IMG/VR virus record: IMGVR_UViG_3300027804_000046
Span: 64,001 to 128,000 of that record
Length of the DNA: 64,000 nucleotides
Reading direction: 5' to 3' (one strand)
Origin: a virus
In this document: positions 1 through 64,000 of the stretch, one piece after another
How positions within the stretch are numbered: the stretch's first letter is position 1
Layout: each line of letters begins with the position of its first letter
The notes under the pieces: model-generated
What the model was told of the DNA's origin: nothing
Seen by the model: only the letters and a program-made list of their open reading frames with translations
The model's database searches: none
Position numbers and translations under genes: made by a program

Positions 1-26
1 AGGATAATGTAATGCGTACCTCACAC

Positions 27-81
27 AGTCTTGCCGAAAGGAAGACTAAAACATAACTAACTTGCTAAACAGGAGTTAAAC
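27..81 (+). promoter_or_regulatory. ROSE-like RNA thermometer in the hsp20 5' UTR
   Basis: Hairpin AGTCTT-g-CC-gaaa-GG-AAGACT (27-47). Second hairpin AACTTGCT-aaac-AGGAGTT (59-77) pairs UUGCU against the SD with a bulged G. Confidence 0.6.
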
Positions 82-567
82 ATGAACAAGTTACTTTTCG
101 ATCCTTTTTCTTTTCCCAAGCAGTTCAATACCACTGTAGGCTTTGAGCCAATTCTCAAGCGTCTTGCTGAGATGGCTGAAACTATGCCAAAGATGCAGAC
201 TTATCCTCCATACAACATCAAGAAGGTTGATGAAAACAAGTATGTGATTGAGTTGGCCGTGGCAGGTTTTGGTCGTCAAGACCTTGAACTTGAATTGCAG
301 GACGGCACTCTCACAGTAAAGGGATCTGTCAATTCAGAAGATGGCGATTATCTCTATAAGGGAATCGCTGAACGTGCCTTCACTCGCCAGTTCACACTTG
401 CTGATACCGTTGAAGTGAAGAATGCAGACCTAATCAATGGCATGTTGAAGATTTGGCTTGAACGCTTCATTCCAGAAGAAAAGAAGCCGAAGAAAATCAA
501 CATCGGTGAATCTGAAACTGAATCATCTACAAAGCAGTTTCTAACTGAAAAGTATGGCGACAAGTAA
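82..567 (+). CDS. hsp20: Small heat-shock protein Hsp20 (IbpA-like)
   Basis: YPPYNI, ELAVAGF, YLYKGIAERAFTRQFTLAD and NGMLKI alpha-crystallin motifs; AGGAG SD. Confidence 0.95.
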   Translation: MNKLLFDPFSFPKQFNTTVGFEPILKRLAEMAETMPKMQTYPPYNIKKVDENKYVIELAVAGFGRQDLELELQDGTLTVKGSVNSEDGDYLYKGIAERAFTRQFTLADTVEVKNADLINGMLKIWLERFIPEEKKPKKINIGESETESSTKQFLTEKYGDK

Positions 568-716
568 TGATGTCGTTTCTAAAGAGACTTTTCAGTAATA
601 AATCTGAGCAGCAAAGGATGCACGACTATCTAAGTCAGGCTACTGATACTGCTCATCTAGAAGTTCTTCAACGTGAATGGGATCGCATGTCTTATGCAGA
701 TAGGAAACAATGGTGA
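567..716 (+). CDS. Small protein, DUF3563-like (49 aa, not in the ORF track)
   Basis: MMSFLKRLFSNKSEQQRMHDYLSQATDTAHLEVLQREWDR; start overlaps the hsp20 stop (TAATG). Confidence 0.6.
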   Translation: MMSFLKRLFSNKSEQQRMHDYLSQATDTAHLEVLQREWDRMSYADRKQW

Positions 717-771
717 TGTATCCTTACACGAACGAAGAATCTGACTGGCTATCTGGCCGGTAACGCTACAT

Positions 772-800
772 ACTGAGGGAGAATTAACTCCCTCAGTTTT
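772..800 (+). terminator. Intrinsic terminator upstream of pstS
   Basis: ACTGAGGGAG/CTCCCTCAGT inverted repeat followed by T residues. Confidence 0.7.
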
Positions 801-815
801 ATTATGGAGAAATGT

Positions 816-1778
816 ATGAAGAAATTAGTGTTTGCTGCTGTTGCTCTTGGTTTGATTGTTGCACCAGCACTTGCCGCCCGCGATACAATTCGTATCGTTG
901 GCTCATCTACTGTATATCCTTTCACGACTATCGTAGCAGAACAGTTTGGCAAGAAGACTGACTTGCCCACTCCTATCGTTGAATCGACAGGAACTGGTGG
1001 CGGTATCAAGATGTTTTGCGAAGGCGCTGGTGAAGACACGCCCGATGCAGTGAATGCTTCTCGCCCTATCAAGGAATCTGAACTTGAAACATGTAAGGCT
1101 AACGGCGTAACTGTAACCGAGTTGAAGATTGGTTATGACGCTATTGTTCTTGCTATGGCAAAAGAACGTGCTGACATGGCTTTGACCACGAAGCAGATTT
1201 ACAACGCATTGGCCAAGTATGTCATTGTTGAAGGTCAGTTCGTAGATAATCCAGTCAAGACTTGGAGCGATTTAGATCCAAGTTTGCCAAACGAAAAGAT
1301 TGAAGTTCTTGGTCCGCCTCCTACTTCTGGAACACGCGACTCTTTCGTAGAACTTGTTCTTGAGCGTGAATGTAAGTCTGCTATCAAGGAAGCAGGATTG
1401 ACTGTAACACCTGATGATGAAAAGAAGTATTGTAAGTCTGTTCGTGAAGACGGTGCATATGTCGAGGCTGGCGAGAATGATAATCTAATCGTTCAGAAAC
1501 TTCAAGCAAATTCAGCAGCACTTGGAATCTTCGGTTTTTCTTTCCTTGAAGAAAACGCATCTACACTCAAGGGTGCCACAATCAATGGTGTTGTTCCTGA
1601 ATATGACACAATCAAGCAGGGCGATTACGCAATCTCTCGTCCATTGTTTGTGTATTTCAAGAACGAACACTTTGAACTTGTTCCAGACTTAAAGAAGTTT
1701 ATGGAAGAATACCAGAGTGGAGACGCCATCGGTGAAGATGGATATCTGATAGAGAAGGGTCTAATCTCTCTAGAATAA
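816..1778 (+). CDS. pstS: Phosphate ABC transporter substrate-binding protein
   Basis: Signal peptide; IVGSSTVYPF, ESTGTGGG, NASRPIK, GPPPTSGTRD and ISRPLFVY motifs. Confidence 0.95.
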   Translation: MKKLVFAAVALGLIVAPALAARDTIRIVGSSTVYPFTTIVAEQFGKKTDLPTPIVESTGTGGGIKMFCEGAGEDTPDAVNASRPIKESELETCKANGVTVTELKIGYDAIVLAMAKERADMALTTKQIYNALAKYVIVEGQFVDNPVKTWSDLDPSLPNEKIEVLGPPPTSGTRDSFVELVLERECKSAIKEAGLTVTPDDEKKYCKSVREDGAYVEAGENDNLIVQKLQANSAALGIFGFSFLEENASTLKGATINGVVPEYDTIKQGDYAISRPLFVYFKNEHFELVPDLKKFMEEYQSGDAIGEDGYLIEKGLISLE

Positions 1779-1779
1779 T

Positions 1780-1820
1780 TTGACAATACAGGAGAGATGC
1801 TATATAATAGTGTCTCTCCT
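1780..1820 (+). promoter_or_regulatory. Sigma70-type promoter overlapped by a hairpin
   Basis: TTGACA-N17-TATAAT (1780-1808); AGGAGAGA/TCTCTCCT inverted repeat spans the -10 box. Confidence 0.75.
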
Positions 1821-1837
1821 TTCATTATGGATATAAC

Positions 1838-2575
1838 ATGAAACTCGTTATTGAAAAGTCTGTAGTTGTAATCACACCAACGATTGGTTCTGAAAAACTG
1901 AAAGATGCCATTACTTCTGTTCAAAATCAGACATATGGCAATATTGTACATCTTCTTGTCATAGATGGTAAAGAACATTTCAACGATACTTCAAAACACA
2001 TACATGAATCTATTGCTAATAAGATTCAACTTCTACAGTTACCCTATAATACAGGTGCAAATGGCTTCTACGGTCATCGTATATATTCTGGTATTCCTCA
2101 TCTTCTCAATGCTGATTACATTTTCTTCCTTGATGAAGACAATTGGTATGAGCCAGACCATGTTTCTTCACTTGTAGAAGTGCTTGATCGCGGCAACGAC
2201 TTTGCTTATTCATTCCGTAAGATTTTCAATCCAGATAAGTCTTATGTTGCAGATGATAACTGTGAAGCACTTGGCAAGTGGCCAATCTACTTCTCTCATA
2301 ACGATCCACAGTATCTAGTTGATACATCTTCATTCGCATTCAAGCGTGAGTTTTTAGAAAAGACTTGTCATCTCTGGCATTCTGGTTGGGGCGGCGACCG
2401 TAGATATTTCTATAGTGTGCTGCCGATGAATCCTAAGTGGGACACCAACTACAAGCACACTCTTTGCTATCGTCTCGACGGTAATCCTGGCTCTGTAGAT
2501 GCAGACTTCTTTATCAAGGGCAATGCTGAACAACTGAAACATTATAATGGAGAACTACCATGGCTAAAGACCTAA
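1838..2575 (+). CDS. GT2-family glycosyltransferase
   Basis: VVITPT, SVQNQTY and YIFFLDEDN (DxD) motifs. Confidence 0.85.
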   Translation: MKLVIEKSVVVITPTIGSEKLKDAITSVQNQTYGNIVHLLVIDGKEHFNDTSKHIHESIANKIQLLQLPYNTGANGFYGHRIYSGIPHLLNADYIFFLDEDNWYEPDHVSSLVEVLDRGNDFAYSFRKIFNPDKSYVADDNCEALGKWPIYFSHNDPQYLVDTSSFAFKREFLEKTCHLWHSGWGGDRRYFYSVLPMNPKWDTNYKHTLCYRLDGNPGSVDADFFIKGNAEQLKHYNGELPWLKT

Positions 2576-3450
2576 TCATTGGCGGAGCCTCTGGCTATAA
2601 GTATGATGATATCAAGTATTGGATCAACTCAATCAAGAAGTCTGGTTTTGAAGGTGATATTGTTCTTGTAGCAACAAATATGAAGATCGAAGAACTTGCA
2701 AAAGTTTCTGAAAAGGGTGTGAACATTCTCGCATACGGTCAGAAGGATGCAGATGGTAACTATTCATCTAATAGTCAGATGCCTCCGCACGTAGAGCGTT
2801 TCTTTCATATCTGGAATTATCTGAACACAACTAAAGAAAAATATGATTTTGTTATTACAACAGACGTTCGTGACGTTGTGTTTCAGAAAAATCCGTCAGA
2901 CTTTCTTACACAGGATGACTTCATTGGATTTGTTGCAGCAGGTGAAGGTCTTGCTTATAAAGATGAACCATGGGGCAATAACAACTATTTACAAGCATTT
3001 GGTCCATTCTTTCATAATCTCATAAAAGACAAAGAGATTTATAATGTAGGTGTGATGGCAGGAAAATACGACCTTGTTCGTGATATGATGTTGATGATTC
3101 TACAGTTGAGTGTCAATCGTCCTATTCCCATCGTTGATCAGGCTGTTTACAACTTCATTCTGAATACTGACGTTTTCAAGAACCAAACTGAGTTCTTCGG
3201 CAATGGTTCAGGTTGGGCATGTAATCTTGGCACAACTCTTGCAGCCATTCAATCTGGTGCTGGTGATATTGGTCAGAGAAACGATCCATCTACACAAATC
3301 ATGTATCAGACAAAGTATCTGGCTGATCAGCCTGTTATCGGCGAAGATGGTACAGTTTATAATGCTTATGAAATGCCATTCTATATTGTTCATCAGTATG
3401 ATAGAGTTGCAGGTCTAGTAGAAAAGATTAGAGCAAAGTATAATGACTAA
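2560..3450 (+). CDS. Putative GT-A nucleotide-sugar transferase
   Basis: TDVRDVVFQ, DQAVYN and IVHQYDR motifs; glycan cluster context. Confidence 0.65.
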   Translation: MAKDLIIGGASGYKYDDIKYWINSIKKSGFEGDIVLVATNMKIEELAKVSEKGVNILAYGQKDADGNYSSNSQMPPHVERFFHIWNYLNTTKEKYDFVITTDVRDVVFQKNPSDFLTQDDFIGFVAAGEGLAYKDEPWGNNNYLQAFGPFFHNLIKDKEIYNVGVMAGKYDLVRDMMLMILQLSVNRPIPIVDQAVYNFILNTDVFKNQTEFFGNGSGWACNLGTTLAAIQSGAGDIGQRNDPSTQIMYQTKYLADQPVIGEDGTVYNAYEMPFYIVHQYDRVAGLVEKIRAKYND

Positions 3451-4324
3451 GCCGAAGCTTAAACTTGGATTTACAGACTACTACAACACGCTTGATGATT
3501 TCTTCATGAGTGTATTGTCTATGTCTTTTGACATAGAACGCGATGATGCTAATCCAGACTATCTAATCTTTTGCGACGAAACATTTGGTCAGAATAATAA
3601 GAACTTTGATCCAAACAAAGTAGTCAAGATATTCTTCACTGGTGAAAACAGACGCCCATGGAACTATGTTGCTCATCATGCGATTTCGTTTGACCATATG
3701 GACGGAAGTCAGTTCTATCGTCTGCCACTCTATGTACTGGACAATTGGGTGCAGACAAAGAATGGTGTACCTGATATGCTCAGTTATGATTCTTTGAACT
3801 TGAAGCCTGTAAAGTATGAAGAAAAAGAATGGTTTTGTGGATTTGTTGCGGGCAATGGCGCATCTGAGTACCGTAACAAGATGTTTCATATGTTGAATGA
3901 ATACAAGCCAGTCATGTCTGGTGGTCCATTATTCAATAACATTGGTGGTGTTCTTCCGCGTGATGTGATGTCTAAGATTAACTTCTTTCGTAAGTGTCGT
4001 TTCTCACTATGCTTTGAGAATAGTTCTTATCCTGGTTATTGTACCGAAAAGATTATGCACGGCTTTATTGCAAGAACAGTACCAATCTATTGGGGTTCAC
4101 CAACTGTTACTATGGACTTTCAAGAAGGATCTTTTATATCTCGTCACGATTTTGTTAGTGACAATGAGTTTATCGATACAATCATAAAAGTGGATCAGGA
4201 TAAACATACATGGGAAGTTATGGCAAACACTCTTCCTTTGCCTTATGTCCATGATAAGTTTTGGGATCTCAAACGATTTAATCTTTGGTTCTTAGAGAAC
4301 GTGTATAAAGGAGTTCGCTCATGA
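3443..4324 (+). CDS. GT10 alpha-1,3/4-fucosyltransferase-like
   Basis: FSLCFENSSYPGYCTEKI and VPIYWG signature; FFTGEN. Confidence 0.88.
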   Translation: MTKPKLKLGFTDYYNTLDDFFMSVLSMSFDIERDDANPDYLIFCDETFGQNNKNFDPNKVVKIFFTGENRRPWNYVAHHAISFDHMDGSQFYRLPLYVLDNWVQTKNGVPDMLSYDSLNLKPVKYEEKEWFCGFVAGNGASEYRNKMFHMLNEYKPVMSGGPLFNNIGGVLPRDVMSKINFFRKCRFSLCFENSSYPGYCTEKIMHGFIARTVPIYWGSPTVTMDFQEGSFISRHDFVSDNEFIDTIIKVDQDKHTWEVMANTLPLPYVHDKFWDLKRFNLWFLENVYKGVRS

Positions 4325-5025
4325 AGATTGCAGTCTGCATTTCAGGTCAGCCTCGCTCTTATGAGAAAGGCTATGAGTATATGAAACATAATTTGTTAAA
4401 TCACTACAATTGTGATATATTCATTCACACTTGGCACAACAAAGTCTACAAGTCTAAAGATGTGATTAACTTGTATAAACCAGTGGAATCTTTGGTAGAA
4501 AATCCTTTATCAAGATCATTCTATGACAACAAGTATACTAATACACCAAATGCTGCTGGATGGCCACCACACGCAACTGTGTCCATGTTCTATTCTGTTT
4601 TTCAATCTTTGCTTCTTAAAACAAAATACGAATTGATATTTGACAAGTATGATTGGGTTGTAAAAACAAGATTTGACTATGCTATCAATGGTGTTATTCC
4701 ATTCAGTCAGTTAGACAAGAACAATCTTTATATTCCAAACTGTAGAATGGTACCAACTCATGATTTTGGCAACGACCAGTTTGCTTTTGGCAGCAACAAA
4801 GTCATGACAGAATATATGTCTACATATTTGCACATGGATCAATATTACAATAACGGTGAACCCATGATTGGTGAAAATATGTTGAGTGCTAATCTCAAGA
4901 GAGCGGGACTTGTTGGACAAAGACTGACATATGTGAACATGAACAATCCATTTCCACCAGGCAAATATAACGCAACGCCGCACTCACTCATTCGTGATGA
5001 CATGGAACTATGGAAAAACTCATAA
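4321..5025 (+). CDS. Glycan-cluster protein, probable glycosyltransferase
   Basis: MKIAVCISGQPR, FIHTW, YDWVVKTRFD and NDQFAFG pattern. Confidence 0.6.
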   Translation: MKIAVCISGQPRSYEKGYEYMKHNLLNHYNCDIFIHTWHNKVYKSKDVINLYKPVESLVENPLSRSFYDNKYTNTPNAAGWPPHATVSMFYSVFQSLLLKTKYELIFDKYDWVVKTRFDYAINGVIPFSQLDKNNLYIPNCRMVPTHDFGNDQFAFGSNKVMTEYMSTYLHMDQYYNNGEPMIGENMLSANLKRAGLVGQRLTYVNMNNPFPPGKYNATPHSLIRDDMELWKNS

Positions 5026-5750
5026 AGACACTCAAGGGTCATTCTGGCTCAGTTGTATCTTTACTGCAAGACAACCAAAAGATATTCGTTCGTAAGGTTG
5101 GTAATGTAGAACGCAATCACGAAAGATTATCTGCGCTTGTTGGCTATATCGATGTTCCTAGAATCTACAGTTATGATGGCACAACTCTCGACATGGAATA
5201 CATTTATGGACTAGATATGCAAAATTATCTGATCAATAATCCAATAAGAGATTTGAGTGACTTTCTTATTCGTACCATAGAATTATTCGCATCGAAAAGT
5301 ATTGACAAAGACTACACTCCAGTATATAATCACATGCTATCGTGGATAGAAGACGGAATGTTTCCTTTCACAAAGAACGAATTGATAGAAAGACTGCCGA
5401 AAGTTCTGCCGTGTTCTCAGTATCATGGTGACATGACTTTAGAAAACGTCATCTGCTCTACAGAAGGAAGATTTTATTTTATTGATGCTGTCACTTTGCA
5501 ATATGATTCGTGGGTGTTTGACATAGCAAAGTTGAGACAAGATTTGGAATGCAAGTGGTTTTTACGGCGTGATCCTATCATGCTGGATGTGAAACTGCTA
5601 AACATTCAAGATAATATACTAAAACGATTCCCGATTGCGAACAACGATTATCTACTGATACTCATGATGCTTCGCGTCTATTTACATTGTGATAAAAATA
5701 CTCTAGAATATAACTTCATCGTGAAGGAGATAAACAGATTATGGAAGTGA
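5010..5750 (+). CDS. APH/choline-kinase-like phosphotransferase (probable sugar kinase)
   Basis: HGDMTLENVI, FID and DIAKLRQD motifs. Confidence 0.75.
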   Translation: MEKLIKTLKGHSGSVVSLLQDNQKIFVRKVGNVERNHERLSALVGYIDVPRIYSYDGTTLDMEYIYGLDMQNYLINNPIRDLSDFLIRTIELFASKSIDKDYTPVYNHMLSWIEDGMFPFTKNELIERLPKVLPCSQYHGDMTLENVICSTEGRFYFIDAVTLQYDSWVFDIAKLRQDLECKWFLRRDPIMLDVKLLNIQDNILKRFPIANNDYLLILMMLRVYLHCDKNTLEYNFIVKEINRLWK

Positions 5751-6790
5751 TTGTACCAGCCGCTGGTCTTTCTACCAGATTTCCAAATGTAAAGCCGAAG
5801 TATCTACATTTCGGATATGATAACAAGATGATGCTTGTGAAAGCCGTAGAGCCTTTCATCGGTAAACACGACATCACCGTTGTCATTCTACAAGATCATA
5901 TTGATAAGTATAATGCTTTTGAATTTGTGAGAAATGAACTTCCTGAGGCCAATATCGTTACTGTATATAAACCCACGCGCGGACCAGCCGAGACTGTTCG
6001 TATTGCTTTGAAAAACATTCAATACTCAAAAGGTCTTAGTTATCCACCTAAAGATTTTTCTTTTCTGGTGAAAGATTGCGACTCGTTTTTTTCTCATGAA
6101 ATTCTTCCGCAGAACTATGTCTGCGTGTCAAACATAGCAGATCACGAAACTCTCCAGAAGATTTCTTCAAAGAGTTTCGTGAAGTACAACAATCAGAATA
6201 TTGTTACCGATATCATTGAGAAGAAAGTCGTATCTGATACGTTTTGTGTCGGCGCATACAAGTTCAACTCGGCTAACTATTATCTGGACATCTATGATAG
6301 AATACAGAATAGAGAAGGCGAATTATTTGTTTCACACATCATTCAAGACATGCTTGGCAGTGACCAAATCTTCGTGAAGAATGAAGTTTCAAACTATGTC
6401 GATGTGGGTACAGCAGAAGATTGGCACAAGTATAATGACATGCCTGTTATCTTCTGTGATATTGATGGCACTCTAATCAAGGCTCAGTCTCGTTATGGTT
6501 TTTATACATATAACGATCCGCCTGTTGTTCTAGAAGAAAATCGTAACAGAGTGAAAGAGTATCATGACAAGGGTTGTCAGATTATCTTTACGACTGCACG
6601 ACCGCATACTTATCGTGAGCAAACAAACAAGATGCTTAGTCTTCTCGGATTCAAAAACTTTGATTTGATAACAGGACTAAATAACAGCGCAAGAATTTTG
6701 ATTAACGACTACAATAAGTCTAATCCGTATCCACGTGCGCGGGCGATAAACATCCAACGTGATAGTGATAACTTGAAGGATTTTCTATGA
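5741..6790 (+). CDS. Sugar nucleotidyltransferase fused to a HAD phosphatase
   Basis: N-terminal [13 protein letters not shown]; C-terminal DIDGTL and FTTARP. Confidence 0.8.
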
Positions 6791-7794
6791 GATTTGTGGC
6801 ATTAATTACAGGTATTACAGGGCAAGATGGTTCTTATCTGGCCGAACTTTTGTTAGAAAAAGGATATGAAGTACATGGAATCATCAGACGTTCTTCTTCT
6901 ATTAATACTGATCGTATCGACCATATTTATCCTCGCATTACTCTTCACTACGGAGATTTGACGGATAGTTCTTCACTTATTCGTCTTATTCAGCAAATCA
7001 AGCCGACAGAGATTTATAATCTGGCCGCACAATCTCATGTGAAGGTATCGTTTGAGATTCCTGAATACACTGGTCAAGTTGATGCTCTTGGCACACTTCG
7101 CATTCTTGAGGCTGTGCGTCTGCTTGGCATGGAAAAAGATGTTCGCATTTATCAAGCATCGACATCTGAACTTTATGGTCTTGTGCAAGAAACTCCGCAG
7201 ACAGAAAAGACACCGTTCTATCCTCGCTCACCATACGGCGTTGCTAAACTCTACGGCTTCTGGATTGTAAAGAATTATCGTGAAGCATATGGTATGCACT
7301 GTTCATCTGGTATTCTATTCAATCACGAAAGCCCTCGACGCGGTGAAACATTCGTGACAAGGAAGATTGTACAAGGGCTTTCTCGTATCAGCACTGGCTA
7401 TCAATCATCACTAACACTTGGTAACCTAAATGCAAAGCGAGATTGGGGTCATGCGAAAGACTTCGTTGAGGCCATGTGGCTCATGCTCCAGCAAGACAAG
7501 CCAGATGACTATGTGATTGCTACTGGTGAGCAGTATTCAGTTCGTCAATTTGTAGAGACAGCAGCGCCTTACTTCGGAATGAATATCAAGTGGCATGGTG
7601 AAGGTGTTGATGAAGTTGGTTATGATGAAAGATACAAGTCAACTCCAATTATTCGTGTGAGTGAAAAGTATTTCAGACCAGCGGAAGTAGAAACATTACT
7701 TGGTGATTCCAGCAAGGCTCGTAGAGTTCTTGGTTGGAAACCAAAGTTTACATTTGAAAAACTTGTAGAGGATATGTGTATCAATGGACAATAA
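6787..7794 (+). CDS. gmd: GDP-mannose 4,6-dehydratase
   Basis: [31 protein letters not shown] and [18 protein letters not shown]. Confidence 0.97.
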
Positions 7795-8719
7795 TAGTAG
7801 CATCTATATTGCAGGTCATAAAGGTCTTGTAGGTTCTGCGCTCATTCGTCAGTTGCAGGCACAAGGTTACAAGAAAATCATCACAAGTGATATAGATTTG
7901 CGTGATCAAAAGCTTGTACAACATTTCTTCAATGATTACGAGCCTGAGTATGTGTTTCTTGCGGCTGCAAAGGTTGGTGGTATTGGCTTCAATAAGTCTT
8001 TCCCTGCTGACTTTATGTATGACAACTTGATGATTCAGACCAATGTTATCAGTAACGCAGAGCAGTATGGTTGCAGAAAGCTAATGTTTTTAGGCACAGC
8101 ATGTATCTATCCAAAACATGCACCTGTGCCGATCAAAGAAGAATACTTAATGACTGGTCCGCTAGAAGAAACTAACATTGGTTATGCTCTAGCGAAGATT
8201 GCCGGTCTTACCATGTGCCAGAAGTATACTGAGCAGTATGGTATGCAAACTGTTTCCGTCATGCCAAATAATCTTTATGGCATTTTCGATAACTTTAGAC
8301 TGAATGAGTGTCATGTTATTCCTGCATTCATCAATCGATTTATCGACGCGAAAGAAAGAGGTTTGTCTAGTGTAGTATGCTTTGGTGACGGCAGTCCTAC
8401 GCGAGAATTTCTTTTTGCCGATGATTTGGCTGACGGACTAATTTTCCTAATGAAGAACTATAATGATCCAAAGCCAATCAACATTGGACCAAATCGTGAG
8501 GTGTCAATTCGTTACCTATCAGAGTTGATTGCATCTCTTGTTGGATATGAAGGCACTATAATTTGGGACACTGCACAGCCAAATGGCACACCGCGCCGCG
8601 CACTAGATACTAGCAAGATGGATGCACTTGGTTGGAAAGCCAAGACTTCACTTGAAGATGGATTGAAAATGACAATTGATTGGTTCTTAGAGAATAGGAA
8701 AACATATGACCGCGTATAA
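7784..8719 (+). CDS. fcl: GDP-L-fucose synthase / ColC-like epimerase-reductase
   Basis: [29 protein letters not shown] and [10 protein letters not shown]. Confidence 0.92.
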
Positions 8720-9884
8720 ATGGCCATTGATGAAGGACACACTGACTTGGTGCGACAGATGGAACTTGGCCAAGTTCGTGATGACTACAGACAAGTTCAC
8801 TCAAGGCAAAAAGGTCGAAGAGTTTGAGAATGCTTGGTCAGAATGGCTTGGTGTTAAGTATTCTTTGTTTGTAACGTCTGGCAGCACAGCAAACTTCTTG
8901 TTGCTTGATGCTGTCAAAGAATTATACTTCAAGAATAAGAAGAAGGTCAAGGTTCTCGTACCCGCGTGTACATGGGTAACGAATATCAATCCTGTTATGC
9001 AACTTGGCATGGAACCAATCTTTTGCGATATCAATCTAGATAATTATAGTTTTGATTTAGACAATGCTGCGGAGATTGCAAAGAAGCATAAGATTGATAT
9101 TGTGTTCACGACACATTTGCTTGGACTTCCTGCTCCTACTTTTTCTCTTAGATCCATATTTCCAAAAGCAATCATGTTAGAAGATGTTTGCGAAAGTCAT
9201 GGTGTAAAAGATATATTTGGTCATAAAGTTGGTTCAAGGTCAAACGGTTCTACATTCAGTTTCTACTTTGGTCATCATATGTCTACAGTTGAAGGCGGCA
9301 TGGTTTGTACCAACAACCTTGCTCTATATGATTTAATGCGTATGAAGCGTTCACATGGCATGTCTCGCGTATCGATGATTTCTGAGTCGTATGCAGAAAA
9401 GCATCCTGATATTGATCCACAGTTTCTATTTGTAACTGCTGGATATAACTTCCGCAATACAGAACTCGGCGCTGTTCTTGGTCTATCACAGTTGAAGAAA
9501 CTTGATGGCTTTATTGATCAACGTAGAAAGAACTATGCAAAGTTTATTAATATTATGCTTATAGACGGTAGAGACAAGTTTTATGTGCCTGGTGGCGGAT
9601 ATATTGAAGAAGGTAATAGTTCATTTTGTTTTCCGTTGATCGCAAAAACGCCATACATTAAAGATCAAGTGATTAGACGATTGAAAATGAACTTCATCGA
9701 ATATCGTCCTGTTGTTGGCGGTAACTTGCTTCGTCAACCTTACATGAAAGGCCATAGCATCGCATGTAAAGATGGACCATACAACGCTGATATCGTCCAT
9801 GAGAATGGCATCTATATAGGTAATAACCAATTCGTTGGTGATAGAGAACTAAAGATACTTGAAGATATTATTAGGAGTTTGTGA
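8706..9884 (+). CDS. PLP-dependent DegT-family enzyme, ColD-like 3-dehydratase
   Basis: SGSTAN and EDVCESHG; FSFYFGHHMSTVEGG has His at the usual catalytic Lys position. Confidence 0.8.
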   Translation: MTAYKWPLMKDTLTWCDRWNLAKFVMTTDKFTQGKKVEEFENAWSEWLGVKYSLFVTSGSTANFLLLDAVKELYFKNKKKVKVLVPACTWVTNINPVMQLGMEPIFCDINLDNYSFDLDNAAEIAKKHKIDIVFTTHLLGLPAPTFSLRSIFPKAIMLEDVCESHGVKDIFGHKVGSRSNGSTFSFYFGHHMSTVEGGMVCTNNLALYDLMRMKRSHGMSRVSMISESYAEKHPDIDPQFLFVTAGYNFRNTELGAVLGLSQLKKLDGFIDQRRKNYAKFINIMLIDGRDKFYVPGGGYIEEGNSSFCFPLIAKTPYIKDQVIRRLKMNFIEYRPVVGGNLLRQPYMKGHSIACKDGPYNADIVHENGIYIGNNQFVGDRELKILEDIIRSL

Positions 9885-10249
9885 TGAATAACAATAAGAT
9901 TGTCTCTGAAATGTTGGATATGATTTTGAAGGAGCATGTGTATGACATTCTCAGTCGTCAGTGTTTAACTTTTAATCCACCTCCCGATTACGCTGCATCT
10001 GATAGTATTGGTGAAGTCCTAGAGAAGCTGGCCATTCTTCACATTCGCACATGGCATCTTGAAGATGCCATGCAGGCCGCAAAGTCTGATGAAGAACTGG
10101 CTGATCTAAAGCGCAAAGTCGATATCTGTTTCAAGGTCAAACGTCCTAAGTTGGTTGCTGCATTAAACGCCATGATTGATGATGCTATCGTTCGCAATAA
10201 ATCTCTGCGTGAAGAATCGGTAAAGCTTTATAAGGGCGTCAAAGAGTGA
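9881..10249 (+). CDS. Hypothetical protein (DUF4254-like)
   Basis: SIGEVLEKLAILHIRTWHLED motif. Confidence 0.55.
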   Translation: MMNNNKIVSEMLDMILKEHVYDILSRQCLTFNPPPDYAASDSIGEVLEKLAILHIRTWHLEDAMQAAKSDEELADLKRKVDICFKVKRPKLVAALNAMIDDAIVRNKSLREESVKLYKGVKE

Positions 10250-11115
10250 CCAAGCTTTGTTTCTTCAACTTCTATCATAATGGTGATTTGTTTCATAGCA
10301 AGCCATTTGTTCGTGAAGTCATCAAGCATCTTGGCAAAGAGAAAGTCATGTATGCACACAACAAAGACCCTCGCGCAATCGAAGACTTAGGATTGCCACA
10401 TGTTCGTCTTGAAGGCATATCAGATAAGGTAAAGATATTCAGACCAAAAGATCCAGATATTCTGTTTGTGAATACTTGGATCGGTTCTTACTTTGACAAG
10501 TATACTGGTGAATGCACACTCAACTTCAACATGAAGATGTGGGCAGATATCTATGAAGATATCAATACGACATTCAAGAAAAAGATGAAGCTTGGTCCAG
10601 TGGAAAACTATTTGCCGTATGTTGATTACAGCAAGTATAATCTAGCTAATGCTCGTTCTTTTATTGACAGCGAACCAAGACCGAAGATATTGTTCTGCAA
10701 TGGACCAGCTATGTCTGGTCAGTGTCAATATAATGGTGACATGAGAGAGATAATTGGACCCCTCGCAGCACAGCATGAGAACAAGGTATTTCTTACAACT
10801 CATAAGCTAGATAATATCTGGTCAAATGTCATGTACACTGGAGATATCATTCAGTCTGATAGATGTGATCTAAACGAGATTGCATATCTTTCTAAGTTTT
10901 GCAGCCTCATCATTGGCAAGAACTCTGGTCCATTCTGCTATGCTTCTACTGGTGAAAACTTGAATGATCCTAACAAGACGTTCTATGCATTCGGTCATCA
11001 GGAATCAGATTGCTTCACGATGGGTATTCCAAAGAAGTCAAACTATATATTTGAGAAGTATGAAAGTCCAGGACAGCTTTATGCTTCAATCAGAAATCTA
11101 GTAGAGAAGGCATGA
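10246..11115 (+). CDS. Hypothetical glycan-cluster protein
   Basis: 289-aa ORF translationally coupled within the operon; GT-B-like end (IIGKNSGPF). Confidence 0.6.
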   Translation: MTKLCFFNFYHNGDLFHSKPFVREVIKHLGKEKVMYAHNKDPRAIEDLGLPHVRLEGISDKVKIFRPKDPDILFVNTWIGSYFDKYTGECTLNFNMKMWADIYEDINTTFKKKMKLGPVENYLPYVDYSKYNLANARSFIDSEPRPKILFCNGPAMSGQCQYNGDMREIIGPLAAQHENKVFLTTHKLDNIWSNVMYTGDIIQSDRCDLNEIAYLSKFCSLIIGKNSGPFCYASTGENLNDPNKTFYAFGHQESDCFTMGIPKKSNYIFEKYESPGQLYASIRNLVEKA

Positions 11116-11318
11116 CAAACTCAATCTGTACAAAGGTATGTGAATATGACAGTGAAGGATCATATAGAAGCGACGAAGAGAAAACTTGCCGAGGCTGCGG
11201 CCGCACGGCGTCAGAAATTACGGAATGGTTCTACGCGACCAGAGAACGCAAAGTCGAAATTGCCAAAGCAGCAAGGGCGCGGACAAAAGCCAAACGTGAG
11301 GCCGACAGGCAGGGGTAG
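11112..11318 (+). CDS. DUF1289-family small Cys protein
   Basis: C..VC...CRGCGRT..EI..W pattern. Confidence 0.7.
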   Translation: MTNSICTKVCEYDSEGSYRSDEEKTCRGCGRTASEITEWFYATRERKVEIAKAARARTKAKREADRQG

Positions 11319-11321
11319 ATA

Positions 11322-12314
11322 ATGAATAAAGTGCCCATAAGAGTTATTAGACGCGAAAACTATGATGTCGAAAGATATCACAATACGTGGTTTAACCTAT
11401 TTTTGAATCGTTTATCAAATGATTTTGATGTTGAATACTTAAATTGTCAAGAAGATGTCGTTTTCATTAGAGAGTTCTTTTATGGAGAAGAAAAAGGATA
11501 TCCAATATCTGATGTTGATATGATTTTGGAAAACAAACTGAACGGTGAAATTTGTTGCATATCGTTTACTGAATACTTCAATTCTTCTATTGTACATTAC
11601 ATGAAAAATCCAAGATTCAAGTCAATGATACTTGTGCATTTTAACTATCATCATTTATACTACTGGACAAAAAGAGATGATGTTGAGAACAAAATGAATA
11701 AGGTAAAACCTTGGATTTTTCCAGTTTATAATGAGTTTGATGTTGATCGTTATCGTGTTCTAAGAGATAATTCGGATCTAAGTGAAAAACTGTTTTTTAA
11801 AGGTTCGGGACTGGATAGCTACAGAATTGCCGTAAGATACCTATGTGAACAGAACATTATAGATTCATCAACGCACTCTCTAGATGACTATTTGCAAATC
11901 ATGGCAAAAAGTAAGATAGCTTTAGGCTACTATCAAGACTTAGATAAGTACGTTACACCTTTTGACTATCCTGGCGAATTTTGTTACAGAGATATGGAAT
12001 ATATTTCTATAGGTGTACCATTCATTCGGATTGAATATAGAGATAGTATCTTTAACGGTCTTTATCCTAACTATCATTACATTTCAATAAATCGAGAAGT
12101 TGCTTATAGTGCATTTGAGAATTATGGAAATGAAGGCGTAGCAAAACTCATAAGGGATAAGTATGAAGAAGTAAAAGACGATAGATATTTGTTGGACTTT
12201 ATTTCAAAGAACCAACGAGAATATTACGATAACTATGTAAGATGGCCAAATTCTGCAATTCTCGCATACAAACAACTTGGCTTGAACGATTGGTTAGATA
12301 TGGAGAAGAAGTAG
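11322..12314 (+). CDS. Hypothetical protein, possible glycosyltransferase
   Basis: 330-aa ORF; LFFKG and CYRDMEY pattern. Confidence 0.55.
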   Translation: MNKVPIRVIRRENYDVERYHNTWFNLFLNRLSNDFDVEYLNCQEDVVFIREFFYGEEKGYPISDVDMILENKLNGEICCISFTEYFNSSIVHYMKNPRFKSMILVHFNYHHLYYWTKRDDVENKMNKVKPWIFPVYNEFDVDRYRVLRDNSDLSEKLFFKGSGLDSYRIAVRYLCEQNIIDSSTHSLDDYLQIMAKSKIALGYYQDLDKYVTPFDYPGEFCYRDMEYISIGVPFIRIEYRDSIFNGLYPNYHYISINREVAYSAFENYGNEGVAKLIRDKYEEVKDDRYLLDFISKNQREYYDNYVRWPNSAILAYKQLGLNDWLDMEKK

Positions 12315-12315
12315 A

Positions 12316-12921
12316 ATGTCAGAAATCACAGGTCATACAGAGTATAAAAATTTAACCTCACAGCAACATAAAAATTTTTATGGTGTTTTTGAAAAGTTTA
12401 TCAGTGATATTAAACCAGAAAGAATACTTGAAATAGGAACCGCAGGTGGTGGCACAACTCTTGCACTAAACGATATCATGTTAAGCATGAATAAAACAAA
12501 TCGAATAAGAAGTTATGAGGTTAACGATAGTCCGTATTACAAAAAACTATATTCTGCTGGAATTGATCTTCGTATAGAAAACATTTTCAATCATGAATAT
12601 AACAAGTTAAGAAATGATACCAAAGAAAATGTTGTAGAATACATTCAGCGGCCAGGCACAACGTTAATTCTATGTGATGGTGGTCATAAGATTGGTGAGT
12701 TCAATGAACTATCAAGATATCTTAAAGTTGGTGACTATATAATGGCACATGATTATGCTGAGTCTCAAGAATATTTTTATGCTAACATAAAAAATAAGAT
12801 TTGGGATTGGTGTGAAATAACCGAAGAACACATCAAAGAAGCATCAGAAATGTATAATCTCAAAAGATACATGGCAGAAGAATTTCAGTCTATTGTTTGG
12901 GTGTGTAAAGTTAAAGAATAA
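12316..12921 (+). CDS. Class I SAM-dependent methyltransferase
   Basis: ILEIGTAGGG, CDGGH and IMAHD. Confidence 0.75.
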   Translation: MSEITGHTEYKNLTSQQHKNFYGVFEKFISDIKPERILEIGTAGGGTTLALNDIMLSMNKTNRIRSYEVNDSPYYKKLYSAGIDLRIENIFNHEYNKLRNDTKENVVEYIQRPGTTLILCDGGHKIGEFNELSRYLKVGDYIMAHDYAESQEYFYANIKNKIWDWCEITEEHIKEASEMYNLKRYMAEEFQSIVWVCKVKE

Positions 12922-12936
12922 TTTTTGAGGTAGATA

Positions 12937-13635
12937 ATGACAGACATTAAAACATTTGGACTTTTTCCTGTGCCTGTTAGTATGGCAAACTTCGGTGAAG
13001 ATTCTAAAGAATTGAATGAGAGTTTGATTGCAGATATTTTTTCTGAACAAGCAATGAACCCTATTCCTGCAGGCAGATCAGCCATAGATGGATGGCAGTC
13101 TGATGGAAACATGGATGAAAAATATGAGAGTTTTGCCATTCTTCGTGAGAATATCAAGACTATAATATACTCATTATTACCAAGTTATGGATTTGCTTAT
13201 GATGGTTCATATGATGATATCTTTGACTGCGGTATGCTATGGGCAAATACATTAACACAACACTCGGCATATCATATACCACATATTCATGGAACAGGTG
13301 AGACACTATTCTCAGGTGTATATTATCCCACATCTGGACTAACATCACAACATGAAGACTATTATCCAGAGGAAGATTATAGTGATGTAGAAATACGAGC
13401 ATCCTCTGTTCCTGAATCTGGCGATCTTTTCCTGTTTGATCCTGCTGCTGCACAAAAACGCCAAGTTATTCCTGCGTTTGTTCAAAGATATCCATATTAT
13501 GGTTCAGAGATTTGCATTCGTCCAAAGAAGGCACATCTCATTATCTTTCCTAACTATCTAACTCATATGGTTGCGCCAATAAGACTAAACGGTTTTTGCA
13601 GATTGAGCATTTCATTTAGTCTGAGAAAGAAATGA
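12937..13635 (+). CDS. 2OG-Fe(II) oxygenase (TIGR02466-like)
   Basis: WAN..HIPHIH..SGVYY..IIFPNYLTHMV..RLSISF. Confidence 0.8.
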   Translation: MTDIKTFGLFPVPVSMANFGEDSKELNESLIADIFSEQAMNPIPAGRSAIDGWQSDGNMDEKYESFAILRENIKTIIYSLLPSYGFAYDGSYDDIFDCGMLWANTLTQHSAYHIPHIHGTGETLFSGVYYPTSGLTSQHEDYYPEEDYSDVEIRASSVPESGDLFLFDPAAAQKRQVIPAFVQRYPYYGSEICIRPKKAHLIIFPNYLTHMVAPIRLNGFCRLSISFSLRKK

Positions 13636-15323
13636 ACGACTTCACATTAGTTACTGGTCTATGGGATATTAAAAGAGGTGATCTAACAGATTTTAATCGT
13701 TCGTTTGATCATTACTTGGAAAACTTTGACAGGTTGTTATCATTAGATTTCAACATGTGCGTATATGTTCCTAATGAACTTAGAAGATTTGTTGACATGC
13801 GAAGACTGTCGGCAAATACTAAAATCTATATCAAAGAACTGGAAGAGTTTCGACAGAACTTTGAGTTTTTCAAAACAACTAATGAAATAAGAATAAAAGA
13901 GTCCTGGTACAGCAGAGCAGAGTGGCTAAGAAACTCTCCTCAAGCTAAACTTGAATACTACAATCCTATCGTAATGTCTAAGTATTTTATGATTCATGAC
14001 TGTTCTATTTTTAATCCATTCAATACAAACTATTTCTTTTGGATCGATGGCGGACTAACTAATACAGTAGACTTAGGACAGTTAAGAAATCTTTCAACGA
14101 TAAAAGAGTATGTTAAGTCTGTCAATGACAAACTATTGTTTTTATCTTATCCTTATGAGAACGAAAATGAAGTTCACGGATTTGAGAGTTCTAAGTTTGC
14201 AGAATATTGCGGTGTAGAGAAAACGACATATGTTTGTCGTGGTGGTTTTTTTGGTGGACATAAAGATAAGATAAAGAGGTTCAATGGTGAATATTATACC
14301 ATAATGAGAGAAACACTTTCTTCTGGCTATATGGGAACAGAAGAAAACTTTAATACCATCTTATCATATAAACACCCAGAAGAAATACACAACTTTAAAC
14401 TGGACTCTAGCGGTCTAGTATATCCATTTTTTGAACATCTATCAACTATCAAGAAAGAGTCGAGATCCAATTCTGATCTTATTCCATGGGACAAGCATAA
14501 GCAGATTGAAGATATAAAAACATCTCTGTATGTTTTGACTTTTAATAGTCCAGAACAGTTTAAGACTTTGATAGAGACTTATGAAAAGAATGATCCATTG
14601 TTCTTGACAAAGACGCGCAAGATACTGATTGATAACTCAACAAACAAAACAACATATTCAACATACAACGAATTGTGTAGAAAATATGGATTTGAACATA
14701 TAAAGAAAGAAGAAAATCTTGGTATATGTGGAGCAAGACAATATGTTGCTGAACACTTCAATGAGAGCGACTCGGAATATTATATCTTCTTAGAAGATGA
14801 TATGAACCTTGGTGATAAAACAGAAGAACTATGTGTATCAGGATATAAGAAGTGGATAGATGATCTATATTACAAATCTCTTGCAATCATACACAAAAAC
14901 AAGTATGATTATTTGAAATTGTCGTATAGTGAATTTTACGGAAACAATACTACTCAATGGGCATGGTATAACGTTCCGCAGAATGTAAGAGAAGAATATT
15001 TTCCAGATAAAAGTAGTTTACCAGAACAAGGATTAGATTCTGACGCGCCAAAGACGGAAATCTTTCGAGAGAAGAGATATAAAGACTTGAAGTATCTTGA
15101 GGGTAATTTTCACTACTGTAACTGGCCACTTTGGTTTTCCAAAGAAGGTAATCAGAAAGTATTCCTTGATATAAAGTGGGAAAGACCCTACGAACAAACA
15201 TGGATGAGTAATGTTTTCCAAATGCAAAAGCAAGGAAAGATAAAGTGTGCAACATTGGAATTAAGTCCAATATTCCATCATCGATTTGATTTTTATGCTG
15301 ATGAGGAACGAAAAGAGTCTTGA
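13632..15323 (+). CDS. HtrL/YibB-like glycosyltransferase fused to a GT-A domain
   Basis: TLVTGLWDI, FFWIDGG and GGFFGG; second domain IDNS..YIFLEDD. Confidence 0.7.
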   Translation: MNDFTLVTGLWDIKRGDLTDFNRSFDHYLENFDRLLSLDFNMCVYVPNELRRFVDMRRLSANTKIYIKELEEFRQNFEFFKTTNEIRIKESWYSRAEWLRNSPQAKLEYYNPIVMSKYFMIHDCSIFNPFNTNYFFWIDGGLTNTVDLGQLRNLSTIKEYVKSVNDKLLFLSYPYENENEVHGFESSKFAEYCGVEKTTYVCRGGFFGGHKDKIKRFNGEYYTIMRETLSSGYMGTEENFNTILSYKHPEEIHNFKLDSSGLVYPFFEHLSTIKKESRSNSDLIPWDKHKQIEDIKTSLYVLTFNSPEQFKTLIETYEKNDPLFLTKTRKILIDNSTNKTTYSTYNELCRKYGFEHIKKEENLGICGARQYVAEHFNESDSEYYIFLEDDMNLGDKTEELCVSGYKKWIDDLYYKSLAIIHKNKYDYLKLSYSEFYGNNTTQWAWYNVPQNVREEYFPDKSSLPEQGLDSDAPKTEIFREKRYKDLKYLEGNFHYCNWPLWFSKEGNQKVFLDIKWERPYEQTWMSNVFQMQKQGKIKCATLELSPIFHHRFDFYADEERKES

Positions 15324-15379
15324 CAACTTGGCTGGATATGCTAATATGTCCATACTAACAAACACACAGAGGAACACAA

Positions 15380-15610
15380 ATGCCTACTTTTGAACAAACG
15401 GTTTATGTTGATGTAGATGCCGATGATTTTGATGATGACGATCTGATTGACGAACTAGAAAGACGCGGTTATACTGTTACTAAAGATCCTGCCGCAGATG
15501 CTTGTTTCGTTGATGTTGCTTGGCATATTGAACGTGGAAATTTAAAGGAAGCGTTGATCCTTCTTGAACGTGAATTGCCTGAACTAAAGGGTATCTCTAG
15601 ACTGAACTAA
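15380..15610 (+). CDS. Hypothetical protein
   Basis: GAGG SD; upstream TTGACA promoter-like element near 15320. Confidence 0.7.
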   Translation: MPTFEQTVYVDVDADDFDDDDLIDELERRGYTVTKDPAADACFVDVAWHIERGNLKEALILLERELPELKGISRLN

Positions 15611-15621
15611 ATACAAACAAT

Positions 15622-15695
15622 GCGGGGTTGGTATATGGGTTGTGCCCTAGCCTTCCAAGCTAGTGAAACGAGTTCGAATCTCGTACTCCGCTCCA
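15622..15695 (+). tRNA. tRNA-Gly(TCC)
   Basis: Cloverleaf with CTAGC-cttccaa-GCTAG arm, GTTCGAATC and encoded CCA. Confidence 0.92.
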
Positions 15696-15715
15696 ATTTT
15701 ATAATGAGGTGATAC

Positions 15716-15955
15716 ATGCTTTGGCTTATCGTTTTGAATACCATGATGAATGACGGCACTCTCTACACCGACATTCGCACTCCAAACAAACCAGAATTTA
15801 ACAATGAACAGTCTTGCAAGGAAGCAGGACAAATTCTTGTTGATCAGTTGCAACTTGAAGTCGGCACAAACGCTGGTCGCACATACTACATCTGCAAGGC
15901 AATTCCATTTGAGGACATTACGGCAGCCATCGGTAAGGGTGGAAGCGGCACCTGA
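15716..15955 (+). CDS. Hypothetical protein
   Basis: GAGGT SD; 79 aa. Confidence 0.7.
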   Translation: MLWLIVLNTMMNDGTLYTDIRTPNKPEFNNEQSCKEAGQILVDQLQLEVGTNAGRTYYICKAIPFEDITAAIGKGGSGT

Positions 15956-15967
15956 TTTGACATTTAA

Positions 15968-16723
15968 ATGAAGAAAAAGGTTAAACACTACAACTCGATT
16001 TTCATATCAGACATTCACTTGGGTAGTGAGGGTTCACAGGCTGATATTGTCAATTCTTTTTTAAAGTATCATTCATGTGATAATCTTTTTCTTGTCGGCG
16101 ACATCATAGACGGTTGGAAGTTAAGAAAGCGAGTATATTGGCCACAGTCACACTCGCTCGTTATTCGCCAGATAATCAATAAGCAAAGACACGGTTCTAA
16201 CGTTGTTTATCTGACAGGCAATCATGATGAGTTTTTAAGAGATTGGACCGATATCTCAATTGATATTGAGTCTATTGAAATTAAAGACATGCACGACTAT
16301 CAAGCATTGAACGGTAAAAGATATTTGATTGTTCATGGTGATTTGTTTGATGGTGTGCATAAGGTAGCAAAATGGTTGAGTTACCTAGGCGATAATGCAT
16401 ATACTGTCCTTTTGAAGTTGAATCATTACTACAACAAACTAAGACACTTATTTGGATTTGGATACTGGAGTTTATCTGCGTATCTTAAATCTAATGTAAA
16501 AGGTGCTGTCAATTTCATTTTTGATTTTGAAAGCACTCTTTCCGATTATTGCAAATCTCAAGGATATGATGGTGTTATTTGCGGTCATATACATACTGCT
16601 GTAATTAAGCAAATCAATGGAGTCGAATATATGAACTCTGGTGATTGGGTTGAAAGTTGTACAGCACTTGTAGAAAATATGGACGGATCTTGGGAGATTG
16701 TTAATTGGACTTCAAAAGAATAG
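15968..16723 (+). CDS. plcP: PlcP-type phospholipase C (LpxH-like metallophosphoesterase)
   Basis: FISDIHLG, LVGDIIDGW..YWPQ, GNHDEFLR, HGDLFD, GVICGHIH and NSGDWVESCTA; adjacent to a GT4 gene. Confidence 0.8.
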   Translation: MKKKVKHYNSIFISDIHLGSEGSQADIVNSFLKYHSCDNLFLVGDIIDGWKLRKRVYWPQSHSLVIRQIINKQRHGSNVVYLTGNHDEFLRDWTDISIDIESIEIKDMHDYQALNGKRYLIVHGDLFDGVHKVAKWLSYLGDNAYTVLLKLNHYYNKLRHLFGFGYWSLSAYLKSNVKGAVNFIFDFESTLSDYCKSQGYDGVICGHIHTAVIKQINGVEYMNSGDWVESCTALVENMDGSWEIVNWTSKE

Positions 16724-17709
16724 TTATCGTAACCGATGCTTGGGAACCACAAGTCAGTGGTGTTGTCACTACACTCAAGAAAATGGTAGAGTTTGCTAAG
16801 AAAGATGGATACGATATCGTTGTTATTCATCCTGGCTTGTTTAAGAGTAAATTTTACTTTAAAGTTTATCCTGAAATACCATTTACTATTCCTTTTGGAT
16901 TGTCTAAGCATCTCAAATATAAAACAGATACAGTTTATCATATCGCAACTGAAGGACCATTAGGTCTTGCCGCTGCATTTATTTTAACGTTCAAGAATAG
17001 AAGATATACTACATCTTATCATACAGACTGGTCAAAACTTATGAAAGATGTGGGCGGTATTCCTGAATGGATTACCAGGGCTTACATTAAGTGGTTTCAT
17101 AGAAAACGTAAAGTCTTTTGTCCCACTGAAACAATCAAACGGTTTATGATTGACAATAAAATTGGTCGCAGACAGATTATCTGGCCAAGAGGTGTTGATC
17201 CAGAAATCTTTACGCCTAGAATAAAAGCATCTCTAAAAGGTACTAAAATTCTACTCTCTGTTGGCCGTATATCAAAAGAAAAAAATCTAGATGCTTTTTG
17301 CCAGTTGCCGAACAAATATAAAAAGATTGTTGTTGGTGATGGTCCATACAAAGAAGAACTAGAAAGAAAATATCCTGATGTAATCTTTGTCGGTTATAAG
17401 TTTGGCGCAGAACTTGCAAACTATTATAGACAAGCAGATTGTTTTGTCTTTACCAGCAAAGCAGACACGTTTGGTGTTGTTATGATTGAGGCTATGTATT
17501 GTGGAACTCCTGTTGCTGCATATCCTGTTCAAGGTCCAATCGATGTGGTTGATAACAAGCACACAGGAATTTTAGATGAAAGTTTAGAGACGGCAATTAA
17601 AAAGTGCTTGACACTATCAAGAAAAAAGTGTAGTATTACAGCCAGAAATAGTTGGTCTTGGGACACCGTTTGGTATACATTTGTGAACAACTTGGAAAAA
17701 GATAAATGA
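16705..17709 (+). CDS. GT4 glycosyltransferase, Agt-like glycolipid synthase
   Basis: VTDAWEPQVSGVV, YPEI, HIATEGPLG, TTSYHT, VGRISKEKNL and DTFGVVMIEA. Confidence 0.82.
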   Translation: MDFKRIVIVTDAWEPQVSGVVTTLKKMVEFAKKDGYDIVVIHPGLFKSKFYFKVYPEIPFTIPFGLSKHLKYKTDTVYHIATEGPLGLAAAFILTFKNRRYTTSYHTDWSKLMKDVGGIPEWITRAYIKWFHRKRKVFCPTETIKRFMIDNKIGRRQIIWPRGVDPEIFTPRIKASLKGTKILLSVGRISKEKNLDAFCQLPNKYKKIVVGDGPYKEELERKYPDVIFVGYKFGAELANYYRQADCFVFTSKADTFGVVMIEAMYCGTPVAAYPVQGPIDVVDNKHTGILDESLETAIKKCLTLSRKKCSITARNSWSWDTVWYTFVNNLEKDK

Positions 17710-17870
17710 AACACATCGAAGTAAGTGATTTCATAGAACATGAAGATGGTTCTGCTACCATTACTATCACAATGGATTACGAAATTATTCTCTTCTTTGC
17801 GAAGAAGTCCCTTCTTGCAACTTTAATTGAAGCGGCTAACGAGGCAAAAGAAGATGAAAGTCAAGATTAG
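17706..17870 (+). CDS. Small hypothetical protein (54 aa)
   Basis: MKHIEVSDFIEHEDGSATITI..; overlaps neighbouring genes. Confidence 0.6.
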   Translation: MKHIEVSDFIEHEDGSATITITMDYEIILFFAKKSLLATLIEAANEAKEDESQD

Positions 17871-18444
17871 TAAATATCCTACAGACAGATTGATATGTAG
17901 GATTCATGACCGTTACATGAACAAGAAGTACGGTCACGTTTGGCCTCATCCTTCAACACCAACTAAGATTGAAAACTTCTTAGAGTTGATTGAAGGAATC
18001 ATTCAGTCGTTCTATGACGTAACGATTAATCCTATCATCAGACATCGTAAGCGAAAGATTAGTGTTCGTATTGATGATTGGGATACCTGGAGTGCTGATG
18101 TTACTCTAGCCTACATCATTCATCCTATTCTTCTAAAGATTAAAGAAGGTAAGTTTGGCACTCCATACACCTATCGTGAAGATGCGCCCGATGATGTTAT
18201 CTATGATGATCGCACCGAAGATGATGATTGGGATCGACCCTTTAACGCAATGCGCTGGCATTATATTCTTGATGAGATGATTTTTGCCTTTGAGAAAATC
18301 AAAGACGGAGAATGGGACTTAGAAATCTACGAGAGACATAATGGTTGGACTACCGAAGCCCTTGAGGAGCGTGATGAAATTCAAAAGCGTATTAACAACG
18401 GGCTTCGTCTCTTTGCTAAATATTATCAGAGTTTGTGGACATAA
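17854..18444 (+). CDS. Hypothetical phage protein
   Basis: ORF with IDDWDTWS..RWHYILDEMIFAF. Confidence 0.75.
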   Translation: MKVKISKYPTDRLICRIHDRYMNKKYGHVWPHPSTPTKIENFLELIEGIIQSFYDVTINPIIRHRKRKISVRIDDWDTWSADVTLAYIIHPILLKIKEGKFGTPYTYREDAPDDVIYDDRTEDDDWDRPFNAMRWHYILDEMIFAFEKIKDGEWDLEIYERHNGWTTEALEERDEIQKRINNGLRLFAKYYQSLWT

Positions 18445-18446
18445 AA

Positions 18447-18662
18447 ATGGCATGTAATTCGTGTAGCAATAATGATAGTTCGAACTCTCTCTTCCTGAAA
18501 GAGGGATCTTTCTATATTCTTGGACAATACGGCTCACGATATGACATGGAACTTTATGCTCTCAAAAGAGCCACATATTCTATCGGTGATATTTGTGATG
18601 ATTGTGTGAGACAACTAATCAATGAAGGCGTTGCACAAAAAATACAGGACGGAGTTTGGTGA
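18447..18662 (+). CDS. Small Cys-containing hypothetical protein
   Basis: CxxC...CxxC. Confidence 0.55.
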   Translation: MACNSCSNNDSSNSLFLKEGSFYILGQYGSRYDMELYALKRATYSIGDICDDCVRQLINEGVAQKIQDGVW

Positions 18663-18830
18663 TGTTAGGATGGAAGTACAACGAAAGTATTCTCAGAACC
18701 TATATGACTGAACACGCAGAAGACATGGGCAGATTTTGGGCTGAGATATATAAGAATACGCCTAGTTTTTATGAGAACTTTATGCGAGGATTTCTAGAGG
18801 AACTAAACAAACCCAAGAAGGAATAGCAAA

Positions 18831-19031
18831 ATGGCATATCAAACTATTTCCGAAGAGATTATCCGACAAGCAGCAGAGATTATGGGCCCAGATAGCAACT
18901 TTCATGTTGCTTTAAAATGGGGTGAAGAGTATAGACAAGCGGGCATGAACCCTGTATACTATACAGACGATTCTGAAAAGATGGTATTTGTTACTACAGA
19001 AGAAAAGATGAACGGCACTAAGTTTAATTAA
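18831..19031 (+). CDS. Hypothetical protein
   Basis: AAGGA SD; 66 aa. Confidence 0.65.
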   Translation: MAYQTISEEIIRQAAEIMGPDSNFHVALKWGEEYRQAGMNPVYYTDDSEKMVFVTTEEKMNGTKFN

Positions 19032-19046
19032 GATTGGAGTTTTATA

Positions 19047-19229
19047 ATGAATATTCTTGAGACGCAATGGAAGCAGCGAACACACGATAGCAAGTGGGAA
19101 AAACTTGCTAAGGTTATGGACTACGAAAACAAGTATGTCTATAAGAGCGAGTCGGGTTCTAATCTGACTTACATTCCTACCAAGTGGATGACAGTCGGTG
19201 TGTTTGATTATGTAGGAGAACTAGAATAA
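19047..19229 (+). CDS. Hypothetical protein
   Basis: GGAG SD; 60 aa. Confidence 0.65.
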   Translation: MNILETQWKQRTHDSKWEKLAKVMDYENKYVYKSESGSNLTYIPTKWMTVGVFDYVGELE

Positions 19230-19543
19230 TGGCTGCGAATGTGAAGATACTCAAGTTAATTACTGGTGAGGAACTGCTTGGTGAAATGCTACCAGGTGGA
19301 CCCTCAGTTTGTGAAATCAAAAACCCTGTTCGTATCGTTGTGATGCCCAACAAGATGGATCCTAAGACTCCAAATGTTGGCTTTGCTCCTTGGGCAGAAT
19401 TTAGTGACCAGAAAACTTTTATTATTGACAAGTCTCATGTATTGTGTATAATAGAGCCAATTAAAGAGTTCGTCAATCAATACAATTCCATGTTTGGCGG
19501 ACTTGTTCTTCCGACTTCCAATTTGATTAAGCCAGGAGCATAA
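19229..19543 (+). CDS. Conserved T4-like small protein upstream of gp43
   Basis: KLITGEELLG motif; coupled to gp43. Confidence 0.75.
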   Translation: MAANVKILKLITGEELLGEMLPGGPSVCEIKNPVRIVVMPNKMDPKTPNVGFAPWAEFSDQKTFIIDKSHVLCIIEPIKEFVNQYNSMFGGLVLPTSNLIKPGA

Positions 19544-22104
19544 TGTCCGACAACTTTTACACTAACGTTCAAGTGTATGGTTCCAGAATACTTTATAGAG
19601 GCATAGAAAACGGTAGGAAAGTAAGACGCAAGATAGATTACTTTCCTACTTTTTTTGTTCCCTCAAAAGAACCAACGGACTGGACAACCATTCATGGCAA
19701 GTATGTTTCTGAGTTGAAGCCCGGAAACATTCGTGAGGCTAGAGACTTTCTCAAGATGTATGAGGAAGTTGAAGGCTTTATTGTCTATGGCAATAACAGA
19801 TATGAATATGCTTTCATCGCAGAAACTTTCCCGAATGATGTTGATTGGGATATCTCTAAAATCAATGTGACAAACATCGATATCGAGGTCGGCTCAGAGA
19901 ATGGTTTTCCTGAACCGTCTCTGGCCAATGAACCAATTACAGCCATCACGTTCAAGAACAATCAAGGCAAGTTTATCGTATTTGGCTGCGGTAAGTTTAA
20001 CAACACCCGTGATGATGTCCAGTATATTCATTGTCGTGATGAGATTGACCTTATCAAGAGATTTATTGATGAGTGGTCTGGCGACTATCCTGATATCATC
20101 ACTGGTTGGAATGTAGAACGGTTCGATATCGTCTATCTCGTCAATCGCTTTCGCAAGTTGATGGGTGAAGAGTTTGCTAACAGACTATCACCTTGGAATG
20201 TTATCAATGAAGGCAAGACTACAAACAAGTTGGGTCAAGTAGAAACAATCTATCGCATTCTTGGCATCGCCACACTTGATTATATTGCCATGTATCGCAA
20301 GTTTGCTCCTGGTGGTCAGTCTCAGGAATCTTATTCACTCAACAATATTGCCAATGTAGAACTTGGCGAAAAGAAGTTGTCGTATGAAGAATATGGCAAT
20401 CTGCACAATCTCTACAAAGAGAACTATCAAAAGTTTATTGAGTATAACATCAAAGACGTTGAACTTGTTGACAAGATTGATGACAAGTTGAAACTCATTG
20501 AACTTGCTCTTACTCTTGCATACGACAGCAAAACTAATCCAGACGATTCCTTCTCACAGGTTCGTATGTGGGATGCTATCGTTTATAATCATCTTCGCAA
20601 GAAGAATATGGTTGTGGATCCTATTGTCAAGCACAGTAAAGATTCCGCATACGAAGGCGCACATGTGAAAGAACCTGTGCCTGGTCTGTATAAGTGGGTC
20701 GCATCATTCGACTTGAACAGTCTGTATCCACACTTAATTATGCAGTACAACATTTCGCCTGACACAATCATTGAACCAGAAGATTACACTCCTGGTCTGA
20801 GAATGTATGTGAAAGACAATCACTTTGAGGTTGATGAGTTTCTTGACCAAATAAACAACAACAATCAACTCAAGTATGAAAACGTGACTGTGACACCAAA
20901 CGGACATTTCTATCGTCGCACGAAGCAGGGTTTCTTGCCTGAGATTATGGAAACAATGTATAATGACCGCAGCGCATATAAGAAGAAGACTATTGCTGCC
21001 AAGAAAGAACTAGAGAAAGAAACTGATCCAGAAAAGAGAATTGAAATCGAAAAGCGTGTAGCACGATTCAATAATCTCCAGTTGGCTAAGAAGGTTTCTC
21101 TAAACTCTGCTTACGGCGCTCTCGGTAATCAATACTTCCGATACTTCGACGTTCGACAGGCCTCAGGCATCACGACTGCTGGTCAGTTGTCCATTCGTTG
21201 GATCGAAAAGAAACTAAATGAATATATGAACAAAATTCTAAAGACGGACAAAGAAGACTATGTTATCGCCTCGGATACGGATAGCATTTACCTCTGTCTT
21301 GATAAACTGGTCAGCAAGACTATTATTGAGCAGAGTCCAAATGCTACAACAAAACAAATTATCGCATTCATGGATAAGGTCTGCGAAAATAAAATTCAAC
21401 CGTTTATTGACTCTGCTTATGCTGAACTTGCTGAATATATTAATGCCTACGAACAAAAGATGCAAATGAAGCGTGAGGCTCTGGCCGACAAGGGTATCTG
21501 GACAGCCAAGAAGCGTTACATTCTGAATGTATACAATAACGAAGGTGTTGAATACGCAAAGCCCAAGCCGAAAGTCATGGGTCTTGAGATGATCAAGTCT
21601 TCCACTCCTGCATACTGCCGCAAGATTATGTGGGAAGCAATCGACATTGTTCTCAACAAGACTGAGAATGATTTGATTGGCATGATTGAAACATGGCGTC
21701 AAGAGTTTAGACATCAGAATATTTCAGACATTGCGTTTCCTCGTGGTGTAAATGGACTTGATAAGTTTGCTGACGCCAAGGCTATCTTTGGTAAGGGTTG
21801 CCCAATTCATGTGCGCGGTTCTTTGCTATATAACGATTTAATCAAGCGCAAGAAGTTGGACAAGACATATCAGGCAATCAAAGAGGGTGAGAAGATTAAG
21901 TTCATCTATCTCAAAGAGCCAAACACCATTCAGTCTAATGTCATCTCGTTTCCAACAATTGTGCCAAAAGAACTTGACATTGAGAAGTATATCGACTATG
22001 ATTTGCAGTTTGACAAATCTTTTCTAGAGCCATTGAAGATTATTCTTGATAGCATTGACTGGAAGACTGAACATGTATCTTCGCTTGAAGATTTCTTCAA
22101 CTAA
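19543..22104 (+). CDS. 43: Family B DNA polymerase (T4 gp43-like)
   Basis: DIEV exonuclease motif, SFDLNSLYP, KVSLNSAYG, DTDS and KKRY. Confidence 0.98.
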   Translation: MSDNFYTNVQVYGSRILYRGIENGRKVRRKIDYFPTFFVPSKEPTDWTTIHGKYVSELKPGNIREARDFLKMYEEVEGFIVYGNNRYEYAFIAETFPNDVDWDISKINVTNIDIEVGSENGFPEPSLANEPITAITFKNNQGKFIVFGCGKFNNTRDDVQYIHCRDEIDLIKRFIDEWSGDYPDIITGWNVERFDIVYLVNRFRKLMGEEFANRLSPWNVINEGKTTNKLGQVETIYRILGIATLDYIAMYRKFAPGGQSQESYSLNNIANVELGEKKLSYEEYGNLHNLYKENYQKFIEYNIKDVELVDKIDDKLKLIELALTLAYDSKTNPDDSFSQVRMWDAIVYNHLRKKNMVVDPIVKHSKDSAYEGAHVKEPVPGLYKWVASFDLNSLYPHLIMQYNISPDTIIEPEDYTPGLRMYVKDNHFEVDEFLDQINNNNQLKYENVTVTPNGHFYRRTKQGFLPEIMETMYNDRSAYKKKTIAAKKELEKETDPEKRIEIEKRVARFNNLQLAKKVSLNSAYGALGNQYFRYFDVRQASGITTAGQLSIRWIEKKLNEYMNKILKTDKEDYVIASDTDSIYLCLDKLVSKTIIEQSPNATTKQIIAFMDKVCENKIQPFIDSAYAELAEYINAYEQKMQMKREALADKGIWTAKKRYILNVYNNEGVEYAKPKPKVMGLEMIKSSTPAYCRKIMWEAIDIVLNKTENDLIGMIETWRQEFRHQNISDIAFPRGVNGLDKFADAKAIFGKGCPIHVRGSLLYNDLIKRKKLDKTYQAIKEGEKIKFIYLKEPNTIQSNVISFPTIVPKELDIEKYIDYDLQFDKSFLEPLKIILDSIDWKTEHVSSLEDFFN

Positions 22105-22112
22105 ATATATTG

Positions 22113-22910
22113 ATGCAATCACGTATCCTCACAATTCTTGTGTTCATCACAGGAATCGCAATATCTGCTGTAGCCGCTTATTATAGTATAATCGGTCTTA
22201 CATCCATCTTTGCTGGAGCATTCTGGCCTATTATCATCATGGGTTCAGTATTGGAAGTCGGCAAACTTGTAGCAACATCTTGGCTATACAATAACTGGAA
22301 ACAAGCGCCGTTTCTAATCAAGACTTATCTGTTTGCTGCTATCGGTGTATTGATGCTCATTACAAGCATGGGCATCTTTGGCTTTCTTTCCAAAGCACAC
22401 ATTGAACAACAGTTGCAACTCAATACTGGTGTGACAGAACAAGTTGAAATACTGAATAGCGAAATCACTCTGCAACAGGAACGCATCGCAGACTTAGACA
22501 AACAGATAAAAGTGATAGACGATTCAATCAATAAGATGATTGAAAAGGGACAAACAAAATCTTCTCTAGCCGCAGCAAAGCAACAGAAAGAAACTCGCCA
22601 AGCTTTAGTCGATGAAAAGAAAACAGAAACAGATAAACTATCACAAATGAAATCTCAGCGCATAAAGTTGGAATCTGAGTTCAAGAAAATAGAAGCAGAA
22701 GTCGGACCAATCAAGTATGTTGCCGAACTAATTTACGGCTCATCCGATCAAGAAATAGTTGACAAAGCCATCAGATTTGTTATAATGCTGCTCATATTCG
22801 TGTTTGATCCGTTGGCAATATTACTTCTGTTAGCCTTCAATATATCCGCAGCACAGAATAGACGAATTGAATTTTTAGATATGGAAGAATTAGAGAATGA
22901 CAAAAGATGA
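22113..22910 (+). CDS. Membrane-anchored coiled-coil protein
   Basis: Three N-terminal hydrophobic segments, a coiled coil, then EVGPIKY..FVFDPLA; CTAAATA late promoter at 22101. Confidence 0.75.
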   Translation: MQSRILTILVFITGIAISAVAAYYSIIGLTSIFAGAFWPIIIMGSVLEVGKLVATSWLYNNWKQAPFLIKTYLFAAIGVLMLITSMGIFGFLSKAHIEQQLQLNTGVTEQVEILNSEITLQQERIADLDKQIKVIDDSINKMIEKGQTKSSLAAAKQQKETRQALVDEKKTETDKLSQMKSQRIKLESEFKKIEAEVGPIKYVAELIYGSSDQEIVDKAIRFVIMLLIFVFDPLAILLLLAFNISAAQNRRIEFLDMEELENDKR

Positions 22911-23286
22911 TTATGACGATTTTCATAAAGTGTTGGAAGACATTGTAGCATCAAGGAAGTATCTTGATGGTGCATCTAGACCTTGGGGTCGCTGGTATGT
23001 CCTAGATGTGGATCAGGGATTCAAGGTAAAGAAACTGGAAATTCTACCAGATCAGGCTATCTCACTACAGTATCACATCCATCGTACAGAAACCTGGACG
23101 ATTGTTCAAGGCGAAGGCAAAGTGATTGTTGATGGTAATGTGTTTTCTGTCAAGAAGGGCGACACGTTCTTTGTGCCAAGACAGGGCATTCACAAAATCA
23201 CAAATACACATCTCAAGGAAATTTTAATTGCAATTGAGGTGCAAATCGGCGAAATTTGCAGAGAGGACGATATCGTTCGCTGCTAA
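22897..23286 (+). CDS. Mannose-6-phosphate isomerase type II cupin
   Basis: RPWGRW, SLQYHIHRTETW and IEVQIG..EDDIVR. Confidence 0.85.
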   Translation: MTKDDYDDFHKVLEDIVASRKYLDGASRPWGRWYVLDVDQGFKVKKLEILPDQAISLQYHIHRTETWTIVQGEGKVIVDGNVFSVKKGDTFFVPRQGIHKITNTHLKEILIAIEVQIGEICREDDIVRC

Positions 23287-23337
23287 ATACAGCGTCACGG
23301 AGAATCGTGACGTTCAACATAATATAGGAGAATCTAT

Positions 23338-24390
23338 ATGTCAAACATGTTTACTTCCTTACTCAAGGAGATTGATAATGAATATGCGGGAATTGCAGAC
23401 GAAGGTATCGAAGCTGGTGATGTCACTGGGTTCATTGGTACTGGCTCTTATAGTCTCAATGCTCTACTTAGCGGTAGCATTTACGGTGGCTTACCTGCAA
23501 ACAAGGTCACAGCACTCGCAGGTGAACCCTCAACCGGCAAGACCTTTTACACAATCAACATTGTCAGACAATTCCTCAGAGACAATAAAGATGGATTCGT
23601 CTTCTACTTTGAATCAGAATCCGCTATATCTAAGCAAATGCTTTCAGACAGAAACGTTGACACAAAGCGAGTTGCAGTTGTGCCAGTCGCAACTATCCAA
23701 GAATTTAGAACTCAAGCCGTAAAAATCCTCGACAAGTATATCGAAGACAAAGAGAAGAAGGATCGCCCGCCGATGCTCTTTGTTCTAGATTCACTCGGCA
23801 ATCTTTCTACAGACAAAGAGATGGCCGACATTGCAGACGGCAAAGACACACGCGACATGACACGCGCACAACTTGTTCGTGGTGCATTCCGTGTTCTTAC
23901 ACTCAAGCTTGGTAAGGCTAAAGTACCGCTCATCGTGACCAATCACGTTTATGATGTAGTTGGTTCGTATGTTCCGACCAAGAAGATGGGTGGCGGTTCT
24001 GGTCTTGAGTATGCTGCATCGACCATTCTGTTTCTGTCAAAGAAGAAAGACAAGGACAAGGACGGTAGCGTATCTGGTGCAATCATCACGGCCAATCTCA
24101 AGAAGGCTCGTCTGACGATTGAGAACAAGAAGGTCGAAACTCTGCTTGACTATTCTTACGGACTTGATCCATACTACGGTCTTATTGATTTGGCTGAAAA
24201 GTTTGGTATCATGAAGAAGGTAGCAAACAAGTATGAAATGCCAGATGGCTCTAAGGCTTTCGAGTCTGTCATTCAATTAAATCCAGAAAAGTATTTTACA
24301 AAGGACATCATGGACAAAATTGATGAAGCATGTAAGAATGAGTTTCTTTATGGTAAGTCCAATGTCACAGATACGGAGGAATCTGAATGA
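23338..24390 (+). CDS. uvsX: UvsX RecA-like recombinase
   Basis: AGEPSTGKT, FESE, LDSLGNL and MGGGSGLEYAAS. Confidence 0.95.
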   Translation: MSNMFTSLLKEIDNEYAGIADEGIEAGDVTGFIGTGSYSLNALLSGSIYGGLPANKVTALAGEPSTGKTFYTINIVRQFLRDNKDGFVFYFESESAISKQMLSDRNVDTKRVAVVPVATIQEFRTQAVKILDKYIEDKEKKDRPPMLFVLDSLGNLSTDKEMADIADGKDTRDMTRAQLVRGAFRVLTLKLGKAKVPLIVTNHVYDVVGSYVPTKKMGGGSGLEYAASTILFLSKKKDKDKDGSVSGAIITANLKKARLTIENKKVETLLDYSYGLDPYYGLIDLAEKFGIMKKVANKYEMPDGSKAFESVIQLNPEKYFTKDIMDKIDEACKNEFLYGKSNVTDTEESE

Positions 24391-24746
24391 TTTTAGGTAC
24401 AGATTTCCGATTCAGTAATGTCTATAATACGGACACAACTGCTATTCAGTTATTGACAGAAGCATACAAAGATGTTATATTTCGTTTTACGAACGTAGGC
24501 ATTCGTGAAAATCCAGAAGATGGAAATGCCACTCTTCGGTTCTCTTACGAAATACTTTCATCAGGTAAGTTCAAAGAAGAGTTGCTGCGTAAGGATAAGT
24601 ATTTCGAACAGCATCTTGGTTTGATATTGAATACTTTAATCATAGACATTGCGGAGTTAGATGGTGCAGATAGAGAAAGTTATATTGAAGAATCTGGTGA
24701 AGAACGAATCGTTCACGCGAAGGGTTCTGCCATTTCTCAAGAGTGA
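24387..24746 (+). CDS. Protein at the gp40 syntenic position
   Basis: Lies between uvsX and the helicase and overlaps the helicase start, as T4 gene 40 does. Confidence 0.55.
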   Translation: MILGTDFRFSNVYNTDTTAIQLLTEAYKDVIFRFTNVGIRENPEDGNATLRFSYEILSSGKFKEELLRKDKYFEQHLGLILNTLIIDIAELDGADRESYIEESGEERIVHAKGSAISQE

Positions 24747-26031
24747 ATACTTCACGAACGAAGTTGAACGTAACATCTTCAACGAAATTCGTGACTTCAC
24801 TATCAAGTATAACAATCTACCTACCACAGACGCATTGCTGATTGAAGTTGATTCGCTTCGCGGATTGACAGCAGACCAGGCCAGAGACGCATCTACTCTC
24901 ATCAAAGACCTCAACGCTGATGAAGTCGATACAAATGCAGACTGGCTTCTTGACAGCACCGAAAAGTTCTGTCAAGAGAAAGCAATCTATAATGCAATCA
25001 TGCAGTCTATCGAAATCATGAACAACAAGGGTGGCACTCTCACAAAGGGTGCCATCCCTGACCTATTGACACAAGCACTTGCTGTCACTTTTGATCCAAA
25101 TGTCGGTCATGATTATCTTGAAGACTTTGAAGAACGATTCGAATACTATCATCGTGTCGAACACAAGATTCCTTTTGACCTAGATTTCTTCAACAAGATT
25201 ACCAAGAATGGTTTCAGTCGTAAGACACTCAACATCTTTTTGGCTGGTACTGGTGTCGGTAAGTCTCTGACTATGTGTCATATTGCAGCCGCTTGTTTGG
25301 CTCAAGGCAAGAATGTGTTGTATATCACTCTTGAGTTGGCCGAAGAAGAAGTTGCAAAGCGTATTGACGCAAATCTCATGAACATTACGATTGATGACTT
25401 GCTTCAACTTCCTCGTGATTTGTATTTGAAGAAAGCTTCCGTTCTCAAGAACAAGGCACAGGGAAAACTTATCGTCAAGGAATATCCAACCGCAGCGGCC
25501 TCTACTCTACATTTCAAGGCATTGCTGAATGAGTTGCACTTGAAGAAGTCGTTCAAGCCAGATATCATCTTTGTTGACTATCTCAATATATGTGCATCTT
25601 CACGCATCAAGCCTGGCGGTAATGTAAACAGTTACACATACATCAAGTCTATCGCAGAAGAGTTGCGCGGTCTTGCTGTAGAGTTTGAAGTGCCAGTTGT
25701 TTCGGCCACTCAGACAAACAGAACTGGCTTTACAAGTTCAGACGTTGGTCTTGAAGATACTTCCGAATCGTTTGGTCTTCCTGCTACTGCTGACTTTATG
25801 GCAGCCTTGATTTCTACCGAGCAACTACAAGAACTAAATCAGATAATGGTAAAGCAGTTGAAGAACCGATATTCTGATCCGACTCAGAACAAGAGATTTG
25901 TTATCGGTATCGACAAAGCAAAGATGAAGTTGTATGATGTAGAACAATCCGCTCAGATAGATATTGTTGATAGTGGTCAAGTTCCACAGACAAATAGTTC
26001 AAAAGATAAGTTCAAAAGTCTAAAGGTGTGA
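24661..26031 (+). CDS. 41: Replicative helicase (T4 gp41-like)
   Basis: LAGTGVGKS, YITLE, VDYLNI, SATQTNR, SESFGLPATAD and KQLKNRY. Confidence 0.96.
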   Translation: MVQIEKVILKNLVKNESFTRRVLPFLKSEYFTNEVERNIFNEIRDFTIKYNNLPTTDALLIEVDSLRGLTADQARDASTLIKDLNADEVDTNADWLLDSTEKFCQEKAIYNAIMQSIEIMNNKGGTLTKGAIPDLLTQALAVTFDPNVGHDYLEDFEERFEYYHRVEHKIPFDLDFFNKITKNGFSRKTLNIFLAGTGVGKSLTMCHIAAACLAQGKNVLYITLELAEEEVAKRIDANLMNITIDDLLQLPRDLYLKKASVLKNKAQGKLIVKEYPTAAASTLHFKALLNELHLKKSFKPDIIFVDYLNICASSRIKPGGNVNSYTYIKSIAEELRGLAVEFEVPVVSATQTNRTGFTSSDVGLEDTSESFGLPATADFMAALISTEQLQELNQIMVKQLKNRYSDPTQNKRFVIGIDKAKMKLYDVEQSAQIDIVDSGQVPQTNSSKDKFKSLKV

Positions 26032-26032
26032 C

Positions 26033-26275
26033 ATGACAAGCGACAAGATAGAACTAAGGCAAAAGTTCAAAGAAGTAAGCACGGATGATCCCAAGGAGAT
26101 GACCGACGAAGACTTTGAGATTATATGGGCAAAAGAGTGTATGTTATTTTATGGTCGGATATTGACTGGAGAAAAACGACACTATTGTCCTGAGTGGGAC
26201 TTTATGCCGATAGACGAAACTTGTGAATTTGAATTTGAAGCCTGCAACTGCTATCTGGAGAAAAAGAATGGATAA
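26033..26275 (+). CDS. Hypothetical protein
   Basis: 80-aa ORF. Confidence 0.6.
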   Translation: MTSDKIELRQKFKEVSTDDPKEMTDEDFEIIWAKECMLFYGRILTGEKRHYCPEWDFMPIDETCEFEFEACNCYLEKKNG

Positions 26276-26504
26276 CTACTACGTTCTGCCACTTGAAGTC
26301 AATTCCGATTTCATCTGGTGCGTCATGGAAAACAAGACCGAGCAACTGATTAAGGCTTTTGAGTTCGAGGAAGATGCATTAGACTATGCTAATTTTCTGG
26401 AATCAGGCGGTGCCTTTGACGGATTCACTCCGACGTTTGTACTACGGGAAGTTGTATTCGCACGGAATGTCAACGCCGACTTCTCCGACTTCATTTCTGC
26501 TTAA
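26268..26504 (+). CDS. Hypothetical protein
   Basis: GGAG SD; GGAFDGFTP. Confidence 0.65.
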   Translation: MDNYYVLPLEVNSDFIWCVMENKTEQLIKAFEFEEDALDYANFLESGGAFDGFTPTFVLREVVFARNVNADFSDFISA

Positions 26505-26614
26505 AACTCGGTAGGAATGGGCTGGAAAAGCGACTGACCAGCGGGTAGTACGGATATATCTGGCTGGATCCACCCGCTCCAGCCCTCTCCTCCTGCGTCT
26601 GGACCGACCTCAAT

Positions 26615-26657
26615 AAAATCAATCACTTAGCCGAACGACAAATCAAGCACTTAGCCC
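26615..26657 (+). repeat. Direct repeat AAATCAAnCACTTAGCC (two copies)
   Basis: aaatcaatcacttagcc and aaatcaagcacttagcc in a non-coding gap. Confidence 0.75.
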
Positions 26658-26825
26658 ATGCTCTGGATGCATAGCAGGTATGCAAAAGGAACCCTTGAAA
26701 AACCGACTTGCCATCCCCATCTATAGTGTATGAGACGATCCAACGACTATCAGCCAGACATGCGTTCCGTGCATAGCAGGGTTGCGTTTGCTGCTCTTGA
26801 TAATCTGATCGACCGACACTATATT
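26658..26825 (+). promoter_or_regulatory. Two promoters, each preceded by an ATGC-N7-GCATAGCAG motif
   Basis: CTTGAAA-N14-CCCCATCTA (26694-26723) and TTGATA-N17-TATATT (26797-26825). Confidence 0.65.
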
Positions 26826-26849
26826 ATGAGTATGAGAAAGAGAGAGCCG

Positions 26850-27038
26850 ATGACCTTTGATGAAGCCGTTGAGATTGTGAAGAACTATACTGGTTGCGGT
26901 AACCTTCTACTCGACGGTCTTGAGCAGATCAAGCATGAAATGCAGCAGGAAGACGCCGATGACTGGCTTAGCCAGCGTGAGAAAGCAGCTTATCGCCTCA
27001 TCTGCGCCAAAATGCGTCCCCTCTTCTTTGGAGAATAA
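26850..27038 (+). CDS. Hypothetical early protein
   Basis: First ORF after the promoter pair. Confidence 0.65.
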   Translation: MTFDEAVEIVKNYTGCGNLLLDGLEQIKHEMQQEDADDWLSQREKAAYRLICAKMRPLFFGE

Positions 27039-27039
27039 C

Positions 27040-27465
27040 ATGACCCTTGCTGAATACCTTGCCGCCCTCAATGCTGAAAAGCTGGCTTGGATCGCCGAAG
27101 ATCCAGACAATCGTTGGACGGGTCTCTATGTCGAGGAACTTGATTTCTGGACCGAGATGGGTGTTACCACCGTGCGTGACTTCAAGCGTTACGAAAACGA
27201 AACCTTGTTCTGGGAAATGTATAAGGAAGTAGTTGGTTTCCGTCCGCGTCATATCGACGTAAAGTCAATGTCGGATGCTGAACTGGAAGATTATCTGGAT
27301 TACCTCGGTAAGCAGATGGCAGCCCAGATCGCCGCTGACGCTGAGTGGCAAAAGCAGGAAGAAGAATATCGCCTTGAAGAAGAGGCAAAGCGGGCCGCGT
27401 GGCTTGCTGAACAGCCTGAGACCATTGACTATGTGGCTCACAACTATCAGGAAGGTTGGCTCTAA
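27040..27465 (+). CDS. Hypothetical early protein
   Basis: GGAG SD; YKEVVGFRPR motif. Confidence 0.75.
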   Translation: MTLAEYLAALNAEKLAWIAEDPDNRWTGLYVEELDFWTEMGVTTVRDFKRYENETLFWEMYKEVVGFRPRHIDVKSMSDAELEDYLDYLGKQMAAQIAADAEWQKQEEEYRLEEEAKRAAWLAEQPETIDYVAHNYQEGWL

Positions 27466-27662
27466 TGTTTAAGCGTTTCATTAGTTGGTTCAAGATCCGT
27501 TTCATCTTTTCGGACCAGCAACTAATGGATGCCGTCGATATGGTCGACCGTGTTGATCCTAATCTGCTCAATGATGAAAATCTTTGGCAACAAGCCCAGA
27601 GTGCGCGGATCTATATCATCAGAGAATTGATCCGTCGCGGTCACTATGAATACATCATATAA
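27465..27662 (+). CDS. Hypothetical protein
   Basis: Coupled start (TAATG). Confidence 0.55.
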   Translation: MFKRFISWFKIRFIFSDQQLMDAVDMVDRVDPNLLNDENLWQQAQSARIYIIRELIRRGHYEYII

Positions 27663-27675
27663 TAAGGATTTAGGA

Positions 27676-27822
27676 ATGCTTAGATTTCTGCTCGGTATGG
27701 TTCTCGGCGCTTCGGCCACGACTGGACTTGGACTCCAGATGGTTATGGGTGCAATCGGTCTCGGTCTTATGGCTTGGGGCTTCTATGTGATGTATATGAA
27801 CGGAGAGTTAATGAGTGACTAA
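27676..27822 (+). CDS. Small membrane protein (48 aa)
   Basis: MLRFLLGMVLGASATTGLGLQMVMGAIGLGLMAWGFY; hydrophobic. Confidence 0.55.
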   Translation: MLRFLLGMVLGASATTGLGLQMVMGAIGLGLMAWGFYVMYMNGELMSD

Positions 27823-28030
27823 CACCTGCCTGCATTTCGTTGGTTTCAAGGATGAGAGATATCTGGCTGCCGTGCGTTTGTTCGGGCAGCCAGATTTCAT
27901 TCATCCTGGTTGGGATCTCCGTGCTTTTCGTGAGATTGCACCAGGCGATACGGTTGTGTTTGCAAATGGCGATCATACACAGGCGCCGCGTAATAAGTCT
28001 TACAGTGACATAAAGGAACCCAATGTTTAG
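27815..28030 (+). CDS. Hypothetical protein
   Basis: HFVGF..FGQPDFIH..WD.RA pattern. Confidence 0.65.
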   Translation: MTNTCLHFVGFKDERYLAAVRLFGQPDFIHPGWDLRAFREIAPGDTVVFANGDHTQAPRNKSYSDIKEPNV

Positions 28031-28298
28031 AGTGCAAAAGGAAGAATATCATACTGGTTTTCAAATGATCTTTGAAAATGGTTGGACGGTATCGGTTCAG
28101 TTCGGTCGTGGAAACTATTGTAAGAATCGTTCCATGAAATTTGTTGGACAAGAACCTGTTTACAAATCGCCCGATGCCGAGGTTGCTGCATGGGATGAGA
28201 ACGGTGTGTGGTATCGGTTTGATGAGGGCGATTCCGTGAAGGGCTGGTGCAAGCCTGACGAGGTCGCCGACTTCATCGCTAAGGTAAAGGCATTCTAA
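28023..28298 (+). CDS. Hypothetical protein
   Basis: FENGWTVSVQFG..YC pattern; AAGGA SD. Confidence 0.7.
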   Translation: MFRVQKEEYHTGFQMIFENGWTVSVQFGRGNYCKNRSMKFVGQEPVYKSPDAEVAAWDENGVWYRFDEGDSVKGWCKPDEVADFIAKVKAF

Positions 28299-28834
28299 TG
28301 AAAATCAACATTCGCGGTAAGACTTCGGCCATGTGTAAGGCCGAAATCAAGTTTGCTACAATCTTCTTTGCTCAGTATATCATGAGCAAGAGACTGCTAG
28401 AAAATATTCAGGTCGATATCTGCTTTGAGAAACAAGGCAAGTATGCACAGGGTCATTGTTTTTCTTATGATGATGGTCCGCGCCCGCGAATGTTTGAAAT
28501 CGGTATCAATTCAAAACTGTCCCGATACAAGATGCTGCAATGCCTCGCGCATGAGATTGTCCATATGAAGCAATATGCGAAAGGCGAGTTGCGACACGAA
28601 CTAATCACAGCCAAGTGGCAGGGCAAGACCTACAAGATTACCAATTCTTTCGAGGACTATCTAAACTGGCCTTGGGAAATTGAAGCGTATGGTCGCGACC
28701 GTTCGCTATATCTGCTCTATTCTTGTGTCCTGAAACAGGAAAAGATTAAGTTCAAGCACGGGTATCCTTATATTCGTGGAAAACGTCTGACAAAAAAGAT
28801 GTTGACATCCTTCAAGACAACTGCTAAGATTTGA
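28298..28834 (+). CDS. Putative zinc metallopeptidase
   Basis: LAHEIVHMKQ...PWEIEA (HExxH). Confidence 0.7.
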   Translation: MKINIRGKTSAMCKAEIKFATIFFAQYIMSKRLLENIQVDICFEKQGKYAQGHCFSYDDGPRPRMFEIGINSKLSRYKMLQCLAHEIVHMKQYAKGELRHELITAKWQGKTYKITNSFEDYLNWPWEIEAYGRDRSLYLLYSCVLKQEKIKFKHGYPYIRGKRLTKKMLTSFKTTAKI

Positions 28835-29067
28835 CCATGATGACAAATGATTGGAAACCGAACGTTGGCGATCTGCTGCATGTCCGTACTGAATATAAGT
28901 ATGGTTGTCGGCATGACATTCTCATCAAGAGTGGAAGGGTAGTGAAAAGTGAGCGATACGATCCAAAAAATACTTTTCGTCTATACACTGGCAATCCTCA
29001 GTATCCCGTTTCTATCATCGCATTGGAACGAGTCACTGGTGTTAAGATTCGCAAAGGTGCAGCATAA
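28831..29067 (+). CDS. Hypothetical protein
   Basis: 78-aa ORF. Confidence 0.55.
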   Translation: MTMMTNDWKPNVGDLLHVRTEYKYGCRHDILIKSGRVVKSERYDPKNTFRLYTGNPQYPVSIIALERVTGVKIRKGAA

Positions 29068-29255
29068 TGGTTAGGTCATATGAAGTAGATTTTTCTGTAG
29101 TTGACAACCGCGTCGGCTTCATGCTATATTGCTTTGAAGAAGATGATTGCATCTGGGAACAGTTTTTCCTGGACAGCGATGATGCACACAAGACTGGTCA
29201 TCGTTTTCTTGATGGCTGTTACATCAGAGGCTTTCCTGTTGATCAGGTAGCATAA
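29067..29255 (+). CDS. Hypothetical protein
   Basis: Coupled start; 62 aa. Confidence 0.55.
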   Translation: MVRSYEVDFSVVDNRVGFMLYCFEEDDCIWEQFFLDSDDAHKTGHRFLDGCYIRGFPVDQVA

Positions 29256-29267
29256 ATAAAGTTCAAT

Positions 29268-29344
29268 GGCTCCGTAACTCAACTGGATAGAGTGTCAGAC
29301 TTCTAATCTGAATGCTGGGGGTTCAAGTCCCTCCGGAGTCGCCA
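29268..29344 (+). tRNA. tRNA-Arg(TCT)
   Basis: TCAGA-cttctaa-TCTGA arm; CCA end. Confidence 0.92.
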
Positions 29345-29368
29345 ATTAAAGTATAATGGAGAAAGTGA

Positions 29369-29635
29369 ATGTCCGCACCAAAGACTAAATCTGCTTACAC
29401 CTCAAAGGGTGAGCGTGAAGCAAATCGACAGATTTCTAAGGCCATCAAGCGTGATCGGTCTGCTATTGTAAAGTGGACAATCTTACAGAAGGCTTGGTTG
29501 AAGGGTAAGAATCCTTGGTTGTCTGTTCCAAATGAGAACACGGCCGATACTCGCGCACGGTTCGTTCGCGTCCGCGCAGATACATATTGGGGTGATCCTC
29601 GCAAGGGATTCATTCACGGGTCAAGCAAGGACTAA
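29369..29635 (+). CDS. Hypothetical basic protein
   Basis: GGAG SD; AWLKGKNPWLSVPN. Confidence 0.7.
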   Translation: MSAPKTKSAYTSKGEREANRQISKAIKRDRSAIVKWTILQKAWLKGKNPWLSVPNENTADTRARFVRVRADTYWGDPRKGFIHGSSKD

Positions 29636-29641
29636 AATAAA

Positions 29642-29717
29642 GCCCCTTTAGCCCAGCGGTAGAGGCAGAGGACTTAAAATCCTTCAAGGGTCAGTTCGAA
29701 TCTGACAAGGGGCACCA
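29642..29717 (+). tRNA. tRNA-Leu(TAA), short variable arm
   Basis: GAGGA-cttaaaa-TCCTT arm; CCA end. Confidence 0.88.
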
Positions 29718-29721
29718 ACTC

Positions 29722-29797
29722 GCGCCTGTAGCATAGCGGTTAATGCTGACGGCTCATAACCGTCCGATCCTCAGTTCGAATCTGAGCGGGCGCACCA
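29722..29797 (+). tRNA. tRNA with CAT anticodon (Met or lysidine-type Ile2)
   Basis: GACGG-ctcataa-CCGTC arm; CCA end. Confidence 0.88.
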
Positions 29798-29813
29798 AAA
29801 CAAAGGAAGTAAA

Positions 29814-30089
29814 ATGAAAACGCCAAAGACTAAAGCGAATGATACAGTCAAGGAAGTTCCTCTAAAAATTAAAGAAGAGAAGATTGATCCTGTTGTTGTT
29901 GTTTCTGAATATGTGTCAACAGACAAGACACTCAAAGCAGTCATAAAGCAAAATCGTCTAACATCTTTGTATGAGATCGACTTCTACAAAGACAAGAAGA
30001 TTGTCGCAACGGAATCATATGCGTTCCATACTCGCAGATATCACGAAGATGCTGCTGAGAATTATGTGAACGGCATTAAAAAGCTTTGA
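29814..30089 (+). CDS. Hypothetical protein
   Basis: C-terminal EDAAENYV motif. Confidence 0.7.
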   Translation: MKTPKTKANDTVKEVPLKIKEEKIDPVVVVSEYVSTDKTLKAVIKQNRLTSLYEIDFYKDKKIVATESYAFHTRRYHEDAAENYVNGIKKL

Positions 30090-30094
30090 TATAA

Positions 30095-30186
30095 CGGCGT
30101 GGGTGTTGGTACACGGGAGGGCCTTATAATCCCTTTAGCACTAGATGAGTGTTCTTGACTTGGTTCGAATCCAAGCACGCCGACCA
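30095..30186 (+). tRNA. Atypical tRNA with TAT anticodon, tetraloop D-arm and long variable arm
   Basis: CGGCGTG/CACGCCG acceptor, GTGT-tggt-ACAC D-arm, cttataa loop, AGCACT/AGTGTT V-arm, canonical T-arm and ACCA end. Confidence 0.8.
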
Positions 30187-30199
30187 AATTTGAGGTAAC

Positions 30200-31279
30200 A
30201 TGAAACCTACTTATCTTGATTGTCTTATGCACAATCATTATTACAAAGATGACTTTAATTATAAAGAGGGCTGGGGCACACCTAAAGAAGAGTGTGATGA
30301 AGGTCTGTTGAACGACATTTGCGATTATTTCTTTCGTAGAATGGAAAGAGAGAATATAGTCAATGGTGCAGAGTCAATAACATGGGGACCAATCATTGAA
30401 ACCCATAAAGAATATGCTATGGCTCTTATCAATAAAGACATACCAAAAGTTCATAATACATTAAAAAACTTATGTAATTCTCCCTTAACTAGAGGCATCT
30501 TTGGTGGAGATTTGTTGTATGAGTTCTATAAGAAGAACAAGCACGACAGAGCAATGTATGTTTTTGGTGTATTCGACAAACTTCTGTCTATATGTGAAGC
30601 TAATGGTCTAATTCCATGCTTCAATCCAGAAGACCATGAATATATAAAGATTGCATACCAAAAGCCAGAACATTTTCTAGACTTGCTTGCCAAGCACTAC
30701 AAGTTTGATATATCTGCTCCGAAATATGCTGGTGGCAATCTTGGAATAAACACAGACTTTGGACTTTATAATCAGCGTGATATGTTTGCATTGTATATCG
30801 CATTGAATGTAGTAAACAAATGTCAAGATAAAAACTTGAGAATATGTGAGATTGGTGGAGGTGCAGGACATCTGGCATTCTATTTGCATAGACTAGGATT
30901 TAGAAATCTGACTATCGTGGATCTTCCTACAGTATCTACTGTTCAGATGTATTTTCTAGGCACAAACTTGTGTCGATACAATGGAATAAATTTTATGTGT
31001 ACCGAAGATTTCGATGGCAACTACGACTTGATTATCAATGCCGATAGTTTCATTGAAATGAATAGAGAGTCGGCCAGTCGATATTTGAACCTGATTAAAG
31101 AAAACGGCAGACATCTGATTTCACTAAATCAAGAAACTGGACCTCATCAATTTGGTGAAGCAGGATTTAGAGTTTGTGACATAACAGATATGCCAAGAAC
31201 AACTAGGCATATGTCATGGATTCGTAAGGGTTGGGTCTATGAGGAGTATCTAGGAAATAAAGCGAGAGTGACGGAATAG
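30200..31279 (+). CDS. Putative sugar O-methyltransferase
   Basis: ICEIGGGAG..IVDLP..DLIINADSFIEM. Confidence 0.75.
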   Translation: MKPTYLDCLMHNHYYKDDFNYKEGWGTPKEECDEGLLNDICDYFFRRMERENIVNGAESITWGPIIETHKEYAMALINKDIPKVHNTLKNLCNSPLTRGIFGGDLLYEFYKKNKHDRAMYVFGVFDKLLSICEANGLIPCFNPEDHEYIKIAYQKPEHFLDLLAKHYKFDISAPKYAGGNLGINTDFGLYNQRDMFALYIALNVVNKCQDKNLRICEIGGGAGHLAFYLHRLGFRNLTIVDLPTVSTVQMYFLGTNLCRYNGINFMCTEDFDGNYDLIINADSFIEMNRESASRYLNLIKENGRHLISLNQETGPHQFGEAGFRVCDITDMPRTTRHMSWIRKGWVYEEYLGNKARVTE

Positions 31280-31338
31280 GTATACGTATCAGTCTCAAAA
31301 ACTGAGTTTTGTGGGTTCGAGTCCCACCTTTCGCACCA
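31262..31338 (+). tRNA. tRNA-Leu(CAA), short variable arm
   Basis: TCAGT-ctcaaaa-ACTGA arm; CCA end. Confidence 0.88.
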
Positions 31339-31498
31339 AACAACAAAATGACATATTGGGAAATATACTACGGTAAATGTAAAGAGAAACCGAATGGATC
31401 TCCAGAATGTCATGCTTATTGTAAATTATGTAATGGTCTTAATTGGAAACCACTAGGACCAAAAACTTACGAAGAACTGCTAAATTTTCACAGGACAC

Positions 31499-31529
31499 TT
31501 GACAAATTGACTTCCTTGTGATATAAATA
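31499..31529 (+). promoter_or_regulatory. Overlapping sigma70-type and T4-late-type promoter
   Basis: TTGACA-N17-TATAAA, whose -10 box is also TATAAATA (31522-31529). Confidence 0.75.
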
Positions 31530-31554
31530 GAATACAGAGTTAGAAAGAACGGAA

Positions 31555-31638
31555 ATGAAATCGCATTATTGCCCAATTACGAATAATCAATTTGAAGGTC
31601 GCCCAGCATGGGCAGACGCGAGGGGTTCTATGCTTTAA
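31555..31638 (+). CDS. Candidate attenuator leader peptide MKSHYCPITNNQFEGRPAWADARGSML
   Basis: 27 codons encoding 19 different amino acids; lies between a promoter and a terminator, and its 3' end is complementary to the terminator 5' arm. Confidence 0.75.
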   Translation: MKSHYCPITNNQFEGRPAWADARGSML

Positions 31639-31663
31639 GTCTTACGGATAGACTTAGTTTCTT

Positions 31664-31701
31664 AGAACCCCGAAGCCAAAAGTTTCGGGGTTCTTCTTTT
31701 T
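31664..31701 (+). terminator. Intrinsic terminator with a competing antiterminator
   Basis: 13-bp stem AGAACCCCGAAGC/GTTTCGGGGTTCT plus TCTTTTT; GGGGTTCTA (31622-31630) can instead pair with TAGAACCCC (31663-31671). Confidence 0.85.
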
Positions 31702-31743
31702 GAGTTATGCGTCTAGAACATAGCAGTTATGCAAAAATAAAAG

Positions 31744-31772
31744 TTGACTTCCTGGTTCTGAACTGCTATATT
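31744..31772 (+). promoter_or_regulatory. Sigma70-type promoter at the head of the tRNA array
   Basis: TTGACT-N17-TATATT, preceded by the ATGC-N7-ACATAGCAG motif. Confidence 0.65.
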
Positions 31773-31926
31773 GTGTTTGTAAGTTGATTGAAAGAGTTTC
31801 CTAGCTGCGGGATAAGCAGCACCGCTGATTAACATTGTTAAGTTCCTTTTTCCTAGTGATATCAAAAACTAGGCGTACCGAATGACGAGACATCGGTGAG
31901 ATTACTACGATTCGGCGTAGCCTCAC

Positions 31927-32015
31927 ATTCTATTATCACAGACACATGGTGCTGTTCCTTAAGTTGGGTAAGAATGCTTCGGCAAATCGTCATCATGTGT
32001 CTTTGATAATAGAAT
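31927..32015 (+). ncRNA. Unidentified long-stem structured RNA
   Basis: ATTCTATTATCA-c-AGACACATGGTG pairs with CATCATGTGTCT-t-TGATAATAGAAT. Confidence 0.55.
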
Positions 32016-32017
32016 AT

Positions 32018-32093
32018 TGGATAGTAGCTCCAGCGGTAGAGCGCCTCGCTGTTAACGAGGATGTCCTTGGTTCGAATCCAAGCTATCCAGCCA
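32018..32093 (+). tRNA. tRNA-Asn(GTT)
   Basis: CCTCG-ctgttaa-CGAGG arm; GCCA end. Confidence 0.93.
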
Positions 32094-32179
32094 ATTCACG
32101 GTTCGTTAGAATTAGTGCGATTAAAGTAACGAGTCGGCAGGATGCATACTGTGACCGATCTTCGCCGTGATAATAATTT

Positions 32180-32254
32180 GCGCCAGTAACTCAGTGGTAG
32201 AGTAGCGGTCTCTTAAACCGAATGTCGTGAGTTCGATTCTCACCTGGCACACCA
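32180..32254 (+). tRNA. tRNA-Lys(CTT)
   Basis: CGGT-ctcttaa-ACCG arm; CCA end. Confidence 0.88.
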
Positions 32255-32348
32255 ATTAGAATGTAGTGTGGGTAGTAGGGCCAACTGTAAAATGGAAACC
32301 CCGATCAGCAACTCGCGTAAAAATACATTACATTCTAACTAAACAAAC

Positions 32349-32422
32349 GGTCTTGTAGTGAATGGATATCACACCTCTCTGTCTAAGAGGAGAAGCGAGT
32401 TTGAGCCTCGCCAAGATCGCCA
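32349..32422 (+). tRNA. tRNA-Asp(GTC)
   Basis: CCTCT-ctgtcta-AGAGG arm; variant T-loop TTTGAGC; GCCA end. Confidence 0.85.
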
Positions 32423-32501
32423 TATATAAGAACTGGCAGCAGTCGGTGAAGCAGTATTGTGAAGTGCTGTGGAGAGTGTCAGTTCTTATAAACAAGTATA
32501 A

Positions 32502-32578
32502 CGGAGTGTGGCTCAGTCTGGTAGAGCATTCGCTTTGGGAGCGAAGTGTCGTGGGTTCGAATCCTACCACTCCGACCA
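32502..32578 (+). tRNA. tRNA-Pro(TGG)
   Basis: TTCGC-tttggga-GCGAA arm; CCA end. Confidence 0.93.
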
Positions 32579-32581
32579 ATT

Positions 32582-32682
32582 TGACCGATTAGTGTAACGG
32601 TAGCACAGGAGAAGTCCGAGACATCGAAAGATGGAGTAGGCGTCAAATGCTCCAGAGCGGTTCAATTCCGCACAGGTCACCA
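32582..32682 (+). ncRNA. tRNA-like RNA with an expanded domain replacing the anticodon loop
   Basis: TGACC/GGTCA+CCA, D-arm GTGT-aacggta-GCAC and T-arm GCGG-ttcaatt-CCGC; a GGAG/CTCC stem encloses 38 nt including CATC-gaaa-GATG. Confidence 0.7.
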
Positions 32683-32841
32683 AGTCGCTGGATTACTATA
32701 GAGACGGACGGTGCACTCTGTCTCTTGTGCGTACCAGTAGAGGCGCCGCGCACCCCTCTATAAAAACGCGGATGAAATTCAAATGTAGAGCATCGGTTCT
32801 AAGAACCGTAGTTGACTATATACTCTAGAAGGAGTATTATA

Positions 32842-33162
32842 ATGGCAGCAACTTTACATAGTCAAACAAGAAGACTTTCGGATGAACAAGTTTTCGTTGA
32901 AAATTCACAGTATGCTCGGCATCATATCAAGCGCCGTGTCATAGAACAACAGATGATTCCTTACCGTTGTGCATCTTGTGATAATGACGGTACTCATAAT
33001 GGTAGACCTCTTGTTTTACAACTTGATCATATGAACGGCGTGAATGATGACAATAGATTAGAGAATCTCCGCTTTCTCTGTCCTAACTGTCATTCACAAG
33101 AAGATACATATGCAGCAAAGAATAGAAAGAATGCTGCACGAAAACCTAAAAAATATTGTTAA
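32842..33162 (+). CDS. HNH endonuclease
   Basis: CASC..LQLDHMNG...DNRLENLRFLCPNCH. Confidence 0.9.
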   Translation: MAATLHSQTRRLSDEQVFVENSQYARHHIKRRVIEQQMIPYRCASCDNDGTHNGRPLVLQLDHMNGVNDDNRLENLRFLCPNCHSQEDTYAAKNRKNAARKPKKYC

Positions 33163-33163
33163 T

Positions 33164-33237
33164 ATCAGTGTAGTGTAGTGGTAACACGTTGATCTCCAAA
33201 ATCAAAATCCAGGGTTCGAATCCTTGCACTGGTGCCA
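33164..33237 (+). tRNA. tRNA-Trp(CCA)
   Basis: TTGAT-ctccaaa-ATCAA arm; GCCA end. Confidence 0.92.
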
Positions 33238-33554
33238 ATAAAATGGGCGTGGTAGAAGTCCACTGTATGGGTTGTTGACCCTAGCCCGTTTAGAAGAACG
33301 GTAACAGACCGCGAATCTGTGAGAACATGTGTGTATCGCAAACATACATTAAGTATCCCTATGATAAAAATGCTGGTCTCCGTTAAGAGCGGGCAGCAGG
33401 GAGCGTTCTTCTAACTCAATTCAAGAAACGTGCCCTTTACGGTTGAAATAAACTAGGGTGTTACTGAATGATTTTCTCTCTTCGGCCGATTAAAGAGAGA
33501 CCGTTAAATAAGTAACCGTTTGCCTGACTGCGATAGTGACAGGAGCTATTAATA

Positions 33555-33629
33555 GGGCCCTTAGTGATAATGGGAGCACATCGCCTTTGCACGGCGAGGG
33601 TAAGAGTTCGATTCTCTTAGGGTCCACCA
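33555..33629 (+). tRNA. tRNA-Ala(TGC)
   Basis: TCGCC-tttgcac-GGCGA arm; G3.U70 pair; CCA end. Confidence 0.92.
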
Positions 33630-33828
33630 ATAATGATCTGACTACGTAGCAGCAGTGCGCGTCATGAATGTCAGACAGTCAGTCGAATAACTGTGAGATT
33701 GACATCAAGTTTGATCTGTCACCATCGCACAGGACGCCGTTCGCTTGAGAACGGAATAACGTTACTGTGAATGTGTCGCCAAGTTACAGACGACATTCGA
33801 GCCGACCGCGTGAGGCTCAGCAAGTTTT

Positions 33829-33912
33829 GGGTAGGTAAAGCTAGTGGTTCTAGCAGTGGGTCTGTAAAACCCATCCTTAAAGGGAGTGGATCGTAACCGC
33901 ACCTGCCCACCA
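33829..33912 (+). tRNA. Atypical tRNA with GTA anticodon, possible 8/4 fold
   Basis: GGGTAGGT/ACCTGCCC acceptor, 5-bp D-stem, 6-bp anticodon stem, 4-bp T-stem GTGG-atcgtaa-CCGC and ACCA end. Confidence 0.75.
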
Positions 33913-34137
33913 AATTACCCGTCTTTCTAGATAAGACAGGGGAGACCTAATAGGCCCAACATGAGGGAAAGCCTATGAATACAGGATTGCTGACTCTGTT
34001 CGCGAAAGGGCTTAACCTGTAAGGTGTAACGAATATAGTAACCGCCGTAGGCCGTGGCGGTATATAAATCCGAGACTATATGTCTGTCGGGGTTGACCGT
34101 CCTTTCAGTGGGACCAGCGAAACGGTTCACAATTCAA

Positions 34138-34211
34138 TGCCCATTAGCTCAATGGTAGAGCGCTCGACCGATAATCGAGTTACAGTAGTTCGATTCTACT
34201 ATGGGCAACCA
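34138..34211 (+). tRNA. tRNA-Ile(GAT)
   Basis: CTCGA-ccgataa-TCGAG arm (C33); CCA end. Confidence 0.9.
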
Positions 34212-34344
34212 ATTGCCATAAGCTAGGCGCCATAGCGAACTGGCAGTAAACAGGCTACACCCTTTCCCTCGCGCGGGGTGTCCGCATAAGCGTTTGCGTG
34301 GTTAGTCTGGGGTAAGAGTCCCAAGCTTGGAGGGATGAATTTAT

Positions 34345-34441
34345 TTCTAGCATAGCCTGGGGCGGTAGGTGCACACTACCAAAGTACTTGTATTTTGATA
34401 GTGACTACCAAAGTACGGTTCAAATCCGTCGCTAGAAGCCA
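34345..34441 (+). ncRNA. tRNA-like RNA with an extended hairpin instead of an anticodon loop
   Basis: TTCTAGC/GCTAGAA+GCCA, GCCT/AGGT D-stem, ACGG-ttcaaat-CCGT T-arm and central CACTACCAAAGTAC/GTATTTTGATAGTG hairpin. Confidence 0.7.
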
Positions 34442-34447
34442 GTTTAT

Positions 34448-34521
34448 TGGGAGATCGTCTAACGGCAGGACGTTGGATTTTGATTCCAACTATCTAGGTT
34501 CGAATCCTAGTCTCCCAGCCA
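34448..34521 (+). tRNA. tRNA-Gln(TTG)
   Basis: TTGGA-ttttgat-TCCAA arm; GCCA end. Confidence 0.92.
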
Positions 34522-34524
34522 ATT

Positions 34525-34599
34525 GAACCCTTAACTCAGTGGTAGAGTAGCGGGCTTTTAATCCGTCTGTCCTGGGTTCGAATCCCAGAGGGTTCTCCA
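34525..34599 (+). tRNA. tRNA-Lys(TTT)
   Basis: GCGGG-cttttaa-TCCGT arm; CCA end. Confidence 0.9.
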
Positions 34600-34600
34600 T

Positions 34601-34672
34601 GGAGCATTCGACTATCGGTTAGGTCACATCCCTTTCAAGGATGAGAGACGGGTTCGACTCCCGTATGCTCTA
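34601..34672 (+). tRNA. tRNA-Glu(TTC), CCA not encoded
   Basis: CATCC-ctttcaa-GGATG arm. Confidence 0.88.
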
Positions 34673-34732
34673 CATTGAAGTCCTCAGGATACTATATAGT
34701 ATGTAAACCCTATTGTATCCTGAGGCTTCCTA

Positions 34733-35347
34733 ATGTTCTATACTATCTACAAAACAACAAATCTGGTAAACGGTAAGTTCTATATCGGTAAACATAAGAC
34801 CAAAGACTTGGATGATGGATACATGGGATCAGGCAAAATACTGAAACATGCCATCTCCAAGTATGGTCTTGATAACTTTCATAAAGAGATTCTTCATATA
34901 TGTAAAGATGAAGCTCATATGGATTTGTTAGAAAGTATTCTTGTAGTTCCTGATGTTGAAACAAACTATAATCTATGTGAAGGTGGCAAAGGTGGTTGGA
35001 GTTTCATAAACGCACAGCCAGAGATTCGTCAAAAGAGACGGGAGCATGGCAAATCGCGTCCTCTAGAACACTTCAAACGAATGGGTAAAGCTAATGCCGA
35101 AAACACATCTCGTAGGATGAAATCTCTTCATGCCGAAGGTAAAATTCGATATGATACTTGGAAAGGCAAAAAACATACCGACGAACAAAAACAAAAGCTT
35201 TCTGCCATCATGAAAGAAAAGCAGAAAGGATCTAAAAACTCTCAATATGGAACATGTTGGATTACAAATGACCGAGAAAACAAAAAGATCAAACGCCAAG
35301 ACCTCAATGCGTGGATCGAACAAGGATACAGACAAGGTCGTGTCTAA
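34733..35347 (+). CDS. Seg-like GIY-YIG homing endonuclease
   Basis: YTIYKTTNLVNGKFYIGKH..YMGSG..YNL; NUMOD3-like KGKKHT; KNSQYGTCWIT. Confidence 0.9.
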   Translation: MFYTIYKTTNLVNGKFYIGKHKTKDLDDGYMGSGKILKHAISKYGLDNFHKEILHICKDEAHMDLLESILVVPDVETNYNLCEGGKGGWSFINAQPEIRQKRREHGKSRPLEHFKRMGKANAENTSRRMKSLHAEGKIRYDTWKGKKHTDEQKQKLSAIMKEKQKGSKNSQYGTCWITNDRENKKIKRQDLNAWIEQGYRQGRV

Positions 35348-35483
35348 TCCATTTACCATCACATCACTATCAGAAGTTGGCGCTAAGTCTATTAAGCGAC
35401 TCTATGAGAAGATGGGTTATAAACATGTATCTATAAAATACGATAACAAGAAAGAAGTATATACTAATACATTCAAGTAATAT

Positions 35484-35556
35484 TGCGGGTTAGAGAAGCG
35501 GTCATCTCGCTTGGCTCATACCCAGGAAATCGTCAGTTCGAATCTGGCACCCGCTA
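35484..35556 (+). tRNA. tRNA-fMet(CAT)-like, CCA not encoded
   Basis: Unpaired 1:72, AGAG/TCTC-type D-stem and ctcatac loop. Confidence 0.82.
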
Positions 35557-35557
35557 C

Positions 35558-35631
35558 GCTGCATTAGTTTAATGGTAAAACATCGGTTTGTGGAGCCGAT
35601 TACAGTGGTTCGATTCCACTATGCAGTACCA
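35558..35631 (+). tRNA. tRNA-His(GTG), no G-1, A73
   Basis: TCGGT-ttgtgga-GCCGA arm; acceptor GCTGCAT/ATGCAGT+ACCA. Confidence 0.9.
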
Positions 35632-35632
35632 T

Positions 35633-35706
35633 TGCCCTTTCGTCTAACGGCAGGACTCTGGCCTCTGACTCCAGCAATTGTGGTTCGAATCCACGAAGGG
35701 CAGCCA
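35633..35706 (+). tRNA. tRNA-Gln(CTG)
   Basis: CTGG-c-ctctgac-t-CCAG arm; GCCA end. Confidence 0.9.
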
Positions 35707-35722
35707 ATTAGGAGAAAACATT

Positions 35723-36151
35723 ATGAACAAGATTATTGGATTTACATGTTCTACGTTTGATTTGTTTCATGCTGGTCATGTTGCGATGCTAGAAGAAGCA
35801 AAGCAGCAATGTGATTGGTTAATTGTTGGACTACAAGTGGATCCTACAATTGATAGACCAGAGAAAAACAAGCCAGTTCAAAGTTTGATTGAAAGGCAAT
35901 TGCAAGTAAGAGCCTGCAAGTTTGTTGATGAGATTATTGTATATTCTACAGAAGCAGAATTGCTTGATATCCTAAACATGCTGCCTATAGATGTTCGCAT
36001 ACTTGGTGAAGAGTATAGAGGCAAGACATTCACAGGATATAAAATCTCAAAGATGAAATACCATTTTAACAAGCGCGAACACAGTTTTAGTTCATCAGAG
36101 TTAAGAAGAAGAATTGCTGTTGAACATTTTAAAATAAATCCGGAGACGTAG
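35723..36151 (+). CDS. TagD-like cytidylyltransferase
   Basis: TFDLFHAGH, VGLQ..KNKP..ER and C-terminal SSS. Confidence 0.88.
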   Translation: MNKIIGFTCSTFDLFHAGHVAMLEEAKQQCDWLIVGLQVDPTIDRPEKNKPVQSLIERQLQVRACKFVDEIIVYSTEAELLDILNMLPIDVRILGEEYRGKTFTGYKISKMKYHFNKREHSFSSSELRRRIAVEHFKINPET

Positions 36152-36217
36152 CAAAACGGTTAATGTACGGGACTGCAAATCCTTGAGGTGCCAGTTCGAA
36201 TCTGGCCGTCTCCTCCA
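36142..36217 (+). tRNA. tRNA-Cys(GCA)
   Basis: ctgcaaa loop; U73; CCA end. Confidence 0.9.
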
Positions 36218-36219
36218 AA

Positions 36220-36296
36220 GCACTCGTAGCGCAACTGAATAGAGCATCGGTCTACGAAACCGAAGGTTGGTGGTTTGAGTCCATCCGAGTGCGCCA
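36220..36296 (+). tRNA. tRNA-Arg(ACG)
   Basis: TCGGT-ctacgaa-ACCGA arm; variant T-loop TTTGAGT. Confidence 0.88.
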
Positions 36297-36338
36297 ACTA
36301 TATACTAAAAGTGGAGGGCGTAACCACTATAAGAAATT

Positions 36339-36426
36339 GGAAGGTTGGTAGAGTGGTCTATTGCACTCGCCTTGAAAGCGAGAGGTCCGAAAGGATCCGT
36401 GGGTTCGAATCCTACACCTTCCGCCA
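36339..36426 (+). tRNA. tRNA-Ser(TGA)
   Basis: CTCGC-cttgaaa-GCGAG arm; long V-arm; GCCA end. Confidence 0.93.
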
Positions 36427-36443
36427 CTCAAAAGGAAAACGTT

Positions 36444-36944
36444 ATGATTAGAAAGCAACTAAACATCGAAGAAGTCAAGGCATTCATCAATGCACAAACA
36501 CCTGAAACAAAGGTGTATCTAGGCGGCGACTCTGAACGTTTCCAGATTGACGGTGTTTGGTATGCAGACTACATCAACGTTGTTGTTGTCCATAAGAATG
36601 GAAAGAACGGTTGTAAGGTGTTTGGTGGAATTGTTCGTGAAAGGGACTATGATCAGCAAAAGGATCGTCCACGTATGCGTCTTATGAATGAAGTCATGAA
36701 GACCGCTTCCCTTTATATGGAATTGCATGATGTATTGGAAGACCGTGAGGTTGAAATTCATCTTGACATTAACCCAAATAAAGAGTATGGTAGTTCTTGT
36801 GTGATCAACGAAGCAGTTGGATATATTCGCGGTATGTGTAACATTGTACCACTTGTAAAGCCAAATGCATGGGCAGCATCTTACTGTGCTGACCGTTACA
36901 AGGATGCAATTCAACATTTGCCTAAGGAAGATAAGGTAGCATGA
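36444..36944 (+). CDS. RNase H-like YkuK (DUF458) family protein
   Basis: YLGGDS..RLMNEV..EIHLDIN..KPNAWAASYCAD. Confidence 0.8.
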   Translation: MIRKQLNIEEVKAFINAQTPETKVYLGGDSERFQIDGVWYADYINVVVVHKNGKNGCKVFGGIVRERDYDQQKDRPRMRLMNEVMKTASLYMELHDVLEDREVEIHLDINPNKEYGSSCVINEAVGYIRGMCNIVPLVKPNAWAASYCADRYKDAIQHLPKEDKVA

Positions 36945-37357
36945 AGAAGATTTTCGTTATGATGGCGGCTCTGGTTGCAATGACTGGAGTTGCTAAAGCC
37001 GAAGATGTAATCATCACGGTCGATGTCTCGGATCAAATCATGTTAGTAGAAACACCAACGGACTATTATGAGTGGAATGTTTCTACTGGGCGAAAGGGAT
37101 ACAATACTCCTCGCGGTGTATTTCAGCCGTATCATATGACCAAGATGCACTATTCTCGCAAGTATGATAATGCGCCGATGCCAAACTCTATCTTCTTCCT
37201 TGACGGATATGCAATACATGCAACGGATGCAATAAACAACTTAGGGCGCCCAGCATCTCACGGCTGCATCCGTCTGCACCCGCAGAATGCAAAGTGGCTA
37301 TATAGAATTGTCAGCGAGTACGGTAAGGAAAACACGACGATTATTATACAGAATTAG
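36941..37357 (+). CDS. L,D-transpeptidase (YkuD family)
   Basis: Signal peptide; VSTG..TP.G; APMP..GYAIHAT..LGRPASHGCIRL. Confidence 0.9.
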   Translation: MKKIFVMMAALVAMTGVAKAEDVIITVDVSDQIMLVETPTDYYEWNVSTGRKGYNTPRGVFQPYHMTKMHYSRKYDNAPMPNSIFFLDGYAIHATDAINNLGRPASHGCIRLHPQNAKWLYRIVSEYGKENTTIIIQN

Positions 37358-37447
37358 GACAGATGGCCGAGCGGCCGAAGGCACCTCACTGCTAACGAGG
37401 CATACCCTAATAAGGTATCGTGGGTTCAAATCCCACTCTGTCCGCCA
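37357..37447 (+). tRNA. tRNA-Ser(GCT)
   Basis: ctgctaa loop; long V-arm; GCCA end. Confidence 0.92.
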
Positions 37448-37462
37448 ATATAGGAGAAACAA

Positions 37463-37609
37463 ATGAGTAAAGACTGTGGTTGCGGTCGTAGTCCAGATGG
37501 CAAGTGTTGCGGTTGGCATAACTTGACAAATGAACAATATGATGCTAAGAAGAAAGAATATGAAAATAAGCAATTGAACGAATCAGCACCTCAATTGTTG
37601 AAAGGTTGA
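37463..37609 (+). CDS. Small CDGSH-like Fe-S protein (48 aa, not in the ORF track)
   Basis: MSKDCGCGRSPDGKCCGWHNL; AGGAG SD. Confidence 0.65.
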   Translation: MSKDCGCGRSPDGKCCGWHNLTNEQYDAKKKEYENKQLNESAPQLLKG

Positions 37610-37610
37610 A

Positions 37611-38300
37611 ATGGAAAAAACTACTTACTGTTTTGATGTTGATGGTACACTGACTCCTAGTCGTTCTCTAATGGACGAAGAGTTTCGCAAAGAATTTGTT
37701 GAGTTTGCAAATAAGCATGATGTATGTCTTGTTACAGGCTCAGATTATCCAAAGACATTAGAACAAGTAGGTCAAGAAGTTATTGATTCGTGTTCGTTTA
37801 TATTCAATTGCTGCGGCAATGAAGTTCGTTCAAAAGACAAAGTTAGATATCAGTCTACGTGGAAAGCGGGCGGTATCTTGTTCATGACTTTGGAATATGA
37901 AAAGCGCAAGAGTGGCTTTAACATTCGTACTGGCAAACATTCTGAGATGAGAACAGGAATGGTCAATTTCTCAGTCGTTGGTCGTAATGCAGACAAAGCA
38001 CAAAGAGCCTTGTATGTCGAATGGGACAATGCAACAAATGAACGAGTGCAAATTGCGGAACGTATCAGAAAACTATTTCCTGAACTAGATTGTACTATTG
38101 CTGGTGAGACTGGACTTGATATCTATCCAAAAGGAAAAGATAAGTCTCAAGTGAAGGATTGGATAGAAAACAAACTGGTATTTTTTGGCGACAAATGCGA
38201 GAAAGGCGGAAACGATTATCCTCTTGCAAAAGTGGCCGATGTAGTGTATAATGTAAAAAATTGGGAAGAGACAAGAAAAATTCTGGCTGCCTTGGTATAG
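37611..38300 (+). CDS. HAD-family phosphomannomutase (eukaryotic PMM-like)
   Basis: FDVDGTLTP, VTGSD, RTGMVNFS..GR and FFGDK..GGND. Confidence 0.85.
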   Translation: MEKTTYCFDVDGTLTPSRSLMDEEFRKEFVEFANKHDVCLVTGSDYPKTLEQVGQEVIDSCSFIFNCCGNEVRSKDKVRYQSTWKAGGILFMTLEYEKRKSGFNIRTGKHSEMRTGMVNFSVVGRNADKAQRALYVEWDNATNERVQIAERIRKLFPELDCTIAGETGLDIYPKGKDKSQVKDWIENKLVFFGDKCEKGGNDYPLAKVADVVYNVKNWEETRKILAALV

Positions 38301-38361
38301 CTGGTGCGTACATACGCCTGAAGAGCGTGGGGACTCTGTTCGATTCAGAGAGGCAGCACCA
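38286..38361 (+). tRNA. tRNA-Phe(GAA)
   Basis: TACGC-ctgaaga-GCGTG arm; CCA end. Confidence 0.88.
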
Positions 38362-38366
38362 TTAAT

Positions 38367-38442
38367 GCGTCTTGGGAGGTGTTGGCAATCTCATCGGTCT
38401 CATAAGCCGAACAACCCAGTTCGAAACTTGGAAGACGCACCA
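38367..38442 (+). tRNA. tRNA-Met(CAT)
   Basis: TCGGT-ctcataa-GCCGA arm; CCA end. Confidence 0.82.
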
Positions 38443-38445
38443 ATC

Positions 38446-38520
38446 GCGGGTATAGCACAGGGGTAGTGCGTCTGCTTGCCAAGCAGAAGGTCATGGGTTC
38501 GATCCCCATTGCCCGCTCCA
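38446..38520 (+). tRNA. tRNA-Gly(GCC)
   Basis: TCTGC-ttgccaa-GCAGA arm; TCCA end. Confidence 0.92.
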
Positions 38521-38566
38521 ATTTATAAATAATGAAAGACCAATCACGGTCTAATGAGGTAATAAC

Positions 38567-38740
38567 ATGCTAAACACAATTGTAGTTCTTATTCTAGTTG
38601 CAGCCGTTCTTTGGGTAGGCTGGGAACTTTGGCAGAATGGTTGGGATGTAAAGAAGGCAATCGGCGCCGTTGTGGCCGCTGGTGCTGCATGGTGGGTTTG
38701 GGCTCACGATGCTGTGACTTCACTTACGTCAGGACTTTGA
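38567..38740 (+). CDS. Small Trp-rich membrane protein (57 aa, not in the ORF track)
   Basis: TATAAATA late promoter at 38524, GAGGT SD and two hydrophobic segments. Confidence 0.7.
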   Translation: MLNTIVVLILVAAVLWVGWELWQNGWDVKKAIGAVVAAGAAWWVWAHDAVTSLTSGL

Positions 38741-38785
38741 CATAAAGGCGCTGATCCGTCGCTTCTAATAACGGATCAATAATTC

Positions 38786-38860
38786 AGCCGATTAGTTCAC
38801 TGGTAGAACACCTCGTTTACACCGAGGGTGTAGGGAGTTCGAATCTCTCATCGGCTACCA
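38786..38860 (+). tRNA. tRNA-Val(TAC)
   Basis: CCTCG-tttacac-CGAGG arm; CCA end. Confidence 0.92.
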
Positions 38861-38914
38861 TTAACGCTAGTCCAGAAAACTAGCGTATTATAAATACTCC
38901 ATAAGGAGTATAAA

Positions 38915-39214
38915 ATGGCAAAAGCATATAATCCAGTAAATAGATTTGGTCCTAGGAAATCAAACGACGAGATATTTGTTATCGATAGCACATATGCTAG
39001 ACATAATCTTAAGCGTAGACTTTTGCAAGAAAACCTGCTACCATATAAATGTTCGTCGTGTGGAATAGGCAATGTGTGGAATAACAAAGAACTAGTTCTT
39101 CAGTTAGATCATATAAATGGTAAGAATAACGATAATAGACTTGAAAACTTACGATTCATTTGTCCGAATTGTCACACACAAACGGAAACATTTAGTTGTA
39201 AGAAAAAAAGATAA
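38915..39214 (+). CDS. HNH endonuclease, paralogous to 32842-33162
   Basis: CSSC..LQLDHING..DNRLENLRFICPNCH. Confidence 0.9.
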   Translation: MAKAYNPVNRFGPRKSNDEIFVIDSTYARHNLKRRLLQENLLPYKCSSCGIGNVWNNKELVLQLDHINGKNNDNRLENLRFICPNCHTQTETFSCKKKR

Positions 39215-39298
39215 GCGGATATGGCGAAATGGCAGACGCACCAGTCTTAGGAACTGGCGGAGTAATCCATGGGGGTTCAAGTCCCTCTATCCGCACCA
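39215..39298 (+). tRNA. tRNA-Leu(TAG)
   Basis: CCAGT-cttagga-ACTGG arm; V-arm; CCA end. Confidence 0.93.
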
Positions 39299-39303
39299 AC
39301 TAT

Positions 39304-39377
39304 GCCTCTATAGTATAAAGGTAGTACACGGCTTTGGTAAAGCCGAGACACAGGATCGATACCTGTTAGAGGCACCA
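39304..39377 (+). tRNA. tRNA-Thr(GGT)
   Basis: CGGCT-ttggtaa-AGCCG arm; T-loop ATCGATA. Confidence 0.88.
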
Positions 39378-39392
39378 GATAAATAATCAAAT

Positions 39393-39479
39393 GCTGGCTT
39401 GGCTGAACGGCTGAAGGCAACGGTTTTGTAATCCGTCGGAGTAATCCCATTGCAGGTTCGAATCCTGTGGCCAGCACCA
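39393..39479 (+). tRNA. tRNA-Tyr(GTA), canonical
   Basis: ttgtaat loop; V-arm; ACCA end. Confidence 0.9.
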
Positions 39480-39496
39480 TTTCTTGTGAGCAAACT

Positions 39497-40186
39497 ATGA
39501 TATATGATGGAATATTTTTTGTTAATCATGCACTGAAAGTCAATCAACTTTCAGTATATAATGAAGAAGAGCGTTTCAATCAGACTATCGAAACAATCGA
39601 TTCTATTAACAAGTATTGCCCGAACAATCAAGTATTCATTTTCGATTCTTCTCCAGAACGTCCCAATGTAGAATACTTCCAGGAACTTAGCGATAGAGGC
39701 GTAATTGTCTTTTACACTGGTGATGAATCAGATGTTAAGAGATTTTCTCAGTTGGGCCAGCGAAGCATCGCAGAATGCATCACGTTTCTGTATTTCCTCA
39801 ACTGGTTTCAAAAGCAAGACTTCAAATCAAAACGCATCTATAAACTCTCTGGTCGTTACAGACTGAACGACAACTTTATTGTTGATAGAGAAGATTTCAA
39901 AGATGCTTTTGTATTTGCAACGGCTCTTGATTCGTGGATGCCTAAGCACAGACAAGATAGTATTGGAGCGCATAAACTATTCCGTCTTCGTTGCTGGCAC
40001 ATGGACTACACTCTGCTTGACACCTTTCAACTAAATCTTTCCAAAATACTTCAAGACTGTGCTACACACGGAATAGATGTTGAGCATTCTTACTATAAAA
40101 ACTTGCATACATATAAGACGATTGAACTTGACAAAATTGGTGTATGTGGTAATATAGCACCAAGTGGAGATTACATTGATGAGTAA
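39497..40186 (+). CDS. Hypothetical glycan-cluster protein
   Basis: ERFNQT..TI.SI and RIYKLSGRY pattern. Confidence 0.65.
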   Translation: MIYDGIFFVNHALKVNQLSVYNEEERFNQTIETIDSINKYCPNNQVFIFDSSPERPNVEYFQELSDRGVIVFYTGDESDVKRFSQLGQRSIAECITFLYFLNWFQKQDFKSKRIYKLSGRYRLNDNFIVDREDFKDAFVFATALDSWMPKHRQDSIGAHKLFRLRCWHMDYTLLDTFQLNLSKILQDCATHGIDVEHSYYKNLHTYKTIELDKIGVCGNIAPSGDYIDE

Positions 40187-41204
40187 AACGGTATTGATTA
40201 CAGGCGGTGCAGGCTTTATTGCACATCATGTTGTGGACTTGTTTCTGCAAAAGACAGATTGGAATATCATCACGCTAGACAGGCTTGATTATTCTGGCAA
40301 TCTTAATCGACTACATGAAGTTATTGATCCATATCCCTACGAAATACAAAAGCGCGTTCGGACAGTCTTTCATGATTTGAAGGCTGAACTGAATCCTCTT
40401 GTGCAAAACTTTATTGGCAAGGTAGATATCATTCTACACTTGGCCGCAGCATCACACGTAGATAGGTCAATCACACATCCTCTTGAGTTCATCACAGATA
40501 ACATCATGGGCACGGCCAATCTGCTGGAATATGCCCGCAAGTTGGATCATCTAGAAATGTTTCTGTATTTCAGCACCGATGAAATCTTTGGTGTTGCGCC
40601 TCCTGGTGTCGCTTACAAGGAACGTGATCGCTATAACTCGACCAATCCATATTCAGCATCAAAGGCTGGTGCAGAAGAACTGTGTGTTGCCTATGAAAAC
40701 ACATACAAGATGCCTATGATGATCACTCACACTATGAATGTGTTTGGTGAACGTCAGACACCAGAAAAGTTTATTCCACTTTGCATCAAAAAGGTCTTGC
40801 ATGACGAGACTGTGACCATTCATGCTGATGCAACAAAGACAAAGGCAGGTTCGCGCTTCTACGTACATGCGCGTGATGTGGCTGATGCTCTGCTGTTCCT
40901 TTTGCAGAACAATCCTCAGCTTAAACCTGATTATGGTCTAGCAAAGTGTCGCAAGTTTAATATCGTTGGCAAAGAAGAAGTAGACAATCTATCTCTCGCT
41001 AAGATGATTGCATCTGCTCAAGGTAAGGAACTAAAATATGAAATGGTTGACTTCCATACATCCAGACCAGGGCATGATTTACGTTATGCTTTATCCGGTG
41101 ATCTTATGCGTTCTCTCGGCTGGGAACCTCGCGTGGCTCTTAGTGATAGAATTAAAGAAGTTTCTGATTGGTATGTAAATAACACCAAGTGGTTAGGAAT
41201 GTAA
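40179..41204 (+). CDS. NDP-glucose 4,6-dehydratase (RmlB-like)
   Basis: LITGGAGFI, HLAAASHVDRSI, STDE, NPYSASKA and RPGHDLRY. Confidence 0.9.
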   Translation: MSKTVLITGGAGFIAHHVVDLFLQKTDWNIITLDRLDYSGNLNRLHEVIDPYPYEIQKRVRTVFHDLKAELNPLVQNFIGKVDIILHLAAASHVDRSITHPLEFITDNIMGTANLLEYARKLDHLEMFLYFSTDEIFGVAPPGVAYKERDRYNSTNPYSASKAGAEELCVAYENTYKMPMMITHTMNVFGERQTPEKFIPLCIKKVLHDETVTIHADATKTKAGSRFYVHARDVADALLFLLQNNPQLKPDYGLAKCRKFNIVGKEEVDNLSLAKMIASAQGKELKYEMVDFHTSRPGHDLRYALSGDLMRSLGWEPRVALSDRIKEVSDWYVNNTKWLGM

Positions 41205-41205
41205 G

Positions 41206-42414
41206 ATGGAAAACTGTGTAGAAATCAAAGAATGTATTGCTTGTGGTGGCACACATCTAGAACCTTTACTCGACTTAGGTGTTCAACCACTGGCTAACTC
41301 GTTTCTAAAGAGTCCGACAGATTCAGAAGACAAGTTTCCTCTTGCGACAAACTATTGCTCATATTGTTATCATGTACAGTTGACACACAAGGTCAATCCT
41401 GACTTGCTGTTCAAGAACTATCTGTATGTGTCTGGTACGGCTAAGACTCAGTTAGATTACTTTGATTGGTTCGCTAAGTTTGTTATAGAAAATCATAAAG
41501 CCGAACGAGTATTAGACATTGGCTGTAATGATGGTTCACAACTTGATGCATTTAAGAGATATGGCGTATTGACTTTCGGCGTTGATCCCGCAACCAATCT
41601 TCATGTAATTAGTTCGCGCAATCATCATGTTCATTGTGGTTACTTCGATAAGAATTATCCAACAACTGATTTTGGTGCTGTAATCTGTCAGAATGCATTT
41701 GCTCATAACTATAATCAACTAGAGTTTCTAGAGAATATGGGAAAAGTTGTATCGCGTGATGGTTATATCTACATCACAGTTTCTCAGGCCGATATGATTG
41801 TAAATATGGAGTTTGACACAATATATCATGAACATCTTTCTTTCTATAACATTCGCTCAATGAATGAACTGTGTAAGAGGGCAAGGTTGAACTTGATTGA
41901 TGTTGTAAGACATCCAATTCACGGCACAAGTTATATCTTTATCATCTCAAAAACTAAAGCAAGACCTTCTTACATTCAACTTCTTATGGAAGAAGAAAAA
42001 CTTAAAGGTCTGTATGATGAACATGTCTACAAAGAGTATGTCGAGAACAGCAAGGAAGTCATTAGTGAGTTTGCTTCTCATATTGAGGCCCTTCGTAAGA
42101 CAATGAAGGTTATTGGCTATGGCGCACCAGCAAAAGGTAATACTCTGCTAAATGCTTCTAAGATTGAACTCGACTATATCGTTGATGATAATCCTATGAA
42201 GCAGGGACTCTACACACCAGGTATGCACATTCCTGTATATGGTTCAGAAGTCTTACAGAAAGAAAATCAAGACGTTGCATTTGTTCCTCTTGCATGGAAT
42301 TTCTATGATGAAATACACAAGAAGATTAAAACACTCAGACCTGATAACAAGGACATGTTTCTAAGATATTTCCCATTTGTATATTGCGAGGGACTAAATA
42401 ATGAATACGATTGA
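41206..42414 (+). CDS. NDP-hexose C-methyltransferase
   Basis: CxxC..LDLG.QPLAN, DIGCNDG, FDTIYHEH, GYGAPAKGNT and LAWNF. Confidence 0.9.
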   Translation: MENCVEIKECIACGGTHLEPLLDLGVQPLANSFLKSPTDSEDKFPLATNYCSYCYHVQLTHKVNPDLLFKNYLYVSGTAKTQLDYFDWFAKFVIENHKAERVLDIGCNDGSQLDAFKRYGVLTFGVDPATNLHVISSRNHHVHCGYFDKNYPTTDFGAVICQNAFAHNYNQLEFLENMGKVVSRDGYIYITVSQADMIVNMEFDTIYHEHLSFYNIRSMNELCKRARLNLIDVVRHPIHGTSYIFIISKTKARPSYIQLLMEEEKLKGLYDEHVYKEYVENSKEVISEFASHIEALRKTMKVIGYGAPAKGNTLLNASKIELDYIVDDNPMKQGLYTPGMHIPVYGSEVLQKENQDVAFVPLAWNFYDEIHKKIKTLRPDNKDMFLRYFPFVYCEGLNNEYD

Positions 42415-43069
42415 AAAACTTTTTGATGAAACCGAAAAGCCATCTACAAAGTGGTCTGGATACTTTGATGTATATGAAAAGCATCTTGGCAAGTTTGTAG
42501 GCAAAGCACCAAAGATTTTGGAGATTGGTGTTCTTGGCGGCGGTTCAATAGAATTATGGCTGAAATACTTCGGAGAAGGAACTAAAGTCATAGGCGTAGA
42601 CATTGATCCAAGATGTCTACAATACAAATATGATGGTGATGCGACTGTTGTTATGGGAGATCAAGGTTCGATTGAGTTCTGGGAAAGTTTAATGTCAGAA
42701 CATAACGACTTTGATATCGTCATTGATGATGGTAGCCATGTCATGCACCATCAAATCATTACACTTCAACAAACATTTCCGCATTTACGGGAGGGCGGAG
42801 TTTATATTTGCGAAGACACACATACGAGTTACTGGCCGAAATGGGGTGGAGAGTTTAGAAAAGATTCGTCTTTTCTTTCTTACTCACAGACTATAACTGA
42901 CGTTGTGAATCAACAGCATTTTCAAAACAGGATTGATGAAACTGTGCTAAAGACATTTCATAATCTGTACTCCGTTTCGTTCTATAACAGTATGGTTGTC
43001 TTAGAAAAGGAGGCACTCAAGCCTTTCGTGATTAAGGATAATTCCAAAATCACGTTCAAAATAGGATAA
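42401..43069 (+). CDS. Class I SAM-dependent (sugar O-) methyltransferase
   Basis: [23 protein letters not shown] and [14 protein letters not shown]. Confidence 0.85.
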
Positions 43070-43079
43070 GGAACCATAT

Positions 43080-43421
43080 ATGAAATCATTAGTAACTTTA
43101 TTGGCTGGATTGATGTTATTCATCAGCCCAGTCGAAGCAAGTATTGCTTCATGGTACGACTGTGCAACACCTGGACAGTGCAGTAAGAGTAAAAGAACCG
43201 CCAATGGCGAGAAGTTTAACCCCAATGCGCTGACAGCAGCACACAGAACATTACCATTCGGCACAAAAGTTCGTGTCACATATAAAGGTAAATCTGTTAT
43301 CGTTAGAATCAATGACCGCGGTCCGTTTATTAAGGGCCGTACGATTGATTTATCAAGAGCCGCAGCCCGCGCAATAGGTTGTCATGGCGTTTGTAAAGTG
43401 GAGATTAAGGTGGTAGGATAA
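43080..43421 (+). CDS. rlpA: RlpA-like DPBB lytic transglycosylase
   Basis: [34 protein letters not shown]. Confidence 0.9.
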
Positions 43422-43452
43422 TAAATAGTCGTATCACTTATGGGAGACTAAA

Positions 43453-43896
43453 ATGGAAGAACTTCATAACGCACTAAAGATTGTTCTGGCCGATACATTT
43501 ACCATGTATCTAAAGACACACTCTTTTCACTGGAACGTAATTGGACCTAATTTTCCTCAGTATCACGACTTCTTCGGTGATCTATACGGAGAATTACATG
43601 GTGCAGTGGATCCTATTGCGGAACAGATTCGCGCTGTGAACTCTTTCGCTCCCAGTTCACTAGACAGAATCAAGGAACTTACAAGAATTGAGGAATCTGA
43701 TACCATTCCGACAGCAGAAAGAATGTTTCAACTTCTAATCAATGATAACAATATCATCCTTGATGCACTCAAACAAGCATACGATCTTGCAGATAAAGAA
43801 GGCGAACTTGGTCTTGCCAACTTCCTACAAGACCGTATGGATATTCACAAGAAGCACGGTTGGATGCTTCGTGCTACAGCAGGTATGAAGTCCTAA
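43453..43896 (+). CDS. dps: Dps-family ferritin-like protein
   Basis: HSFHWNVIGPNF..H..D.IAE and HKKHGWML. Confidence 0.92.
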   Translation: MEELHNALKIVLADTFTMYLKTHSFHWNVIGPNFPQYHDFFGDLYGELHGAVDPIAEQIRAVNSFAPSSLDRIKELTRIEESDTIPTAERMFQLLINDNNIILDALKQAYDLADKEGELGLANFLQDRMDIHKKHGWMLRATAGMKS

Positions 43897-45161
43897 ACTC
43901 TAGGCAATATGCCTTCTGAGATAGGCATCCATCCTTTACTCTCACTATGAGGCCATACAATCCATTTGTATGGCTTCTTTTTTGTTTCAAACTCTCTCCA
44001 GATATTATGAAACTCGCTAGTATTCTCTATATCGTTAATAAGTCTTTCAATTTCATGTTTATCTGCATCTTGTCTATAGAGTTCGTTATCGTCTTCATCC
44101 TTAAAAGCGATAACCCAGAAATCATAGTCTGTTTCAGGAACAGAACCTTTCCATAAATCTATACAATGTCTAAAGACATTCTTGAAGGACTTTTCATATG
44201 CATTTGCATTTCTGTATAGAGGATTGGGAGGATCAAACTTTTCTAAGGTATACTTTTGAACCGCACGGTCAGAAAATCTGATTCCAGAATACTCAACATA
44301 GTCGTTCAGAGTTCTGGCATTTCCAAAACCATATTTGCCAAAATCATAATCTGCAAAGTCATCGTCAACACCAAGTAGTTGCTTAACTCTCTTTAGAGAC
44401 TTATTGTTAAGGTCTATCCACTTCTTATTCTCGTCCCAATGTCTGATACGACCCTTGCGAGTGTACTCATGCCAGCAAACAATTTGATTTGGAATAAACA
44501 AGTCATAACCAGCTGTATATGCACGAACAGCCATGGAAATTTCTTCACCATGGAAATACAGATTAGGATCATAGGGAACATCTCTGATAAACTGTCCAAA
44601 AGTAAAGACAAAGTGAGCAGAGAAAAATCTAGTCGGAATAGGCAAAGAGTATTGTTCAACGTTTTCTAGATTAGCAGGAAGCATGAATATGACACCCTCA
44701 GGTGTAAATCTGTCGAAGTCTAGCTTCCATACTTCTTTCACTCTAGCAGCAGGATCATTTTCAGGATCATACGATGGAACATATGCAGTAAGAAGCGGTT
44801 TTTCATGACCTGCTTCAATCAAGTCATTAATCATTTTCTTACACTTGGTATCCCAACCACGAACAAATCTATGATGACTATCTAACTGTAGAGTATACTT
44901 TTCGCCATCATATGCTTCATTCAAAAGATGTCTGGCCCAGCATGTGCCAAGACCTTCTTTGTAGTCTATATCAATAACTTTAAATCTAGGGTCAGTTGCA
45001 TACTCTTCTAGTGTATCCCATTCGTCTTCCTTGGATCTTTGCCATGCTATAGCAAAAACTAAGTTTTCAGGATTGTCGGCTCTTTTGATACAATCTCGGA
45101 TTGTTGGAAGAAGTTCAGGATCACGATATGCAGCAATTTGAACAAAGATTTTATCAGACAT
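43893..45161 (-). CDS. GT60-like (Skp1 hydroxyproline GlcNAc-transferase-like) glycosyltransferase
   Basis: IFVQIAAYRDPE, G.CWAR, LQLDSHHRF, LYFHGEEI..R.YT.GYD; GGAG SD on the minus strand. Confidence 0.82.
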   Translation of the reverse strand: MSDKIFVQIAAYRDPELLPTIRDCIKRADNPENLVFAIAWQRSKEDEWDTLEEYATDPRFKVIDIDYKEGLGTCWARHLLNEAYDGEKYTLQLDSHHRFVRGWDTKCKKMINDLIEAGHEKPLLTAYVPSYDPENDPAARVKEVWKLDFDRFTPEGVIFMLPANLENVEQYSLPIPTRFFSAHFVFTFGQFIRDVPYDPNLYFHGEEISMAVRAYTAGYDLFIPNQIVCWHEYTRKGRIRHWDENKKWIDLNNKSLKRVKQLLGVDDDFADYDFGKYGFGNARTLNDYVEYSGIRFSDRAVQKYTLEKFDPPNPLYRNANAYEKSFKNVFRHCIDLWKGSVPETDYDFWVIAFKDEDDNELYRQDADKHEIERLINDIENTSEFHNIWREFETKKKPYKWIVWPHSESKGWMPISEGILPRV

Positions 45162-45212
45162 TATATACTCCATGATAATATATAAGTATATAGTCATTTT
45201 GTGGAGGTGTCA

Positions 45213-45413
45213 ATGTTTAATTTATTCAAAGAAAGATTTAAAATATCAGAACAGAGACTTGAAATCTGTAGGAAATGTGATAAGTTTAATCCTATAAACT
45301 CACAGTGCGCCGAATGTGGTTGCTTTATGGACTACAAAACTTTACTACCCTACGTCTCTTGCCCATTGGATAAGTGGAAGGCCATTGAATCTGAGGAAGA
45401 GATAAATAAGTAA
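45213..45413 (+). CDS. Small Cys-rich protein
   Basis: RLEICRKC..QCAECGCF..K..SCPLDKW. Confidence 0.7.
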   Translation: MFNLFKERFKISEQRLEICRKCDKFNPINSQCAECGCFMDYKTLLPYVSCPLDKWKAIESEEEINK

Positions 45414-45428
45414 AAGCGGAGAAATAAT

Positions 45429-46151
45429 ATGGCTGGAGTTGCGGCAGAGAGACAAGAGACTGGCGTTGTTAATGCAATAAACAAGGCCGTAAAACAAAAT
45501 AAAAACAAGCCAATTGTGGTTCAAGCCGGCGCAGTTAAAATATCAAACGTTTCTGGAGCCAAGAAATATACAGGAAGACAATCTAGTGGTTCTGAACCAT
45601 ATACAGATGTCATAATTTCAACAAAAAATAAGAAAGATGTAAATCTATCTCTGAAAGGTGAAGCGGCACCTTCACTAGCCGGTGGCGGAATGAGGGGTTT
45701 AGAGGCTATTATTCCTGGCATCGCTGGAAAATTCATGAAAGCCGCACACAAAAAGTTGATAGATATGGGTGTACAAGAGGGCGATAAAGTTCCAGATGTT
45801 TATGGTAAGATATCAAGATTAAACAAAGAAAAGATTGTTGTCGGCACAAAAGCTATGGGTGGACCAATCGACTACATGTATATTGGACCAATGGATGTAA
45901 AATCAAATTATGATTCTAAAAAGAATATTCTAACTCTAAATGGTAATTTAACCGAATCTAAAGAGTATGCAAAAACTCATGATTTGTATTTCAGACTTAG
46001 GGCTAGAAGAGAGGATCAGACGTTTGATCCAGATGCAGAACAGGGCGGTATTCCAAAAATATATGGACGCTCTCCGTCTAGAGGCGATAGTGCAGGTAGA
46101 ATAGTCATAACAGACAGTGTTCCCAGAAACGCAGTAATAGTGGAAGTATAA
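45429..46151 (+). CDS. Hypothetical protein, possible PD-(D/E)xK nuclease fold
   Basis: TDVII...LSLK pattern; ATAAATA late promoter upstream. Confidence 0.55.
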   Translation: MAGVAAERQETGVVNAINKAVKQNKNKPIVVQAGAVKISNVSGAKKYTGRQSSGSEPYTDVIISTKNKKDVNLSLKGEAAPSLAGGGMRGLEAIIPGIAGKFMKAAHKKLIDMGVQEGDKVPDVYGKISRLNKEKIVVGTKAMGGPIDYMYIGPMDVKSNYDSKKNILTLNGNLTESKEYAKTHDLYFRLRARREDQTFDPDAEQGGIPKIYGRSPSRGDSAGRIVITDSVPRNAVIVEV

Positions 46152-47386
46152 TGATACTATATCAAGATTATCTATTAGAATCAAAAGAAGGCAAAAACCT
46201 TCACTTAGAACACCTAGAAGACGAGGTACTCAATGGAGGAGTTTCTGGCACAAGAGGTGCTATATCCTTTTTACAGTCTCTTCGTGATATGCTTTCTGGT
46301 CATGCTTCTGGTAAAACTCTAAATCTCACAACTAAGTGGGATGGTGCACCAGCCATATTTGCTGGTATTAATCCAGAGAATGGAAAATTCTTTGTGGGCA
46401 CCAAAGGCGTGTTTGCAAAGAATGCAAAGTTGAACTATACGAACAATGACGTTGACAACAATCATCCTGGCGAAGGTCTAAACAGGAAACTAAAGATTGC
46501 TCTACAATATCTTCCTGAACTTGATATCGATGGCGTATTGCAAGGCGATATGATGTTTACCAAAGAAGATTTGAAGTCTGAAAAGATTGATGGAAAAGAA
46601 TATATTACTTTTCAGCCAAATACAATCGTATATACTGTGCCAGCAGATTCTTCACTTGCAAAACAAATCAAATCTGCTAAAATGGGCATAGTGTGGCATA
46701 CGACTTATTCCGGTAATAGAATGGAAGATATGAAAGCATCGTTTGGTGCTGACGTTGGAAATCTTAGACAGACAAAGAATGTCTGGTTCCGTGACGCTTC
46801 TTTTGTTGATGCATCCGGTACAGCAACGTTTACTGTATCAGAAACGGCTGAACTGAATAGCATTCTATCCCAAGCAGGCACACTGTTCAGAACAATCTCA
46901 GCACGAACACTAAATGAGATTGCAACAAACGACACTTATAAAATCCAAATCAAAGCATGGAATAATTCCAAAGTTCGTGAAGGCCAAGAGATTACTAATA
47001 CTACTGCTCACGTTCAAGGTCTCATTCTAGAAGTCGAGAGAAAGTTGAACAAGAACATTACCGATGCGAAGAAGGCCGACACAAAGGTTAAGAGACAGCA
47101 AGAAAAGAATATCGTGATGCGTTTTTATACCAGCAATAAGAATGAATTGAAGAAGATATTTGATTTACAAAACTTGCTAACAAAAGCAAAGAATATGATT
47201 GTCAAGAAACTCCAGACAGTTAGAGATTCTTTAGGTACTTATCTTCGAATTGATTCAACTGGATTGAAAGTTACAGCGCCAGAAGGTTTTGTTGCTATTG
47301 ACCGTGTGGGCAAAGCAGTCAAATTAGTTGACAGATTGGAATTCTCACAAGCCAACTTTAACGCTACTAAGAACTGGTCATCATGA
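46151..47386 (+). CDS. Conserved T4-like protein (DUF6267-like) with a capsid-targeting-like N-terminus
   Basis: MILYQDYLLE; HLEHLED, KWDGAPA, QGD, FQPNTI and EGFV..KLVDRLEFS. Confidence 0.75.
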   Translation: MILYQDYLLESKEGKNLHLEHLEDEVLNGGVSGTRGAISFLQSLRDMLSGHASGKTLNLTTKWDGAPAIFAGINPENGKFFVGTKGVFAKNAKLNYTNNDVDNNHPGEGLNRKLKIALQYLPELDIDGVLQGDMMFTKEDLKSEKIDGKEYITFQPNTIVYTVPADSSLAKQIKSAKMGIVWHTTYSGNRMEDMKASFGADVGNLRQTKNVWFRDASFVDASGTATFTVSETAELNSILSQAGTLFRTISARTLNEIATNDTYKIQIKAWNNSKVREGQEITNTTAHVQGLILEVERKLNKNITDAKKADTKVKRQQEKNIVMRFYTSNKNELKKIFDLQNLLTKAKNMIVKKLQTVRDSLGTYLRIDSTGLKVTAPEGFVAIDRVGKAVKLVDRLEFSQANFNATKNWSS

Positions 47387-48042
47387 ACAAAGAAATCCGT
47401 ACATTAAATGTGTGGGATATCGATGACACTCTTGGTCGAACATCGGCCAGAGTTGGTGTTGTCAAGGACGGAAAGATAGTAAAGATACTAGAACCTGGCG
47501 AGTTCAATTCTTACAAACTGGCGCCAGACGAAAAGTTTGACTTTGCTCAGTTTAGGTCAGGTAAAATCTTTCGTGATACATTCAAACCTATCCGTTCGGT
47601 TCTGAATAATGCAAAAAACATCGTCGCAAGACAGACAGAAAACTCACATTCGATTATTCTTACTGCCCGAGCAGACTTTGATGACCATAAGGAGTTTCTA
47701 CAGACGTTTCGTGACCATGGATTTCCGATTGATAAAGTCTATGTAGAACGTGCAGGTAATGTCTCAAAGTCTGGACCCGCCCACATCAACAAAGGTGTCA
47801 TTCTCAAGAGATATCTAAAGACTGGTAAGTTTGACCGTGTTCGCATGTGGGATGACCACGAAAAGAACTTAGATATGCTATTCAAAGTTGCATCTCTTTA
47901 TCCGAACGTGGAAGCAGTGGGTTATCTGGTAAAAGATGGTAGAGTGTCCAAATATACTCCAAATGCTAAAGTCAAGACCATCGCTGAAGAAATCACTTCA
48001 GTTGTGCGTGAAACCCTCAAAAGAAAGAAATATGAGATATGA
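47383..48042 (+). CDS. HAD-like hydrolase
   Basis: WDIDDTL, ILTAR and MWDD. Confidence 0.7.
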   Translation: MNKEIRTLNVWDIDDTLGRTSARVGVVKDGKIVKILEPGEFNSYKLAPDEKFDFAQFRSGKIFRDTFKPIRSVLNNAKNIVARQTENSHSIILTARADFDDHKEFLQTFRDHGFPIDKVYVERAGNVSKSGPAHINKGVILKRYLKTGKFDRVRMWDDHEKNLDMLFKVASLYPNVEAVGYLVKDGRVSKYTPNAKVKTIAEEITSVVRETLKRKKYEI

Positions 48043-48220
48043 CATGGGAAAGAGAAATAGCCAATGCTATATGGCTAAAGTTGAAGGGTAAATCTGTTCC
48101 TGAATCATATTCTGAGAAGGAATGTCAGGACATACTGAAAAAGTATTGGCACAAGGCCATGGAGTCAGAACAATAAAACACTAAATACCTCTATAAGTTA
48201 ATGTTCCTATAGAGGGAATA

Positions 48221-51200
48221 ATGAAAGTTTTAGCAGTATATCCAGGGCGTTTTCAGCCCTTTCATAAAGGCCATGCACAGGTCTATAAATGGCTCAAGTC
48301 AAAGTTCGGCGATGCAGTCATTGCCACATCTGATAAAGTAGAATTACCTAAGAGTCCATTCAATTTCAAAGAAAAAGTCAAGATGATGACACTGGCTGGT
48401 GTCCCATCTAACAGTATCAAGCAAGTTACCAATCCCTACATCGCCAGAGAAATACTAAAAGACTACGATCCGAAGACGACGGTTTTAGTCTTTGCTGTGT
48501 CGCAAAAAGACATGGAAGAAGATCCACGTTTTTCATTCAAGCCAACCAAATCTGGTAATCCAAGTTATCTTCAACCATATGCTGGCAATGAAAAGAAGTT
48601 GCAACCTTTCGGCGATACAACTATGCCAAAGGGTTATGTTATCGTCACTCCTACATTTACATTCGATGTTCTAGGCAAGCCAGCCACATCTGCTTCTGAA
48701 CTTCGTAAGCAGTTTGTATCATTAGACAACGCAAAGCAGAAAGAGTTTGTCAAGGATTTGTTTGGCAAATATGATGTATCTGTGCATAAACTGTTGTCCG
48801 CTAAACTTCCAAAACCAAAAACATTAAAGCAATTAAAAGAAGAAATTACACGCAAAGAACTAGCGCCAATGCTGGATTCATTTGTGTCGTTCGCATCTGA
48901 TAAACTTGGTCTAAAGTCTATGCCGACTGTCAGATACAAGACAGATGATGATTCATACAATTCATTCGCAGCATATAATCCAGCATCAAACGAACTATCA
49001 ATTTCTACGTTGAACAGACATCCGATGGATATATTCCGTTCTGTTGCTCATGAACTTGTGCATCACAAGCAGAACGAAGATGGTCGGTTAGGTAAAGATA
49101 TAGAGAAAGAAGGCGCAACTGGTTCTGACATTGAGAATGAAGCCAATTCAGAAGCCGGTAAGATTATGCGTTGGTTTGCTAAAGCCAATCCAGATATGTT
49201 CGGCAAATCTTATGTTGTCGAAACAAACACAGCAGCAATTGGTGGTGGTATTCGCGGTCTAGGTAATGTGACAGGCGAAGTATCACCGACTGGTGTGTCG
49301 CAATACGTTATAACAAATCAGACATCTGGTCTTTGGTATGACGATGGTATTGACAGATATTGGCTTGATAAAAAAGGATCAAGTGAATACCAAAAGAAAG
49401 CAACAAAAAGTTTTAAGTCGCTTAGAGAAAATCTAAACGAAGGCATAAATGATCCAGGCAAACTCAAGGCTATCTTCTTGGCTGGTGGTCCAGGTTCTGG
49501 TAAAGACTATGTAATGAATTCCACTCTTGCGGGCGAGGGATTGAAAGAAATCAACTCTGACGTTGCATTTGAGTATCTGATGCAGAAGAACGGTCTAGAC
49601 CTTGAGATGCCAGATGAAGAAAGAGTTGAGCGCGACATCGTGCGCGGCCGCGCGAAGAACATCACGAAAGAACAAGAGCGTCTAGTCCTTGCAGGTCGTC
49701 TAGGTCTCATCATCAACGGCACAGCAGATGACTTAGAAAAAATCAAGACAATCAAACAAAACTTGGAAGCAGACGGTTACGAAACCATGATGGTATTCGT
49801 AAACACTTCCAATGAAGTATCGCGTGAGCGTAACGTTGAACGCGGTAAGATGGGTAAGCGTAAAGTTCCAGATGGCACAGATAAGCAAGGCGTGCCAGAT
49901 AATTCTCCAAACATTCGTCAGCAGAAATGGGACTTAGCACAGAAGAATATTGGCGAACTACAAAAGATTTTTGGTAACGATAAGTTTGCTGTCATTGATA
50001 ACACAGCAGATGTTCGCAAAGTTGGACCAGAAGAAAAAGAAAAGATTCAGGCCAACTTCAATCGTATTCGTCGTATGGCTCAACAGTTTGTTCGCTCTGA
50101 AAATCAAAATCCAGCAGCAGCAAAATGGATTGAACGCGAAGCAAGAAATCGTGGTATCACAGGATATCAAGAGCCAAAGAGATACAAGACACTTACTCAG
50201 ATTAGACAGAATGTCGAAATGCCAAGTGTCATTCACAAGCCGGATAATGATTTGATGAATCAAGCCAGAAGACTTGGTTTGTCTTATTATGGTTTTGGTA
50301 GATTTGGTCGTAAGATTAATGGTGTAAACAAAGTATTATATCACAGTCAAGGCGGCAAGTTAGTTAAGGTTCAGTTGAGTGAAGATTTAAGAAATTGGTT
50401 TAGTAAAACACATCCAGAGGGTAACTGGAAAAGAGTTGATACAAAAGGTAACATTAAAGGCGATTGTGCTAGAGAGCCGGGCGAAGGCAAACCAAAATGT
50501 ATGCCAGCATCTAGAGCATATTCGATGAGTAAAAAAGAACGCGCTGCATCAGCAAGAAGAAAGAGAAGAGAGGATCCCGTGGCAGATAGATCAGGTAAAG
50601 GCAATAAACCTATTATGGTCAAAACAGAGTCAGTTCAAAAAGCAATTGACAAGATTAATCGTGATAGAATGTCAGAACAAGTTTTAATGGAAAAAAATAA
50701 ACCAACTAATCCACAACTATGGTCAAAAGCTAAGTCTCTGGCAAGACAAAAGTTCGATGTATATCCATCAGCATATGCTAATGGTTGGGCAGCAAAGTGG
50801 TATAAGTCAAAAGGTGGTGGTTGGACATCTGTCAACGAAGAAAAGGGTACATGCTGGGATGGTTATGAGCAAAAGGGCATGAAGAAGAAAGGCAATCGTA
50901 TGGTACCTAACTGTGTACCAACAAACGAAGCATTTGAGCAGTTTGTTGCAGAAGCAAGAAAAATGTCTGCTTGGGAAAAAATTCGCACAGCAATGGAAAA
51001 GCAAGGAATTGATCTTGATGCTAAAGCATTAGAAGCCGAAAAATCTAGAGAAGAATTGAAACGTAGCGCAGACAAGTTGAAGCAAGAGGCTATGGAAGCA
51101 TCTGTACAGGGCGGCTACGCTTTCGGCGCTGACGGCATCGGCCCAACGATTGGTGTTCCTCGTGCTGGCACTCCATACGGATTCGGTTACGGTTCAGCAT

Positions 51201-51742
51201 ATTCAATGGGTCTATCCGAGAGCATTCAGAATTGGATGTCAAAGGAATCAACTCAGCAAAAGTATATGGAAAAATATGGCGAGTTGTGGGAAGAAAAGTT
51301 GGTAGAGACAGCATTAAAACTAGAGAATGCTGGCTGCGGTTGTGAACACAGCGAAGAAAAGAAATCGGTAAAGAAACTTCGTGAAGGAATGGAAGGCGGA
51401 GTCAATAACATGAGTCCTATTCCAACACAACGTAAAGGTAATCAAGAAGTTGATGAAGAAAAGTCTCCTGCATGGACTCGCAAAGAGGGACAAAATCCAA
51501 AAGGCGGACTAAATCGTAGGGGTATTGAATCTTACCGCCGTGCTAATCCAGGATCAAAACTCTCTATGGCCGTGACAACAAAGCCATCTAAGTTAAAGAA
51601 GGGAAGCAAAGCAGCTAACCGCCGTAAGTCATTCTGTGCTCGTATGGGAGGAATGAAGAAGCGTCTAACTTCTGCAAAGACAGCCCGAGACCCAAATTCA
51701 CGTATCAATAAAGCCCTTCGTAAATGGAATTGCGAAGAATAA
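48221..51742 (+). CDS. 1173-aa modular protein: cytidylyltransferase-like, HExxH, P-loop kinase and small basic modules
   Basis: PGRFQPFHKGH, AHELVHHKQ, LAGGPGSGKD, YPSAYAN, CWDGY..VPNCVP and RRKSFCARM..KWNC. Confidence 0.85.
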   Translation: MKVLAVYPGRFQPFHKGHAQVYKWLKSKFGDAVIATSDKVELPKSPFNFKEKVKMMTLAGVPSNSIKQVTNPYIAREILKDYDPKTTVLVFAVSQKDMEEDPRFSFKPTKSGNPSYLQPYAGNEKKLQPFGDTTMPKGYVIVTPTFTFDVLGKPATSASELRKQFVSLDNAKQKEFVKDLFGKYDVSVHKLLSAKLPKPKTLKQLKEEITRKELAPMLDSFVSFASDKLGLKSMPTVRYKTDDDSYNSFAAYNPASNELSISTLNRHPMDIFRSVAHELVHHKQNEDGRLGKDIEKEGATGSDIENEANSEAGKIMRWFAKANPDMFGKSYVVETNTAAIGGGIRGLGNVTGEVSPTGVSQYVITNQTSGLWYDDGIDRYWLDKKGSSEYQKKATKSFKSLRENLNEGINDPGKLKAIFLAGGPGSGKDYVMNSTLAGEGLKEINSDVAFEYLMQKNGLDLEMPDEERVERDIVRGRAKNITKEQERLVLAGRLGLIINGTADDLEKIKTIKQNLEADGYETMMVFVNTSNEVSRERNVERGKMGKRKVPDGTDKQGVPDNSPNIRQQKWDLAQKNIGELQKIFGNDKFAVIDNTADVRKVGPEEKEKIQANFNRIRRMAQQFVRSENQNPAAAKWIEREARNRGITGYQEPKRYKTLTQIRQNVEMPSVIHKPDNDLMNQARRLGLSYYGFGRFGRKINGVNKVLYHSQGGKLVKVQLSEDLRNWFSKTHPEGNWKRVDTKGNIKGDCAREPGEGKPKCMPASRAYSMSKKERAASARRKRREDPVADRSGKGNKPIMVKTESVQKAIDKINRDRMSEQVLMEKNKPTNPQLWSKAKSLARQKFDVYPSAYANGWAAKWYKSKGGGWTSVNEEKGTCWDGYEQKGMKKKGNRMVPNCVPTNEAFEQFVAEARKMSAWEKIRTAMEKQGIDLDAKALEAEKSREELKRSADKLKQEAMEASVQGGYAFGADGIGPTIGVPRAGTPYGFGYGSAYSMGLSESIQNWMSKESTQQKYMEKYGELWEEKLVETALKLENAGCGCEHSEEKKSVKKLREGMEGGVNNMSPIPTQRKGNQEVDEEKSPAWTRKEGQNPKGGLNRRGIESYRRANPGSKLSMAVTTKPSKLKKGSKAANRRKSFCARMGGMKKRLTSAKTARDPNSRINKALRKWNCEE

Positions 51743-51784
51743 GATTTAGATAAATATAGATAAACTCCATAGAGGACAACTAAA

Positions 51785-53491
51785 ATGCTTAACAAAAACG
51801 ATCCATTAATTGGCGCAGTCCAAGAAGTGATGAAAAAGAATCAGGCTGAGCGTGATGCTGTCAGACTGGTAAATGAAAAGTTTGGTGTAACAGACCGTAA
51901 GGCTCTTCCACATGAACGTCAGGGCGAATGGGATGCTGCATATAAGACAGTATTGACAGAAGGTGTAGAAACACTTAATGAATTGTCTCCAGAAACTTTA
52001 GAAAACTATAAAGATAAGCGTAAAACGCAAGTTCACGCAACACTTAGAAATATGAAGGACTGGCAACTAAAAAAAACACCTCAAGGCGCATCAGACTTCA
52101 TTATAAATTCGGCAAAAAAAGCAGCTAAACATGCAAAGATGATAAAGTTGGCAGGCGATAAGATTGACGGTAAGAAAGGTGTTGTTCCTGCTAATAGACC
52201 TAAAAAAAGATTAGAAGAAGAAGAACTTGATGAAAAAAAGATAAAGATGTATGGTATACCAAATAAGGTAAAGCCTAAAAGAGGACCTTTAGGACCTAGA
52301 GATATAAATGCAATACGTGTTACTAATGATCTTTTCAGAAGAATGGAAGCCCTTAAAAAGGGCAACGTTAAAGCTGCTGGAAATGTAACAAAAGCGCAAA
52401 TTAAAAAAATGCAGAGTGAAGAAGCACTTGATGAAAAGCTAGTAGGCAATCAACATAGAATTGATGCCAATAAAAATGGTAGAGTTGACGGTCACGATTT
52501 CAAGCTTCTTAAAAAGGGCGTTCGTCCTGTATCAGAAGGTGAAGCACCTAAAACTGATCCATATGCAGAAGGTCAAGCATCTTCTATTTCCACAGTTTCT
52601 CAGCCAAAGAAAGAAGTAACTCCTGCTGATCAGTCTGCTTTGAAGAAGAAGATTATGAGCATCAAGGAAGCTAAATCTAATGCTTATGCAGTTGGTATGG
52701 CTGCGGTAAAGAAGTCTACTGGTGATGAGCCACCAATGAAAAAGAAAAATATCATGAAGGCACATAAGATTGCAAAAAAGATTATTGCTAAGAAAAAGAT
52801 GGACGAGGGTTTTAATAACCGCCACAATTCGAGCGTAAAAGCTTCTGTTGAAGAACAGGTTGTGGCGGAGATTGCAGCTTATCCAGGAACTCCAGCAGGT
52901 TTTGCGGCATCTTCATCAAGTATGCAGGCAGCCGAAAGACAGAGAAGAATGGGTGAGCGCCGTTCAGAACTTATTGCTCAAAGACAGCAAGGTGGTGATG
53001 TTGCACCAAAACCTCAACCAAATATGACACTACAAAGACAGCAGTCAGGTGATGTTGCACCAAGACCACAATCTAGTGTAGCTCTACAAAGACAACAATC
53101 AGGTGATGTTGCTCCAAGACCACAAGGACAAGCAAGTCCAATGATGGGTCAAGGCACAAGCAAGTCAAGTGTTAAACCAAATGCACCTGGTGTTGATAGA
53201 GGTAGAGCATTACAAGCTCAAAAATCTGCTAGTGCATTAGGTGGATTTGGTGCAGACAAAACACTGAAGGCTGCGCCAACAACATCTACCGCAACTAAAT
53301 CAGCAACATCAAAAAAACCGATCTCAGCAGCACCAACCTTAAAACCAATGAGAACAGCAGGAGCATCGACAAAAGATGCAACTTTGATGGCCAGAGCACA
53401 AGCAGATGGTGGTCAAAAACTATCTCAAACATTTAAAAGTGGTGGAGATAAATTAAATTATTTAAGAGCAAGAGCGCAGGCAAACAAATAA
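51785..53491 (+). CDS. Basic low-complexity probable head/internal protein
   Basis: Late promoter upstream; many LxE sites; EF-hand-like DANKNGRVDGHDF; internal repeats. Confidence 0.7.
   Translation: MLNKNDPLIGAVQEVMKKNQAERDAVRLVNEKFGVTDRKALPHERQGEWDAAYKTVLTEGVETLNELSPETLENYKDKRKTQVHATLRNMKDWQLKKTPQGASDFIINSAKKAAKHAKMIKLAGDKIDGKKGVVPANRPKKRLEEEELDEKKIKMYGIPNKVKPKRGPLGPRDINAIRVTNDLFRRMEALKKGNVKAAGNVTKAQIKKMQSEEALDEKLVGNQHRIDANKNGRVDGHDFKLLKKGVRPVSEGEAPKTDPYAEGQASSISTVSQPKKEVTPADQSALKKKIMSIKEAKSNAYAVGMAAVKKSTGDEPPMKKKNIMKAHKIAKKIIAKKKMDEGFNNRHNSSVKASVEEQVVAEIAAYPGTPAGFAASSSSMQAAERQRRMGERRSELIAQRQQGGDVAPKPQPNMTLQRQQSGDVAPRPQSSVALQRQQSGDVAPRPQGQASPMMGQGTSKSSVKPNAPGVDRGRALQAQKSASALGGFGADKTLKAAPTTSTATKSATSKKPISAAPTLKPMRTAGASTKDATLMARAQADGGQKLSQTFKSGGDKLNYLRARAQANK
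52979..53125 (+). repeat. Three 54-nt tandem coding repeats (QRQQxGDVAPxPQ)
   Basis: caaagacarcar...ggtgatgttgcwccaa at 52979, 53033 and 53087. Confidence 0.9.
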
Positions 53492-53901
53492 TGAACACTA
53501 AACAATTAGCGGAAATGATTAAAAAGTTCCGCAAAATAAAAATGGAACAAAAGTTGATCGGTTCTGGTGGTTCATATATGGGTGCTGGAGCCGACATACA
53601 AGATCCTGCAAGTCCAAACAGACGACCAGGATCAGCAACTAAAGAAATTCATCACGGTGTAGTGAAAGAAGACGAACTGAATGAGTTTCAATCAGGATCA
53701 ATGGTAGGTTCTAATGTTCATAAAGCAACTTTAGGCAAAACAGAAACAAGAGCATCTGCGATGAAGTATCGTAGCAAACCATTAAGCTCTAGACAAAACT
53801 CAAGATACAGACTTGGAGAAGATAAGAAATCTTCCAATACCAAGTCAACAATAATAAATACTACACCAGAACAAGATTCGGCTATGATAGGCACTCAATA
53901 A
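53491..53901 (+). CDS. Hypothetical protein
   Basis: Coupled start; 136 aa. Confidence 0.65.
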   Translation: MNTKQLAEMIKKFRKIKMEQKLIGSGGSYMGAGADIQDPASPNRRPGSATKEIHHGVVKEDELNEFQSGSMVGSNVHKATLGKTETRASAMKYRSKPLSSRQNSRYRLGEDKKSSNTKSTIINTTPEQDSAMIGTQ

Positions 53902-53912
53902 GGAGAAAGTAA

Positions 53913-54503
53913 ATGTCACTTTGGACAAATCTAGACGGCATCACAGGCAACGGTAAGCCTTTATATGCCAACACAACATATAGAGTTTCAAACTCTACAA
54001 TCAACGGCAGTAAGGCCAACACAGCAAAGTATTACGGTGCTGTATACGGTGTGTCTGCAACAGAAGCAGCCAATACACTTGTAGACGGTAAGAAAGTTGC
54101 TCACGCTGGTTGGGTATCACAGAAGATTGGCACAGGTCCAATCAAATCAATCTCAATCACAAGCGGTGGTCAGGGATACAATTCTGCTGGCTTCTTGACA
54201 ATCAGTGGTGGCGGTGATGGAACAGTTAATGTTTCATACACAATTGCCAACTCACTAAACACAATGCAATCATATTCATCTAATGCTCGACAGAACGTAA
54301 TTGCAACAGTAACCATCGTAAGTGGTGGTGCTGGATTCAACGTTGCTCCTACAGTTATTGCTGGCGGTGCTAATATTACACCAGCAACGTTCTCAGTAAC
54401 ACTTGGTGGTCGCGCAGGCCGCGTTCAGTACGAAACCCTAGTTGCTATGGGTTCTATTACTGGTGACGATCCAGGCGACGATAAGTATTTCCCAGGCACC
54501 TAA
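53913..54503 (+). CDS. Probable virion structural protein
   Basis: Gly/Thr-rich ITSGGQGY and IVSGGAGF repeats; AHAGW..GRVQYETLVAM. Confidence 0.7.
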   Translation: MSLWTNLDGITGNGKPLYANTTYRVSNSTINGSKANTAKYYGAVYGVSATEAANTLVDGKKVAHAGWVSQKIGTGPIKSISITSGGQGYNSAGFLTISGGGDGTVNVSYTIANSLNTMQSYSSNARQNVIATVTIVSGGAGFNVAPTVIAGGANITPATFSVTLGGRAGRVQYETLVAMGSITGDDPGDDKYFPGT

Positions 54504-54525
54504 TAGAAAGAAATGGCGGTAACCA

Positions 54526-55320
54526 ATGAAGAGATTTAATGAATATCTAGCAGAAGATTTTGACCCTGCGATATACAATCATGATGGTGGTATTTCCATT
54601 GATGATCCAACAGTAGTTGATGCTATCAATTCAAACTTGGAAGTAACAACTGCTAATGTGTTTCGCACTCCATACAACGCATTGGAGGATGTTAGAAAGG
54701 TTCTTGAATACTACAAAATCTTTCTCCCTAAGGCAATCTTTCTAGATCAAAATCACGGTAATGATGTTTTTGAAATCTCTCAGTTTGGTGAAAAGATGGG
54801 AATAAACGATCAGGGAGAAGTCGTAACCGCCAGCGACTCTCCACTGTTCGTATATTTTGAATGGTCACTAAATGACGAAGGTATGTTTGATGTCTTCGCT
54901 AGTGTAGTAAATGAAGACGAACTGAACGAAATCATGGCCGACTTTGATTCAGAAGTGGAAGATGATGAGACAGACCTTACGGAAGAGCGTTCTATGGGTG
55001 GTGTATCCAAGATGCTTTACAAGTTAGTCAATAAGATGAAGTCTGAAAAGCAATCAAATGATGTTGATGATTATATTGAGCATGAAAAGCAGGGTAAGAC
55101 ATTCACACAGATGAATGAAGAACCTATGCCTAATCTCAAGAAGAAGATGGGTGCAAAGAAGGTAACACTTTCTAATATGATGAAGAAGGAAGAAAATGAA
55201 CCATTTGTTCCTCCTTTTGTTCAGAAAGGAAAAGAAAAAGTTAATCCTGACCGCCGCGCTTCAACAATTTCAGCTAAGGCTAAGAAACAAACTAAGAAAA
55301 TGATTCGTAAAAAGAAATAA
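54526..55320 (+). CDS. Hypothetical protein with a capsid-targeting-like N-terminus
   Basis: MKRFNEYLAE resembles the T4 internal-protein leader. Confidence 0.65.
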   Translation: MKRFNEYLAEDFDPAIYNHDGGISIDDPTVVDAINSNLEVTTANVFRTPYNALEDVRKVLEYYKIFLPKAIFLDQNHGNDVFEISQFGEKMGINDQGEVVTASDSPLFVYFEWSLNDEGMFDVFASVVNEDELNEIMADFDSEVEDDETDLTEERSMGGVSKMLYKLVNKMKSEKQSNDVDDYIEHEKQGKTFTQMNEEPMPNLKKKMGAKKVTLSNMMKKEENEPFVPPFVQKGKEKVNPDRRASTISAKAKKQTKKMIRKKK

Positions 55321-55706
55321 TGATTGATGATTTAAATGATGAGAACTTCATGATATATGCCATGAAGTGCTATGATTCTCCTAACTGTATAATGAGTGAA
55401 TTTGAGGAAGACTTAAAGCGTATTAAGTATATAAAGAGACTTATCAAGAGGTATAAAACAACTGGAGAACTAAAAGAGAGGCTGATACTAAATCACATTA
55501 TCATCCTCTCTAATGTTTTTGGAACTAGAAATGCTGTTAGAATGTTGTTCTTTAAACTAGATGAACAAGACTATCAGATACTAAAAACGTTTCTAATGTT
55601 TCTTGATTATATGCCAGACTATATTACAGGCATCAGAGGTAAAGACATTTGGTCAAGAAACATCTCAGTTGACTTGTTTGTTGGAAAGAGACTAAGAGAT
55701 ATATAG
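55320..55706 (+). CDS. Conserved T4-like hypothetical protein
   Basis: YAMKCYD.P.C..EFEEDLKR..LILNHII..NVFG. Confidence 0.75.
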   Translation: MIDDLNDENFMIYAMKCYDSPNCIMSEFEEDLKRIKYIKRLIKRYKTTGELKERLILNHIIILSNVFGTRNAVRMLFFKLDEQDYQILKTFLMFLDYMPDYITGIRGKDIWSRNISVDLFVGKRLRDI

Positions 55707-55768
55707 GTATTCATATCATAGCGGACATAGCCAATATAATGCTTTGTCAAGAGGTTGTCAAGAGAATA

Positions 55769-56263
55769 ATGAAGTTAGTTAGAAAAAAGATTAAAGAGAA
55801 CTTAGGCGGAGCAGGAACATCTGGTGATGGTGGAATGTCTGCTCCTTTTTCTGCTATGGGTCAAGAGATTGATGCAAAGAGAAACAAGAAACCTATTCCG
55901 CTTGGCAAGACTATGGGTTCTTATGTAGACGAAGATGCTCCTGTGAATGCTGCTGGTGGTGGCAATATTGCTGGAATCGGTGTCGGTCCACAAGGCGAAC
56001 CAGGTCGTCCAGCACAACTCATGCCAATGGCACGCCGCGGCAAGAAGTTCATGGGAATCGAAACTTATATAGTTCCTTCCAGAGTTTTCAATCAAATCAG
56101 AGAAGCAAAGCGTAAGGGAAAACACTGGCGCAAATACTTGGATGAAGATGACACTTATCATCACATCCGTATGGAAGCAAAGAAGAATAAAAAGGGTGCT
56201 ATTATTATAGAAGACGAAAACACAGGCGCACTGTGTTTCGCAAGATATGGGAAAAACGTATGA
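55769..56263 (+). CDS. Hypothetical protein
   Basis: EDAPVNAAGGG.IAG motif. Confidence 0.7.
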   Translation: MKLVRKKIKENLGGAGTSGDGGMSAPFSAMGQEIDAKRNKKPIPLGKTMGSYVDEDAPVNAAGGGNIAGIGVGPQGEPGRPAQLMPMARRGKKFMGIETYIVPSRVFNQIREAKRKGKHWRKYLDEDDTYHHIRMEAKKNKKGAIIIEDENTGALCFARYGKNV

Positions 56264-56781
56264 CAACTTGGCCATTACAACGCGAATGTGATTCTTTCTA
56301 TGGAAATCCACGCGGTAAGAATATAACAACACCATCTGTGAAGTGGGAATCGGAATATCTTGTATATTTCACTCCACCATTTCGCATCACATATGCTGGC
56401 AAGCCAGTATCTCGCTTCAAGGTAAACAAGAACTGTCTTGTTGGCTTTCAAGAAGCATTCAACAATTTACACAAAGCTGCTGGCGGTAAACAGACTACAC
56501 TAGATCACTGGGGAGTTTCTATCTTTGGCGGTGTGTATAACTATCGTTTGATGAGAGGTGGCACAAGTCTATCAATGCACTCATGGGGATGTGCTATCGA
56601 CTTGGATCCAGCAAACAACGGACTCGGTGACCAGACACCTCGTTTCGCTCAGTTTCCAGAAGTGTTAGATGCATGGAAGAAAACTGGTGCTGTGTGGGGC
56701 GGTGATTGGAACGGAAACAATAATACACTAGACGAGCGCCGTTGCGACGGTATGCACTGGCAGTTTGCGAGACTTGGATGA
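56260..56781 (+). CDS. M15-family peptidase endolysin
   Basis: YNYR..SMHSWGCAIDLD..WGGDW..D.MHWQ. Confidence 0.88.
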   Translation: MTTWPLQRECDSFYGNPRGKNITTPSVKWESEYLVYFTPPFRITYAGKPVSRFKVNKNCLVGFQEAFNNLHKAAGGKQTTLDHWGVSIFGGVYNYRLMRGGTSLSMHSWGCAIDLDPANNGLGDQTPRFAQFPEVLDAWKKTGAVWGGDWNGNNNTLDERRCDGMHWQFARLG

Positions 56782-57065
56782 AAGAAGAATCGTGGATCAA
56801 ACAATACTGGCGACCAGCAATTGCTTGGCAGTATTTTGCTGTCTGTATGTTTGATTTCATTATTTTTCCATTCTTTGATTTCGGACTGAGTTATTATTTG
56901 AAACTTGATAACAACTGGGATCCTATCACTCTAAAAGATGGCGGCTTCTATCATCTAGCAATGGCCGCAATTATCGGTGTGAGTGCATGGACGCGCGGTC
57001 AAGAGAAGATTGAAAAGATGATTATTGAAAACAATGCGACTACAGAAGAGGAAAAAGCGAAATGA
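56778..57065 (+). CDS. Holin-like membrane protein
   Basis: SWIKQYWRPAIAW..FHLA-like segment..AWTRGQEK; follows the endolysin. Confidence 0.7.
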   Translation: MKEESWIKQYWRPAIAWQYFAVCMFDFIIFPFFDFGLSYYLKLDNNWDPITLKDGGFYHLAMAAIIGVSAWTRGQEKIEKMIIENNATTEEEKAK

Positions 57066-57865
57066 CAATTACACCATTCTTTGATGGCATAACATTAGAG
57101 TTGACATCGCAGAGCAACATCAACGCTCATTGGGAATTTATGAACCCTGACCAAACATCTTCTGGCACAGATATATCAAAGCAATACATTCACAGTGATG
57201 CTATGAGAGTTCATAGAGTCAATGCCAGCGATTCTGACAGCACATTCGTTGCAGACATTCGCTCGTTGAATCCTTTGCAGTATTCTGGCGACGGCGACCA
57301 CACATGGGCAGGTTCACCATCATTTACAATCATAAACTATCTTCCAATAACTTTGAAATTGAATATCACAGGTATCGATAATTACGATTGGAACGGCAAT
57401 AGACCAGACCATAATTATCCAGAAGGTATAGAGAACTATACTTTACCGTCAGCATATTCAAATAATTTAGATGTTAACTTGGCATTTCCAACTGTTTTAC
57501 TTTATCCAAATCCACACTCAAGTTCAATTCCTTTTGACCTTACTGTTTCTGGCAGTTCATCTATCTTTACTGATAGAATCTATTATGGACACTTCGATGT
57601 GAACTATGAAAATGATAGTTATACAACTACGTTATGGTCACCAAGTGAAGATGTTAGTGGTAGAACATTTACAGGACATTGGGATACACCAAAGCAGTTA
57701 GGCGACTTTACATATTATGATAATAATGGAAATCAACAAACTGGACATCGTGTAATTACTCGTAGGCAATACATGTTTTACACAGGCGATACTGACACAC
57801 CAATTGCATTTGTTACTACAACGATATTACAGATTAGACCAGATTCTACACCAGGTCCAATTTAA
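57062..57865 (+). CDS. Hypothetical beta-rich protein
   Basis: 267-aa ORF, rich in Thr/Asn/Asp. Confidence 0.65.
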   Translation: MTITPFFDGITLELTSQSNINAHWEFMNPDQTSSGTDISKQYIHSDAMRVHRVNASDSDSTFVADIRSLNPLQYSGDGDHTWAGSPSFTIINYLPITLKLNITGIDNYDWNGNRPDHNYPEGIENYTLPSAYSNNLDVNLAFPTVLLYPNPHSSSIPFDLTVSGSSSIFTDRIYYGHFDVNYENDSYTTTLWSPSEDVSGRTFTGHWDTPKQLGDFTYYDNNGNQQTGHRVITRRQYMFYTGDTDTPIAFVTTTILQIRPDSTPGPI

Positions 57866-57876
57866 AGGAGTAAAAT

Positions 57877-58386
57877 ATGTTTTTAGCATTGTTATCACCT
57901 CTCTTTGGTATTATTGGAAGTCTATTGCCTTCCATTGTGAGAATATTTGAGCGTAAGCAGGAGATAAAGTATGAACTTGAACTCACTAAGGTTAAGTTGG
58001 ATGCAGCCGAGCGCCAGGCCAATCTCGATTTTAATATTGAGATGGTTAGGGCTGACAGTCAGCTTCGACAATCTGCTCTTGATCATGATAAGTCTATTGA
58101 TGGTGGAAAGTTTATTAACGCACTCCGCGCTTCTGTACGCCCTGTTATAACATATACATTCTTTCTTGTGTTCATTGCAGTGAAAGTTGCAGCAGCATAT
58201 GTCATGTTGACCACAGGACAATCTGTGCCAGAAATGTTGAAGGCTGTTTGGGATGCAGAAACTATGGCTCTGTTTTCAACAATCATCGCATTCTGGTTTG
58301 GTAGTCGTGTGATGGAAAAGCAAGGTCAAGTGCCACAGGTTATGGTTACCGCGACAACAGTTTCACCAACAAACAAGAAGAAATAA
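57877..58386 (+). CDS. 3-TM holin-like protein
   Basis: LRASVRPVITY..IIAFWFGSR. Confidence 0.7.
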   Translation: MFLALLSPLFGIIGSLLPSIVRIFERKQEIKYELELTKVKLDAAERQANLDFNIEMVRADSQLRQSALDHDKSIDGGKFINALRASVRPVITYTFFLVFIAVKVAAAYVMLTTGQSVPEMLKAVWDAETMALFSTIIAFWFGSRVMEKQGQVPQVMVTATTVSPTNKKK

Positions 58387-58409
58387 ATATACGAACAAGG
58401 TCAATCGTC

Positions 58410-58886
58410 GTGGATACAGAACAAGAAAACCGAATTGAGATAGAACTACTCAAGAAAGACGTTACAACAATGGCAGCATTGTTGAATAAATTTGACACGA
58501 CGATTGACAAGATGCAGGAGATTGCATCAAGTCTTTCACGTATGGTATCTTTGCAAGAGCAGAGGATTGAAACACAAGAACGAATCACTCATGAAGTGCA
58601 GGGTATACTGGAAATGCGTAGACAGGAACAGCAGAATAACATAAAAGACGTTTACAATAGAATCAATACAGTCAACAAAGAATTGACGGACAAGATTGAA
58701 GATACCGAAAATAAAATCCTTGAAGAACTAAAAAAGATTAGAGAAGACTTGACTAAGAAGGACGAAGGATTTGGAACTCGTCTTGGTCAAATTGAAACAT
58801 GGAAATACGGAATCGCCGCTATCATCACATTCCTTCTTTTCTTGATAGCCAACAACGCAATCAACATTACCAAACTATTCGATTAA
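58410..58886 (+). CDS. Coiled-coil protein with a C-terminal TM segment
   Basis: Heptad pattern followed by IETWKYGIAAIITFLL. Confidence 0.7.
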   Translation: MDTEQENRIEIELLKKDVTTMAALLNKFDTTIDKMQEIASSLSRMVSLQEQRIETQERITHEVQGILEMRRQEQQNNIKDVYNRINTVNKELTDKIEDTENKILEELKKIREDLTKKDEGFGTRLGQIETWKYGIAAIITFLLFLIANNAINITKLFD

Positions 58887-58897
58887 GGACAACTACA

Positions 58898-59107
58898 ATG
58901 AATATCAGAGAGAACTTTTATAGCAAACTACAGCAAGTTCGTGAAGACTTTAGTCATAAGGATGCTAAAATGGCTAGAAATGCTAAAAAAGTTGCTGACG
59001 GAATTATCAGTCGTTTCGGCCAGAAGAAATGGAATAAGAAGGCTAAGATACTTCAAAATAAAGCCGTAACTGGAATGGAAGAACCATCTAAGAAGACTAA
59101 GAAGTAA
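58898..59107 (+). CDS. Small basic hypothetical protein
   Basis: AAGGA SD; IRE and VRE sites. Confidence 0.55.
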   Translation: MNIRENFYSKLQQVREDFSHKDAKMARNAKKVADGIISRFGQKKWNKKAKILQNKAVTGMEEPSKKTKK

Positions 59108-59165
59108 TCGTTGACTTTCTAAACCTACCTGTTATAATGCCATCTAAGTATCATTAGGTGGCATT

Positions 59166-60170
59166 ATGTCTTTATTCATCGACAAGAAGTTCGTTTCCTT
59201 AGTTTCTCCAAAACTGGAACGTTTTAAGCAAAAATCAGAATACTTGTGGAATTGTCGCTGCAAAATCTGTGGCGATTCCAGCAAGAACAAAATCAAGGCT
59301 CGCGGCTATTTCTATCGCCGCAAGTCGGACATATTCTACACTTGCCATAATTGCGGAACAAGTCTGTCTCTTGGCAACTTCATCAAGATTATCGATCCAT
59401 CTTTGTATCGTGAGTATCAATTGGAAAGATACAAGAACGAGTCATCTGGTAATGTTGCGAAGCCTGATTTTTCTATGGCCCGTGAGAAGCCAACATTCTC
59501 AACTAAGATAAATCTGCCGACAATATCTTCCTTGTCTGACAACCATCCTGCTAGAGTATATCTGACAAACAGAAAGATTCCTGCCGATAAACTGAACGAT
59601 ATATACTATGCTGAAAACTTTGCAGACTTTGTGCAAGATATTCATCCTGATTATGATAAGACTGTTTACAAAGAACAGCGGATCATCTTTCCTTTTTATG
59701 ATGTTGACGATGAATTGCTTGGATTTCAAGGTCGTGCAATCGGTGATAGTAAGGTTAAGTATATTACAATCAAGTTAGATGAAGAAAACGCAAAGATATT
59801 TGGAGCAAATAAAGTTGATCCAAATAAGCGCATCTATGTGGTAGAAGGTCCGATTGATAGTATGTTCTTGCAAAATTCAGTTGCAACTATGGACGCTTCG
59901 TTGTATAATGTATCTCTTTTGCTTGGCAATCATGATTATGTTTTCATACATGATAATGAGCCGAGAAATGCTGCTATTGTAAAGCAGATGGCCAAGACAA
60001 TCAGTCAAAATAAAAATATTTTTATTTGGCCTTCACACATCAAAGAAAAAGACATAAACGACTGGATTATGTCAGGTGCGACACCTAGTGAAATCCAGAG
60101 TATTATAGATAGAAATACGTTCTGTGATCTTAGGGCAAAGTTGGAGTTTGAAAGATGGAAGAAAATTTAG
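59166..60170 (+). CDS. 61: DNA primase (T4 gp61-like)
   Basis: Zinc finger C..CGDS...CHNC; GFQGR; VVEGPIDS; DNEPRN; KDIND. Confidence 0.95.
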   Translation: MSLFIDKKFVSLVSPKLERFKQKSEYLWNCRCKICGDSSKNKIKARGYFYRRKSDIFYTCHNCGTSLSLGNFIKIIDPSLYREYQLERYKNESSGNVAKPDFSMAREKPTFSTKINLPTISSLSDNHPARVYLTNRKIPADKLNDIYYAENFADFVQDIHPDYDKTVYKEQRIIFPFYDVDDELLGFQGRAIGDSKVKYITIKLDEENAKIFGANKVDPNKRIYVVEGPIDSMFLQNSVATMDASLYNVSLLLGNHDYVFIHDNEPRNAAIVKQMAKTISQNKNIFIWPSHIKEKDINDWIMSGATPSEIQSIIDRNTFCDLRAKLEFERWKKI

Positions 60171-60421
60171 TGAGAAAGTTTAGAAAGAGGCCAGTAACGA
60201 TTGAGGCGATGCAATTGACAGATGCAAAGTTCGTGTTAGATATAGAAGAATGGATTAACAGTCCAACTATTGGATTCTTAACTAGTCCGCCAACAATGTG
60301 GATCGATACGCTAGAAGGTCGCATGACAGCAAATGCAGGCGACTGGATCATCAAGGGTGTGAACGGTGAGTTCTATCCTTGCAAGAATGAAATCTTTATC
60401 AAGACATATCAGGAAGTATAA
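60170..60421 (+). CDS. Conserved phage protein
   Basis: RKRPVTIEA..TLEG.M.A..GDWIIKGVNGEFYPCK. Confidence 0.75.
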   Translation: MRKFRKRPVTIEAMQLTDAKFVLDIEEWINSPTIGFLTSPPTMWIDTLEGRMTANAGDWIIKGVNGEFYPCKNEIFIKTYQEV

Positions 60422-60422
60422 T

Positions 60423-60665
60423 ATGAATTTCAGTGATGTACTAGGCGTCTATTGGTGGCGTGAAGAAGATGGATCTATTCACTATCGTGCTAGGGGTATC
60501 GGACCAAAGTATACTAGATTGTATGAATGGTTGCCTAAGACTTCTTATCGTTGCACCAGCACAGATTGGCCATGGGACTTCTTTGTGTTTGATGATCCTG
60601 AAGATCATCAGCGATTGATCAATGAGTTTGGATTTGACGTTATAAAGGACAGAGATAATGAATAA
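60423..60665 (+). CDS. Hypothetical protein
   Basis: 80-aa ORF. Confidence 0.55.
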   Translation: MNFSDVLGVYWWREEDGSIHYRARGIGPKYTRLYEWLPKTSYRCTSTDWPWDFFVFDDPEDHQRLINEFGFDVIKDRDNE

Positions 60666-61326
60666 TGTGAAGTTGGTCGGCGTGACGCAGCCGACGATGG
60701 TAAATTCATCTATGGATAATGCAGAAGATTTGATTGCATACTGTGCTAGGGTATCTAATCCTGCTAATCAGGATAATCCAGATAGTGAGAAGTTGCTCAA
60801 GTATCTTGTGAAGAACAAGCACTGGTCGCCGTTTGAGATGGTACATCTTGTTATGGAAATCAATACCACGCGCGACATTGCACGACAGATCCTTCGTCAT
60901 CGCTCGTTCTCGTTTCAAGAGTTCTCACAGCGTTATGCTGAGGTTCAAAACTTTGCACCAAATCGTGAGACACGTAGACAAGATCAAAAGAATCGTCAAA
61001 ACAGTATAGAACTAGACAATGGTGATGAAGATTTTGAGTTGAATCATATGTGGAATGAATGGCAAAATCAAATCAAAGCTGATGCAAATGAAGCTTATGA
61101 TTGGGCAATCAAGAATGGTATCGCAAAAGAACAAGCCCGTGTAGTTCTTCCTGAAGGCCTCACTATGTCACGCATGTATATGTCAGGTTCACTTCGCAGC
61201 TGGATCCATTACTGTGAATTACGCATGGCCAACGGAACGCAGAAAGAGCATCGTATAATCGCAGAACAATGTTGGAATGTTATCGTTGAACAATTCCCCT
61301 CACTTAAGACCGTATTAGAACAATAA
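60658..61326 (+). CDS. thyX: Flavin-dependent thymidylate synthase
   Basis: HWSPFE, RQILRHRSFSFQEFSQRY and TQKEHR. Confidence 0.96.
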   Translation: MNNVKLVGVTQPTMVNSSMDNAEDLIAYCARVSNPANQDNPDSEKLLKYLVKNKHWSPFEMVHLVMEINTTRDIARQILRHRSFSFQEFSQRYAEVQNFAPNRETRRQDQKNRQNSIELDNGDEDFELNHMWNEWQNQIKADANEAYDWAIKNGIAKEQARVVLPEGLTMSRMYMSGSLRSWIHYCELRMANGTQKEHRIIAEQCWNVIVEQFPSLKTVLEQ

Positions 61327-61347
61327 AAACAATTTAGGAGTATTCGT

Positions 61348-63276
61348 ATGTCAGGCAGTAATATGTTACCGTCTCTGTATCAAGAGTTCATTCATAAGTC
61401 TCGTTATGCCCGTTGGCTGTGGGATGAAAATCGTAGAGAGAACTGGGATGAAACAGTTGCTCGGTATTTCAATTTCTTTGATGAGCATGTCAAGGAAGTT
61501 ACAGGTTATACTGTAACCAAAGAAGAACGCAAGGAACTAGAAGAGGCAGTTCTTAATCTTGAAATCATGCCATCTATGCGTTGTCTTATGACTGCTGGTG
61601 AAGCACTCAAGCGTGAGAACGTGGCTGGTTATAACTGCTCTTATGTTGCTGTAGATTCTCCTCGTTCGTTCGATGAAATTCTTTACATTCTCATGAATGG
61701 AACTGGTGTTGGATTTTCTGTAGAAAGCAAGTTTGTAGATCAACTGCCTGTGATTGCAGATGACTTTCATGATACAGATACTACTATTCTTGTGGCCGAC
61801 TCAAAGCTTGGTTGGGCAAAAGCATTAAAGGAACTTATTCATCTTCTTTATGCAGGTCAAGTGCCGCGTTGGGATGTTTCTAAGGTTCGTCCTGCTGGCG
61901 CTCCGTTGAAGACATTTGGTGGTCGCGCATCTGGTCCAGCACCACTTGAAGATTTGTTTAAGTTTACTGTAGCAACATTTAAGAGGGCTGCTGGTCGCCG
62001 TCTATCAACATTGGAGTGCCATGACATTGTATGTAAGATTGCCGAGATCGTGGTTGTTGGTGGTGTTCGTCGTTCCGCTCTTATCTCTCTATCTGACCTT
62101 TCAGACGACCGTATGCGCGTTGCGAAGTCTGGTGACTGGTGGAAAGAAAATGTTCAACGCGCACTCGCAAATAACTCATTCGTCGCAAAGGAAAAGCCAG
62201 ACGTTGGTATCTTCATGCGCGAGTGGCTTTCGCTCTATGAGTCGCGCAGTGGTGAGCGTGGTATCTTCTCCCGTCAGGCATCTAAGAAGCAGGCAGAGAA
62301 GTTTGGAAGACGAGACTCGGATCACGATTTCGGCACCAATCCATGTAGTGAAATCATTCTACGTTCCAGAGAGTTCTGTAATCTCACAGAGGTTGTCGTT
62401 AGAGGAGATGACACCCCAGAAAGTCTCAAGCGTAAAGTCAAACTCGCAACTATACTTGGTACATTCCAGTCAACACTCATCAACTTCAAATACTTGAGCA
62501 AGAAGTGGCAAGAGAACTGCGGTGAAGAGCGTTTGCTTGGTGTGTCATTGACTGGCATTATGGACAATGAGTTTACAAATGGTAAGGTTGCAGGTGTTGC
62601 ACATCTCGGGCCAATGTTGGAGGGACTACGTGATGAAGCTGTCAAGACTAATAAGCTATGGGCTGCGAAGCTTAATATTCCTGTGTCTGCTGCCATTACC
62701 TGCGTTAAGCCTTCTGGTACTGTATCAGCTCTTGTAGACTCAGCAAGCGGCATTCATGCAAGACATGCTCCATATTATATTCGCACTGTAAGAGCAGATA
62801 AGAAAGATCCTCTTGCAAAGATGATGAAAGATATGGGATTTCCATGTGAAGATGATGTAATGAAACCAGATCACACTTATGTTTTTTCATTTCCTATGAA
62901 GTCTCCTGAATATGCTGTATTTCGTAAAGATATGTCTGCTATTAATCAACTTGAAATCTGGCTGACTTATCAGCGCCACTGGTGCGAACACAAACCCTCT
63001 ATCACCGTAAGTGTTCGTGAAGAAGAATGGCCAACAGTCGGTGCTTGGGTATATGAACATTTTGATGAACTCAGTGGTGTTTCATTCTTACCATTCAGTG
63101 ATCATAGTTACAAACAGGCACCTTATCAAGATTGCACCAAAGAAGAGTATGAAGAACTTCTTGCAAAGATGCCTAAGAACATCAATTGGATGGATCTCGC
63201 TAAATACGAGAAAACTGATGCTACAACAGGTTCGCAGGAGCTGGCTTGTTCAAGCGCCACGGGATGCGAAATCTAA
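61348..63276 (+). CDS. nrdJ: Class II (B12-dependent) ribonucleotide reductase
   Basis: PSMR, YNC, GGVRRSA, GTNPCSEI, TCVKPSGTVS and C-terminal C..GCEI. Confidence 0.9.
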   Translation: MSGSNMLPSLYQEFIHKSRYARWLWDENRRENWDETVARYFNFFDEHVKEVTGYTVTKEERKELEEAVLNLEIMPSMRCLMTAGEALKRENVAGYNCSYVAVDSPRSFDEILYILMNGTGVGFSVESKFVDQLPVIADDFHDTDTTILVADSKLGWAKALKELIHLLYAGQVPRWDVSKVRPAGAPLKTFGGRASGPAPLEDLFKFTVATFKRAAGRRLSTLECHDIVCKIAEIVVVGGVRRSALISLSDLSDDRMRVAKSGDWWKENVQRALANNSFVAKEKPDVGIFMREWLSLYESRSGERGIFSRQASKKQAEKFGRRDSDHDFGTNPCSEIILRSREFCNLTEVVVRGDDTPESLKRKVKLATILGTFQSTLINFKYLSKKWQENCGEERLLGVSLTGIMDNEFTNGKVAGVAHLGPMLEGLRDEAVKTNKLWAAKLNIPVSAAITCVKPSGTVSALVDSASGIHARHAPYYIRTVRADKKDPLAKMMKDMGFPCEDDVMKPDHTYVFSFPMKSPEYAVFRKDMSAINQLEIWLTYQRHWCEHKPSITVSVREEEWPTVGAWVYEHFDELSGVSFLPFSDHSYKQAPYQDCTKEEYEELLAKMPKNINWMDLAKYEKTDATTGSQELACSSATGCEI

Positions 63277-63461
63277 TGGGACTATTTGCGCTGCCTCTGT
63301 ATGATGATCCAATCAAAAATGCAGAGGCAGCGATATCCAATCTCAAGCTATATACAACAGGAGAGGGCGGAAGCTACAATCTTGGTTTTGCCCTAGCTTG
63401 TATAGAAAAAGCTATAGAACAAGAGAAAGAACAACATGACAAAAGAAGTAGAGAAGATTAA
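63276..63461 (+). CDS. Hypothetical protein
   Basis: Coupled start (TAATG). Confidence 0.55.
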   Translation: MGLFALPLYDDPIKNAEAAISNLKLYTTGEGGSYNLGFALACIEKAIEQEKEQHDKRSRED

Positions 63462-63600
63462 ATGCAACTTCTGTGAGTCATCATACAAAGTGCTTTACGA
63501 CTATGAAGAAACACAGGGGCAGCCTCGTTTCTGTTCCTTCTGTGGTGAAGAATGCTTTAATGAAGACGAACTTGATTTAGAGGATGATGAAAATGAGTGA
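63436..63600 (+). CDS. Small zinc-ribbon protein (54 aa)
   Basis: CNFC...CSFCG with an acidic tail. Confidence 0.6.
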   Translation: MTKEVEKIKCNFCESSYKVLYDYEETQGQPRFCSFCGEECFNEDELDLEDDENE

Positions 63601-63886
63601 TGATTATGCAAAGGGATTCAAGGACGGTTTTGCTGTTGGTCTAGAAGAAGGTAAGAGACTTGCTCCTAAAACTACCAGATTAGATGACTATGTTTTTGGT
63701 AATAGTTATGGATGCCCGAAATGCGGTAAAAACTTCAACGATGGTAAGATTTGGGGCTATGTGTGTTCCGTCTCAGGATGTCCGAGTAGAGTAACATGCG
63801 GTGCTGTCGGAGCAACATACGATAACATGTCATCATCATATCCTGATTGGGCAGGAAATCCTACTATCGCACAATCTGACAAGTAG
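63593..63886 (+). CDS. Hypothetical protein
   Basis: GAGG SD; CPKC..C...C. Confidence 0.6.
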   Translation: MSDDYAKGFKDGFAVGLEEGKRLAPKTTRLDDYVFGNSYGCPKCGKNFNDGKIWGYVCSVSGCPSRVTCGAVGATYDNMSSSYPDWAGNPTIAQSDK

Positions 63887-63912
63887 CATACATACTCTCA
63901 TAGGAGAGTGTT

Positions 63913-64000
63913 ATGTGGACTTACAAAGGTAAAGAGATTGGTGATGATGAAGTTGTCGGCTATGCAGCATTCGTTTACATCATCACCAATCTAGAAAATA
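63913..64000 (+). CDS. GIY-YIG-like protein, truncated by the window end
   Basis: MWTYKG...FVYIITNLEN; AGGAG SD. Confidence 0.65.
   Translation, partial: MWTYKGKEIGDDEVVGYAAFVYIITNLEN

Follow-up and report, generated by a model that had tools for sequence, protein, structure and literature searches.

The leader-peptide attenuators of enterobacteria include trpL, hisL, pheL, and leuL, along with the multivalent thrL and ilvGMEDA, and in the pyrBI and pyrE attenuators of Escherichia coli it is the closeness of the ribosome to RNA polymerase that sets termination. Phage tRNA arrays are now regarded as a safeguard against the decay of host tRNAs and against defenses that cleave tRNA, and their regulation by the phage is, to our knowledge, essentially undescribed. 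The pheL leader-peptide attenuator has been described previously (PMC3082878). In Anabaena sp. PCC 7120, a long tRNA operon is repressed by TrcR and is silent until translation stress (PMC8421152, PMC10272220), and phage tRNAs counter the tRNA-cleaving defenses PARIS and retron Eco7 (PMC11464382, PMC11555353). A literature search yielded no description of a leader-ORF attenuator preceding the tRNA genes of a phage. Here, we describe a locus from an uncultured T4-like phage that has attenuator-like anatomy, and we weigh what it may do.

Location of the module and its relatives

The window, a stretch of 64,000 nucleotides, contains one module made up of a promoter, a 27-codon open reading frame (ORF), a hairpin, and a 13-bp terminator, with all features on the plus strand. 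The letters and coordinates given for positions 31499 to 31701 in the original prediction agree with a direct reading of the sequence. That prediction had the module precede and gate a tRNA array encoding all 20 amino acids. There are indeed tRNA genes 3′ of the module, but the module lies within the array and not ahead of it, with five tRNA genes (Arg, Leu, Met, Ile, and Leu) found directly upstream by ARAGORN. Downstream, ARAGORN at default settings finds 24 tRNAs for 19 amino acids, one short of the claim, and a tRNA-Tyr(GTA) at 33829 to 33912 is found at a relaxed threshold only. The five upstream genes, and a conserved sigma-70 promoter after the terminator, weaken the claim of gating the array; gating would reach, at most, transcripts initiated at the module's own promoter. 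Neighboring ORFs of 359 and 57 amino acids are without a PHROG match. Rfam covariance models at E values up to 1 gave no match overlapping 31499 to 31701, and from 28000 to 41000 they matched tRNAs and weak chance hits only, with no T-box.

The module was found in 47 copies, representing 23 distinct ORFs, on contigs of uncultured T4-like phages. It is flanked by tRNA-Leu(CAA) and tRNA-Asn(GTT) in every copy and, at all 21 loci where both flanks are present, immediately precedes the main tRNA block. Conservation in related phages had been named as a point on which the original prediction could fail, and the attenuator-like anatomy is kept as a unit in every relative found. At loci L012, L014, and L031 to L034, what follows the terminator is different, with a promoter, a Shine-Dalgarno sequence, and an ATG-initiated open frame in place of the usual segment. 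All counts were made after removal of chance pattern-scan matches lacking the module, which made up 4 of 26 stretches in one scan and 6 of 24 in another. Close and distant DNA searches of 50,697 phage isolate records matched the tRNA genes and gave no match to the module. Bacterial and archaeal genomes yielded two pattern matches, neither with the module; one of them matched the module profile with an nhmmer E value of 0.0019, confined to the pattern-matched stretch, and the other did not match it. Among assembled contigs from RNA libraries, one covers 31552 to 31892 and crosses the terminator, which we take as a weak hint of read-through. In those libraries the shares for X1 to X6 are small, and X1 and X3 cover tRNA parts only, the uncovered parts being uninformative.

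Promoters and the leader reading frame

The module opens with a sigma-70-type −35 hexamer, TTGACA, at 31499 to 31504, followed after 17 nt by TATAAATA at 31522 to 31529, which doubles as the −10 element. This had been called a dual promoter. The first TTGACA is present with its 17-nt spacer, but no other TTGACA is so spaced, and TATAAATA is the T4-type late-promoter motif, defined as TATAAATA (or CTAAATA) about 6 nt 5′ of the RNA start and in front of late structural genes (PMC1524935). The RNA is predicted to start at approximately 31535 to 31536. Among the distinct modules, 20 of 26 carry TATAAATA and 6 of 26 carry ACTAAATA, and a −35 element with at least five of six matches at a spacing of 16 to 18 nt occurs in 17 of 26 distinct upstream regions. 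In the 136.5-kb record, four of the seven copies of TATAAATA lie 16 to 118 nt 5′ of genes for the tail sheath, head scaffold, tail tube, and baseplate wedge, and the motif at 31522 to 31529 fits the description of a T4-type late promoter, as a predicted element. Two further TATAAATA motifs in the same tRNA region precede a 58-amino-acid hydrophobic ORF and a 99-amino-acid HNH endonuclease. The motif is not enriched across the whole window (3 observed versus 3.4 expected), so its significance lies in its position and not in its frequency. A second sigma-70-type promoter with an extended −10 element (promoter scan, 10 of 12 matches, with TG before the −10) is located at 31744 to 31772, between the terminator and tRNA-Asn and 45 nt past the terminator, and is kept in most relatives; its presence had been raised as a caveat from the start, and correctly so.

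The leader ORF, at 31555 to 31638 with the stop codon included, encodes the peptide quoted in the original prediction and is open in all 47 complete-region copies, representing the 23 distinct ORFs. As that prediction stated, the peptide holds 19 of the 20 kinds of amino acid, with Val missing, and 15 kinds fall within the first 16 codons. A comparison with same-length ORFs of the same genome had been proposed. Such diversity is rare: of 13,914 stretches of 27 amino acids taken from the products of 48 long ORFs in the window, only 7 reach 19 kinds (P = 5 × 10−4). Independent sampling gave a P value of 1.1 × 10−3, and among 118 mechanical ATG ORFs of 24 to 30 amino acids, the leader ORF alone has at least 17 kinds. 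Across the family, the 23 distinct peptides hold 14 to 20 kinds, with a median of 17 against a null mean of 13.9, and one relative has all 20 within 26 residues. Leu occurs in 4 of the 23 peptides, Asp in 9, Phe in 13, and Glu in 15. There is no run of a single amino acid, and the sole tandem pair is Asn-Asn, present in 12 of 23. A link between that pair and the first downstream gene, tRNA-Asn, was considered and dropped as a family trait, there being a single Asn at this place in 11 of 23 peptides. The match of leader codons to the phage tRNAs is uninformative because the phage tRNA set is nearly complete. Pfam and PHROGs searches at E values up to 10 gave no match for three family peptides, those of the window, L006, and L016.

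The frame itself is preserved. A parsimony reconstruction of 121 substitutions includes zero stops (P = 0.0024), all seven internal indel events are in frame, and the other two frames contain stops in 23 of 23 distinct ORFs. The ratio of nonsynonymous to synonymous change (dN/dS) is 0.58, the substitutions are distributed 41, 33, and 47 over the three codon positions, and variable columns are similarly frequent at each (13, 12, and 13 of 24). Ten of about 27 peptide positions are invariant among the 23 variants, some of them falling on stem bases of a hairpin within the ORF (hairpin A, below). Despite amino acid change, codon 6 keeps its third base and codon 25 its last two. Judged from these comparisons, the peptide is weakly constrained while the frame is maintained, as would be expected if the act of translation outweighs the peptide. 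The ribosome-binding site had been flagged as weak, and the family bears this out, with a median Shine-Dalgarno energy of −3.5 kcal/mol for leader ORFs versus −5.8 kcal/mol for long ORFs of the phage and −2.2 kcal/mol for random sites.

Alternative RNA pairings around the terminator

Four complementary segments can be recognized in the transcript. Segment 1, at 31563 to 31574, consists of GCAT and a C-run in codons 3 to 7 and may pair with segment 2, judging from folding and the alignment. In the alignment, 95.8% of cells of this C-run:G-run helix are paired. When the transcript is truncated at the stop codon, the helix appears in its minimum-free-energy (MFE) fold in 19 of 25 variants, is partial in one, and is absent in five. 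The codon before Pro-7 varies in the amino acid encoded (C, R, T, Y, or I), and its last base is always C, such that the C-run is kept. Hairpin A occupies 31598 to 31617 within codons 15 to 21, with 89.1% of cells paired and one compensatory pair, C-G in 10 sequences and U-A in 9. Segment 2, the candidate antiterminator arm, is at 31622 to 31630 in the last five codons, and its 3′ end falls 6 nt short of the stop codon. Hairpin B, at 31636 to 31656, has a 7-bp stem whose 5′ arm opens with the stop codon, with 98.2% of cells paired and loops that vary; in the family variants, the stop codon is always 3′ of segment 2 and 5′ of the hairpin B loop. Segment 3, at 31663 to 31671, can pair with either segment 2 or segment 4. 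The intrinsic terminator and its T-tract span 31664 to 31702, with a stem from 31664 to 31694 of 13 pairs and a 5-nt loop, and the terminated RNA is predicted to end at 31698 to 31702. Its stem is paired in 92.7% of 300 cells with one compensatory pair, and stem energies range from −19.0 to −22.4 kcal/mol over 22 variants. The 9-nt perfect complementarity of segments 2 and 3, the nested 7-bp hairpin, and the 13-bp terminator with its T-tract were all parts of the original prediction, and all three stand, the first by direct reading and the last by a terminator scan.

The complementarity of segments 2 and 3 stands out from chance. Among 3,000 dinucleotide shuffles, 0.10% gave a complementary run this long between leader (100 nt) and terminator arm, and the duplex energy of −18.3 kcal/mol compares with an average of −9.4 kcal/mol for shuffled sequences (P = 0.0017). 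The arms had been expected to covary among relatives. Their pairing is kept in 94.4% of 216 cells across 24 variants, and neither that percentage nor the covariation score was reached by any of 500 shuffles, a significance that, as with the other shuffle controls, is inflated by kinship among all family sequences. One of the nine pairs covaries: position 31663, which lies outside the terminator stem, is matched with 31630 as A-U in 17 sequences and G-C in 7, is unpaired in none, and requires at least two changes on a FastTree phylogeny of the module. Another pair of the helix is broken in seven sequences, and L031 has a segment 3 change whose compensation lies in the 3′ arm of the terminator and not in segment 2. 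For RNA lacking segment 4, all 22 variants tested have the pairing of segments 2 and 3 as their MFE structure, with fold energies of −14.3 to −24.6 kcal/mol, near those of the terminator, and the RNAalifold consensus is also this fold. The terminated transcript as a whole folds at −54.8 kcal/mol (z = −3.96), equaled by 0 of 200 shuffles, and the 7 nt at 31584 to 31590 are invariant, synonymous sites included.

Attenuation and other readings of the module

Some features of trp-type attenuators are found here and others are not. An intrinsic terminator, at 31664 to 31702, lies between the leader ORF and the candidate target genes, and an antiterminator that excludes the terminator, and that a ribosome completing the ORF could mask, exists in silico. 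There are no clustered codons for a sensed amino acid, the peptides holding 14 to 20 kinds and a tandem Asn in part of the family. Nor do the downstream genes depend on transcription through the terminator, given the intervening promoter at 31744 to 31772. That conserved promoter makes the tRNA genes independent of read-through, and they could depend on it for late transcription only.

Our preferred reading, to which we assign a probability of roughly 0.4, is a trp-type attenuator worked by the ribosome, in which general translation status would decide whether late transcripts extend into 24 to 25 tRNA genes. Transcription would start at the module's own promoter, which carries a late motif in all copies and a sigma-70 −35 element in 17 of 26. 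The four segments would then compete, namely, the C-run of codons 6 and 7, the G-run of codons 23 to 25, the C-run of the terminator 5′ arm, and the G-run of its 3′ arm. On reaching the stop codon, a ribosome would mask segment 2, leaving segments 3 and 4 to form the terminator and release an RNA of about 165 nt. A ribosome lagging or stalled at about codons 5 to 12 would instead mask segment 1 and free segment 2, which would pair with segment 3, with hairpin B acting as a clamp, and RNA polymerase would continue into the block of 24 to 25 tRNA genes. With no ribosome present, segments 1 and 2 would pair and the terminator would form. The signal sensed would be the general speed or capacity of translation late in infection and not individual amino acids, and, with a late-type motif placed upstream of an early-type promoter, read-through would have a time window of its own. 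We count against this reading the lack of a regulatory codon cluster, the conserved promoter past the terminator, the thin covariation, the mismatch in L031, the weak Shine-Dalgarno sequence, the two other TATAAATA motifs nearby that merely precede small protein genes, and the 10 invariant peptide positions. A more specific version, in which the module gauges translational capacity in uncultured T4-like phages, such that late in infection or under a tRNA-cutting defense an unfinished ORF of 26 to 28 codons leads to bypass of the terminator and to late transcription of a block of about 24 tRNA genes, strikes us as rather unlikely.

Several of those same points would suit the main alternative, an ordinary, self-contained small gene, in which a late and mostly also early promoter drives a functional peptide of 26 to 28 amino acids, the terminator ends the transcript and insulates the tRNA block, and the pairings either arise incidentally or stabilize the mRNA. 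In its favor, the module has a dedicated promoter and strong terminator, with a separate promoter after them; its late motif also stands ahead of other small protein genes in the tRNA region, its ORF is kept open, and the invariant positions make up 10 of about 27. The loci L012, L014, and L031 to L034 differ after the terminator, which indicates that the module is independent of the downstream segment. We take this possibility seriously and lean against it, given a dN/dS of 0.58 with variable columns spread equally over codon positions, a ribosome-binding site far weaker than those of the phage's other genes, and bases in codons 6 and 25 that persist through amino acid change. A complementarity to the terminator arm that is improbable by chance (P = 0.001), with a compensatory change outside the stem, likewise argues against a peptide-only function, as does the lack of Pfam or PHROGs matches for the three peptides searched at E values up to 10. 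T4 encodes small stable RNAs beside its tRNA genes, a position comparable to that of the module, and the terminated transcript of about 165 nt might itself be the product, a stable and possibly dual-function small RNA to which the ORF is secondary. Its strong fold, the conservation of hairpins A and B and the terminator, the invariant stretch at 31584 to 31590, and the location within a tRNA cluster are consistent with this. The reading appears improbable against a frame that stayed open through 121 substitutions and seven in-frame indels while stops interrupt both other frames in all 23 distinct ORFs, and Rfam gave no match at E values up to 1.

The original prediction went further and saw in the leader a pan-amino-acid sensor, sampling nearly all amino acids such that loss of almost any tRNA would lead to read-through. 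The 19 of 20 kinds in the window copy, the relative with 20 of 20, and a median above the null mean are in its favor. Near-complete coverage is nonetheless a property of the window copy and not of the family: peptides lack Leu in 19 of 23 cases, Asp in 14, Phe in 10, and Glu in 8. Such variation in coverage among relatives means that sensing of almost any tRNA is not what selection keeps. By the geometry of the segments, moreover, stalling within roughly the last five codons would place the ribosome over segment 2, so those codons would be unable to signal read-through. We regard this sensor as very improbable, and the eye-catching composition is best treated with caution, as a trait of one copy.

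If the attenuator reading is correct, translation would feed back on tRNA supply through the module, a loop of which we found no account in print for tRNA genes. A leader-ORF attenuator before tRNA genes would extend the bacterial control logic of amino acid and synthetase genes to tRNA supply and to a virus, and the module would be a compact, testable sensor of translation status.

Set beside trp-type attenuators, the module shares a short ORF followed by an intrinsic terminator, four segments with candidate 1:2, 2:3, and 3:4 pairings, and a stop codon placed such that a terminating ribosome would mask segment 2. Unlike them, it has no codon run for a sensed amino acid, it precedes tRNA genes and not biosynthetic genes, and it is phage encoded, with a T4-type late motif and a second promoter past the terminator. 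The proposed signal, general coupling of translation and transcription and not one amino acid, resembles that of pyrBI and pyrE; however, a close ribosome there blocks the terminator and leads to read-through, whereas in the module completion of the ORF is predicted to favor termination. T-box riboswitches likewise have competing terminator and antiterminator folds, and a tie to the state of the tRNA pool is proposed for the module, but T-boxes bind uncharged tRNA directly and do not require an ORF. The work on PARIS and retron Eco7 concerns the tRNAs themselves, the abstracts mentioning no control by a leader, and provides a rationale for a phage tRNA supply that responds to translation failure. 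The Anabaena operon is an accessory tRNA array with expression tied to translational stress, as is proposed for the phage block; there, in contrast, control is exerted by a bacterial transcriptional repressor, and the abstracts mention no leader ORF or attenuator.

Layout and relatives of the module

The record containing the window is a 136.5-kb IMG/VR virus, of which the window makes up bases 64001 to 128000. The virus has T4-like structural genes and a DNA polymerase that shares 52% identity with gp43 of T4-like cyanomyoviruses. Read directly, the sequence of 31499-31701 agrees with the original prediction. On the + strand, a promoter starting at 31499 (TTGACA, 17 nt, TATAAATA) is followed, after ~25 nt of leader, by a 27-codon open reading frame (ORF) at 31555-31638, by hairpin B (31636-31656), a 7-bp stem starting at the ORF stop codon, and by a terminator of 13 bp plus a T-tract (31664-31702). 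The 9 bases at 31622-31630, the antiterminator arm or segment 2, are indeed exactly complementary to 31663-31671, the terminator 5' arm or segment 3. The peptide of the window copy also contains 19 of the 20 amino acid kinds, as had been claimed. Both features are unusual: at least 19 kinds occurred in 7 of 13,914 27-residue windows from 48 long ORF products of the window (P 5e-4; mean, 13.9), the leader ORF alone reached at least 17 kinds among 118 mechanical ATG ORFs of 24 to 30 codons, and, among 3000 dinucleotide shuffles, 0.1% produced perfect complementarity over 9 nt between the terminator 5' arm and the 100-nt leader, all figures that are weaker by one to two orders of magnitude because the features had been selected from 64 kb.

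Relatives were gathered by pattern and protein scans of IMG/VR and metagenome contigs, and true copies were separated from chance matches by profile search, which discarded 4 of 26 and 6 of 24 stretches from two pattern scans. Counting the window, this yielded 47 copies whose ORF is complete; they represent 23 distinct ORFs and are not independent, because at least three contigs were entered twice. One more copy, missing its 5' end, was excluded from the counts. No carrier was found among isolate phages or bacterial genomes. One pattern scan specified only bases internal to the ORF, and 17 of its 18 true matches nonetheless carried hairpin B and the terminator, the other (L040) ending near model position 154; the parts of the module therefore travel together.

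The module lies between tRNA-Leu(CAA) and tRNA-Asn(GTT) at all 21 loci having both flanks, and at 4 further loci the one remaining flank agrees, so the module sits inside the tRNA array. Upstream are tRNA genes for Arg(TCT), Leu(TAA), Met, Ile(TAT), and Leu(CAA), and downstream are ~24 more. For the downstream array to serve all 20 amino acids, as claimed, a deviant tRNA-Tyr(GTA)-like gene at 33829-33912 has to be counted; ARAGORN at its default settings and the Rfam tRNA model miss that gene, and ARAGORN detects it at a relaxed threshold only. This 84-nt gene folds into a clean cloverleaf, has a long variable arm, and encodes its CCA, and relatives have a normal tRNA-Tyr in its place. The tRNA at 30095-30186 (92 nt; anticodon TAT), which has a long extra arm and keeps its place in most relatives, gave a weak, subthreshold tRNA-Sec-like score in Rfam (27.9 bits). 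A second HNH endonuclease ORF, matching a PHROG, lies at 32812-33162.

The DNA directly 5' of the module varies among relatives, and the window has an extra ORF there. This 57-amino-acid, Cys-rich ORF (31348-31521; four Cys spaced C-x10-C-x3-C-x2-C) has its 3' end within the module promoter and no match in PHROG; one related locus, L008, has a similar 3' end, and most relatives lack the ORF. On the 3' side, a sigma-70-type promoter always follows within ~45 nt (31744-31772 in the window), and beyond it lies either a conserved noncoding stretch of ~240 nt, as in the window, or an apparent small protein gene. At six loci (L012, L014, and L031 to L034), the stretch after the terminator gives way to another promoter, with a Shine-Dalgarno site and an ATG-initiated frame ahead of tRNA-Asn, the frame being read from its first bases only, without a full gene call or translation. 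The sequence 3' of the module is therefore interchangeable. In the window, 31773-32017 has no ORF, includes a long inverted repeat at ~31927-32015, and found no match in Rfam; its first 30 to 40 bases are conserved in most relatives, and ARAGORN calls its counterpart in L002 (1696-1763) tRNA-like with a two-base anticodon. Past the terminator and ahead of the second promoter's -35, most relatives keep a dyad-like motif (31705-31740; TATGC, 8 nt, CATAGC, then TATGCAAAA), which could be a regulator site or UP element.

Constraint on the ORF and its RNA folds

The ORF is open in all 23 variants at 26 to 28 codons, with an in-frame ATG further upstream that would extend one to 31, and the two alternative frames are closed in all 23. 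On the codon-alignment tree, 121 parsimony substitutions produced no stops against 5.9 expected (P 0.0024), and each of the seven internal indel events preserves the frame. By the measures of dN/dS (0.58), variable columns per codon position (13, 12, and 13 of 24), and substitutions per position (41/33/47), constraint on the peptide is weak. Whether the codon preceding Pro-7 specifies C, R, T, Y, or I, its final base is always C, and the third-last sense codon, which specifies S, A, or T, always has CT as its last two bases. Because bases stay fixed while amino acids change under weak peptide constraint, the pattern suggests that translation per se and the RNA fold matter most. Codons 10 to 12 contain seven bases (31584-31590) that do not vary among the 24 variants, even at synonymous sites, and for which no conserved partner for pairing was identified. 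The weak Shine-Dalgarno site, already a caveat of the original prediction, was borne out (median, -3.5 kcal/mol; random sites gave -2.2 and 56 long ORFs of the window -5.8) and counts against efficient translation.

Across 24 variants, the terminator is paired in 92.7% of 300 cells, the segment 2:3 antiterminator in 94.4% of 216, and hairpin A within the ORF (31598-31617) in 89.1%, each with one compensatory pair; the segment 1 C-run (31563-31574) and the segment 2 G-run are paired in 95.8%, without covariation. The compensatory pair of segment 2:3 is A-U in 17 variants, G-C in 7, and unpaired in none; its 3' base lies outside the terminator stem, and it requires at least two changes on a short and weak FastTree of the module. 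None of 500 shuffles attained the observed pairing or covariation score, a control that overstates significance because all sequences are related, with few independent covariation events; slid controls reached at most 70% pairing. Against segment 2:3, an adjoining pair is broken in seven sequences, and in L031 a segment 3 change is compensated in the terminator and not in segment 2. Segment 2:3 plus hairpin B is the RNAalifold consensus and, in RNA lacking the terminator 3' arm (segment 4), the minimum-free-energy structure of all 22 variants folded, with segment 2:3 folds of -14.3 to -24.6 kcal/mol versus -19.0 to -22.4 for the terminator. In RNA ending at the stop codon, the segment 2 G-run pairs with the C-run of codons 5 to 7 in 19 of 25 variants, partially in 1, and not in 5. 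Taken as a whole, the pair counts and predicted folds would correspond to the four segments of a trp-type attenuator.

Timing of transcription

The T4 late-promoter consensus is TATAAATA, at -13 to -6, with CTAAATA a known variant (PMC1524935). The record has seven copies of TATAAATA, all on the + strand. Four stand 16 to 118 nt ahead of tail sheath, head scaffold, tail tube, and baseplate wedge genes, and three are in the tRNA region, at the module, before a 58-amino-acid hydrophobic ORF, and before a 99-amino-acid HNH endonuclease. The latter two stretches (38524-38744 and 38889-39214) each present TATAAATA, a strong Shine-Dalgarno site, and then the small gene, the longer ORF having the look of an HNH endonuclease. 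The 26 distinct upstream regions of the module carry either TATAAATA (20) or ACTAAATA (6), and 17 of them add a well-spaced -35. These motifs, and the placement of TATAAATA before structural genes, make late transcription of the module probable. The second promoter, beyond the terminator, appears to be of an early, sigma-70 type. Early promoters of T4 fade late in infection; if they do so here, read-through of the module would provide a late route into the tRNA block, which would answer the original caveat that, with a second promoter beyond the terminator, only part of array expression may be gated.

Relatives of the module also occur as assembled contigs in two RNA-library runs. One 341-nt contig spans 31552-31892, over the terminator and second promoter, and the other spans 31579-31730, just 30 nt past the terminator; such contigs cannot reveal transcript ends or levels, and DNA carry-over is possible, so they hint only weakly that termination may be incomplete.

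Interpretation and comparison with known systems

The attenuator interpretation survives in its anatomy, which is conserved and statistically unusual, and fails as a sensor of nearly all amino acids. The family peptides, somewhat more varied than random ones, contain 14 to 20 kinds (median, 17), and Leu is present in only 4 of 23, Asp in 9, Phe in 13, Glu in 15, and Cys and Val in 17 each. Near-complete coverage is not conserved, and a pan-amino-acid sensor is contradicted and very improbable. From the computed folds and the ORF constraint, the single most likely reading, with a probability of roughly 0.4, would be a ribosome-operated attenuator sensing general translation status. A more ordinary explanation, that the module is a small late gene ending in a terminator of its own, is not far behind in likelihood and is a real, if tentative, contender; the open frame and late motif are what such a gene would have, and the weak peptide constraint and weak Shine-Dalgarno site sit poorly with it. 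A stable small RNA is possible and rather unlikely; the conserved folds would suit it, and the absence of stops would not be expected of it.

Literature searches turned up no published account of an attenuator with a leader ORF upstream of tRNA genes in a phage. In its predicted four-segment layout, the module would resemble a trp-type attenuator. The nearest published system (PMC8421152, PMC10272220) is a tRNA operon of Anabaena that is stress induced and under repressor control, whereas a leader-ORF attenuator is proposed for the module.
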